Below are positions 1-64,000 of a DNA stretch of 64,000 nucleotides, one piece after another; position 1 is the first letter of the stretch, and every line of letters starts with the position of its first letter. The notes under the pieces are model-generated. The model was given only the letters and a program-made list of their open reading frames with translations. It did no database searches and was not told the origin of the DNA. Location of the stretch: assembly GCF_001194135.2 (NCBI RefSeq), contig NC_068987.1, positions 81,035,635 through 81,099,634 on the forward strand. The letters run 5' to 3'. The translations under genes and the position numbers were made by a program. Source of the stretch: Octopus bimaculoides. Lineage: Eukaryota.

Positions 1-108
1 TATATATATATATATATGTATATGTATATATTTATGTGTATATATATATGTATATATATGTGTGCGTGTATGCGTATATGTATGAATATATGTGTGTGTA
101 TATATATA

Positions 109-155
<47 letters not shown>

Positions 156-279
156 ATGCGCATTATTTAGAAGGCTGTTTGTTGTGGCTGATCAGAGAAT
201 GACCATTAGTTTTGCACTTATAAACCCTTAGCTGTATAGGCATGTCAGCGGACTCAAATGGTCAGAGATCCCACCACCA

Positions 280-313
<34 letters not shown>
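1..313. repeat. Compound (TA)n/(TG)n microsatellite (1-~155) and (CA)n tract (~279-313)
   Basis: Dinucleotide runs directly visible; the 16..231 ORF is just their translation. Confidence 0.97.
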
Positions 314-315
<2 letters not shown>

Positions 316-2159
316 TCTTATAAATCTGAAGTGATGGTTAAAAAGCAGCAAATAACAGCAGTGTTATAACTACATATTGGAGTTTAGAAATGGCAATCAT
401 GCAGCACACAATATATTTGCTACCTTCTTTGGTAGCAAACAAATAATGCATTTGTCAACCTATTCAATAATATCTGCTGACATCCTAAGTCAATAAATAA
501 ATCCTCTTGCTCTTTTTAGGCACAATGTATGGCCAAAATCAAACTTGTGTACAAAGTTAAGCTTCATGGTGGCAGTAAAGATAGTTTGCTACAAGTTGGG
601 TTGTCTCTTTTCTAATTGTATACAATCAGAACAGAGTAACAATGTCTGCATGTCACTAAGTGATGATGGTGAGTGATTAGATGTTTAGGAGCTTAACTAC
701 TGAAAACCATTTCTGTGCAGTTCTTTTAATTATAACACCTTCTCTGTACACGAGAGAAATGTTTTGAGTGATTTTGGCAGTTTTGGAATCTTGATTGAAA
801 GCAAAGAGAAGTAAACATCAAAAATGCTCATTCTCATTTTTTTCCTACTTAGCACTCAATTGTCATACATTTGAAAAGAAGAAAAATTTATATAAATTTA
901 AAACTAATAAACAAAAGTTGTAGATGAAGAATAGAGCTACAAAAACAGAAAGGAAAAACATAAAACACTCTGTTAAAAATATTTTTCATGTACAGGTGTT
1001 GTTGTGTGGAAGCACAGGTGTGTCTGTGTGGTATAAAGCTTGCTTCCCAACCACATGGTTCTGGGTTCAATCCCACTGTGTGGCACCTTGAGCAAGTGTC
1101 TTCTACTATAATTGAGAAAAGTCAATTCTATCAACCCCAGTCAATAGCCAGGGTTGACAGTATCAACTATCTTCTCCCTGAAAACTATTGACCTTGTACC
1201 TAAATCAGAAACAATTGATATAAAATACAAGATGGAACCACTCAAATATTAATGAATATTACTGGGTAACACAAGTTCAGCTGTGTTGCATATAATGGTT
1301 ATTTTCACACTGTGCACTATGCTACTTTGCTGAACTTCTAGTCTGGCATAGTATAACACTACAAAGAAATGTACAAACCTTTGGTTAGTATGTTCTGATT
1401 TAACCCTGTTTTCTGAATGTGTGTTATTAGATTTGGAAACAAATTAGTCAGATTATATCATTGTATAACAACAAGAACAGAATTATTATAACAAAAATCT
1501 GTTTCTGTTAATAAATTTCCAATGAATTTATACATATGATTTCACACCAATTTATACACACAATTTCTCATTAATTGATACATATGATTTCTCATAGTGC
1601 ATATGAGAGGGAGTGAAAAGGAAAGTGCAAGTTATAAATATGTAACAGGCAGAATATAGACAAAAAGAAGCAGGGAGTGGAGAGGTGGAATGAATTCATA
1701 TAGTTAGAAAATAGCTAGTGGGAGTTAGAAAGAGAGAAGGATGTCCCTGAGCAGCAGTAAAAGCAAATGAGAAATATGATGAGTACTAGTGGAATGTTAG
1801 TCACTTTTGGTCCTTATTTTTCTCACTTTCCTATTATCCTAGCATCCATCCAGCACCATATTACGATACAATTAACTGTATAGTATTTAGGAGTAGCTCA
1901 ACAATAACTGTCACGAGATTTCAGAACAGATGACAGAAAAAGGAGTTTTCTATTATGATACATGATTTTATTTTAGATGATCGAAACATTTTTATGAATT
2001 TATCGTCTTTGGTGGGTGTAAGACACTCAAATAGCACATCCAGAATATACACACTTACAATACTGATACTCAAAAATAGAAACTGAAATGAAAACTAACA
2101 GTAATTTTCTTAACTCAGATTTCATCCAGATTATTTGATTTCTGGCTTCACAGAATTCA

Positions 2160-2390
2160 ATTTGACTTTTTCGTCACCAACCCAGCTGAAACCGGCTCTG
2201 GCTCAGTAGTACAAATGTTTTGTTTTCATAAGTTTTGAATTAAAATCTTCCATCAAACCTTAGTCACAATTTATATTCCTAACACGAGCTTAATGATTAC
2301 TAAGTTATTTTACTAAATTCTTTGTTATATTTAAAATCAATTGAAGGAAACACAGAACATCTCAAAATAAATACAGTAACGAAAGGGTTA
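2160..2390. mobile_element. Short non-autonomous DNA transposon (TTAA-type MITE)
   Basis: Right end reads gtaacgaaagggTTAA. Left end tttgactttttcgtcac is a degenerate inverted copy (expected ttaaccctttcgttac). Confidence 0.5.
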
Positions 2391-3084
2391 ATGATGAGTT
2401 GCAGAAGAAATTTGAAATCATATATTTGTAGTAAAATCTAAACCTTTCCTATCTCTGTCTCAATAAGTCCTCTGCAATATCTAAAATTTTGAATCCGTAC
2501 TGACTGAAGCAAGCACTTTTTTCAGGCAGCCTAGTTAAATATGTTAATTACAATGTGTGAATGCATGTGTAATAGATAAGTTATTGGTCAGTTATAGCAG
2601 TAATTAAAATTGCTGTGGCAGTAGAGATGAAGGTGGTAGTGACAAAAGTGCAAAGAGCAGTAAGGCCTTGCTGGTCATGTCATAGCAATGGTAGGTGGGG
2701 CCCAATGAGACTCTAAGCCCAATCATTAAGAACAAAGGGTGATTTTCTCTATTGGTGTATCAGTCAGAAAAATAGGTCATTATATTGGGAAGTTTAGCTT
2801 TTAGCAGAGGATTTATTGAGACAAAGGTTCAGATAAAAAGTTGGTCAATAAGTTGATAGCAATAAAAACAATGGGTAAAATAAGCTTAGTTCTACTTTGA
2901 GTCAAACAGGCAGTAGACTGGATCACAACCAAGTTCTGTGTTACACATTTTATGAGCTGAGTAAAGCCTGTAGTTGTGTACTAATGTGATGATGTGTGCA
3001 TGTATGTGAAGATGCATGCATGCAGAGGAATTGGTTATGTATGTACTCTATTGCTCTACAGCATCTTTAATATTATATTTATTT

Positions 3085-3303
3085 AAAGATGGTGAGCTGG
3101 CAGAAATGTTAGCATGCTGGGTGAAATGCTTAGCAGTATTTCGTCTCTCTTTACATTCCGAGTTCAAATTCCACCAAGGTCAACTTTGCCTTTCATCCTT
3201 TCAGGGTCGATAAATTAAGTACCAGTTGCATATTGGAGTCAATCTAATCGACTGGCCCCTCCTCAAAAATTTTGGGCCTTGTGCCTAGAGTAGAAAAGAA
3301 TAT
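3085..3303 (+). mobile_element. tRNA-like SINE, family B
   Basis: Head ggtgagctggcagaaatgttagc with B-box-like gagttcaaattcc. Related copies in either orientation at ~15500-15720, ~19520-19700, ~30770-30985, ~34105-34210 and ~61170-61295. Confidence 0.8.
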
Positions 3304-3311
3304 TATATTTA

Positions 3312-3598
3312 TTGTTGCCAGTGCCGTTGGACTGGCTCCTGTGCAGGTGGCACGTAAAATACACCAATTTGAGCGTGGCTGTTGCCAGTACTGCCTGACT
3401 GGCCTTCGTGCCAGTGGCACGTAAAAGCACCCACTACACTCTCAGAATGGTTGGCGTTAGGAAGGACATCCAGCTGTAGAAACTCTGCCAAATCAGATTG
3501 GAGTCTGGTGTAGCCATCTGGTTCACCAGTCCTCAGTCAAATCGTCCAACCCATGCTAGCATGGAAAGCAGACGTTAAACAATGATGATGATGATGAT
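3312..3598 (+). mobile_element. Retroposon 3' tail (family C) ending in (GAT)n
   Basis: ggcacgtaaaagcacc...ggaaggacatccagctgtagaaac...ccatgctagcatggaaagcagacgttaaac followed by gatgatgat. Many copies: ~7230-7420, ~8270-8460(-), ~11420-11630, ~33640-33850(-), ~53795-54000(-), ~55900-56070, ~62075-62200. Confidence 0.85.
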
Positions 3599-4429
3599 TT
3601 GCTATCAAACTTACAACATATTTCGATTCGAACCATAATTTCTTAATAATAACATATCTTCTTAAAGGTTCTATTAATTTCAATTTCAGAATGGAATAGA
3701 TTGAAAGTTTCATAAGAGACATAATCTTTTTAATTAATTCATCTGTAATCTCTCTTTGACCATGATTTATGATTTTTAACTAACTGAATAATTCCCACAA
3801 TGCCTTTAATGCTGCAAATGGAAATGTATACAAGTTTCTGTCTTTGCTCAATGACAAATCAGTTTGTCGATGTTGTCTAGGGACTGAATGATTGATATTT
3901 GGTTTGAAACCAAATATTATCGAATTCTGAGTAACCCAGCGGCTTAACAGGTTTTGATGAATACACACATACATATTTTAGCTCTATAACTCTTTATATT
4001 GAGTATTTCTTCCTTTGGCATCTGTAACTTGCTTGATCTGCATGAAGTATGTGTGCATAGATACATAAATGCATGTGCATATGTACATAAATATGTATAT
4101 GTAAACCACAAGTTTTAACCACATCAATGAGCAACTGGGCCTTGTAACCAAATTCTTTAGTTGTTGGAATTATATTTGGTGAGTACAAATGTGCATTTTT
4201 GGCAGTAAAGTGTGAGAAACTTGTGCCCTCCTCCAATAGACTAAATATAAATGACCTAAAAGTACAGCCTTCACTTTCTGGTGAAAGCTACTAGCATTAT
4301 GGACAGGATAAGAATGTTTGATCCATAAGTTGTGGTCAAGGAATGACTTACACAACAGAGATATATGGTTTTCTGAATTCTTAGCTTACAACAAGCATAT
4401 CACCCACAAAAACCTTTGTAGTACCTATT

Positions 4430-5170
4430 CTCATTCCAGCGTTTAGCCTTTTAAACTGATCACTGCAAGAACTCAACAAGAGAGCTATATGAACTCACGA
4501 GATGTTCAGTATTATTGGAAACTTCAATATTGATGGAGATGAAGACAGGCTGCTCTTCGCATGCAAGGATGGTGGTTGTGATCTTAAATCTGTTTTGATG
4601 AAATATGAAGCACATATTGTGACACTGAAACTACATCTGCAGCAAAAAAAGAAGTCTAGTAACTATCTTGCCCAATTCTGTGAGTATGAATACTGATGCA
4701 GATCTCTCCACAAATAGCACTGTAAAAACTTTATCTAATACAACAAAATAATGCAAAATTAGACCAATTCACTGAGAAAGTAGTACATGAGGCCTAAATC
4801 ATAAAGGGAGTAAATTAAAATCTTGGCATGATATACCGACAAGTTTATAACATACAACTCAGGAGCAAGTGATTCCCACTATGTATCTACAGTATAAAAG
4901 GTAGAAATACAGGTAGATGACAAATGTAGGCTGTGTAAAACTAAAATTGAAGACATCAGCCACATTGTTGCCAGCTGCAAGAGAGTATCTGTAAGATATC
5001 ATCCTTCCATGAGGCATGATGGCTACAACAATCTTGAACAGAATAAGAAAAAAGAAAAAAACAGCAGATGAAGATGACTGTATTGAAACTAATAGGCAAA
5101 AAGAATATTCTTGGCATTTAAAAATTAAAACAGTCACCAAATTAAAAGACAACCAGTCATATATTGTTTT
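4430..5170 (+). mobile_element. Degenerate R4/Dong-like (restriction-like endonuclease) non-LTR retrotransposon, C-terminal relic
   Basis: Manual translation from ~4922 gives KCRLCKTKIEDISHIVASCKRVSVRYHPSMRHD, a CCHC knuckle plus RHD motif typical of R2/R4/NeSL elements. Stops and frameshifts surround it. Confidence 0.75.
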
Positions 5171-6269
5171 GTAGAATTACAAATAACTCCACAAGTGCTG
5201 CCTGAAATTTAAGAGTAAACCCCAGTAATCACAGAATTCCTGTGTGGATCAGCAATTCTCTTAATTTTGAAAAATGTGCGTCCAACACAAATCTGTAGAA
5301 GGAGGAGTTCTTTGTCAAGTTATATCAAATTGATTTATAACATATACAAAAGACTTCGAATGTAGGGGATGGATATAGTCATTTAAATCAATACAAATGC
5401 ACAACTGATACTTTATTTTATCAAACTACCCCCAGAGGGACCTAAGTCAATGTCAGTGGAAACATGATTGTAACTTATTTTTAGAACATTTTTGCAAATG
5501 TTTACCAGTATGGAAGTTTATTTCACACTGTACCATTGAAATCGTCCAGTAATTTTTCAAAATGTTTATGTTGTAGTTGTTGGACACTTATGAAGATTTA
5601 ATTTTGAATTTCAATCTACATGTCATTGTGTAATCGTCTGATTTGAATGAATTTTGACTGCTGCTCTTGTCTGACATTGTCTGACGCCAGATTCTACATG
5701 GTAAATAGATTTGAAATATCACACTTGTGGCTATTGTTATTTTGAATCAATAGCATTAATTTTTAACCTATTGAAGACAGGATTGTTTTTTCAATAAATG
5801 TTATGCACAATCTTTCAACTTAGAATTACATAGGATTTTAGTGTTACTTCATTGTATTTTCTTACCTAAAGTTTCTATCTGTATTTCTGCAGTGTATTTG
5901 TTTGGTTCCCTACTCAGGAGATTCACTGGCAACCATTTTCTGAAACTTGTATATGATTTACTCCTGCAGGCTATACTATGACATTGGCAAATAAATCCAC
6001 AAACTTGTTTGAAGTCCTTGCTCAGGGATAGCAATATAACATCCTAGGCAGCCATCATCTATGACAGTCAACTCTTCCACACACACACATACATCCGCTT
6101 AACTTCTGTAACAAGAGCTATAAAAGAAACAAACCAACAACCTTTTTAAGTCTTCAATTAATTCATTTCCAAAGAAAAATGACCTTCATTTGCCTCACAA
6201 CTACAGAGGCATTACTCTCTTGTCTCTAGATTCAAATTTCTACAATTCTATGCTCTTTGATATAATTTT

Positions 6270-6650
6270 TCTTCATATCAGTTCCATCCAGCATTGAAAC
6301 AAAAAGCAATTCCACAAAAGTAGCTTGACATTACCACACATTCTTGCCCTTTGAAGAATCATAGATGAATTTAGAATTCCCAAGCAAGTGGAATCAATTG
6401 TATTTGTGGATTTCTCCTGGGCATTTGAGAGAGTCAACAAGAATGGCCTTATTTATCTTGTTGGACTATGACATCTCGGATGAAATTTTCAAAGCTATCA
6501 CCATCATGTATGAAAACCCATCAAACTATATTCAAAGTACAAATGACTCAACTGAAGAGTTTCCAACAACAGTAAGAATCCTTAAGGGAGGCACTCCAGT
6601 TCCTTTTCTCTTTGCGATTGTGGTGATCTATATCTCTAGGAAAGAAATGA
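6270..6650 (+). mobile_element. Degenerate LINE reverse-transcriptase relic
   Basis: ORF 6365..6706 contains IFKAITIMYENP...TEEFPTTVRILKGGTPVPFLFAIVV, a decayed form of the LINE RT motif GILQGDTLAPFLF. Confidence 0.75.
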
Positions 6651-6654
6651 AGCC

Positions 6655-7420
6655 AGTATGCTTTGCTGGATGTACAATGTCAGTGTGCATGTTCAACAGA
6701 GAGTAAGCATCTTGAGAGAAAAGTTGGGCATAAGAGGCATCAGATGTGGTGTGCAAGAGAGACAACTGTGGCATGGTCATGTGATGCATATGGACAGGGA
6801 CAGCTGTGTAAAGAAGTGCTGATCTTTATCTGTGGATGGGACCTATGACAGAGGTAGCACCAGTAAGATATGAGACAAGGTGGTGAAGCATGATCCTTGA
6901 ACTTTGGGCCTCAGAGAGGCAATGGCTAGTGACTGAGAACTTTGGTGATATGCTGTGCTTGAGAAGACCCATTAAGCCAAGTGAAATCATAGTCATAGCT
7001 GATGCTGGTGTCATGTAACTGGCACCCATGCTGGTAGCATGTAAAAAACACCTTTTAAGCATTGGTCCTCATAGAGGCAAAGTGGCTGATGCTGGTGGTA
7101 TGTGGAGAGCTCCTTTTGAGTGTTGGGCCTCATGGAGGCAATGACTGAGATCTTTGGCATTATGTCATGCTTAAGAAGAAGACCCATCAAGCCAAGTAAA
7201 ATTGCAGTCATGGCAGATACTGGTGTCATGCAAATGGCACCTGTGCCGGTGGCACGTAAAAGCACCCATTACACTCTTGAAGTGGTTGGTGTTAGGAAGG
7301 GCATTCAGCTGTAGAAACCATGCCAAATCAGACTGGGTTCTGGTGCAGCCTTCCAATGTGCCAGCCCCGGTCAAACCCATGCCAACATGGACAACGGACA
7401 CTAAATGATGATGATGATGG
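6655..7420 (+). mobile_element. RTE-type LINE 3' end with family C tail
   Basis: ttgagagaaaagttgggcataagaggcatcagatgtggtgtgcaagagaga...ggtcatgtgatgcat reads LREKLGIRGIRCGVQER..GHV, an RTE C-terminus. It continues into the (GAT)n-ended tail. Confidence 0.7.
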
Positions 7421-8751
7421 TCTACGTATATGTGCCTTTGTGTCTGTGCTTATCCCCCACCACCACTTGACAAACAGTGTTGGTGTGTTTATGTCCTAGT
7501 AACTTAGTAGTTCCGCAAGATACCAATAGAATAAGTAGCAAGCTTAAAAAAATTAAAAAAGGACTGGGATCAATTCCTTTCACTAAATGTTCTTCAAGGT
7601 GGTGCCCCAGCATGGCCACAGTCTAATGACTGAAACAAGTAAAAGATAAGAGATTACAAGAAAAGAGGTGTCTTACTTTTGAATGCTGGAGTGTGCAATA
7701 GAATCTAATTCATTGTTAAATTTCAGTTTGACATATGCAATGCATATTTTGTTGATTTCACCTCTTCATAGATATTTGGAGAGATGTATATAGAGAAGTA
7801 TAGTGAATTATTAAAAGAATGTAAAAAATGGTGGTAGTGGTGGGGGGAAGCCTCGTTAACAATACTTAGCATAGTTTCTACCATGAAGCCATATCATATA
7901 ACTGTTTCAAGATTACAACCATATTCTGAAGTGTTTGTTATCTGGATTATCTGCCTTTAACCTTGATATCACAAGGTTCTTTGACCGTGGAATATTATTC
8001 AAAGAACTGAAAATAAATAATTGATATATAAGGATTGCTAAATGTTTGGCAGAAACAGTAAAGTTAGTGGCAGTGGAAAAGAGAAAAGAGAAATAGAAAG
8101 GAAGGAAAAGTATGAGTGTGGGAGAAATGAGAAAATGAGAGGAAGAAACAGGAAAAGAAAAAAAGAAGAAGCAAAAGAAACTAGATCTATGTCAGCTTCT
8201 CATACTATAGAGGAATGACTGAAAATTGTTTGTAACTCTATTAAGAGGTTAGGCCATCATTATCATCATCTAAATTGTGTTTTCCATGCTGGCATGAGAT
8301 GGATGGTTTGACAGGAGCTGGTGAACCAGAGGACAGCATCAAACTCCAGTGTCTGCTTTGGTATGGTTTCTATGACTAGAGGTCCTTCCTAATGCCAACC
8401 ACATTACAGAGTGTATTGGGTGCATTTTATGTGGCACCGACACTAGTGATGTCACCAACTATCTTGTAAGACAAAACCCTCAACTGAGGGAGAGTTGTAT
8501 TGAGTGAGGTGACTTTATGCCAGGTGATGAAGGGCTAAAATGAACAAGAACAAAAACCTACAAGAAACTTACTCCCTCATATGTGCTTCAAACAGATCAA
8601 AGGCTGATTCATCAGACAGCATTTGCCTAATATGTTTGAAAACTAACAGTATTAACAAACTTAGTTGTACTGCAGAGTAAGATGCATAGGACCTACTAAA
8701 TAACAAATTCTTCACAGGATCTTGGAACATTTCAACAAAATCTTACATAAC

Positions 8752-8937
8752 AGGCATCGGAGTGGCTGTGTGGTAGGTAGCTTACTTACTAACCACATGG
8801 TTCCGGGTTCAGTCCCGCTGTGTGGCACCTTGGGTAAGTGTCTTCTACTATAGCCTCGGGCCGACCAAAGCCTTGTGAGTGGATTTCGTAGACAGAAACT
8901 GAAAGAAGCCCATCGTATATATGTATATATATATGTA

Positions 8938-8984
<47 letters not shown>

Positions 8985-9197
8985 TTGTGTGTCTGTGTTT
9001 GTCCCTCCAACATTGCTTGACAACAGATGCTGGTGGGTTTACACCCCCTGTAACTTAGCGGTTCGGCAAAAGAGACTGATAGAATAAGTACTAGGCTTAC
9101 AATGAATAAGTCCTGGGGTCGATTTGCTCGACTAGAGGCGGTGCTTCAGCATGGCCACAGTCAAATGACTGAAACAAGTAAAAGAGTAAAAGAGTAA
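8752..9197 (+). mobile_element. Full-length young tRNA-derived SINE, family A, with internal (TA)/(TG) microsatellite
   Basis: A-box-like ggctgtgtggtag, B-box-like gggttcagtccc, CpGs retained, (aaaagagt)n tail. Fragments at ~995-1105, ~7435-7655, ~14900-15290(-), ~18870-19240, ~37430-37590(-) and ~42400-42520. Confidence 0.9.
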
Positions 9198-10499
9198 CAC
9201 CCAGTGCAGAGTTCCTATGCAGACTGACATGAGGAAGAAGTGTATCACCACAGGTCTTAGCAGGAAACCAAGATGCAGTAAATGTTCAGATATCCAAAAG
9301 ATATTTCATTAAGAAAAAAACTATATCTTACTCTGAGCCACCAGAATGGAATGGACACATGGAAATATATAGACTGTTTCTCCAAATCGTATTCATGTCT
9401 GGCTGGCTGGTTATTAATGTCATAACAAACACACAAACAATATGTCTGATGATGGAAGTTTGAAGTCTGAAAGCTCTCATAGCACAATCGGACAGCAACA
9501 ATGAATCTAGTAACACAGCTCAGTCTACAGTTATTTGTTAGCTAATTCTACTGAATTCCCATAATATCTATCTATCTGTCCATCTATTTGTCAGTCTGTC
9601 TGTCTATCCATCTATCTGTCTACCACCGCCACCACCATCACCATCATTTAACATCCACTTTTCCATGCTTCCATGGGTAGGACGGAATTTTATGAGGCAG
9701 ATTATCTATAACTGCTCATCTGTCCTGTCGCCAATCCTCACCTGTTTCCAAGTAAGGTATTTCCCATAGTCAGACAGGTCTCTCCACAGAAGACTGCAAG
9801 TGAATATCATTTGATAATAAACCAGCTTATGTCCAAATACTGCTCAGTCAGAATTATAAAGAAAATCAGTTTCAGTTAAGGAATTTTCAACAAATTTACT
9901 TCTACAACTTGAAAAAAGGTGAATGTATGCCTGTGGCATATCACTCACCCCTTGGTTCGTATCTTTATTCCCTGCCTATAATCCTGCCATCCACCATATG
10001 ATATGATTAGCTGTGTGGTGCATGCTGCTATTACAGAACAACTACCACAACATTTCATAACAGGAAAAAGAAAAACTAGTTATTCCCATTGTGATCTATG
10101 ATTTTATTACTGAATCAGCTTAATATATTATGATGAATTTATCATGTTTATGGGTGTGTAGCATACAACTTAATGCACAAAATAAATGCCTCTAGTATTC
10201 ATTTAGTTTTTGTTGTACACTATGTTTCTTGTCAAGTTTATTTGTTGTCTATGGGATGAATATCCTTTTTATTCCTGGAATGAATTCAATGATAACTTTA
10301 TCTACACGTTTGCCCATTAATATTAATTAGATTTTGTTGCAGTGATAACCCTCAGTTTTTGATGTGGTGTAGTATTTCTTATCCTTATGATACTGACAAA
10401 AGTTTAATTTTGTGTGTGTTTGTTTCATAAGTGAATTTCAGTTTTTAAATATTTATCTAAATGACTAGTATGATTGTTTGATTGCAAGATATTTATCTC

Positions 10500-10870
10500 A
10501 TGTATACATCAACAATATACACACACATAGAGTCTTGTGTACATATTTTTTTAGAATTCAAATGCATTGAAGATGTAACAAAAGCAAACTTAACCGGGAG
10601 CCTATCTTTTTTAACTTTTAGTATTCCTATAGGGGCTTCTAAATACATCTGTAGTGCATGCGAATAATAAGTTTTGAAGATAATTTGCAGTATATGCGCA
10701 GTTTTCATTCTTGGATGATGGTATGCATGCCTGAGAATGGAGTATATTATGGTGTTTATTGGCACATTAGTGATTAACTGTTCAACATCTAAGGGAGCAA
10801 TGATGCTTTTAGGTGTGGTTGTTCTAAGTATATCAATAAATTCATCTGTTGAATTCATCATAAATGCGTT
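10500..10870 (-). mobile_element. Penelope-like element RT relic
   Basis: ORF 10493..10861(-) reads STDEFIDILRTTTPKSIIAPLDVEQLITNVP, matching the Penelope RT motif SLDVESLFTNVP; degenerate downstream. Confidence 0.75.
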
Positions 10871-13800
10871 GGGTATGTTATCGTTTTATTATTGTATTTA
10901 ACTATGGGGATATGTTATGTGTCATTGAATTAATACATGAGATGATTGGCTTAACGGGTGTTTTTATGGAGCTATATATTTGTGCTTGCATGTCTTCGCT
11001 TCAATAAGTGAAGGGCCTACAGTTTTATTATTTACAGCATAAACACAATAAGTTTAAATTTGATTTTAAGTTCAATTATGGGACCTCATTTGATAGCATA
11101 ATATTTTAATATTGTTTATATTCATACGTATAATCTATTTACATGAGTACAATGGGATCTCAAATACAATGCAAACCCCACCTTTTGCATCTGAAAATCA
11201 GCAATTTATATTTTATCCTTGGTTTTACTTAAACATAATGCTACCCAGTATCTTTGATCCTGATGATTTGATGATTTGTATTAAATTTCTCACATTATAT
11301 ATGTGAAAATATGGTACACACTCACACAGAAGCATATATATATATATATATATTGATACATACATACCTATATGTATGTATATGGGTTCTTGTTTCGCAA
11401 GGTACTTAGTAATCTCTTTGATGCTGGTGCCACGTAAAAAGCACCCAGTACGCTCTGTAAAGTGGTTGGCATTAGGAAGGGCATCCAGCTATAGAAACCA
11501 TGCCAAAATAGACTATTGAACCTTTGTAGCTCCTGGCCTTGTCAGCTCCTGTCAAACCGTCCAGCCCATGCCAGCATGAAAAAACAACTGTTAAATGATG
11601 ATATTGATGATTACGATGATAATGATATGTAGATATAGACGCAAGAATAGTATTTTCAGCCTGCCAGCCTTCCATGGACTGTGGTGCATTTGAATTTAAT
11701 TTGGCTTTATGTAGTCTCTAATCACTTTGGTTTTTCTGGAGTAGGTGGAGCTATGTTGAATGGTAATTAGAGTATGCTGTGAAGAAAAGGTATTATAGAA
11801 GGTTTGCATTGATTAAAGTTGGAGTTGTGTCATTATTCAGAGTTCAGCCATGAATGTGAAACTTTGTAACCATGTATGTCTATTTAGATGTGTCAGCTTC
11901 AGGTCTTAGGATCATATTTCAGGGTTCACAAAAAATGTAGATAGGTGAAAAGGTTAGTTGGTTAACAGACAGGTGAAAGGGTTAGTTGGTTAGTAGACAT
12001 GTAACAAGGTTTAATTGATGTTATTTGATTACAATTTAGAAAATTTAACCTTTGTGTTTTGATGAGGTAAAGTTTGCAGAATATATTTTTATAAATATTT
12101 CTTCTGTTTGGTTTCAAGCATTGGTATTAGTGATGATGATGATGATCATCATCATCATCATTTGAAGCTACTTTTCCATGCTGGAATGAGTTGGATAGTT
12201 TGACAGGAGTTGGCAAAGCTGGGAGCTGCACCAGGCTTCGTTGTCTGAGTGCTTTTTACGTGGCACCAGCACAGACAAGGTCACCAAGTACATTGCAAGA
12301 TATAAGCCCCTCAACTGGGAGGGGAGAGTAGCATTGAGGAGGTGTGGCTTTGTGCTAGTTGAGAGATTAAAGGTATAGAGAGATAGAGGTACATGTCTTG
12401 CTGTAGAGTAGATACATGAATACTCTAGTTGGAAAAGAAAGAAGAGTGAGTTAGAAAGAAATATAAAGAGAGTGATAGTAAGAGAGATGATGGCAAAGAT
12501 AAGTTGGGGCATGCCCTTGAAGAACATTTGGCACGGTGAGAATAAGTGAGGTGATACAGAAGTTCAGACTGGGTAAGTGGGTAGGATTGTAGTGACAGTA
12601 GCAAATGATGGAGAAAAATATAAGAGAGGCTTAGAGGCAAGGGTTGTGACAAAAATGTGCAGGGATTGAGGGTGATAGTAGATAAGTGAGGTGTTAATGA
12701 TGTTTATAACATATTATTTTGGCCCTATGAATATATGTAAATGTGCAGCATCATAAATATGCGTGCAGATATAAATACGGAAACAAATTTTTCAGCCAGT
12801 AACTTTTAAAAGAAGTAAGGTGTGATTTGAAGTGTGTTCGGTCATTATTTCTTGCTTTTGAGTAACCACATAGCAGCTCCCTCATTACACATTAAATTAA
12901 AGAGTTTAATCAGAGATCCAGTTACTGCTTTATACCTTTGAACTGAAAAATTTTGAGTTGGTTTAAGATTGATGTGTCGTTTATAATTCCGGGATCAAAT
13001 AAATATTTATTATTCTAAAATAATTAGTAAAATTTATGAGTGATACAAATGACAACCATTCTTTCTTTTGAGTAAAAATCAACGCAAGTGTCGGCTTAAA
13101 CAAAGTGTAACATATGTCAAAAAGTCACTTTTTATATGTATTCATAATTCTGGCAACTTAATTACACAAATAACAGGAAACAAAAATTAAGAAATGTTTC
13201 TTTGAAGTAAATTATTAAATTTTCTGTAGTATTAATAAGTTTTTAGTAAGACTTAAAGTAAGAAGATTGCATCATCTTGAACAGCTCATTACTGTCATAA
13301 AAATAAGACACTAAATATCTTGTTATTCAGTATTATTTTGTATTTTTATAATGATGGCGGAAACAATTATTTGTGAATAGATTTGATGAAGCAGTAAGCC
13401 ATTGTAGTTTTTAAAGCAATAAGAACTCTCTTGTCAAAGAAATTATTCTCTACTTACTCAAACTATATTTAGTTTTATATTTTCATATTTAATTCTGCTC
13501 AAACATAAAACTAAAATTCTTGAAAGTACTTGAATGTACTTATTATAGATATCAGATGAATGAGAAACTTTTATATCTGTAGTCGGGAACATTCTCATGC
13601 AACATTAATGTTACTTAGGAGAGAGCAATACTATTAGAAATAGCTGAATTACCGAGTTCTCTCAAGAGTAATAAAGCAAATAAAAGGTGTTTAAAAATGG
13701 TTTATTTTATATTTTATATATATACATATATTTATTAATTTCTTTTATGTCACATTTTGTGAGCAGTAACCTTATTAGCTATATGTGACAAAGGGGTGTC

Positions 13801-14013
13801 TTGTGCAATTCGGGCAGAATAAATACCATCAGCTATTTTCTTTGTCTTACCTGTTTATTGACAATCTATCTCCTTGCTACTGCGTATATCTTTCCCACTG
13901 AAATTAAATCTTCCATATAGCTATTCTACTTGATGTTCAGATATTGAGTCCTTCCTTATGGAAATAGTTGCCTTAATCTCAGTATCATGATAACCGTATC
14001 ATATGTGTATATA

Positions 14014-14220
14014 CAGAGTGTCCACAAGGTCTGGGTACATGGAGTAAATAAAATCATAATATAAACAATTAAATATAAGAAACAATAATTTCTTAAAGCA
14101 TCTGTTAATCCCCATGTGAGAACATGGAGTAAATAAAATCATAACATAAACAATTAAATATAAGAAACAATAATTTCTTAAAGTAGGTGTTAATCCCCAT
14201 ATACCCAGACTTTGTAGACT
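14014..14220. mobile_element. Tc1/mariner-type MITE with internal ~85-bp direct duplication
   Basis: TA|cagagtgtccacaaggtctgggtacatgg at left and inverted ccatatacccagactttgtagac at right. The unit acatggagtaaataaaatcataa... starts at both 14037 and 14122. Confidence 0.75.
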
Positions 14221-16739
14221 TTAGGCATTAAACTGCAGTCATGCTGGGGCATTGCCTTACACCCCAACCACACATATTCACATGCACACACGCATGCACG
14301 CACGCGCGCACACACGCAAAGAGTATGGGTTTTTCTACCAAACAAATAATTTCCCTCTATTTCTCCCTCTCCATCTCCTCTAGCTTGCACTACACTCACT
14401 ATATCCAGTGTTCTATACTAATTTATGGTCACAACTAGACTGTCTTTATCTATAGGTCTGTTTAATCATGGTGACCTGAAACCAAACAAGAATGGGTCAG
14501 GCAGTTGCTTCTTTACCTGTGTCAAACATGATTAAAAAAAAACGAAAAAATCATCCAGCAAAATAACTATTTTGTATCACGGAGAAGCGTTTATGTGACC
14601 ATTCAGTTTGCTAGAAACAGTAGTCAAATTCCCATCAAATCATGTCTTAGTGTCTTCAAAAAGAACAAAGAGAAAAGGACACATTCAACAATGTTCTTGA
14701 TATACTAAAATATAGGATGATCATTGCTAAAATATCTTTGGTCATAGATCTGCTTGATCATACTAACCTAAGACTAAACAACACTGTCTTGGCTAATAGT
14801 TAATCCAAAGCAAATAATTAATTGAAATGATAAGGCAAACAAGTAAGAGATTTATAAGGATTTGAACATTAATATATTTATGTAACAGATCACTGTAATC
14901 TATCTTGTTTCAGTCATTGGACTGTAGCCATGCTGGGGCTCTGCCTTAGAGGGGTTCATTCAACAAATGGACCTCAGCACTTATTTTTCAAGCCTGATAC
15001 TTATCATATTAGTCTCTTACACCAAACCACTAAGTTACAGGGACAAAAACAAACCAACACCAGTTGTCAAGTAGTGGTGGAGGAGAAACACAAACACAGA
15101 AGTACACACAGATATATAAATATGATGAGCTTCTTTCAGTTTCTCTCTACCATATCCACTCGCAAAACTGTGGTCGATCCATGGTTATAATAGAAGAAAC
15201 TTGCCAAAGGTGCTATGCAGTGGGACTGAACCTGGAACCAAGTGATTGGGAAGCAAACTTCTTACCACACAGCCACATTTGCACCTATGTCTGAATATTT
15301 CTTTTGTTCAATTGAAATTTTGATAAGTGTCAATGCATGAGACTCTTAGCCTTTGAGTCACTTTATAACTTCTACTGATCAAATAAAAAATATATATTTG
15401 CCACCATGTCATGGTTGTAAACAAGTGTCACCATCATACAAGTGATATTGTTTGTTTCCAATTTTCCATGGTAAACATATCTAGCCAAGGAGAAATATTA
15501 GTTTCAGATTTTGGCATAAGGCCAGCAATTTTGGAGGAGGGGGTAAAGCGATTAGATCAACCCCAGTGTTCAACTGGTACAAATTTTATTGACCCTGAAA
15601 GGATGAAAGACAATGCTGACTTTGGCAGAATTTGAACTCAGAACATAAAGATGGATGAAATGCTGCTAAGAATTTCGCCTGGTATGATGACAATTTTGCC
15701 AGCTTGTCACCTCATTGGTGGTTTATTACTAATGTACATTATGATGTTCTTTCTATCTGAGAAATATTCACTTACTTGGAAATAGGTGAGGGTTGACAAC
15801 AGGAAGAACATCCAGCTGTAGAAAATCTGCCTCAACAAATCCATCTGACTTACACAAGCATGGAAATGTTGACATTAAATGATGATAATAATGATAATGA
15901 TATACTCATATTTTAAGTTCTATTTTCCTGTTTGTATCATCAAACTTATGTCTCTGAATATATATTTACCTATATAAATACGCTCATGGATGCATGTAGA
16001 TATGTAAAGGAAATGCATAAATGCCTCGAAGAAGCCAACTGAAATCAAACCAAAGCAAAAGGTTTAATTACTCTCCTGCATTCATAACACAGAGAATGGA
16101 ATGTTCTGAAATGCTACATCAATAGTAACAGATGTATTTTTCACATTGAATTATAAGTTTAACCATAATATATATAAATAATGAATTAACATTCTGCTTT
16201 GATTTTCCATGACTCAATTCTAAATTTATTGTATATCCACAGTTGAAAATTCAAGAGGGCCTAGTATTATGGTTAAAATGAAGAATGGAAATGGATTGTT
16301 TGCTTAGATCGTTGTCATTATCGTCATCACCATCATTATTACTTAACATCTGTTTTCCATGCTGGTTTGGGTTGGATTGTTTGACAGGAGCTAGCAAGCT
16401 GGCGAGATGCACCAGGCTCCAGTTGTCTGTTCTGGCATGGTTTCTATAGCTGAATGCCCTTCCTAATATAATTAGGTATACAAAAATTGTGTAAAGGTAT
16501 AAATTAGATTAGTGTATTGTATGATAAACTAAATGTTCATACATAGTTGTTTTTATTATAAAATGTACTTCTGATATATATAAAAAAAAAACACAAATAA
16601 AGCAAACATGGAGTAGAGGGAGCATGTCATTGATGAGGTTGTCAATGCAATGAAAGAACTTTGACAAATCTAAATGATCAATTGATTGATTGATTGAATG
16701 TTTAATTAAACAATTGATTAGTTAATCAGCTAAATGTTA

Positions 16740-17101
16740 TGTTATTAGCACTCCGTCGCGGGTTCCAGTTGATCCGATCAACGGAACAGCCTGCTCGTGA
16801 AATTAACGTGCAAGTGGCTGAGCACTCTACAGACACGTGTACCCTTAACGTAGTTCTCGGGGATATTCAGTGTGACAAGGCTGACCCTTTGAATTACAGG
16901 CACAACAGAAACAGGAAGTAAGAGTGAGAGAAAGTTGTGGTGAAAGAGTACAGCAGGGTTCGCCACCATCCCCTGCTGGAGCCTTGTGGAGCTTTAGGTG
17001 TTTTCGCTCAATAAACACTCACAACGCCTGGTCTGGGAATCGAATCCGTGATCCTATGACCGCGAGTCCGCTGCCCTAACCACTGGGCCATTGCACCTCC
17101 A
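16740..17101 (-). mobile_element. Young full-length tRNA-derived SINE, family D, with 13-bp TSD
   Basis: Minus-strand head ggaggtgcaatggcccagtggttagggcagcggactcgcggtc is tRNA-like. Identical flanks cagctaaatgtta at 16727-16739 and 17102-17114. Confidence 0.92.
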
Positions 17102-19741
17102 CAGCTAAATGTTAATGAAGTGATTAAATAGAAGCAAAATAGAACCAGTGTATGTGTTTATTAATGACCCTCCTGCGATACAACAAAACTCAACAATAGC
17201 ACTAAAAAAATCTCATATTTTTTAATCATAGGTCTGCTGTATGTCATTAATGCAACATAAGGCATTTGAATATTCAATTAAGGCATGAAATGAAAACTTT
17301 TGTGCTCTTTTAATTCTATCCATCTGAAAACAGGTATTAGGTTAGTATAAATAAAGTGGAATAACTATAAGCCACAGCAGTAAACATAAATTGGTTGTGG
17401 ATTTATCTTTCTACACAGCACTCGGTCACAAAAGTACATTATAACCTCACCTATAATAAGGTTATTTAATGGAACTCTTTGAGAAAAGCTGTGTTAACAA
17501 CTTAATCGCTGATAAAAGTGCTTATATAAATACCTAACAATATGTGCTGTAGAATGAATTGAGGTAGTGTTTAAACAAATATAGGAGCACTGGTACTATA
17601 CTTTATAACAAAAGAAATTTTAAGGGTATTAAATATTTTCAAATTCAAATGCTTGTACTAGCTATTTGTTTACAAATTTATATATAGATAATATTATTAA
17701 AGTAAATTAGATTATCTTCATTGATTCTAACGTTGGTATAGACAACTTATTGATTTGCATATTTTAGAAGTAGACAATATTAGTGAAACTTTGTGGGCTG
17801 GAAGATTTTTTAAACTACTAAAGGTTTTGGGGAGACATCAGAACCAAAGTTTCCAATTCAGTGGCTGCTTATTGGAGATATATCTAAGACTGATTTAATA
17901 ACATTTTTTTTCTTAAGCTTTATGTCTATAAAGGAAGTGGGTAAAGTTGATTAAGTTAAGCCACTCAAACATTTTTGTAATGACCCTAAAGAAATCAAAG
18001 ACAAAGTTGAATCAAAGGATGCAAAAATATTATAAAGCAGCACCTTCTCTATCATCACAAACTAAAATCTAATTAGACTGAAGTAAAATGTTTAGATAAA
18101 GACAAAACAGCAGAAAAAGGCAAGGAAAGAACCAAAAATTGAAATTGAAATTTGAAAATATTATTAATGAAAAAATGGACAAACAAGCTTCTCCATGATC
18201 AATATGCTGTAAGAGTTGACATTGGGGTGAGTAAGCCAATGTGAAAGCCAACAATGGCTCAAAAGATCTGGATTAAAGGCAGCAAAATGAGTGATTTTAT
18301 TTTAGCTGCACAAGATAAATGTCTAGCTTAAAAAAAGGGAAGAAAAGAAACAAAGATTTAACATCAACTGCACACTGTCCAATCAACACAGAACAACAAA
18401 AGAAACAATTGACCACTTCACTATTAATTGCATAGGATTTTTGCAAAGACAAATAATATTCAGACAGTCACAATAATGCTGGTAGTTATGTTAATGGGGG
18501 CAATATGATGACACTTCAAAGATAAGTGGCATAAGCATGTATGAATGAAGCATGTTAAGTGTCAGCCATAGAGCTACCTCAGTCTCATGCATACTCTTTA
18601 GACAAACAAGGAGATTAAAATAAACCACCAGATATCATAATCAGGAACAGGAATGGAAATATGGTACACAAAAGGAAAGGCAAAAAAAAAGACAAAGAAA
18701 AAAGAAGTAAAGGTTAAAAAAAGTATAAAAGTGAAAAGGTATTGATGTAATAGGCCTTCAAAATGGTAATAAGATATGGGGTATGCAAGTAAAAGTGGAA
18801 TGAATATAATTAATGTAGTGATAAAGAAAGTCAAGGCAAAAAAAAAAATCAATATTTATAGGCTTAAGCATAAGTAAATGGTTTAGAAGCTTGCTTTGCA
18901 ACCATGTATTTCAGGTTCAGTACCACTGCAAAGAATTTTGTGCCAGTGTCTGCTACTAATATAGCTCTGCACAGACCAATGCCATGAGTGAATTTGGTCG
19001 ATGGAAACTGTATGAAAGCCTTACATATGTGTGAGTTAGTCCACCACTCACTCCACCCCACCCCAATACTTAGTTAGTTTACATACCATAACTTAGCAGT
19101 TCAGCAAAAAAAGACTGGTAGAATAAGTAGCAGACTTTTAAAAAAATCTAAGTACTGGGGTGAGGTTTGATTGAATAAAAGCAATCAAGGCAGTGCTCTA
19201 GCATGGCCACAGCCCAATAACTGAAACAAATAAAAGATCAAGGCTCACTCTATACAGTCTGTAACACAATCACAACTCAACTCACAGTTGACGCAACATG
19301 TATTCTACACAATCAGTTTTGCTTCCTAACCACATGGTTCTAGGTTCAGTTCCACTGTGTGGTACCTTGGGCAAATGTTTTCTACTGTGGCTTCAGTCTA
19401 ACCAAAGCTTGGTTTAAATGCTAATGGGTTTAAGTATCTTCTTCTGTAGCTTCAGGATGACTAATGTCTAGTGAGGGAAATTTGGTAGACTGAAATTTTG
19501 ATAACAATAATATTTTCTATTATATTTTGGGGGCAGGGGCTAGTTGATTACATTGACCCCTGAACTGGTATTTATTTTATTGACCTCAGAATGATGAAGT
19601 GAAACTAACCTCAGAAGCATCTGAACTCAGAATGTAAAGAGCTGGAAGAAATGCTGTTCATCATTTCATCAAATTCCACCAGCTCACCACCCTAGAAATG
19701 ATGATAATAATAATAATAATAATAATTATAATAATGATAAT

Positions 19742-20281
19742 GCCCTGATACAGTACCAGGCAGTGGCTCTCATGGCTTCTGATCTTAATTGATTGGAAGT
19801 GTTATCATGTACATTGTTTTGTTTTGGTATAAAAGATGGGCTACAGCAAATATTCTGCTTAATACCACAGATTTGCTTGTCAGTTGTTTGACCTTAACCA
19901 GTTGAGCATGTCCCTTGGTGGTTGACGATATGTGCATCTCTGATCACGAGCAGTAGTAGTGGGGGAGCATCATAGCCATGTGTTGAAAGGGATTCTTTGG
20001 GGTTTGGATAATTAACTCTGGAAACATGGGTGTTTCATTCAACGTCCTTAAATGACCCTTACTCAGGGACCTTTTCACCTGGATGAGCTACTCAACCGGA
20101 AGAAAATTCTAATTAGACTCCACCTGCAAGGTCATGTGCTGCTTATCCTAATATGAGATCACCATATCGCATGCATATGGTTGTAATACATGTACCTGGT
20201 GTACCCTTATCAGATGGGTATATTGGGCTTCGTATATTTTACTCCAGTGTCACTTTGATGGCATGCACTGCTCTCTCTCAC

Positions 20282-20282
<1 letters not shown>
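19742..20282. mobile_element. ~540-bp insertion embedded in (TAA)n
   Basis: Complex-sequence block bounded by (TAA)n at 19704-19741 and 20283-20311; no long ORF. Confidence 0.55.
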
Positions 20283-20314
<32 letters not shown>

Positions 20315-20870
20315 GAGTTAAAATTAAAAGAAAAGGGCCATTGTTATGTAATGAACGATATTTCGACATCTTTTGTCTTCAACTGGTTCAAAAAATAAAT
20401 TTGTCAATCTACTTCATTTTGGTTAATATAGAAAGGCTTGAGGTAACTCCTCCTGAAGATATAGAGTCAAAATTAAAAGAAGAGTGCCATATCTTCAGGA
20501 GGAGTTATCTCAATCCTCTTCTTTTAATAATAATAATAATAATAATAATAATTAATAATAATAATAATAATAATTTATTTGCCACAAGGAGCATGCACAA
20601 GAAGTTATTACAAGGACAAATAACAAAAAAAAAAAAAAAGAATTTNNNNNNNNNNAAAAAAAAAAAAAAAAAAAAAAGAATTTGGACTGAAGTCGTGCAA
20701 AATCGTGAAAAATATACATGATAAACAACAGTAAAAACAAAGAGAATGAAGTGCAATATTCCAATATTTATGGTTTATTATTGATATATATTGAATTACA
20801 TATATATATAGGGGCACCAAAATCTTTCAAGTGCTTAGGGATTCTACGGGTCTCAATCCGGCCCTGCTCG

Positions 20871-20878
20871 TATATAAG
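20871..20878 (+). promoter_or_regulatory. Candidate TATA box of SPO11
   Basis: TATATAAG 48 nt upstream of the ATG at 20919, at the start of a CpG-rich region; motif match only. Confidence 0.35.
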
Positions 20879-20918
20879 CTCAAGGTTTGCGTGCAGACAT
20901 GCAATAGAACAGACGACA

Positions 20919-21085
20919 ATGACTACGGAGGACGTCTGCAACGCTGTGCGTCAACTTAGAAAAGAATTAATTGATGACTGGTACCTTACAAGAGTTAAAT
21001 CTGAGTGCAATGTCGATGTAAATGGTGACCAAGTTGTTCCATTCAATACATTTGCTTTAAAAACTTCTATTCCTCGAATTCCCAG
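20919..21085 (+). CDS. SPO11: SPO11 coding exon 1 (MTTEDVCNAVRQLRKELIDDWYLTRVKSECNVDVNGDQVVPFNTFALKTSIPRIP + AG)
   Basis: ATG at 20919; 167 nt ending CCCAG|gtaatt (phase 2). Joins in frame (AG|G = Arg) to the SPO11-like exon at 41988. The helix DVCNAVRQLRKELI resembles the SPO11 N-terminal helix (human DVLDRHRESLL, recalled). The exon1-exon2 linkage is inferred. Confidence 0.72.
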
Positions 21086-21812
21086 GTAATTTTTCCATAA
21101 GTTCTTTCCAATTAAATATTAATCTCCATGAAAAAAAAAAACGCTTCAGGAATTTTCTATTTTTCATTAACGTTTTGTTATTAAAATAACTAATGTATTC
21201 GTTTAATTTAATCAAATATCTTCCAGGTGCGTTCATTTAAATATGTTTTAGGGCGAAATACGACTTGGAACAGTAATTTTATTTATTCTTCATATTAACT
21301 CTTCGAAACCAAGATGACCGAAGAGTTGTTTCAAGCAGACGACAATTTGGATCTGGAATATCTCTCTTGAACGTGTATACCGACACAAATATGCCTCTCG
21401 ATTTTGTTTCCTCGTTAATTTCAGGAAAATAAATATTTCTTAATGAAATTTTATAAAGTTATCTTTTCAGATGGTGTAGATTACGATTAAATCGGGATTT
21501 AATGTGAAGAAAAGAAACGAAAATGGTGGGCGCGCACACTTTACATACTGATGCATATCACAGAATTTTTTTCAAAATTTCAAGTTCTATTTTATCGATA
21601 GAATGATGTGATGCATGTCAGTATGTATGTGTGCCTTCCATTTTTTTCCTTTTACATTAGATTCCAATATAATCGTAATTTACACTGAGATATGGGGGGT
21701 TTTTTTTTTGTTTTTTTTTAGAAAATTTCATTAAAAAATACCAATTTCTGAAAGTTATGAAGGAAGCAGATTCGATGGGAAGGAGACACTTGTGTAGGTG
21801 TATCCATTAAGC

Positions 21813-22020
21813 CAGTGATTTTCAAACTGTGGTCCGCAAGGACAAGACAGGGGGTCCGTGGACAGCAAATACTTTTTATGGGCAATTTATTTTATATATG
21901 CTTTTTAATCGAAATCTTTTAATTGACAATAAACCGATTTGTTAAATACTGTTAAATAAATAAATGTAAAAATGTTATTTTAAGCAAATATTTATGTATA
22001 AATTTCATAAGCGTTTATAA
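21813..22020. mobile_element. hAT-like non-autonomous element fragment
   Basis: Begins CAGTGATTTTCAAACTGTGGTCCGC...gggggtccgtgg, a Charlie/hAT-like terminus; the other terminus was not found. Confidence 0.5.
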
Positions 22021-22294
22021 AGGGTAAAGCACAAGGCCAGTATATAAAGGGTAAAGCACAAGGCCAGTAATTTCGGGGAATGAATGAATCGAATTTAGTG
22101 TAAGCCTAGATATACAAAAAGACGGAATGATCGTGGATGGAACGTCTTTTCTATAATCCCTGTCCCATGGATAATAACAAATACTGAACGTAATCTCCGA
22201 GGGTTCCTCTGTGTTGTCGATCGATCTATTAGAAATAGCAGCTAAACTGACGCAGAATTCGCTTTTCGTTTGATACCTAAAACTTTCATTTTGG

Positions 22295-22420
22295 TAAATT
22301 TTCAGATTAACACCAGCACGATTTTCACTAGGGTCAGGGTTAGAGGGTTAGGGAATTCCGTTCCTAACCCCTAACCCTAACACCCTAGTGAAAATGGTGC
22401 GGTGTTAATCTGAAAATTTA
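22295..22420. repeat. 126-bp fold-back element with central TTAGGG/CCCTAA-like repeats
   Basis: Arms 22295-22355 and 22361-22420 are near-perfect reverse complements around a 5-nt loop; TA at both ends. Confidence 0.9.
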
Positions 22421-25400
22421 TCTTCATTTTGTTATTTCCCTCTTTGCATTTTTTAAAATGCAAATTACAAGCCTTATCAGAAGTAGTTCCGAATGTGGAA
22501 TACTATAACGAAAATAAGTTTAATCGTGAAAAGTACGACGGAGGTGATGGTGAAGGTGTGCGAAAAATTTTCTCCAAAAATGCGATTCAAAATGTAGAAT
22601 ATTATAACGAAAATGTGAGGAAAAAATTATGGCTGTTGTTTGGAAGAAACGATGACGTGGAAGAAGCGAGTTTTTTTGGAAAAAGATGGATTTTAAAAAG
22701 TCTGCTCTCAAGTGTTTTGAAAAGTGGGATTCTATAAAATGAGAAGAAAAAAATTCATAAAAAAAAATGTCCGATTTATGTGTGACAGCTATTGCGAAAA
22801 TCCGCCCAAATCGCCATATGATTGTCGCTCAACCTGTCAGTCAAATAATAGGCGAGGAACTTGCAGTCATTTGAATGCAAGGCTTATGGTTTTGAGTTCA
22901 AATCTCATTGAGATTTGCCTTTTATCTTTTTTAGACTCGATGAAATAAAGGATGATCCTTGTGAAAGTGAAATAAATTCACCATATGAATTAGGTATAGG
23001 CAACCTTTATCGAGAAGTGGGCCGCATGAGACGAAGCTCATCAAGCGGATCGCACTACTAAAAAAGGTTCAAGGGTTTTCAATGGCATGCATTGCAAAAA
23101 AAAAAAAAAGTCCTGTGTACTGTAGTTTGCACGTAACTGATATAAATATACTACAAAGCCGTAATTTTTTTTGTATGGTTTTACTTTTCTCGAACGGTAT
23201 ATTGGAATTTAAAGTAGGTCGTTTCTAATATAACACAAAAATTCTAAGAAAAAATTAACAAAAATGGAATACTAAATGACACATAGAATTCAAGGTTAGT
23301 TCGCATTATTTTACATGGTGTTTCATGAAAAGAAAGAAAAGAATGAAAGGAAATATGCCATTTGACAGAAGTAAAAGAAAAAATATATATACTGCTTTCT
23401 GATTTAGGCAAAAAGACATATTTTGTGGAGCGTGGTAACTGACAATTATCAATCTCAGTACTTGACTGATATTTTATCTACCCTGAAAGGCAGAGTTGAC
23501 ATCAACAGTGTTTCTACTCAGAATAAATTTCGCAGAATGGAAGTGGTGAATTGGAAGAATTGTTAGAACGTTGAATGGAGATATCTTGCGGTATTTCTCC
23601 ATGGTGATCCTTCGATAATGGTCTATAGAGTCGGTATGAGGAGACGACACTAACCTCTTCATTTATGTCATGAAGGAATTTTGTGTGGATAAATGACGTC
23701 GTGTGCCAATACCGAAAGATTGCTTTCGATCTGAACTCTTAGGTGGTTAGATTTAACCCATCACCCGATTTAACACCACCACCCGGTCCTTGGATATCTC
23801 CAAACATTTCTTCCGACGCTCTGCAACCTCACCGCCTTTTTGTGCCAGAATTAAGATACACGATGCTCGAATGTTTGTGATATACTAAATTTAGGCGCTG
23901 ACCTGGCCTAAAAGCAACGATTATACATTATTAGGCTAAATAAAGAACTTGAAGTTGCTTAAATGAAATAATTTCTCATTACTCTAGGGACAACTAACAC
24001 ACACTAGTTAGATTTCTGAATAAGGAAAAGGTTAAAATATAATTTTGTGGCATTAAATCACCTTTTGAAGTTTACATTTGTTTTTCTTTAGCCACAAGAA
24101 TATTTGTGTTTTCATATATGAAAAAGGAGTATATTAAAAGAAATGCAAAGGCTGTTTGTATTGTGAACCTCAGCACGTCACTTTATTGTTTCTTTTTTTT
24201 TTTTCTCCAGATAACACTATTAGTTCTTACATCTCTTTTAATATTCTTTCTTATGTGACAACCTGCTGAGATTCCTAACACAAACAATCTTTGCATCTTC
24301 TTTTTTTTAGTATACTTTTTCATATATAAAAAAACATGTTGAGGTTCATAACACAAACATTCTTTTTCTTCCCTTTTAATGTACGCTCCTGAACACAGAA
24401 AAAATAAAAATGAAAACCTAGAGAAGTTGTCACGGAAGCTCAAATATTTTTTATCCAAGGAAAATCTAGCTTGAAATGTAAAACATCACATCCACCCCGT
24501 ACATCATTACATAATCCGTTTAAGGTTAACAAGTATAGTGTCGAAAAATTCGCTTCTTTTTTGTACCCCGAAAGCACTATTCGGCATAGTTTGTACAATT
24601 ATATAATGTTGTTGTTAACCGCAGTTTAATCATTCGTATTTTGTGAAAGCAATTACTTGGAGAATTAATTGTATTTCTAGGGAATAAATATTGTAAATGA
24701 TGTTTGCATTCTGTTTCATATATATATACTAATTAGTACTATCTTCCCCATTTCTATTTTTGTGGGATCTTTTCCTCAGAACATGTTTGTTATTCCTTTT
24801 TCAGCAAATATTTTCATTCATCGTTTCTAAGTTTTTTTTTTCCTCCAAATAAATTCGACGTGGTCATCTTTTTATCGTTTATATTTTTGCTTGCGGTTGT
24901 ATTTTAAAGTACATAACCAACTCATCCAGTCGTCTCTAATTGTCTTTTTATTAGAGTGTTTTATTGATTTGTTTTTGTTCATGTTATTTTTCTTTTTTTA
25001 TATATATTTAATTTAAATGTCTGTTGACCACTAGCCAAAAACAAATCGTTGATTTAAGGCCAAAGATGAAACGCCTACGCGGTCGCTAGACGACCTGCTA
25101 AAAATAACAGCCACATCTGAAGTTAACTCTGAGGGCTTTACGCGATCGCTCAATTTGCCAGAAAAAGCAGCCAATGTACTCCACTGTATAACTACACAGT
25201 ATTCATATTATAAAATGACACTGAATAATGTGGTTTTGGCTTCTTTACACAAGGAAAAATGGGCAAGCTGCGTTTGGAATGATTTAGATTATAGGTCTTC
25301 TTATCTCGACTGACTTGGGACTAAATCACAACCAGATCTTTCTCAGACTACATTCGAACAGTTGGGAAGAACATATTAAAGAATATTTTGAATATACAGA

Positions 25401-25704
25401 AACTGAAGAAAGCCATGAATGGAGTGCCTTCGACCATGAATGAGATTGTTCGATGCTAAATGACATAGCTAAACATAATTTCTACCTCTTACACATTTTT
25501 AGCAGGAATATACAGCAAAGAAACGCATGCTCAAAAACACTTTGAAACTTGGAACACTGGTAGAATGTGTCATAAAAATATTTTTCTGTTCTATAACACA
25601 AAATAGATAAGTATACGAAGTTTGAAAGTCTTTCGGTACCAAAAACACTACGTAAAACATTAATGAAAAATGTGGCCCCCGTTTTAAAAAAGATCCAAAA
25701 ATTT

Positions 25705-25950
25705 TGAAAAAAAGTAAAAAAAATATGACGGAAATGGGGGTAGGGGTGGTAATTTTAAAATGCCGATTTTTGCCAATTTTTTTTTTGCAGATTCGTATTC
25801 TCCGTAGTCGAAAAATAGGTAGGTACTACTAAAGCAGCACGGTCCCGAACGCGCAGTCGCGCGTCCGCGCTAACTAGTTGTGAGTGGTCGATCCTAACCC
25901 TAACCCTAACCCTACCCCCATTTCCGTCATATTTTTTTTACTTTTTTTCA
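25705..25950. repeat. Element with perfect 41-bp inverted repeat enclosing a CpG-rich core and (TAACCC)3
   Basis: tgaaaaaaagtaaaaaaaatatgacggaaatgggggtaggg (25705-25745) is the exact reverse complement of 25910-25950; cctaaccctaaccctaaccc at ~25893-25912. Confidence 0.88.
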
Positions 25951-26159
25951 GTATTTTTTTTTCAAGATATGCTTAAGTAGTACCAAATAGGTGTTTGTGT
26001 CAAAGAAAAAGAAAAAAAAATTTTAAGTGGGGGTTGGGAGGGAGAGACGGGCGGAAGTCTTGCCGGGACCTATCTGTGGTTGCTCGCTGACCTCCTGGAA
26101 ATAGCATTCAAATGATCAAATCACAGGATCGTTGCAACTAGGTTGTAGGTAGTTCGTTG

Positions 26160-26340
26160 GGTGACCGGTAATAAAATCAGAGGCAAAAAAGTCACAGTAA
26201 AGTCACAATTTTGGCTAGGACAAAAATTCACAATTAATTTATGGTGGCCGGTAATAAAGTCACGGGAAAAAAGTCACAATTAATTTTATGGGATTCGGAT
26301 AAAACCCCACCGGATAAAACTCCTGTGACTTTTTTTTTAC
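26160..26340. repeat. Array of short aaagtcac(a)/ggataaaa motifs, possibly a MULE-like subterminal repeat region
   Basis: At least 5 copies of aaa(g/t)tcac, two ccggtaataaa units, and an inverted tgtgactttt at ~26323. Confidence 0.45.
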
Positions 26341-29300
26341 CTGGTTTCGTTCATTGTATCTCTGCCTAGCAATTTATCTCAGAAAATGTTTGCTTATATA
26401 GAAAATAGAGGCAAAGAACTTAGTACGTCCCTAATAAAATTTGTTATAGACCCTATTATGTTGTTTATAAAAGAAAACGGAATTTTGCATCGGACAATGT
26501 AGTCTCCGATATACAAAAATGACAGAATTGCAAAGCTGGAAAATCAGAGCATTGGTATGCTCGATTAGAATTTATTTAGAGTTAAATAAAATCGTCATCG
26601 CGTATTCTAAATGATTATAACGGGCTGCTGTTGATCACTTTGACGAAGTGCATGGTAAACTGTTGTTTTGACGAAGTTTAGCGCTGATTGAACTGACCTA
26701 CGATCAAAAGCCTCGAATATGCTGTTGTAAATCTCTGACTACTTTTATCCAATGTGTTCTTTCTTGTTTCATTCGGTGATAGTGTGAGCTGTAATCTGGC
26801 TCCTTCGTTTGTAGCATCATAAATCGATAGACAGAATATATTGAAACCCGAACTCAAATCACACAGACGTCCGTTTTGTCTTTCACACTTCTGAGTCGAG
26901 TGCCGTGGCTGAATAAATTGATTAACTCTGTATCAAAAATTGTGACTCAGAAATCATTGAACAAATGAGCGATTTGATTTTTACTTACGAGCATACGAGC
27001 AGTGTGTTTTTTTTTCTTCTTTTCTTTTTGCTTTGGTTTAATGCTTTTAAATACTTTGATCTAAGTCCACAGCAGAAATTAAATAGCTTTGTTTTATAAT
27101 CACGACTTAGCTTCTTTTCGTGATACTAACAAGCTTAATTATCAATGGTAGTTTTTTTTTTGTTACTGTTGTTACTTGTTACTTAAGTCACTGATTGATT
27201 TGATATAATTTGCTTTTCAATTGCATTAAGTCACGATTGTTTAGTCTGCAAATATCACTCCAAATATTGCTTACCTTTCTCCAAACCTCATTAACTCTTG
27301 AATTATTTGGATAGGGTGAGAACTGGTCCATAGTTAAGATTATTCATTTCAGTTTATTAACTTATTTGATTAATAGTAAAATTTGTTTTGCTAACTATAT
27401 GATTACAATTGTAATATGACTAATATGAAAAGCAGTTGATCCTCAATTCACAACTTCACTTGTCTCTTGCACTCTTTTTGCTACAATGCTGCTATATTTG
27501 AGGTTGGCTCATTTGCTGTTCTCAACATTTAACATCAACCATCAACACTTATCATATCAATGACTGATGCTGTGAATACTACAAGCCTGAACTCCTTTTC
27601 ACCTTTAAACATTGACTGTAATCACCCACCATTATCTTTGCACACATTCAAACTTTTGATTGGTATACTATCAAGGTAACTCATCTCAGGACATACTGTA
27701 CAACATTGCATACCCTTCAATTCTTTTGTACTTACAAATCCCTTAAGCTGGACCACTGTCATGTTAGCTTCCCCTCGTCTCTGACACATCCACATTAGCT
27801 AAATGACTGAAACCATTTTCCAAATGGTTCCCTTGCAGCTATACTGTAATACTAAATATGTTGGACTCCATATACATCACTACCACCAGCTGAGAGGCTT
27901 TTAACTAAAGCTATAATGCCTGCATGGCAGTCATTAGAAAGACAATGCATAGCCTGGAGGTTCTCTAACTTACAAAATTGCTGTCTGATTTACACTAAAG
28001 TCTCTACTTACTTAGCAGAATACTCTTATATGCCATTTTTCAGTCAAAATGCAGTGTGTCCCCTTTAAAGCCATCATATTTGTTGCCTATTTTGTATCCA
28101 TCTCCAAACTACAACAAACCTCTACCAAACTCTGCTTCACTTTGTTTCCTAGTCTCACCATTATGTGCATATAGGTGTCAAGTTGGAAAAATCTATTTTA
28201 GCTTTGCTACAACAAAGCAAATGATCTGATGCAGCTACTTTCAAACAATGTACTCTGGACCTAGCTTCTGTCTTTCAAAACTCTTCAATGTTTCTTTATA
28301 AGAAACTACTAAAGTCTTTAGTGTGCACCATTCCCAATAACAACAATCTCTCTAACCTTATCAACAATGAACCAGTCAACCTCATTTGAAACATTCCAAA
28401 AGTGATTAAAACAATAATAAGCAGCTATTATCTTATGTCTTTCTCCAGTGTAATCAGTATAGTTTCCATAAAGCCAGATATACAGGAAATTTGTTCTATG
28501 TAATCTCTTACTGTGTAGTCTCTTACTCTGGGAACTTTGAAAACAATGTTACTAAAGATAACACGAAGGAAGCTTTTCATTCTGTTTTGTAAGAGAATCT
28601 CTTAGCTATGTTTCCTGCTTTGCTGTCCTCTATTTTTCATCTTTTGGATTAGAAGTTTCTTGTTATATTGTTTGATATGTTGTTTCTTTCCTCTTTTTGA
28701 CCTCTGAATTTACAGAATGTATATTCCAGTTATCCATGACAACGTACATCTCTTTTCTGCTTGTCACCTTTACTAAGCACTCTTATGTATTACTATTTAG
28801 CTTCTCAAACTTCTGATGATAAATTCCAGCCATAATCTTACCAGATTCTATTCATACATAATGCACCTAGGCCATCAGTATCCAATCTGCACATTCTTAT
28901 TTGCACATGACAACAATTAAAACATTGTCAGTACAAATATTACAGCTCATAATCTATGATTGCTTAGAAAATACTTCAATATCCAAATAAGGATTTGCAC
29001 ACAGAGCATGAATTGACAATTCCTCTAAAAGACTAGATGGCATTTTGTCTGATGCCCTGATATTGGTTTGTCTTCGATAAATTGATATCCAGTAGAAACT
29101 GAATTTGAGAGTGGATCTATGAATATTTTGTGGATAGATATAAATAAACAAAACAACAAATACCGCAAGTTTCTGATAACAGTTTCAGCTCATGATACCT
29201 AAATATTTCTCATTCTTAACACAAGACACTTAAAAATCAATGCCTGGAGAATTTAGAATATAATCAATACAAGAAACCTAAGTTGCAATTATGGAACCAT

Positions 29301-32175
29301 TTTAGCTCTGTAAACAACACAATTGCCACTTAATAAGTGACCTTTTGTATATTGATGAAGAATAATTGCTATAAAATCACACAAGTTAAGTGCATCTACC
29401 TTAAAATTGTGTAAAACATCTTTACAATACATAATTTATTCAGATAATGAGTATAGGAGATGAAAGCAACTTGTTTAAAAAAGTTTAATAAGTTTTGTCT
29501 TACGTGCAAGTTAAAGAAGGAGTACATAGTGTAAAAATAAAAATTGGAAGTAAGAGCGTTTAAAAGTTTTCCATACTATAAAGAATTTCCTAATGTGTTT
29601 GGCAAAATGTTTGTTTACATATTATATTGTTAATGTGCTTATTACTAATACAAGGATTAGAATCTTAGCACTTAAAATTCTTTGTATGATAAAAAATATA
29701 ACTAATGCACCCATATGTAGGTGAATGCACACACTGAGAAATGTGCATACACACACACTCGTACAATATGCTACATTTGGTCATGATCCTCTAGCCACTA
29801 TAGTGCATCACTTTCAGGGTTTTTCGTCAAGTATATCTCCCCCACTACTTATTCAACCAGTTATTTTATTGATCCCATTTTATTGACTCTCCTTATATTA
29901 TTCCATATCTGCATAGAATGTTGGTCTGGTGATAGATTTATGCATGCACTCAGGCACACACACACACACACACACAACAGTATATATATCTCCATTTTAA
30001 AATATATACAGTCTTTGTATGTCTTATGAGGAGACTAAAAGGGTTACTACAAGAAGGGCGTCCAGTGTCTCAGAAAATGTGTTCCACCCTTACCAACACA
30101 CAGTTATGCACATGTATGTATTTGTGTGTGAAGAGAGAGGGGGAAGGAGGAGAAAGAGGAAGGGAGGGAAAAGAAAGAAAGAAAGACAGAACCTAATCTG
30201 AGTGTGACAAATCAACAGATTTCTCTATGATAATGTGAACAATTGATAGACAGGAGCAATATGTTGATTGGATAGTTCCATTTCTTTTTGAACAAAGGAA
30301 TGAAGTGAAAAATGTTTCTTTGCACAAAGTGCTACAATTACACAATTAAATTTAAATTTATTCAACATTTCATACTTTCTTCTATATCTACATATATAAA
30401 CATGTTACTGTATTATTGTTTCAGAAGTATAGGCTAACAGTAGACAATTTATATTATTTGCAAGTCGTATATTCAAGTTATTGTCTTTATTCAAATTAGA
30501 GAGCAAGGAAAGAAGGGAAAAATACAAAGGGAAATAGGATAAAATGTTGGCTTTACCAAATTGATGTTTTTCATTTGTCAAGGTTAAGGCAGTCTTTTAA
30601 AGTTCCAATTCAGTTGGAATGGAAAATATTCCATTTACAACTTTTTATTTAGTATCAACCATTACAAAATTTTTTTTTTGTTTATGTATCCTATTGGTGG
30701 GCTGAATGATAATTTAATAGCTAGTATAGACCAGTTTTTATGAATTTATATTGTATAAAATGAAATATTGGTTTCAAATTTTGGCCCATGGCCAGTAAGT
30801 TCAGGGGATGGTTTAAGTTGTTTACATCAACCCAGTACTCAACTGGTACTTATTTTATTGACCCTGAAGGGATGAAAGACAAAGTCAACATCAGCAGAAT
30901 TTGAACTCAGAATGTAAAGACTGACAAAATAGCACTAAGTATTTTGCTTGGCATGGTAATGATTCTGCCAGCTTGCTGCCTTATGTATAATATGAAATAT
31001 TACAATGAATATATTGGATGCTAGTTGATCATCTCTTGGAGCCAGTTTTGCAACATTTTGTTGTAAATGGCATTGTATTTTTTAACGAAATCAAAGTGTG
31101 TATTGTTCATGGACTTTTATGCTAAGAACTACTGCAGTAATTAGAATGTTAAAAGTAAAATTTTTGATACCTGTATTTGTTTTATATAAAAATAGTAAAA
31201 GAAAGAAACTCTCCTTATCTGGATTCATTTATACAAAAAACAATTGAATTGGTGCTGCTACACTTTGTTTATAGGTGTAATGTGGACAGGAACACTTGTG
31301 CTAATATTGAATTGTAAACTGTATTTATGTTCTACAATAAAAATAAAGCATACAGACTGACATAAAATTTAGAAACTGCCCACTGTCTAGAAGTGGGTTA
31401 GCAAATTAATTATACAGCACCTATAAGCTATGCTAATAATAACTACTATAATAGTAAATATAGAGTAAAATTTAATCTTGACACTTTTGTCGATTAAGAT
31501 ACGCTAAATCATTTTTCATAGTGAAAATAAATCTATAATTAATACTTAGATCTAATTTCAGTGGTACTGATTTCTTTGAGAAACAAGAAGGATATAATTA
31601 GGTGAACTTATGTTCTAGATGCAGTTCCATGGTCAATGAGATTTATCTGAGGTTTGGTTATTGCTTTAAATTATTTCTGGTACTTATTTTATTTTATTGA
31701 CTCCAAGGAGATTGATGGTAAATTTCATTGCTACATAAGTGGAAGACCGAATATACAGAGGTAAAACAAACAATTGGGCAATTTATACAGTACATACTGC
31801 TTTTGTCTACTCTCTGCCTTCTGGTCTCTATATTATTGAGATGATGAGAGATGAAATTTCCTTTCAGGTAAGATAGTTTATTATCAAGGGTAATTTTATA
31901 AGGTGAGCTAGTATATCTTCTACCTTTACATTTGAATAAATTGAGATGAATGCTTTTCCAATGACCCAGGGCTATGTCTTCTGAAGGACCAATCACATGT
32001 ATTGATTTCAGCTTTGAATCTGTAGGGTTATAAACTCATTTTGAGTTAAGTAGATATTAGATTTGAAAAGCATGTTAATTTTATTGGATGTAGATGTGAT
32101 TGCAATCAAGATTTTGAATTTTCAAGAATGATAACACAAGTTGATTTGTCTAAAAATATGTATAGTGAGGATTCT

Positions 32176-32455
32176 TTGAGTTGGTTGTTATTCATGTGAA
32201 ATGGGGCATTGAACAATCTTTATTAATACTGAATGTTGCCACTATCCATATATGAAACGGCAAAGGAATGCAAGATGAAGGAAGGATTTTGAATTTTAAA
32301 GTTGTCAGGTGAATTTGAGTTGGTTGTTATTATGTGAAATGGAGCATTGAACAATCCTATTAATGCTGAATGTTGCCACTACACATTATATGATGTAGCA
32401 AAGGAATGGAAGTTGAAGAGAGGATTTTGGAACTTTTAAGGTGTCTGGTGAATTC
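32176..32455. repeat. Diverged ~140-bp tandem duplication
   Basis: gagttggttgttatt...gtgaaatgg.gcattgaacaatc...ctgaatgttgccacta occurs twice, 140 bp apart. Confidence 0.85.
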
Positions 32456-34339
32456 AGGAGATTAAGAAACTTGAACCTTTGAATTGTTATCGAATAAGGA
32501 ACAAGGCTAGGATTTATCGGTTGGTTGTTATTGATAAAAAGAAAGTAATAGAGAAATGAAAGAAATTCAGTGTTATTGCTCAATACATTTAAAGATAGCA
32601 TAAGCATTGAAGAAACTTGGAATGAAGGTAGTCAATATTGAAAATATTACATGATATAAGCACAAGACTACACACTTTTATGAGGGGAAAAAGCTGATTT
32701 ATCCAGCTCATGGTTTTCTTGTAAATTAAGAGGCCATCTATGTTATATATGAACTAAGCTTGTCTTGCTTTTCAATAGGCATTCTAAATAGACTGTAATT
32801 AGGTTTTTAAGTAGGTGTTAATTATTTCTAGAATTTCAGAATTATATAAATGCTACAGTTGCACAATTCAAAAAAGTAGTAAGCTGCATATCTGAATAGT
32901 CTCATACTGATAAGCGAAATAGAAACCAATTGATATGAATAGAAGAAAGAGAATAGCTTTGATATCACAAAAACAATATTATTTTCTTTGAAGAAAGCAC
33001 TTGAAATAAATCATTAGGAGTCCTCTTTGGCTTGAGAGATGCAAAACAATGAAATAACGCAAGTTAAATTAATATATTCCAGCAATTTTGGTAGCCACTG
33101 AAAATAAATTTGCAAGCAAATAAATGCTGCAGATTTATTATAATCATTTATATGTTGGTTTTAGTATTTTTCAGAAGACTAAAACTGACATGAATCAGGT
33201 AAATTTGTACTGAATACTTGAAGATTAGTGCTGTGATTAAGTATTACACAGCAAGAGTCATAGTCATTCCCTTAGTAGGGATTAGTATTTAATTAGAACA
33301 TAAAAATTTGTGTTTTAAATATTAAGCGCAAAAGCTATTTTGAAAGACAGGAAGCCATATAATTTGTCAATGTTTTAACATCCACTTTCCATGCTTGCAT
33401 TTCTCTGATACTCATCATGTTGCCAAGCTTCACTTGTTTTCAAGCAGTGTAATATTTCTCCATTGCTGGATATGTTTTCACTAAAGGTTGGAGACAAACA
33501 CAAATTATATGCATGTTGTACTCATTTACAACTAGTGCACGATATTGAAACAGGGAAATACAAACATACACACGCTGACATGCACATGTGTTTGCATGTA
33601 TGTGTGTGTATGTATATGTGTATGCATGTATATCATCATTATCATCGTTTAATGTCCGCCTTCCATGCTCGCATGGGTGAGATGGTTTGACAGGAGCCAG
33701 CCAGGCAGATGCCTGCACCAGATTTCTGTGACTGTTGTGGCAAGATTTTTACAGCTGGATGCCCTTCCTAACACCAACCACTTTACAGTATGGACTGGAT
33801 GCTTTGTAAGAGGCATCTGCACTGACAGGGTCATCAAGTAACTTGCATGACAAAAAACTTTTGAGAGGGGAGGGGGCATTAGAGGAGGTGATCTTGTGTC
33901 AGATGATGAAAGGTTGTAGTAAGACAGACACAGAAACAGGCATCTTGCTGTAGAGGAGGTACAAGGTTATGACAGAGAGAGAGATCAGCAATGAGGACGG
34001 AAACAGGTGTGCTGCTGTAAAGGAGATACATGGTTACCCAACCTGAGGGAAGTGCAGGAGAAGGAGAGAGAGAATGTGAGAGACAGCACTATAGAAATAG
34101 TTGAAAAGGCAGTGAGTTGGCAGAAACGTTAGCACGCCAGGTGAAATGCTTAGTGGTATTTCATCTGCTACTACGTTCTAAGTTCAAATTCCACCAAGGC
34201 TGACTTTGCCTCTTAAAAACTCGTATTTTTTTGTTGTTAAGTCTCTATGTCTAATAGAAAGATAAGAGTTTCTTCCCTTCCAGGATGAAGATTATTTTCA
34301 GAATATTATCCCATTATGCACCGTTTTGAGTATTTATAC

Positions 34340-35168
34340 NNNNNNNNNNNNNNNNNNNNNNNNNNNNNNNNNNNNNNNNNNNNNNNNNNNNNNNNNNNNN
34401 NNNNNNNNNNNNNNNNNNNNNNNNNNNNNNNNNNNNNNNNNNNNNNNNNNNNNNNNNNNNNNNNNNNNNNNNNNNNNNNNNNNNNNNNNNNNNNNNNNNN
34501 NNNNNNNNNNNNNNNNNNNNNNNNNNNNNNNNNNNNNNNNNNNNNNNNNNNNNNNNNNNNNNNNNNNNNNNNNNNNNNNNNNNNNNNNNNNNNNNNNNNN
34601 NNNNNNNNNNNNNNNNNNNNNNNNNNNNNNNNNNNNNNNNNNNNNNNNNNNNNNNNNNNNNNNNNNNNNNNNNNNNNNNNNNNNNNNNNNNNNNNNNNNN
34701 NNNNNNNNNNNNNNNNNNNNNNNNNNNNNNNNNNNNNNNNNNNNNNNNNNNNNNNNNNNNNNNNNNNNNNNNNNNNNNNNNNNNNNNNNNNNNNNNNNNN
34801 NNNNNNNNNNNNNNNNNNNNNNNNNNNNNNNNNNNNNNNNNNNNNNNNNNNNNNNNNNNNNNNNNNNNNNNNNNNNNNNNNNNNNNNNNNNNNNNNNNNN
34901 NNNNNNNNNNNNNNNNNNNNNNNNNNNNNNNNNNNNNNNNNNNNNNNNNNNNNNNNNNNNNNNNNNNNNNNNNNNNNNNNNNNNNNNNNNNNNNNNNNNN
35001 NNNNNNNNNNNNNNNNNNNNNNNNNNNNNNNNNNNNNNNNNNNNNNNNNNNNNNNNNNNNNNNNNNNNNNNNNNNNNNNNNNNNNNNNNNNNNNNNNNNN
35101 NNNNNNNNNNNNNNNNNNNNNNNNNNNNNNNNNNNNNNNNNNNNNNNNNNNNNNNNNNNNNNNNNNNN
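34340..35168. other. Assembly gap (N run); other gaps at 38356-38883, 56072-56170, 20646-20655 and 56523-56531
   Basis: N runs visible in the sequence. Confidence 0.99.
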
Positions 35169-35194
35169 ATATATATGTATGTATATATATATAT

Positions 35195-35414
35195 AATGTG
35201 TGTGGAGGTGCAATGGCCCAGTGGATAGGGCAGCGGACTCATGGTTGGAGGATCGTGATTTCAATTCCCAGATCGGGCATTGTGAGTGTTTATTAAGCGA
35301 AAACACCTAAAAGCCCCAACTTTCTCTCCCTGTTTTTTGAGTAACACTGTGATGGACTGGCGTCCTGACCAGCTGGGGGGAACACAAATTCCATAGAAAC
35401 CGGGAAACCGGGCC
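35195..35414 (+). mobile_element. SINE with family D tRNA head and a different 3' body
   Basis: Head matches the 16740-17101 element up to gcgaaaacacctaaa, then continues gatggactggcgtcctgaccag...gaaaccgggaaaccgggcc. Confidence 0.7.
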
Positions 35415-35424
35415 TATATATATA

Positions 35425-35614
35425 TATATTAAAAATGGGGAATGTCAGTTAATGGGATTAGCTTATATTTTCCGTCCATAAAAACCTGTTGACCCATAAC
35501 CACTTCAAAATATGGAGGGGTTTTTAGGATCTGATGATACACCATAAAGCTAAACCCTTATGGACAGGAAACCAAAGGTAATCCCATAAACCAGCCTTTC
35601 CCATTTTTAATATA
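35425..35614. mobile_element. MITE with ~57-bp imperfect terminal inverted repeats inserted in TA
   Basis: tatattaaaaatggggaatg...atgggatta...tccataa versus ttatgga...taatcccat...cccatttttaatata. Confidence 0.7.
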
Positions 35615-35679
35615 TACTGTTCTACATCTTAGAGTGTGCTTCTTCTTTCGGATTTATGTTTTCTACAAACGATACATAC

Positions 35680-35724
<45 letters not shown>

Positions 35725-37587
35725 TTCATCTACCAAATCTACTTACAGGGCTTTGATCTGCCTGGTCCTGTAGTAAAAACACTATCTAAAGGTGTTATGT
35801 TGTGAGACTGAACCTGAAATCATGTAGTTAAGAAGTGACATTCTTAATTATATTTCCAAGTTGTAAACTAGATTAAGAATCAAATTTACTTTCATTAAAC
35901 ACATTATCATATAAGTATGATTATGCTGCAAACTTAGTGAATTATGTTCAATTTGCCATTCCTCAAACACAAATTAATAGTTTGCTTCAATGCACACAAC
36001 ATTATGCATGGGTCTTAACAAATACTGATTTTGCTTTTGCTATTTGTATTAATTTACTCATTAGAGATATAATTAACTTGATATACTAACTATATGAACA
36101 AAATTTTAAAAGTTGTAAAATGTTTCAAATGTTAAAGTATTTACTTTTCCTTTTTATTTCAAACACTTTTGTTTTAGTAAATTTATATGTATGAACAATA
36201 GTCATAATTTTTGCATTAACTGTAACACCATCATAATTATTCTGACATCAATAAATAATTACAATGTGTAATTGTTGAGACTGTTGATTTTTCATGGCAT
36301 CAGTTGGTGTCACGAAGAACATTCGACTTTCTGTCATTGAAACTAAAAATAACATGAGAAATGTTTTAGAAAATGATTTAATTAACTTAAACTAACTGAT
36401 CAAAATTTAGAAAATTTCCTTTCTCATTTTATTATTTCTTATGCATGTATATGTCATTGTATGTGTAGCTTTATGTGTGTATATGCATTTGTGTATTTAT
36501 GCATATATGCATTTGTGTGTATATGTTACTTAACTATACAATAGTATTTCTAGATATGAACAACAGAGCGCATGGAGGGAGAAATCAGGATAAACACAAG
36601 TTTATATTTAATATAAACTTTTGTGTTTATCCATATTACACACACACAATTCAAGCAGATTATAATTTTTTTAAGGACTAACCTAAAACCTATGTTTGAA
36701 TATATGTTTGGTTGCTATGTCTGCATCCACACTTTTTTCAAAGTCCGGTTTACTTGTATTCATCTTTATATTCAGGTTTTGGATTCTGTTTTGGTTGACT
36801 TTACATTCCAAACTCTTATGAGCTAATTAAATAATGACCAGTCAAGTACCAGTAGAACTAATCAATTCTTATTTTCTACACAATGTATGTCTTGTGCCTA
36901 TACTCAAAACTATTAGACTGTATCTGTTTTGTTGAAATAAATTTTCTAATTTACTCCTAGCAGAGTTGCATGCTGTTTGATCATATGCATGTGAACTACT
37001 TCTATTGATTGGTCAGTTGGAAATATTTTCTTAGTTTTTAGCATTATGAATGTTGACCTTTGTCTTATATTTGAAAAAAATTATATGTAATGTTCTTATA
37101 ATCTATAACCTTAATGAGATGAATTAAATTTTGAGGGTTTTAATCTAGTATTTAGCATTAATCCTCATTAACAATGATTACACTTTTCTTATGTCATTCT
37201 TGCTAAATGTTATATATTTGGCATAATTCTGAATGGAGGTGAAACTTAGTTAACAGCTATTACATCTTGTTTTCTATGGTGTAGGGAAGTGGAGACATAT
37301 TTATCCATGACCTCTATCTCTACTGACAACCTCTGCTATATACTTGGATACTTGCACAGACTAAGGCATAAATTAACAGTTTTCTCCTTGTCTCTCTATC
37401 GATTTTTTTTTCCCATTAGTTCTCTCTCCAGGCTTCTTTCAGTTTCCATCTACCAAATCCATTCACGATATCTCTTGTTGGCACAAGGCTATTATAGAAG
37501 ACACTTGCCCAAGGTACCACACAGTGAAACTGAACCTAGAAATATGGTTAGGAAGCAGACTTCTTACCACACAGCCATGCCTGTGCC

Positions 37588-37593
<6 letters not shown>

Positions 37594-37659
<66 letters not shown>

Positions 37660-37695
37660 TATGCATTTGCGTGTGTTTGTGTGTGTGTGTGTGTA
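37594..37695. repeat. (TA)n followed by (TG)n microsatellite
   Basis: Directly visible. Confidence 0.97.
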
Positions 37696-38883
37696 TGTAA
37701 AAGCTCTACTCTCTGTATTGAGTACTCTTTCCTTCATTTGTAAACAAAAATACATATATTCTTGCATGCAACCAGAGGCTAGAGGTTTAAGAGGTATTGC
37801 CCGAGTGCTGATTATGTGGAAAAATTTCTTTATCTTTTACTTGTTTCAGTCATTGGAATGTAGCTATGCTGGGGCACCGTCCTGAAGTTGAATAAATTGC
37901 TCCAGCATTTTTTTTTATCTAAGTCTGGAACTTATTCTATCATTGTCTTTTTACTGAGATGCTAATTTACAAGGATGTAAGCAAGCTAACACTGGTTGTC
38001 AAGTAGTGAATGGGGGACAAGCACCACCTATAAATATCATAATCATCGTCATCTGTTAAAGTCTGTCATACCGGCCATGATGAAATACCACAAGGTATAA
38101 AAAATACGTATTCGTCTTTATATTTAATCCTTTATATTGAACACTCAATATTTCATCTATTCAATAAGACATATTCCATATATTCAATAAGACATTCAAT
38201 ACTTTATTTCATTGTACCATCCATTTTTATTTTATATTATATATTGTATATTATATTATATATTGTATATTCCATATTCTATATCCCACATTGGTTTTGC
38301 AGGAATATAAATAAAACATAAAAAACAGTGTTGGAACTCATTTAAACAAAATAATNNNNNNNNNNNNNNNNNNNNNNNNNNNNNNNNNNNNNNNNNNNNN
38401 NNNNNNNNNNNNNNNNNNNNNNNNNNNNNNNNNNNNNNNNNNNNNNNNNNNNNNNNNNNNNNNNNNNNNNNNNNNNNNNNNNNNNNNNNNNNNNNNNNNN
38501 NNNNNNNNNNNNNNNNNNNNNNNNNNNNNNNNNNNNNNNNNNNNNNNNNNNNNNNNNNNNNNNNNNNNNNNNNNNNNNNNNNNNNNNNNNNNNNNNNNNN
38601 NNNNNNNNNNNNNNNNNNNNNNNNNNNNNNNNNNNNNNNNNNNNNNNNNNNNNNNNNNNNNNNNNNNNNNNNNNNNNNNNNNNNNNNNNNNNNNNNNNNN
38701 NNNNNNNNNNNNNNNNNNNNNNNNNNNNNNNNNNNNNNNNNNNNNNNNNNNNNNNNNNNNNNNNNNNNNNNNNNNNNNNNNNNNNNNNNNNNNNNNNNNN
38801 NNNNNNNNNNNNNNNNNNNNNNNNNNNNNNNNNNNNNNNNNNNNNNNNNNNNNNNNNNNNNNNNNNNNNNNNNNNNNNNNNNN

Positions 38884-39307
38884 AACCCCCTGCACTGATA
38901 GGAACTGTATCGTATGTAGATTTAGCCCACAAACGAACTGCAAAACCAGAAATGTGGTCTATAGTATAAGATGTACAGAGGGACGATGCAGAAATAAGAC
39001 AATGACATATGTAGGCGAAACAGCAAGGAGCATAGGGGAGCGGGCAAACGAACATTGGAGGGAACTTAAGGAAGGGAAGAACTCATCAGTTCTGTACCAG
39101 CACGCTGAGCAAGAACATAGAGGCTCAATCAACAACATAGAAATTAAAATCTTATCTACACATAGCAGTGATGCAGCACTTAGAAAAATTACTGAAGCTA
39201 CACACATAATAGAAGAGAAACCTAGCCTGAATAGGAAACTAGAATGGAACACACACACACCACTAACAAACCACAAACCACAACATATGACAACATGTTA
39301 CCCATAA
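38884..39307 (+). mobile_element. Penelope-like element GIY-YIG endonuclease domain (C-terminal ORF end; 5' part lost in gap)
   Basis: Stop-free from the gap edge: TPCTDRNCIVC...CKTRNVVYSIRC...MTYVGETARSIGERANEH...LYQH...RKITEATHIIEEKPSLN. This has the VY/YVG (GIY-YIG) motifs, the catalytic R and E, and the Cys-rich linker of Penelope elements. Confidence 0.9.
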
Positions 39308-39836
39308 ACCAATAATAATATGATCAAAATATAATACAATACATAGATAAACAAATGGAATTAAATACTACATACGTTAACAAAATTTAATTAAACACAA
39401 AAAAAACACAAAAAAAACACACAGTAGATAAAAAAACAAACAAACAAACAAACAAAAAAAACACACACACACACATGAAAAAATAGATAAATAAGAACAA
39501 ATACAAACGAACACGTATTAACAGAGAATATAGGTGATACAGACACTCCCCATACACACATGCACTTACAAAAGACATAGACACATTGAAGGACACGCAT
39601 GCGTAGACACATACAATAGGAATACAAAATACAAAATGGCTGATAGTTAGCAAGGTGAGACACACATAAGAAAGAAGGAAACAAAGGACCACTGATGAGG
39701 TTACAGAAGTGTGACGAAAGAACTCTGGCCGAAATAAGATTAAGATTAATGTAATATAAAGCTGAAGCAAATCAACACCAAATATACAGTGCGTGTGTTT
39801 TTATTGGCTAAACTGGCAATATGACCATCCCCAAGT

Positions 39837-39877
<41 letters not shown>

Positions 39878-40519
39878 CGACATCTGATGTCTGTTTTCTA
39901 TGCTGGCATGGGCTGGACAACTTGAGAAGAACTGGCAATATATATATGGATGGTGGGCTTTTTTCAGTTTCTGTCGACCAGATTCATGCACAAGGCATTG
40001 GTTGGCCTGGGGCTATAGTAGAAGACACTTGCCAAAGGTGCTACACCGCGTGACTGAACTGGGAACTACGTGATTGAAAAACAAACTTCTTTTCACACAA
40101 TTATGCTTGCACCTCTTTGTTAAACTTAATTTAAAACAAGTTTTTATGTAGTGCTTTTGATATGTAATTTTATTTGCTTATATATATTTTATTGCAATGT
40201 AGTCACACATATAAAGTTGAGAGTTACCAGATTTCTGTGTACAAAGCCTTTTTGGAACATGTTTATTGGTAATTCTAATTTTATGATTTAAGAAAATACT
40301 ATCTTTATGTTGTATATATTTTTCTTGTAATTCAAAGTTGCTATGCAACATATAGAGCAGAAGTAATTCTCATGAGAATTTAGCTAGAACTTTAGGGTAC
40401 ACATTTCATTTGTTGTTCTGTAGTTTGGTGTTCTAGTGAAAATATATCTGTCTAGCCCAAGAAATGATTATGCAACATAGAGCTACCAATGAAAGAAACA
40501 TGAACTTTTCAGTTCAACT

Positions 40520-40940
40520 ACAGCTATCTTGAGTCTTGTTAAAGACAAAAGACAGTGATATTGGAAATGGAAGGAAGGGTCTTTGACTGGAACTGGATAT
40601 CTAATGGAATGGTGAGAATGTGTGGAACATAAACCTCTTTTCATTTGGCACAACCAGCCACAATAATGGCTTTGATCAGATGGTGCATAAGAATTTTGAC
40701 AGCTAGTCTTATATTGTTACAGAGTTTTGGTGCAGTCAAGTTTAATAGCACATAATGTTGAAGGTTGTGAAGAATGGCTAGAATAGGCTGAAGAGAACTG
40801 AGATATTCTGTTAGACAGTAGGCAGTATTGTTAATGTCAGCTACAGTGTTAAGTAACTTGTACCATCTGGATTGGGCTGTTGAGTGATGGTGGCACTAAT
40901 ATCTTGCACAATATTTTTGGCAACTAGACTGGCATGTTTA
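40520..40940 (-). mobile_element. Degenerate Helitron PIF1-like helicase relic
   Basis: Manual minus-strand translation YCLTEYLSSLQPILAILHNL..LLNLTAPKLCNNIRLAVKILMHHLIKAIIVAGCAK*KEVYVPHI matches the Helitron motif EFLNSL...LRNLNPPKLCNGTRL...GEDVFIPRI. Confidence 0.8.
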
Positions 40941-41471
40941 GAAAGCCACAAATGGTTTCTATAGTTCCGTGATTCTAAGATAAGCCCTCAGTATCATTTC
41001 AAGAGATGTGTTTATAATTGGTTTTTCCAACACTTCTGTAGTCATGCCATACATTTACTGAGTGAGTGAGTACTGTTAGATGAAGAAAGGATACAAAAAT
41101 CAATTAAACATAACATACCAGAAAATTTACACTTATTGGGAATCAAATGTGTAAATATCATTTAGAGACTAACAAGAGAGAGATTATGATAGATGGGGGG
41201 AGAGAAAGATTAAGGTGAAAGACAATGGTAAACTGATGTACTTCATATTAACATACCTCCTCAACTACTTCTCCAGTACAACTATCAGTCTACATCTCTT
41301 TTTATTAACTCATCCTTATTTTATTCCAGTGGGTTGTTGAATGTGGGGTTCTTTGTGTTCATGTGTTACAGTGGGTTGCATCTTGACCTCCGTGAGAAAT
41401 CTTGTAAAGATTTGCTGCAAAATAGAGACTTTGTTTCAATGCAAACAGACATTGACACTTATATGTATATA

Positions 41472-41692
41472 CCAAGTGGGTGCTGAAAAGTTCCTGGCTT
41501 TAAGGGTATCATGAAAGGCCTGGTTGGAAGCCCAACCTTCTGAGTTCTTTTACAGGGCTTAGAAAAACTGAAGGATTTCTGCAATGAGTGTGTGGATCTG
41601 AGGGTGGAATATGTTCAATAAAATCATAATTAACTGATCCTCCTGTATTGTCTTTTGCCCAAAGCCAGGAACTTTTCAGCACCTTCTTCATA
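41472..41692. mobile_element. mariner-derived MITE (~220 bp)
   Basis: TIRs ggtgctgaaaagttcctggcttt (~41479-41501) and aaagccaggaacttttcagcacc (41661-41683); TA flanks. Confidence 0.9.
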
Positions 41693-41987
41693 TAGTTATA
41701 ATTATATAGCATAATGTATGTTTGATTCATATTTGTAAATTATATCTGAAGAATGAGTTATATATTTAAATGCATGCACATCCACAAACATACACACACT
41801 CTCGTTCACTTTATTAATTTATTACATAAATGCAGAGAAATTTTTTTAATTGGAAATTTTTTTTAAAAAGTAAAAAGGAAAAATTTCAAATTTGTTATAT
41901 TTTTTGATACATTACAAACTGAAAAAAAAAAAAAAAAACTAGAATAAATTGATTATTATTAAATTATATAAGTATAATTATTTTCAG

Positions 41988-42101
41988 GTGTGATATTCTA
42001 AGAAAAATAGAAAATATCATATTAAAAATTTTGAAGTCACTTGAAAAGGGAATTATGCCTTCACTTGAATACACTAATCATTCTTCATGGGATAATATCA
42101 A
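41988..42101 (+). CDS. SPO11: SPO11 coding exon 2 (CDILRKIENIILKILKSLEKGIMPSLEYTNHSSWDNIK)
   Basis: Acceptor ttttcag|G; 114 nt, phase 2/2; donor ATCAA|gcaagt. Aligns without gaps to the human SPO11 exon-2 peptide as recalled (SEVLASIENIIQDIITSLARNEAPAFTIDNRSSWENIK), 17/38 identical including IENII, SL, P and SSW.NIK. Confidence 0.88.
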
Positions 42102-44819
42102 GCAAGTATTTTCATTATGTATTTTTTAATAAAATATCATTTTCATTTTTTGCAATATTGTTTGTTAATGAAAGCATGAAAAAATTACTTTAAATCCACA
42201 GATGATGCAAAATTGATAACCAGAAGTCAAGTTTTTATAATTGCTAAAATTTGAAAGCAGTTTTGATGTTCATTATCTGTTATATATTTTCAGTTTCATT
42301 TTTTGAATGAATTCTCTTTCAGTCTCTCTTTCCTAACTCTTTTATAGTTATACATAAATCAATCTACCCACACACATGCTTACCTAGACATATTGGCATT
42401 GTCATGATTGCATGGTTAAAATATTTGCTTCTCATCTTCTTGGTTTTGGGTTCAATCTGCTTGTGCAGCACCTTGGGCAAAAGTCTCCTACCATAGCCTT
42501 GGGTTAACCAAATTCTTATTTGTAAAATTTGTTTGATTGAGACTGCGGAATCGTTTTAGATGGCCGATTGGCAGATTTAAATCATTGTTCTGTTAAAATC
42601 ATAACGTGGTCCTTGGATTTGTGAAGCAACATCCAGTCTTTTTCAAGCATTTAGATAAGGTCCCTAATCTGATGATAGCTTCCTCCTTTCCTTCCCTAGC
42701 CCTGAATGACCAAAAGATGGTTGTGGCTACTGTCCTTCTTTGACTAAATTGTAAAACAATAATAATTGGTATATAAAACAATAGCTAATTGTAAAGAGTT
42801 GGAACTAATACTGCAAGCTGTTTTTTTTCCCAATACGCTAATGATTTTGCTAATGCTCACACACACATGCATGCACACTCAAATAATCCCATACAAAGAT
42901 ACAAATATCATTACATGTTAACCCACATGTCTGCACAGGCACACACATACACAAAATTTATATATGTAAATAAAGTAAATAGTTATCTTGTTAGCTTTAA
43001 TGAAGATTACTGCAACAGCTTTTTTATGATCAACACATCTATTGACTAACTGAAATCCTGTGTAAGTGACAATTGTATGAACACTTGTGTATTCAATATA
43101 TTTCAAAGATTGGATAAGATTGAATATTTGAAATACAATCTACTTTACAGGCTTTCACCTGTTTATCATCTTCTGACTTTCTTCAAAAGGTTGATCTTAA
43201 GCTATGTCAGAAGGTGAGTATTAAACAGTGGGATTAGACCTGAGCACCTTTTCATTATGAAACAAATTTCATGACCATTTGGCCATGCTTTGTCCTAATC
43301 TATTTGTCTGTTTATGCATAGACAAGATTGCAGAAATTAACAATCTGCTTAGTGATAATACTAATTTCTCAGGATTCAGAAAGACAACACTGCTCAATTA
43401 AAAGTTAAAATTAAATCAATTTCTGCTTCAAACAAACAATATGATCTCCTTCATTTCTCCACATTGAAAAATTCACTTGAGCATATATTTATGGAACAGT
43501 GAAAATGCACTAACAGTACAGTTTTCTCTTCAATAATTTCACAAGCATACACACCAACACATCCGATTGCTAAACAATTACATAACGTTATCAACAATAA
43601 ACACCAGTGAGATACAGCATATGTTCATCTGATAGGTTCCTGGGGATCTTAAATGGTATAAACCAAATAGGCAATATATCTACCTTACAACTGAAAAGAG
43701 GAAAATAGAAATTAATTCTGAGAGAAAATAATATCATTAGATTAGTTGGGAATGGTAATAAGTTTAGTTTTGAATTGTAGTGATGTGCCAAAAGTTATAA
43801 TCATATGCAACATAACAATAGAAACTTTGAAATATTTTATTAATTAATCATATTTTAGTTTATGATTACAATTGAATGATTATTCAGTATAAACATTTGG
43901 TTTTGGCATATCATATGTATATAATTTAAAATAATATATGAACAAATTGAAAACAATTCCTGATTGATTATTTTAATTGTCTGGCTTCAAAAATCAATCA
44001 GGCCTGCTTTATCTCTCAAGCACTTACTTCCTCCAAAGAATTTTAATTTCTGTTTAATTAGCTACTGTGGTGAGTTCAAATCAGGCTGAAGCTGACTTAG
44101 CCTTATCTACAGTCTGAGTACTGCAAAGATCTACAACATAGTGAATTTCAATCCATTAGATGTAGAACTACTGTGAAACATGGTTACTCTTTTTTTTTTA
44201 ACAATTTAAATAAACAGTTCACAAGATAAATTGTTGTATGTTTATACTCAATATCAAATGATGATCAATGCATAGAAAGATATGAAATTAATATACTGAA
44301 GGAAAGAAGCACTTATTCATGGAAATTAGTTTTATTTTAGAGCACTAAATCAATGTTTTCATTATTTGATCCCAAACTCGCAATGGATGCTCGGTTTTGT
44401 TTGCTTTTTTTGTCAAACTGAAACCAATGATATTTTTTATTCATTATGAATAGTCTTATATAATGACTGCAGTTATGTAGTTCAGAAACTAATTTATATT
44501 TAGAAAGTTATTTGTAATAATGATTTCTTTTATAATAAGCCTTTCGTTATTCATGTAGGTAAGAGAGCCTTGCAGTTATGATGTTAAAGAAATTAGAAGC
44601 TGCTCTGTTTAATATTTTTATAAGTTGTTTACAAAGGAAGTCTGTTTGAACAACTAACAGAAACAGTCATGGATCTCAAGAAATTAGCACTTCTTCAAAT
44701 ATCTATTGTTCTAATACTGAAAATAGGAAAAAGTTTACACTAGGATTTTAGCCAACACTGCATATATAGACAGATATGAACACCTTGCATTATATTCAAT
44801 ATTTTTGTGGACAGGAAAA

Positions 44820-45350
44820 GTCAAGAAAAAATTCACACTAGTAATTTATAAACATATAAAAAATTGGCTAGGTAAACACTTCACTGAAGTTCCCCAGAGC
44901 ATTGAGATCATAATGCAATCACATTCAAGACTGCAACTGATAATCATAAAGATGGCTGTAAAAAGTATCTTAAACCTGTGAAGATCATCAACCACTGATT
45001 AGCAAAACTATATCTAAAGACTTGAAGAAAATGTGAAATATAGCTATAACACAGGTTGGTCGTTACAAAGATTTGATAGCTTCTTCAGCTCAAAGATTCT
45101 AGAAACATTAGATGTAAGCATAGAGGCACCAGTGGTATGCAGGTATATCAAGCATGCTGTAAGTTAAATAGGAAACTACTTCTCTAGCCAAAACAAACAA
45201 TAGAATAGTAAGAGCAAAGTTAATTTCTGTAGGAAAAAGAATATCTCAAAGGGATAGTCTTTCTTTGCTCTTCATCAGTTTGACACTATAATACCTCTAA
45301 ATAAAATGCTACACCAGCATGGAAATGATTAGAGGTATTATGGTGATAAT
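44820..45350 (+). mobile_element. Degenerate R4/Dong-like RT relic
   Basis: Scattered motifs across frameshifts: GCK; caaagatttgatagc...attctagaaacatta (decayed KAFDS...ILETL); atatctcaaagggatagtctttct (decayed IFQGDSLS). Confidence 0.55.
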
Positions 45351-48300
45351 TAATGCTACTGTATATGAATGAACGCACGCAATATGCAAGAGTTGAAAAA
45401 TTACTGGAAATTCTTAAGAGAGATGTAGAATGGTTCAATGAGTTGAATTGCTGTAAGAAGTGAAATAATCTAACCATGTCAGACGCTAGTCTTTCTTTAG
45501 GGAGAGGAAGAAAAAGAAAGTGTGTGTGTGTGTTACTGGCAAGGTTGAAAAATTGTACATGAGAAAATGAAATAAAGGAGTGATATGCAGAGGTAGATGT
45601 AGAGAAAGAGGTGGGAAAGCCAGTAAGAGATGATGAAGGTAGTATGATTGGAAAGAAAGTAAAGTGTGAGGGAAGAGTGCTCAAAATTTGTAACTTGTTG
45701 AAAGTTGAGAGAGGTGTAAAGATCTAGGTCAGGTACTGTGTGCCAAAAGGGCACACAGTAACACAGATACACGTACAGAAGAGAAGAGAAGGGGAAGTGA
45801 ATGCTAGTGGTAAACAAACAAGAGACTGTAAGGAATCTGTGGTGATGGTCAAAATCATAAAGATGTCCAAGTAGCTGAAGGCTGAAATAATAAACAGAAC
45901 AGTAATCAAGCACACTGACTAATAAAATTTGAATATATGCCACAAAATGTATATAATAATATGCATAATGAATGTATAAAACTGAATGTGTATGACCAAG
46001 TTGTACATAGACGTACATTGTATACCACGATGCAAATAGTGGCCATACACAAATGAAAACAGTTTTTGAGGTGGGATGAGCTAAAAGTGAAAGAGATTCA
46101 AAAAGTTGAAGCATGTACATAGGCTCTCTGGGGAAGAGGTTTCCCTTGTATTATTTACTGTGGGTGTGAGCAGAAATTTGCGTACAAATTTTATTTCTCT
46201 TTGCTAAGTAAATGTGCATCCATGCAGGTAACTATCTTCAGTTAAAAGAAATGTGATTTCATTTTGAAACCTTATCTGCACATATTTTGCCTTTATATGT
46301 TAGTTGTAAAATGCATGTGCATGCAAAAATGTATAGCTTAGAAGAATTAGGCAAAGACTCTGTGAGTTAAAAATGGGACAAAATAAATGTACCAAGGCTA
46401 CTTTGAAGAGTGGATGACTCATAAAAATCAATATCTTTTTTGATGCTGCAATAAAAGAATTAGTCTGAAGAAAAATACTTAAGAATCAGTAAATTAAATA
46501 AAATACAACACACATAAGTAAAATCATATGTCAGGAAAGAATTTAAATGTTTTAGATTAATACTTGAGTGAACTAATTGTTGAAAATATGATCTTAGGTG
46601 TCCAACTTTGTAGTTGTTCCAATCATATGCTATAATTATTTTATATTCAAACAGAAATTAAGTAAATTTGTACAAATAGACAGATAAAGCAAGAAAAAAT
46701 AATTACAGTATTTAAGCTACATCACATACAGTATTTAAAATAATTCAGACAGAATATATTTAACACAAGCACATGATTGTAGAGGTCATCTGCAGTAGAA
46801 AAATATTGTAAAATAACTACTGTGGGATTACAAGAATATCTAATAGAGAATCAATGCAACCAATACAAATATCTATAAATGTGTTTGGAACATATTTTGT
46901 CTTTAGAGAGGCCAATGGGTATAAAAAAGAAATGTATCAGACAGCATTAAAACAACAAAGGAATCTATAAAAAAAACAATAAAAATATTTGGGAAAAAAG
47001 AGAGAAACTTTTAGTATAAAATGTTATGTGGTAGAAACTAGAAAATTTCTTATACAAGGATCCACTTTATTATGAAAACTCTGGTTATGGAATTCCATAT
47101 TTAAGGTCATTGTAAAGTAAGATCGAATTTTGAGATGTGGCTGATGATTGTGTCGTTATGGAAGCTAGAGTAAGGTAAACTTAAAAAAAAAAATTAAGTC
47201 GTGATGTGTGTATAAAAAAGATACATTATTTTTTAGAAATACTGTTTGATCTGGATTGTGTGTCTGTTGCTGCTGCTGTGCAGATTTTCTGTTTATTGTT
47301 GTTGCTGCTGGATTTAACTTTTACAAATGTACAGTATAGTGTGTTACCCTTCTTCAAGGTGACATGAAAACAGTCATCAGGTGGAAGTGAAGGCAAAAAG
47401 GAGAAGGGATTATGTTAATGTTTTAAAATGGTTCGATGTGTGAGAGAAACTCAGCCACATTGCATTTGTGACACAAAAGACAAAATTAGCGATGATTTCA
47501 TGCAGATACTTCAGTAACTATCTAACCATTGTTTTCTCATAGGCATGATGTAGTTCTTAACATGGAATGGCTCCTGAATGTGTGGGTAAATGATCAGGCA
47601 GGATGTAATTTGCTGATAAGCAAATGAAAGCTAAAAATATTTTTCTTGTTTATTCCTTAATGTATTCCTCTTAATTTTTTTTATTTATACTATGTTGTAT
47701 GCGTTTAAAATAGTTATTTTCATGCATAAAAATGGTTTTATTTTATACTTTGTTTTTTTTCTGAAAAATGTTTTGTGGATGCACATCTAAAACTATAATA
47801 TGGAAGTCAATGAGAAGATAGGTTTTGCATTACAAAATTTGCCAAAACCAAATGCATATACAGGCATGACAAATTTACTAGATGCATGCTTTGGAAATTC
47901 TCCTGACTGATGACATAAATTACAAAATGTCTTTGAAAGTGTACATGAAACCATGTTCTGGGGCATGCCAAGTATAACTTCAAAATTTTCTTGCCAAACA
48001 CAAGCAAGTGAGATTGGTGTTTTCTAGATACACCTGTTCCACTATACTACAATATATCACAAGAGGAATTGTTGAAATTTTCTAAATACAGAGGTCTGAA
48101 AATAACTATCCTGAATGTGGGAAATGCAAAAAGAAAATAATTCTATGGTGCTAGATATGCTATGATTGATATAAAGATTAATAAATATATAACCAAAATT
48201 GTTCTCATTCATACATGAAAAAGAAATACCCCAGATAATAGAAATTATCAATGCAATAGAAATTATGCATTCAGTATAGACACAAATGTTACATACAGCC

Positions 48301-51300
48301 ATGTTATGCATATACGAACCACAGAATATGTATACTTAATAATGCATTGAAAGTGCACAGTATATGAGATGATACTTTATGTAAAACAGCAAATTCTTAT
48401 ATAGACACAAAGCCAGAAAATTGGGGATCAAAAGATTAGATTATCAAATCAGCCTAGTTCTTGACTGCCTTTCAAAGTAGATTGGATAAAATACCAGTTT
48501 CCCCTCAACAGGTTTTGAACTCAGAATATAAAAATCTGCTCCTGAATACTTCTAGAATGTCTTGTGAATGAAATTGGTAGATGAAAACTATGAAAGCCTG
48601 TTGTGTGTGTCTTCCAATTTGTGCCTTGACATTGCTTATGCACTGGGTAAAACAATGCCGTTGCATAGACATTATCATTGTTTGTCTGCCATAAAAATAT
48701 GTTTAGCCGTTGAACAGTTTGTCATTCAAAGCAGCAGAGGAATAAATATCTTACTAGGAAACAAAGGTTAGTAACAGGGAGGATGTCCAGCTCAAAAAGT
48801 CTTGTCTATCCCATGTCAGTTTGAGAAAAGTGGACATAAACATGATGATGATGATATATTACTAATCAAGATGACTGTTTTAATGTTAGTATTTATTTTA
48901 ATGTTACTGATGGATAATAGTCAAAATAAAAGCTTGTAGTATTTAAAATCAGAATGTAATTATTTGAAAGTAAGTATTATAACTCATTTAGTCTTACCAC
49001 TTTACCATTGTTGCTAATTTTCATTGTCGGAAGCTGATTTTTACTAATATTCTTATCCATAGGAAAGAAGAATCTTGTAAAATTTACCATTTGTGACTGT
49101 CTGTTTCTCTAAAGAAATATATAATATAATCAAGAGAAAGGGTATGCAGGACAATAATAATAATTTACTTGGATTCTTCTGTTTTCCCAGCATTTAGTGC
49201 CTGGTGTCTTCTAGTTTGCAAGATCTATTGATAAATGAATAAGAATGCTATTTAGATATTGAGAGCTGATCAAATTTTAATGGTCACCATTAAAACATTT
49301 TAGAACTAAAAATATCAACGATGTTTTTAAGTCAAAATCATTGATGTCAAAAGCCACTTTTTGCTTATTTTCATACTATAAAGTAAATTTTGCAAAATTC
49401 AGCTTATTTCAAAGTTAAGCATTTTTTTTCCATTATTTTTGATGCCAAACTATTTTTTGCAACTATCTTCAATGTTAATACTATATACCCAAAGTCAATA
49501 GAGACTACTTGTTCACATTTCTTATTTTCTTTAAATCTCTTATCTTATTTGAATGTTTTACAATTCACTTATTTTGTCATTTAAATTGTTTGTTCTTGCA
49601 TAGTTTGTATAGATGAAATAACTAATTTTGCCAAGGAAGTATTTTCTTGTAAAAATTAGCAATTAATTATGACTATAAAGCAAGGAAATTTTGGCATTGT
49701 TGCTAAAGATATGATGTTTTAAATATAATGTATTAAAATTTTCTTGATGTTTCACCCTTCTTTTCAATGCTTTTAGTTACTTTTGTGTCACATAGATAGT
49801 TTGAAGCATAGAGTATTTGAATAATGAAGAAATTTTTTGGTTTTTTTTTGTTAAAAAAAATTGCTGCCACATATGTATATGACGTTTTCTTAATTTTATA
49901 TCTGAAAAGAAGAATGGATGTTACCTTAGGTTAGTGAATAAATTTTATTTATGAGAAAATCACCTAGATTTATCATCCATTGATTTGTGAGAAATCATAT
50001 GGTTGTTAACTTATTGAATGTCAGATGTGTAGCTATTCCAATTCTAACAATGACTTTAAGGTTGATGAAAGTACAATAATTTGATTGCTGATAATGTTAC
50101 CTTGCAAAATATTTTGTTTCACATGTATGGACACACACACACACATAAAGAGAGGGAATGTCTGTGAGGTTAACAATCTGATTTTTTTTTATTATAAATC
50201 ATTGATAGTGCTTTAACATGCTTTTCTCTGTGCTTGTATGTGTTGGATAGGGCAGCTGTAGACCATTACCACTCATCTTGGTCTTTCGTCATCTTGTCTG
50301 GAAGGCTCAGTTCCTCAGATTGACTATCATTGCTTATTTCTTGCTTTTCTTTGCTACAATTTCATTCTATCGTGAACACCTAACACCTTTTCATTTAGTA
50401 CTCACCAGCTAATAGCGTATATTGGTCTCTCCTTCATACATTTGCCAAAGCTGGGTGTATAATATTAACTTGCATGAAAATCAGAGCACAAATGAACTAA
50501 GATAGAAACTAAGCTTCTAACTGATAACTCTCCTGTGTATTTGTGCCTTTGAAGTGTTAGTCTCTCCTCTATCATCTGGCAGTAAATTTGTTGTGTACAT
50601 GTTGGTTGCACAAAATAACAACAAAATGTTCTTACTCGTTCTTTTTCTATATATTGAGCAAAAGCCATATTGCAAATGGTGCTGGGTTTTGTAATGGTAT
50701 ATGTCATGGTATATGTCATCTTCTACTTAAGTTATTGTTACTTAAGTTACTATTAAAGAAGACAAGATATATTACCAGTTGGAATGGATGATCATAGTTT
50801 CTGTGTTATAATAAGTAGCAGATAATATTTATATGGAACACTATGAAAATTTAACTCTAAGAGATCTGAAAAGTGCAAAACTAACCAACAATTTTGCTCA
50901 GGTATGTGGATGATACCTTAATTCTGTAGAAGCATCAAAACTATGTCCATGTCATACTGAATAATATGACTGCATATAAATCTATACTACAGAAAAGGAA
51001 AATAATAGAAGTACTTTGCTGTACATAGAAGTTGCTATCAAATCATTTATGTATCAAAAGCTAACATCCATTCAATTCAATATAAATTATGAGCTCAACC
51101 ACTATTATAGTGTTGGGAAAGTTATTGCTATGGTCTGGCTGAGAATTAAAAGTATAACTTCAATATATAATATTCAATGTAACATTAAATCAATTTTCAG
51201 GATGAACACTGCAATCTGCAGTTCTTTAAACAGAGTTAAATCTACTCAAATGCAGGAAGAATTGAAATCATTGCATATATAACATGCCAATCAATTGTGG

Positions 51301-51429
51301 TTGGGTCTACAAAAGGAAAACAGGAAAACACATAAATATTAGAATCATAGAATATCAAAAAGCCAGTAGAAAGTATAGAAAATAGAAGGTAGTGTTAGAG
51401 TATGAAGAATTTAATCTGAGAATCTAATC

Positions 51430-52160
51430 TGTAAAATTAGTGCCATTGTATCCTAATGTAGCTGCTAGCAATGAAAAATGAGTTTAAATAGCTCTTAAAT
51501 TGTCATGTATTTGTCCTATTTATCTATGGTGTAGTAGATTGAATCTTGTGTAAAATAAAAGTTCATGGAGATGAATATAAATATTATAAATATGACACCT
51601 GATGATAAGAGATCAAATCATTTAACTTGCAGTAGTTAACATAAGATGAAAATCCGAGATTAACAGTCTGAGAAAAATAATTCTGTCAGTATTAATAACT
51701 TAAAACATCTAATTTTCATTTTGAGTTTAAGTTTTTACTTAAAATTCATATACATCAAAACTGTGTTTTCATATGTGAAGAAGTGAAATTGTTTTATAAA
51801 GAAAATATGTCGTTTCTGGAGACTTGCCTTACCAGGAAAATAAAATCAATATTAAAATGCTGTATATTGATATATTGGCAGATAAGCATTGGCAATTGTA
51901 GCAACAGAAAAATCAGTAAAGCATAACTCCATACTTCTATACTTTATGCATATATGTTTATATTAGTAGTAGTGACGATATTAGTAGTTGTACTCTGAGT
52001 TTTGCAGATCCAGTTATCATCTTATTAGTGATAGTGTATCCTAATATGGCTGCTAGTAACAAAAATGGGTTTAAATATCACTTAAATTGCCATACATTTG
52101 TACTATTTAACTTTGCTTTAATAGATTAAAGCTTGTGTGAAATAAAAGATCATGGAAACA
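51430..52160. repeat. Diverged local duplication (~130-bp block repeated ~590 bp apart)
   Basis: tgtatcctaat...gctgctag...aaaaatg.gtttaaata...cttaaattg.cat...atttgt.ctattta...agatt.aa.cttgtgt.aaataaaag.tcatgga at ~51445 and ~52035. Confidence 0.8.
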
Positions 52161-53525
52161 TGTAAATGTGACAAATCTGACAAAAGGCTTTTTCTCTATT
52201 GCCATTTACCAATAATCTTTTGACAATTTTATACTAAAGTTGTCATTAAGAATGACTTTGACATTGTACCATGGAAACATTTTCAGTATTGTTAACATTT
52301 GGTATCTATCACTATTCCTTTGAATTATGAGCTCTCTTTTTCTATGTACCTTTATGGAATGTGTTAATTAGGCTCTTTCTAATCTTTATCAACCTATTCA
52401 GATGATCTGAGTTTTGTCATCTCACATATTATGTATCTTGACATCAATGGCCAACATACGGTTGAAGAATTTACATTCAGTATATAGTTTCAACACTTTT
52501 TCTAATGTTAAGTTCACACACTTGTTACATTATTTCATTCTGGTGTGCACACATTCTTCAAAACATCCTATAATGTGATCATGACAACTTAGTCTTATTC
52601 AACTGACATAAAACATTTCATTCTTAATTAACATTTAATGAAAACCAGCAAACTCTTTTTAAATACTAGCTCTTATAAGATTGAGGATATGATGACTGCA
52701 TATTTTTCACATTAAAAATTTTATTGCAATGACTGGGCTTCCTTTCCTATGTTACAAAGTCTATCTTGAAAAAATTAGGATACATTCTACATTACAGTAC
52801 ATTACAGCTTTCACAAGATTAAGAATTCCTTCCATTACCCACATTAAAAAGAAAAGCAAAAAAAAAAAAACGTAAAACATTTAACAAGCAAACTCTCACA
52901 GTAACCCTTTTCAAACATTAGTTCAGTGCATTCACCAAGAAATGAGCTGTTCTGTCTCTTTTTAAAATCTGATACTTCAGCTGTCTTGGCTTTGTAAAAC
53001 ATGCTGACTGTATTAATATCTATATTTAAACACACTTGTTGCAGCTGCCCCGTCTATTATTCACTGTCTTACACAATCCAGTTCTTTTCAAAACATTATG
53101 CTTGCTCCTTTTAATTCAGGACTGTATCACTTTCATACATTTTCTTGTTTCCTTTCAAACAAAATGTGCAAGAATTCAAACTGAATATTACTTGCATTAC
53201 CACCTTTTACCCCTTGTTGCTAATTTTCCTCAACTTAAAAGAGGTTAATATTCCTTAGTTTAGAAGATGCTGGAACCGTCCCCTTTATCTAATATGATTA
53301 AAAAACATACAATTCATGAATGTACCATATTCTAAGATGTTCAAATCACTCATTAAATTTCACACACACACACACACACATACAAACACACTATCTCTCT
53401 CTCTCTGTCACTCATGCACATAGACACTCTCTCTTTCCTATACATGTGTGCATGTGTTTTATATATATATATAGTAAACTATGAAAACTGTTACAGTAAT
53501 GCATATGAGTGAATGTATAGAGATA

Positions 53526-53526
<1 letters not shown>

Positions 53527-53573
<47 letters not shown>

Positions 53574-53585
53574 AACACACACACG
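53527..53585. repeat. (TG)n microsatellite; further (CA)n runs at ~53360-53385 and ~54055-54110
   Basis: Directly visible. Confidence 0.95.
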
Positions 53586-54068
53586 TATGAAACCATGACA
53601 CTGGAATATGATGTAAGCAAACTCTTTAAACTGTTCAACCAATGCCAGTATAGAGAATGGACACTAAAAAGTGATGATATATATATCTGCTTATATGTAT
53701 TTATGCATGTGTGTGTGTGTATATATGTAGGTATACACACATATATATGCACATACGTATATACGTATATATACAATGCATACATGAATATACACGTCAT
53801 CATCATCCTTGTTTAACATCCACTTTCCATGCTGGCATGGGTTGGACAGTTTAACTGAGGACTGGCAAGCCAAGCGGCTGCACCAAGCTCCAATCTGATC
53901 TGGCAAGGTTTCTACAGCTGGATGCCCCTCCTAACACCAACAACTCTGAGTGTGTAGTGGGTGCTCTTTTATGTGCCACCGGCATAGGAGCCAGAGATGT
54001 GACACTGGCATCAACCATAATATACTTATCAACATATAAATAATTATATTTATACACGCACACACACA

Positions 54069-54109
<41 letters not shown>

Positions 54110-54151
54110 ATATATACATGTGTGTGTGTCTGTATATATAGAATGTATATA

Positions 54152-54860
54152 CAGGATGTGGTGAATAAACTGTCACCTAAATTACGCAAAAATGAAAATA
54201 ACACTGACATCTCATTTTAACAGATATATTTACAAAAATTACATAAAAATATCTTGAAATACTAAAGTGTAAATTTATTCAATAAAATCGACATTGGCTT
54301 CAACCATGGCTTCCAGACAACTTTGGAATCTCTTGCAACTCTTCTGGACAGTCTCCTTGTTTAAGTTGGTGAATGCTGCCATAACCCTTGCCTTCAGGTC
54401 ATCTTTGGTGGTACAAGGAATTTTGTTGGTCTCTTACTCAACTGTGCCCCACACATAATAATCAAGGGAGTTGCAGTCTGAGGAGTTAGGTGGCCAGATA
54501 TTTGGGGTGGGGTGGGGTGGGGTGGTTTCAGAAATTGCTTGACAGCCATGACTAGGTTCTGCTTGTGTAGCATGGTGCAGAGTCCAGTTGTCAGACATAG
54601 GGTCTTCCAGGATACCCTCTTCACCCAGGGCAGCACTACCTCCCCCAGGCACTTGATGTTGAGTTTGAGGCTGTGTGGGAAGATGAATGGAGGCATAAAA
54701 TCGCCATCATTAGTGATCACTCCAAACATCATGATATTGACTGGTGTTTGATTTTTATCACTATCAGTACATGTCCTCAGACTGACATCCAAACACTCTG
54801 AAATGTTCATATAGGAGCTTCCAGCATGAATGCCATACAGTACAACAAATTGATTGACCA
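54152..54860 (-). mobile_element. Internally deleted Tc1/mariner transposon
   Basis: TA|CAGGATGT terminus at 54152. Minus-strand peptides: IWPPNSSDCNSLDYYVWGTVE (WPxxSPDLNPLD motif), MMFGVITNDGDFMPPFIFP, and N-terminal HTH-like GIHAGSSYMNISECLDVSLRT fused directly to the catalytic part. Confidence 0.88.
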
Positions 54861-54864
54861 GACC

Positions 54865-55636
54865 TCTGACTCCCAAGACATTGTCAGTTACCCTATTAAG
54901 TTTCTCAACTCATTGGAGCCAGCAGGGCTTTCACCTCACATTCTTAGGAAAAAGGTTGGATGCCCAAATATGCTAATCAGAAACTTGCTTCCACCTAAAT
55001 AGTGCAATGGGACTTGCTTAGTAATCAAGTACTCTGGTGCCCCACTTGATTGAAGCCACCATTGCTACAGGGTGTGGGAGGGGTGAAAATGTTTTCATTT
55101 CAAGGATGCAGCTTTATCCCTTGGGGTCAGACATGCCGTTTAGCTTCCGCAAATTGCAGTTTCCGGTGAGACCATGCTTCACCATGTCCATCAACAAATC
55201 ACAAGGCCAAACACTATTGGCAGCAGGCATCCATTTGGGGTTTTCCATTCACTCAGGATAGAAAATTGATAAACTGATTCCTTATAGGATTTACCACTAA
55301 AATTGGCTGCATCCCATTTTCAACCATAACTTTTACCAATTTTGACATATTTTGCTCCAACTTGATACCAGCATTACTTAGGACTCATGGGATCTTTGAA
55401 TGCTTTAAGTTCTCAGAAAAAAAAAACAATCGATGAGTAGAAATAATCGATAAACTGATTCCTTATGGGATTTCCCAATCAAATTTCCTGCAACCCATTT
55501 TCAGCCAAACGTTTACCAATTTCAACAGATTTCACTCAAATTTGATGTCAGTGTCACTTATTTTGGTTTGAAATAAAGTGCTTCATCACTTAATAATCCT
55601 AACTTAATTCTGGGCAATGCTGGGCTATACTGCTAG
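54865..55636 (+). mobile_element. Helitron 3' end: helicase relic, ~180-bp tandem duplication, terminal hairpin and CTAG
   Basis: SYPIKFLNSLEPAG...KVGCPNMLIRNL...CNGT...FRKLQFPVRPCFTMSINKSQGQTL. Duplicated gataaactgattccttat.ggattt units at ~55268 and ~55450. Ends ctgggcaatgctggg-ctatactg-CTAG|T at 55633-55637. Confidence 0.9.
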
Positions 55637-58600
55637 TTGGGCAATAAATTGCACTTGCGAAGTCCTGTCGAGGCAAGTGAAATCATTGTCATGGCCAATG
55701 ACAGTACCACCTGATGGCACCCGTGCCAGTGGTATGTTAAAGGTACCATTCCAGCATGATCATTGCCAGACTGGTTCCCATTCCAGTTGCACATAAAAAG
55801 TACCATTCAAGCGTGACTGTTGCCAATGTTGCCTGACTGGCTCCTGTAAAAAGCACCATTTCCGCGAGGTTGATACTAGTTCCGCCTGACTGACCCTCTT
55901 GCAGGTGGCATGTAAAAATCACCGACTACACTCTCAGAGTTGGCTTTAGGAAGGGCATCCAGCTATAGAAATTTTGCCAGATCAGATTGGGGCCTGGTAC
56001 AGACTTCTGGCTTGCCAGCCTTCACTCAAACCATCCAACCCATGCCAGCATGGAAAGCAGACGTTAAACGANNNNNNNNNNNNNNNNNNNNNNNNNNNNN
56101 NNNNNNNNNNNNNNNNNNNNNNNNNNNNNNNNNNNNNNNNNNNNNNNNNNNNNNNNNNNNNNNNNNNNNNNATATATATATATATATATATAGTGGATTC
56201 ACCTATCGAAGACGACATATCAGTGTTGTTCAGCTTTTGCTAAACAACCTGTACAAGTGATTTGTTTATAGTGATAAAATGTTCATGCTGCACATTAGGT
56301 CACTCCCTCCATCAAATCAATGTTGTTTGAGTAGATGCACCGTGTACTAAGTGTAAGGTGTCAAAGTGATCACAGAGCAATGCAAGATGAAGTGTTTTAC
56401 TCAAGAACACAATGCACCATCTGCTCTAGGAATTGAAATCATGATCATGCAATTGTACGACACCTTAACCACTTGGCTATGCACTCTTATATACATACAT
56501 ATGTGTATATATATATATATATNNNNNNNNNNTATATATATATATATATGTTTATACCATGTATGTGTGTATAATGTGGATGATATAATGTATTTCTGGA
56601 AATAAACTATATATCTTCAATTTCTTTTTCAAATAGTTCATCTTATTTATTTATTTCTCATTATAAGGCTGTATTATGCTTTCCCATGCATTGACAAGCA
56701 TCCATTTACTTATTTGATAAATGTCTTAAAAAATGATATTTTTATTTGTGTAAAAACTTAACCAATGAAATTAGAAAACATTTGTAAATAGATATTTTTG
56801 CGATAAGTGATCTTTAAATATTATAATTTAAAGCATAGGTCTATAAAATTGTCTTTAATTTTCAGAAACCTATGAGGAATATGTTAATTACAATCAATTC
56901 CATATATCTTCAGATCTAAATAAATGAATGATTGAACCAAAGGATATACATTTTATCATTATCATTGCATAATAGGGATGATCAGTAATATTTGAATAAA
57001 TTAATTTTATTATATATGTTAATTTGAAATCTTTTTGTTGGCCATTGAGTAAATATGAGGAAAATAATACCTTTTATGTGAAATAAGATGAATTGTCTGT
57101 TTTATCATAGTTATACAGATAGATTTGTATTATGTATAAAGATGATGAAGAATAAAAGTGGTCTTTTGAAATGCATATTTGGCAGAAATTTTCTGCATAA
57201 TATCATATTAACAAAAGGCTTAAGTTCTCAGTTTGTCAAGATTTGGTATTATGCTACACTCAGAAAATTTGATAAAATTCAGAAAATATGCAAATATTTT
57301 TTATGTTTACTGGAAATGCAGCTAGTTATATCTGACAAATTGTTTTCAATGAAAATGAAATAATTGATTATGAAAATAACAGTTTATTTATTGTTGTGAA
57401 GATAAAAATCATTATGAGCATAATTTCTTTAATTTTGTTTCAAAAATAAACTTTTCTTCTTTTATCTATTTCACTATTAATTTATTTCTTGAATGTAGAT
57501 ATATTAATTTTTAAAAATATTAAATGTAAATTGTTATTTTATTTAGTAAATGTATTGTAGGGCTATATATTTGAATAAATGGACTGCAAGCTATTTACAA
57601 GAGGATACAATATGTTCTTTTAATCCAGGAAACATTTCTATATAAATTTTTCAAAATTTTAAAAATACTTAATCTTTTGCATCATTTCCATTAAAACATC
57701 CTCATGGATATTTAAAGGGTGATGGTCTCTACTTCTTAGTTAAATATTGTTGGGTAATGGTAATCATGCAACTGTCAGTCCTATGATCTTTAATATACTA
57801 TGCTGTTGGAATAGCTACAAAACTCTGCTAGCTTTGACTCTTCATTATTAATTTGATAAGGCAGTATAAGCTAGATCATGACTGCAACCTCAGCATACAT
57901 AAAATCCTGCATCTATTACTTGAAATATCACACAACATTCAAATATTCACAGGTCATAATAATACATTAGAAAAACAAATATTCAAAGTAAAAACCAATA
58001 ATGTTGAGGTTATAAGCAGAAGTATATTATTAACGAGTTTACCAACCATCTCACTATACTAACATCCAATCTACATTGCCTCAGCACATCTCTGAATACT
58101 ACTTAGGGAGTGGGAATGTCAATATATATGCCCCATTTTGTTACAAAAACAAAGATAATATTAGGTGAAGCACAATAACATCACAACCAAACTCTCCTTA
58201 CATTCTAAACAAGCTACATCAACACACCCATATTTCACACTAAGCTAGCTGCAATCATTCTTCTTTGAATATTATAGGCAACATGTGGTTCAATATGTAT
58301 AGAAAGTGTCAACTCTAGGCAAAACACATACAAAAATTGATGGAAAGGGAAGTACACCCCAATAAAATATTGACACATACAGATAACATAAATACCAACA
58401 ACTTTTATTTCCTTTTTAAACCTACAATTTTAAACAATAAATTAACACACAAAATTTAAATATGTTGCTATATAACACAAATGGCTTAAAGCTAATTTTT
58501 ATGGAACAGAAAATATAAACACACATGGCATTCACATTACATGAAACAACACTACAAGCCCCAAACTAGATAGGACAACTCATATCTCAGATTATTCTGC

Positions 58601-60048
58601 AAATAATTTGAGGTATGAGGAAAAATGTCAATGCATCCTGGAAGAATAATCTACACCAGTACACCAACTTTCCTAATAAAGCTATCTACAATTCTTCAGA
58701 TGTCACTTTGTGCTGATCATACCTTTCTACCGCAACAAATACTGATACAACCCTCTTCTAACTATCATCACAACACACTCCCATTCATGAACGAAACAAG
58801 CATTTTTGTTAATTTATAAAAAAAAAACGACATTGAAATTCAATGTGTCAAAAAAAAAAAAAGCAATATGTACAAAACATCACTACAATCTCTAACATTG
58901 ATGCTATTCAACTAAATAATTGACATTTCCAAGATACATATGCCATAAGGCAACATTTGCAAAATAATACTCTGTTAATGACATTTCTAAAATAGGGATG
59001 AAACTTGATTAAAAAAAAGTCAAACTCTAAACACATACCTTAACGTCCAGTCACTAAATGAAGAAATAATAAAGACTATAAACCTAAAATAGCTAATATT
59101 TGTAACAAAAAAAAAAATCCCATAAAACAAGCAGTGAAGCAATACACAAAGTATCATTAGCAAATTAAAAAATAGTCTGACTACATTCACAAAACTTAAT
59201 GTAACATACCCACCTTATCAAACTCTTGAAATTTTCCACTAAAAAATTACATAAAGAAGATAAAAAAAATAATCTATGTTCTTTCTATTAAGAACTTGAA
59301 CCATGAGAGCTTCCTTCCTCCAGACACCTGAACAACTATTGGAGAAATTCAAACCCATCACTGCCTGGCAGTTTTAAAGCCTAGCAAAACAACACTTGAA
59401 GGAGCATCACATGGACTCTTTATCTTCCTTCCTACGAGAAGTTATTCAGAAAGCCTTATCCTGGGAATCACCAACCAATACATTTCTTTCTCCAACTCAA
59501 TATAATCGGACTACTCATTCTATTTGTCTATGTCCTTGGCATCCCTTCTGTATCTTACCCCCAACACCTTACATTAAACACTTTTTGAAATTACCCCTCC
59601 CCAGAGCTCCAAGTCTTTACCCCCTGATTTTGTACACATTTTGGACTATGATCTGCAGAAGTGCAATCTAAGTACTAATTGCCTCAACTATCATGGATGC
59701 TGATCCACTTCATCTAACTTATTTAGAGAAAATAATGGTAAAAATATCAAGACTAATATACATAGTTATCAATACTATATGCACAAGATGTTGATAAATG
59801 TAGAGAAATGAGAGAAGATTGCAAGACTACTATTTTTATACGCCTGATGTGCATTTGATAGCAATTGATGGTGAATACTAGACTAAAGATTTAAAATAGT
59901 GTTTCTAAAATACAATGATATTCAATACTTAAATAATGGGAATTTTAATAACTACAATTAGTGTGATTGAAATAGATATGTTTATTTAGTGTTGCTGTGA
60001 AAATAGAACTCATAGACAAACTGCTGGAAGTTTAGAAGCCTGAAGAGA

Positions 60049-60515
60049 GTATCTGACTGATTAGTTTTGTCTTTCATTAAAGACCCATCAGGAATCACCA
60101 CAGATTATGAGCTGTCAAAGTTCAGAAGCAAATTATTTATTGCAAATATAAGTATATTAAGACAAGCATAATGAAATTTACATAATGGTTCAGCTTTGAT
60201 GGTCAGTCATTAATAAATATAGTACCAATGCAACATACCTGTGAATATGCATGTGAAAGTCATATGTTTAGTAACATTGTGAAAATAGATCCAATGGATA
60301 AATCTCAGGGGCTTTGGCTGTAAGAACTGAACCGACTAGTTTCATCTTTATTTGAAGATTCATTAGTACTAAAATTCTTAATACCTAACCATTCGTCATC
60401 CTCCTATCATTATGTAAATTTCAGAAATACTTCTCAAGATTTTGCGATTTGTTTCAAGCTGCAGAGGTTAAGTAATCTCTGATGAGTCTTTAATGAAAAA
60501 TGAAACTCTAGGTTG
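60049..60515. ncRNA. Three degenerate type-I hammerhead ribozyme motifs
   Basis: 60049-60099(-): CTGATGG-GTCTTT-AATG-AAAGAC-AAAAC-TAATCA-GTC. 60331-60370(-): CTAATGA-ATCTT..AAGAT-GAAAC-TA-GTC. 60472-60515(+): GTAATCT-CTGATGA-GTCTTT-AATG-AAAAAT-GAAAC. Each has core or stem mutations. Confidence 0.62.
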
Positions 60516-62399
60516 TTCTATTTTCAATTCAAGCTGTCAAAGCTCTTGTGGTTTATCCACAAAGTCCATTTTCACAAGACTGAATCCATATTAACATATT
60601 GTATATGACCTCTGTATACATATTTATGAATGACAACTTTGGATTGGGGATATGAGAAGACATGAATGGTACATGTAGTTTGATATAAAATTTAATTTTG
60701 TCAAAGTGAAACTTTAAATGTAACTAATCCTAATTCAAATACAGAGTGTACTTTACTGCATTTCAGAATTGTGGTATGAACATTAAAAGATTATGAATCA
60801 ATAGTTAATGGATTTTGATATAATATTCCCTTGCTGCCTTGCATTATATCTCTGGGCAAAACTCCTTTCTCAGTGACTGTCCTGGTTCTAGAGATATTGG
60901 TGTTCTTTCATGTAGATAATACTTATAATTTTCTTGTACAGAAGCTACCTGTGATCTTCAAAATTGCTTCAAGTACTGTAGTGGTGTATAGCATTTTGTT
61001 AATTTAGTCACATGAGATAAACATACTTTTCTTTCTCATGGTTTGTAGTAGTAAAAGCATTTTATGTAAATATTTGTTCTAGATTTATCATTTGTGTTAG
61101 TACATTGAATTTTATTATAATTCGTGTAAAGTTGACTTGTCGAATTGTATAAATAACCATTTCTCATATCAGCACAAGGCATGTGACTGGTTATGGAAGC
61201 AGTCAAACCGACCCCAGTTCTTGACTAATATATATTTTATCAACCTGAAAGGATGAAAGGTAAAGTCAACTCTAGCTGGATTTGAGCTCAGAACTACTTT
61301 AACTGTATCTCATTGGCATTTTGCTCCACTAGCCTTGAACAAATATTTGTGTCAAATATTGAACATGATTTTCATGGAAAAAGATATTCTTGGTAAAAAA
61401 AAAAAACATTAAAACAAGATTTAAGAAAAGATAATTGCTAAATAAATAGGAATTTTGACAGTGTATTTCTTTAAGAAATTTCAACAAAAGGAAGTACTAA
61501 ATTTAGTTCTTTATTAATTTAGTATTTTATCAGAATGTGTAGTAATTGTCGTCCTTAGTAAGAGAAAAATATGAATGTAATATGACTTCACAATCCAGAC
61601 TTCCTGTAGAATTTTAGTGCATCTTTATAATTATTTTTTATTACTGTTGCATGCAATTTCTTTTTAAAATTTATCAAACAGAATAAATGAGAAAAGTGGT
61701 TAGAAGTGGTTTTATTAAAATTGGGACCAAGGAATAATGGGATCATAGAAATATATCTTGGTTATATTTTTACACTACTATAAATCATGCCCCCTCCCAC
61801 CCCCACTGTCTAACTCCATTAAGATTATTTAGTTTTTTTTCAAAACAGTCTTTGAATTTATGTTTTAAACATTCAAGATTTTGATTGTACAAAAGAAGAA
61901 TTTTCAAACATTATTATATCCCTCCCACCTTTTACTGAGAAAATATAATTTTCCATAGTGTCAGTTTTTATAAAAGGAGAAATACATCAGTCAAATACAT
62001 CTCTTTTTCATACTTGTGAACTATCTTTCAAATATATTTAGTTTCCACCAAGTGCATACTATATTTCATTAAGTAAATCCAGCTGTAGAAACTATGCCAA
62101 ATCAGATTGGAACTTGGTGCAGCTCTCCAGCTTACCAGTTTCAGTCAAACCATATAACCCATGCCAGCTTGGAAAGCAGACACTAAATGATGATGATGAG
62201 GAGGAGGATGAGAAAAAAAAGCAACTAGACTTAATACCATTCCTCTTAGTAACAAACCTAGCCTCAGTGGTTACATCTTTCAGTTGTGTATTTTTAGTGC
62301 AAGAACTAATAAGAGTCACCAAATGTAGAGATCTAGTTTATATTTGACAAAGAATTAATCAGTCTTATGGCTCTCCTATTTTTGCAATCAGCTTATCTA

Positions 62400-63090
62400 T
62401 GAGGTGGTATCAAAAGATTCCCAGACTAGTTACGTTTAATAAAAAGTAACTTATTTACCTAAGTTTTAACATCATCTCCTTCAAAATATCCACCTTGCAC
62501 AGAAATATACTAGTCCCAGCATTCCTACCATATTTGGAATCCAGTCTGGAAGTTGTTTTCCGTAGGTGAGTCGAAGACCTTCTGAGATTTGCTCTGGATC
62601 TCTACAACAATGTTAAAAAACGGCAACTGTTGAGCTGCTTTTTCACCTTGTAGAAGAATTAGAAGTCTGCAGATGATAAATCTGGCAAATAGGATGGGTG
62701 TGGAAGCAGTACCTTGTTGTTTTTGGTGAGAAACTTACGAGTGAGGAGAGCTCAGTGACAAGGTTTATTGTTGTGAAGAATCCAATTCTTTGCAGATATT
62801 AAGATTGTCTGCATGGGCCCATGTGACAGACCAACAGCATCAGCAATGTCATTGATTGTTCTCCAACGATCCTCATGCACAAGCTAATGAATTTTCTCCC
62901 CATTTCCATGGGTGATGCTCGTGGCATGTCTTCCAGATCTCTCATTCTCTTCCAGGGACGTTCTTTCACTTTTGAAGTGCCTATGCCACTCAAAACATTG
63001 CCTATGGCCCATTGCCTGGTTGCTAAAAGAAATTTTAGAACGATTGACCAAATGCTATTTGATCAGAAACACTTAAACATGCACAGTATG
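62400..63090 (-). mobile_element. Internally deleted mariner element
   Basis: TIR TA|tgaggtggtatcaaaagattcccagactag at 62400. Minus-strand peptides WHRHFKSERTSLEENERSGR...EDRWRTINDIADAVGLSHG (HTH) and LPHPSYLPDLSSADF (YSPDL motif). Confidence 0.88.
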
Positions 63091-63097
63091 TAGCATA

Positions 63098-63340
63098 TCA
63101 TGGTATCAAAAAGTTCCTGGACTAGTTCTGTAGCACGCTAACAGATGGTAGCACACAATTGTGTGCACAGTGAGAGCTAGCAGTGACCTTTATGAGGTGG
63201 TGTGCCAAGTGACATTGTTGTGTTTACTTTGCAAGTTGTGAAATTTGTGTTTTTGTGTTTTTGTGATCATGTGTATGCTGTAGTCTGTGATTTTGTCATG
63301 GACAGGAATAAAGAGCCAACATGAAATTTTGTGTTAAAAA
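63098..63340 (+). mobile_element. 5' end of a second mariner of a related family
   Basis: TIR-like tggtatcaaaaagttcctggactagt, a 5' UTR, and a decayed start atggacaggaataaagag...atgaaattttgtgttaaa (MDRNKE...KFCVK). Confidence 0.8.
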
Positions 63341-63469
63341 TTTACAGCTGTAAGTTGCTGAGCTGTATTGATAGCATGATTATCATTAGTATCCTTACTA
63401 TTGTCAGCATTGTAACATATTTTTCAGTACTGGATGGGTAGCGATATATCATATAAACATGTCTTATTT

Positions 63470-63800
63470 CTGCACTCTCTTATTTTTCGGTCCCCAAATT
63501 CTCAAATCTGATATTTCTTCTTGTGTCTTGTCTGGTTTGTCTATTCACTTTCCAGTGTAACATTCTGATAGAGCTTTCAACCAGCAAATGTGACCCATTT
63601 CTCTGGAATGTCCATACTAGTGTGGTTCCATCAATGCACATTGGCCAATACTTTTAATTTTCTGTTGCTTTTACAGTTTCATTGCATTCAATTTTTCAGG
63701 CAGTTTAATATTACACAACCAACAAATCATTCTCAATAAATCTGAAAATCTCTGGAGATTTATTCTAGGTTCCATATTTCACCACTAGGGAACGTTCCTC
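63470..63800 (-). mobile_element. Highly degenerate RTE-like LINE 3' relic
   Basis: Minus strand tggttgtgtaatattaaactg...tatggacat...gaaagtgaatagacaaaccagacaagacacaagaag resembles the RTE C-terminus (W.CNIKL...YGH...G.R..GRP.KTW). Confidence 0.45.
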
Positions 63801-64000
63801 TTCTTACACATGCTTTCTTAGTGTTGTAATTTCTGAAGACCAATGAATTCTCTGTGTAAAAGGCTTGCAAACTGAGGCACAGATAAGGAACAAAATGTTA
63901 CATATCAGTAAACACAGGCACTTTACAGAAGTTGGAGAGGAATGATGTGTGTATATGTTGATTGTACAACTGTAATTAGAAGGAAAGGCAGGTAGATGTA

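Follow-up and report, generated by a model that had tools for sequence, protein, structure and literature searches.

A putative GC-type 5' splice site at the second coding exon of octopus SPO11, the homologue of the mammalian alternative exon

Introns of the GC-AG type form a small, well-known class. Their donors account for less than 1% of all donors, are accompanied by a stronger flanking consensus, and have frequently switched with GT in either direction in evolution (PMC2490688). They are also enriched among alternatively spliced sites, and in the let-2 gene of C. elegans the GC donor is needed for regulation (PMC2490688). Among alternatively spliced exons, the closest described counterpart of the one considered here is exon 2 of the mammalian gene for SPO11, an enzyme that breaks DNA in meiosis: the SPO11-beta isoform includes this exon of 38 codons, and SPO11-alpha skips it (PMC3966222, PMC7165175, PMC12203943). 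In the mouse the segment encoded by exon 2 is needed for robust binding of TOP6BL (PMC11922745), and SPO11-alpha has been linked to recombination in the pseudoautosomal region of the X and Y chromosomes (PMC12203943).

Here we describe the homologous exon of Octopus bimaculoides, which lies in a window of 64 kb (the whole stretch of DNA that was analysed). The octopus exon shares with mammalian exon 2 the same intron positions, phase 2 at both ends and a length of 114 nt or 38 codons, and in both cases its skipping preserves the reading frame. It differs from the mammalian exon in its 5' splice site, which is GT in the mammals as well as in a turtle, and in its flanking introns, which measure 1.2–3.3 kb in the amniotes checked as opposed to more than 20 kb in the octopus. 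Moreover, skipped isoforms are documented and widely annotated in mammals (PMC3966222, PMC7165175), whereas none was found for the octopus or among the invertebrate proteins retrieved. We consider it very probable that this is a constitutive second coding exon of octopus SPO11, spliced via a U2-type GC-AG intron in which extended pairing with U1 makes up for weakness at +2 and -1. As it stands, this is an ordinary annotated exon with a minor splice-site curiosity, and matters little.

The second coding exon and its gene

The alignments and phase arithmetic establish the identity, the boundaries and the homology of the exon, as well as the need of the reading frame for a GC donor (Table 1). Read directly from the sequence, the acceptor of intron 1 is ...aattattttcag/GTGTGAT (here and below a slash marks a splice junction), with 41988 as the first base of exon 2, and the exon ends as GATAATATCAA/GCAAGTATTTTC, where 42102 is the G and 42103 the C, the next GT being at 42106-42107. 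An end at 42101 makes the exon 114 nt long, in phase 2 on either side; an end at 42105 makes it 118 nt long and leaves phase 0. The first-pass annotation of this DNA had reported a 114-nt, phase 2/2 exon with the junction ATCAA/GCAAGT, and had noted that the nearest GT, at 42106, would lengthen the exon to 118 nt and shift the phase; both statements agree with the sequence and with the recomputed phases. Removal of exon 2 keeps the reading frame, and a direct join of exon 1 to exon 3 would read ...IPRIPR/FSVEF....

Table 1. Features of the SPO11 locus in the octopus window, and the homologous exon 2 with its donor in seven other animals
Feature	Position or locus	Strand	Details
SPO11 exon 1, coding part	20919..21085	+	ATG at 20919; 167 nt; phase 2 end; donor CAG/GTAATT; 100% identity
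Intron 1	21086..41987	+	20.9 kb as assembled; repeats and GIY-YIG-like ORF remnant
Intron 1 3' splice site	41970..41987	+	aagtataattattttcag/; same codon position in 7 other metazoan SPO11 genes
SPO11 exon 2 (second coding exon)	41988..42101	+	114 nt; phase 2/2; encodes (R)CDILRKIENIILKILKSLEKGIMPSLEYTNHSSWDNI(K)
GC-type 5' splice site	42099..42109	+	CAA/GCAAGTAT; 9/11 of U1-complementary consensus, unbroken from +3 to +8
Intron 2, 5' part	42102..64000	+	>21.9 kb; exon 3 beyond window end
Competing GT	42106..42107	+	CAA/GTATTT; 4 nt downstream; exon of 118 nt in phase 0, which shifts the frame of exon 3
63-nt ORF with good splice sites	43151..43213	+	ttacag/...AAG/gtgagt; exon in old model P0001 only, not in current RefSeq isoforms
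Exon 2, sea turtle	L001		114 nt; donor ACA/gtaggt
Exon 2, Mustela (stoat)	L002		114 nt; donor AAA/gtgggc
Exon 2, Rhinopithecus (monkey)	L003		114 nt; donor AAA/gtaggc
Exon 2, Patella (limpet)	L005		123 nt; donor CAG/gttaac
Exon 2, Mytilus (mussel)	L006		126 nt; donor AAG/gtacca
Exon 2, Strongylocentrotus (sea urchin)	L007		114 nt; donor GAG/gtagga
Exon 2, Oculina (coral)	L008		114 nt; donor AAG/gttaga

The first-pass annotation had named the exon as SPO11 exon 2 and had proposed the best match of its peptide as a check. That match is indeed SPO11: the peptide CDILRKIENIILKILKSLEKGIMPSLEYTNHSSWDNIK is 46% identical to residues 46-82 of human SPO11 (tblastn E 8.6e-5; the human query is 97% identical to a database primate SPO11 and serves as a lead only), and 100% identical to residues 57-94 of the O. 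bimaculoides SPO11-like protein XP_052825732.1. Exon 1 corresponds in turn to residues 1-56 of the latter protein and of O. sinensis SPO11, at full identity, and its length from the ATG is such that two codon bases are carried into exon 2. The current RefSeq SPO11-like proteins of O. bimaculoides, XP_052825732.1 (412 aa) and XP_052825733.1 (346 aa), share a cluster with the O. sinensis SPO11-like isoform X1. The first 94 residues of both equal exon 1 plus the 114-nt exon 2 of the window, and past exon 2 both continue as ...SSWDNIK/FSVEFGLETIMEPKTSKISFGLKRSRKKF/DLLLKLL.... XP_052825732.1 contains the TP6A_N domain (Pfam PF04406, 6e-21) and the TOP6A/Spo11 Toprim domain (PF21180, 3e-58), and aligns to the archaeal Top6A and yeast Spo11 structures, the alignment starting inside the segment encoded by exon 2. 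An exhaustive HMMER search with the 94-residue peptide of exons 1 and 2 recovered the O. sinensis SPO11-like isoform X2 at 98% identity. A word-indexed search with the same peptide returned the old fragmentary O. bimaculoides models alone and missed this 98%-identical orthologue, so that negatives from that index are unreliable.

On the basis of these matches, exons 1 and 2 of the window belong to the gene for SPO11 (topoisomerase VI subunit A), and exon 2 encodes the N-terminal helical segment whose mouse counterpart is needed for binding the TOP6BL subunit. Exon 2 and its junction are already part of the public RefSeq annotation, and the GC donor is implicit there. The exons encoding the catalytic regions (the catalytic Tyr of TP6A_N and the Toprim domain) lie outside the window. 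Exon 3 was likewise absent from the 64-kb window in tblastn searches with human SPO11, O. sinensis SPO11 and the protein of a cephalopod RNA contig (see below); the O. sinensis query matched exons 1 and 2 alone. Nor does the window contain MLILQMEGH or MYTSR, the leader peptides of further old models.

The first-pass annotation had put both flanking introns at about 21 kb. This holds for intron 1, whose assembled length includes N gaps at 34340-35168 and 38356-38883 (1.36 kb in total), but not for intron 2, which runs past the end of the window. A scan of the window against Rfam gave 0 matches, and in a Pfam scan the long intronic ORFs yielded nothing beyond a weak, sub-threshold GIY-YIG match. 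The octopus SPO11 gene is enormous, with a range of 757 kb in O. sinensis and of 133 kb in O. vulgaris.

The 5' splice site of intron 2

To place the exon in a wider context we took the SPO11 loci of seven animals and located the homologous exon in each (Table 1). In all seven, exon 2 begins two bases into a codon and stops two bases into the codon next to the N-I, S-V or N-T of a conserved SxWxN[IV] motif, on its 3' side; the octopus junction ATCAA/GC falls exactly at this conserved intron position. The octopus proteins point to the same base. The sequence ...SSWDNIK/FSVEFGLE... is present in XP_052825732.1 and XP_052825733.1 of O. bimaculoides and in XP_036360700-702 of O. sinensis, and since exon 2 supplies two bases (AA) of the codon at the K/F junction and exon 3 the remaining one, the donor that this junction specifies is the GC at 42102. 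The GT at 42106 adds CAAG and ends in phase 0, and therefore shifts exon 3 out of frame. Furthermore, a 926-nt Logan RNA contig (L004, run SRR8281693) has the homologous exons spliced together at the same point of the codon, as GACAATATCAG/ATTTAGA, giving DNIR/F; with 72% protein identity over exon 2, this contig is probably from another cephalopod. The GC donor claimed in the first-pass annotation is thus borne out, as the frame-keeping junction of the RefSeq proteins and the conserved intron position require 42102. Judged by the RefSeq models and the intron position, the GC at 42102 must be the donor that would give an in-frame SPO11 mRNA. We infer from these protein models, which fix the position of the junction rather than the base at +2 in the newer assembly, that the spliceosome uses this GC in vivo.

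The region from 42040 to 42160, which reaches 62 nt upstream and 58 nt downstream of the exon end, contains two GT or GC dinucleotides in phase 2, namely those at 42102 and 42057. Scored over 11 positions against the U1-complementary consensus CAGGTAAGTAT, the GC at 42102 matches at 9 and the GC at 42057 at 3. The former agrees with the consensus at 6/6 positions from +3 to +8 (AAGTAT), and its mismatches are the A at -1, which is due to the split Lys codon AA/G, and the C at +2. The competing site, CAA/GTATTTTC, shows 6/11 matches, with G at neither -1 nor +5. A flank score gave 4.57 bits for the GC site, compared to a median of 4.5 for 33 mapped SPO11 GT donors, and 0.77 for the GT at 42106; the matrix was built from these 33 U2-type GT donors of the seven comparison loci and, being small and cross-species, is indicative at most.

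In its GC at +1/+2, in the near-perfect remainder of its intron side (GCAAGTAT) and in this class-typical compensation, the octopus donor resembles those of U2-type GC-AG introns (PMC2490688), a likeness that refers to the donor side alone, the 3' end of intron 2 lying outside the window. Unlike the general donor consensus (A/C)AG/GT(A/G)AGT, with G at -1 (PMC2490688), it has A at -1. This A, together with the C at +2, makes this a donor that is weak on the exon side, and some skipping of the exon or some use of the GT at +4 may result. Minor use of that GT would give unproductive transcripts.

The intron 2 donor is GT in 7/7 of the other animals, and GC in the octopus alone among the eight species. 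The first-pass annotation had asked whether vertebrate intron 2 also begins with GC; in the three amniotes, namely the turtle, Mustela and Rhinopithecus, it begins with GT. Given the GT of the seven other animals, the GC is best read as a lineage-specific change and would not represent a shared regulatory feature. The amniote donors resemble that of the octopus in lacking G at -1, because the same split Lys or Gln codon occupies the junction. At the donors of the limpet, mussel, sea urchin and coral the GT is preceded by G at -1, and those of the limpet and mussel score poorly at +3 to +6. As the coral and the sea urchin share the identical length of 114 nt, the symmetric length is ancestral and uninformative on cassette use; both the length and the 2/2 phase are inherited from the eumetazoan ancestor.

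In the mechanism that we favour, exon 2 would join exon 3, more than 21.9 kb downstream, via the GC donor CAA/GCAAGTAT. Pairing with U1 snRNA would be weakened at -1 (A) and at +2 (C), and perfect complementarity from +3 to +8 would partly offset these weak positions, as GC donors usually show. A lineage-specific change of T to C in an otherwise strong site is the most likely origin of the GC. We infer that exon 2 is constitutive and that the ancestral donor was GT.

Alternative readings and the question of exon skipping

The RefSeq isoforms and the conserved intron position also bear on the possibility that splicing uses the GT at 42106, which would give the 118-nt exon, or that this GT is a competitor strong enough to yield out-of-frame, unproductive transcripts. 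This site has the canonical dinucleotide, one of the earlier automated models runs from 42105 into the 63-nt ORF at 43151, and by a naive estimate from consensus frequencies the penalty of about 7 bits for the C at +2 approximately cancels the better flanks of the GC site. However, its phase 0 allows no in-frame join to the conserved exon 3, and its use would go against the RefSeq proteins of two octopus species and the intron position in seven animals. Its poor agreement with U1, including the missing G at -1 and +5, tells in the same direction, and the model that supports it, P0001, is a 116-aa fragment with no SPO11 homology past the junction; we regard this reading as extremely unlikely. 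A further alternative is that an assembly error or a rare allele accounts for the C at 42103, the normal octopus donor being GT at the same position. The draft assembly behind the window has gaps, with five N runs, each of the other seven species carries GT here, and the octopod sample for this base is this one genome. Yet single-base errors are rare in assembled unique sequence. Moreover, AAGTAT is the strong flank expected at a tolerated GC site, and conversions of GT to GC are common in evolution (PMC2490688), so that this too is very unlikely.

The first-pass annotation had further described the exon as a cassette whose weak GC donor could allow alpha/beta switching in a mollusc, the switch then being ancestral to bilaterians. 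Spelled out, this proposal would have octopus germ cells skip exon 2 as in mammals, yielding an alpha-like SPO11 without the TOP6BL-binding segment, and the switch would be old. The exon is an exact homologue of the mammalian alternative exon, its skipping is frame-preserving, and its donor lacks G at -1 like those of the three amniotes. Very long flanking introns favour failures of exon definition, and those of the octopus exceed 20 kb. Additionally, GC donors are enriched at alternative sites, with let-2 as a precedent (PMC2490688). The surveyed isoforms speak against this proposal. Exon 2 is kept in 5/5 annotated RefSeq octopus isoforms, which differ instead in a 48-residue Toprim segment and at the 3' end, and in the one cephalopod RNA contig. 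Apart from models truncated at the N terminus, SPO11 proteins without exon 2 number 0 of about 45 from invertebrates, and five constructed octopus alpha-like proteins had no exact match among 15 billion sequences; these negatives, which rest on annotated proteins, one RNA contig and exact look-ups, have low power. Of 175 retrieved SPO11 proteins, 39 have exon 1 directly followed by exon 3 (...LAS-R-FEDSVGLQ...), all of them from therians, either placental or marsupial. The limpet, mussel, sea urchin and coral donors, with their G at -1 and GT, are likewise at odds with an old switch, though those of the limpet and mussel are weak at +3 to +6. The XY pseudoautosomal context of mouse SPO11-alpha (PMC12203943) has no known octopus counterpart. 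What stands of the cassette proposal is hence the homology with the mammalian skipped exon and the preservation of frame, without any skipped form among the octopus isoforms or the invertebrate proteins. The symmetry of the exon, which had been taken as a pointer to cassette use, loses its force, as it is ancestral and present in a cnidarian.

On balance, a regulated octopus cassette is very unlikely, and its more specific form, in which the doubly weakened donor mediates regulated skipping in germ cells to give an alpha-like SPO11 unable to bind TOP6BL, is about equally so. Were such skipping real, alpha/beta control of meiotic break formation would extend beyond mammals, and this tuning outside mammals could reflect either convergence or the inheritance of an ancient in-frame exon architecture. 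The boundaries of the 38-codon, phase 2/2 exon predate the split between cnidarians and bilaterians, so that in-frame skipping has long been possible on structural grounds; skipping itself is documented in mammals alone. An alpha/beta switch ancestral to bilaterians is speculation that the data neither support nor refute. The reading of exon 2 as a constitutive exon with a compensated GC donor is the one that we retain.

The older gene models of O. bimaculoides diverge from the RefSeq proteins at this very junction. UPI00071E0A56 (old model P0001) uses the GT at 42106 and then continues into the ORF at 43151-43213, with no homology to SPO11 after its 42105 junction, and a second old model, A0A0L8H9U7 (A0A0L8H9U7_OCTBM), reads through exon 2 into the intron. 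Most simply, these models represent failures of gene finders at a non-GT donor, and as they broke exactly at the GC they offer a concrete case of such donors fragmenting automated annotation. We also considered the 63-nt ORF at 43151-43213 as a SPO11 exon in its own right and rejected it: neither frame shows SPO11 homology, and the current isoforms omit it. A look-up of a protein that includes this ORF had no match in the sequence collection.

A U12-type intron in the Toprim-coding region

In 7/7 of the comparison loci the Toprim-coding region of SPO11 also contains a U12-type intron, at a single conserved position. Spliced alignment put it at the same phase-1 position in five of them. In Mytilus the junction was resolved as AT-AC, and in Patella the 5' motif alone was found. 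The 5' splice site of this intron is GTATCCTT in most loci and ATATCCTT...AC in Mytilus. Recognisable branch sites are present in 5/6 of the loci in which the 3' end was read (Patella being left out), with the sea urchin match, TTCTAAT, being weak. A recent statement has Spo11 as a major-intron gene outside chordates (PMC12956336); the U12-type intron in the SPO11 genes of the limpet, mussel, sea urchin and coral conflicts with it. Isoforms that lack the two exons flanking the position of the U12-type intron are annotated in the octopus, a clam and a newt.

A minor intron and a recurrent isoform in the Toprim-coding region

In all seven comparison loci, which lie outside the window and cover both amniotes and invertebrates (see table), a U12-type intron, the class removed by the minor spliceosome, interrupts the Toprim-coding region of SPO11 at a single conserved position. 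It displays GTATCCTT at the 5' site and a CCTTAA-like branch site, and the Mytilus version is of the AT-AC subtype. Spliced alignment placed the intron in phase 1 at five of the loci; in Patella only its 5' motif was found. While non-chordate Spo11 has been described as a major-intron gene (PMC12956336), the limpet, mussel, sea urchin and coral loci suggest that a minor intron is present in non-chordate SPO11 too.

The two exons on either side of this intron together encode a segment of ~48 residues that includes the Toprim glutamate of the VEKDA motif, and the same segment is absent from annotated SPO11 isoforms of the octopus O. sinensis, the clam Ruditapes and the newt Lissotriton. As a candidate for conserved alternative splicing of SPO11, this recurrent, in-frame and catalytically dead annotated isoform is preferable to exon 2.

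Coordinates and accessions of SPO11-associated features
Feature	Locus or protein model	Position	Strand
117-aa ORF in intron 1; weak, sub-threshold GIY-YIG nuclease match (E 0.003)	window	38954-39307	+
63-nt stretch in intron 2; strong splice sites (ctactttacag/ and CAGAAG/gtgagt)	window	43151-43213	+
U12-type intron, sea turtle	L001	11318	
U12-type intron, stoat (Mustela)	L002	6113	
U12-type intron, monkey (Rhinopithecus)	L003	6775	
U12-type intron, limpet (Patella)	L005	4819	
U12-type intron, mussel (Mytilus)	L006	15903	
U12-type intron, sea urchin (Strongylocentrotus)	L007	4701	
U12-type intron, coral (Oculina)	L008	19560	
Isoform without ~48-residue segment, O. sinensis X2	P0123		
Isoform without ~48-residue segment, Ruditapes X3	P0128		
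Isoform without ~48-residue segment, Lissotriton X11	P0137		
Isoform without ~48-residue segment, Lissotriton X5	P0146		

Sequences around exon 2

The 63-nt stretch in intron 2, which has no stop in either relevant frame, is an exon in the older gene model UPI00071E0A56 and is left out of the current RefSeq isoforms. If spliced in behind the 114-nt exon 2 it would add 21 residues in frame; neither homology nor support was found for it as an exon. The SPO11-like protein model of the feather star Anneissia japonica (P0153) carries two tandem copies of the exon-2 peptide (RNEVLRKLEVVMEKVIESLRQWEAPVIELGNRTSWQNV), which stem either from tandem duplication of the exon or from an artefact of the assembly.

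Upstream region, intron 1 and gene size

Directly 5' of the SPO11 start codon lie AAT/TAA low-complexity and poly-A runs and a 10-N gap (window 20263-20721 and 20525-20574). The older 169-aa model A0A0L8H9U7 begins inside this low-complexity region, at an ATG at 20718, and its N-terminal extension is therefore probably spurious. The ORF in intron 1, which adjoins an assembly gap, is probably the decayed remnant of a mobile element, possibly a Penelope-like one.

Octopod SPO11 reaches an extreme size, with a gene range of 757 kb in O. sinensis and, counted from about exon 3 on, a model spanning 133 kb in O. vulgaris. The amniote, limpet, mussel, sea urchin and coral genes measure 8-22 kb. Within the window, intron 1 measures 20.9 kb and intron 2 exceeds 21.9 kb.
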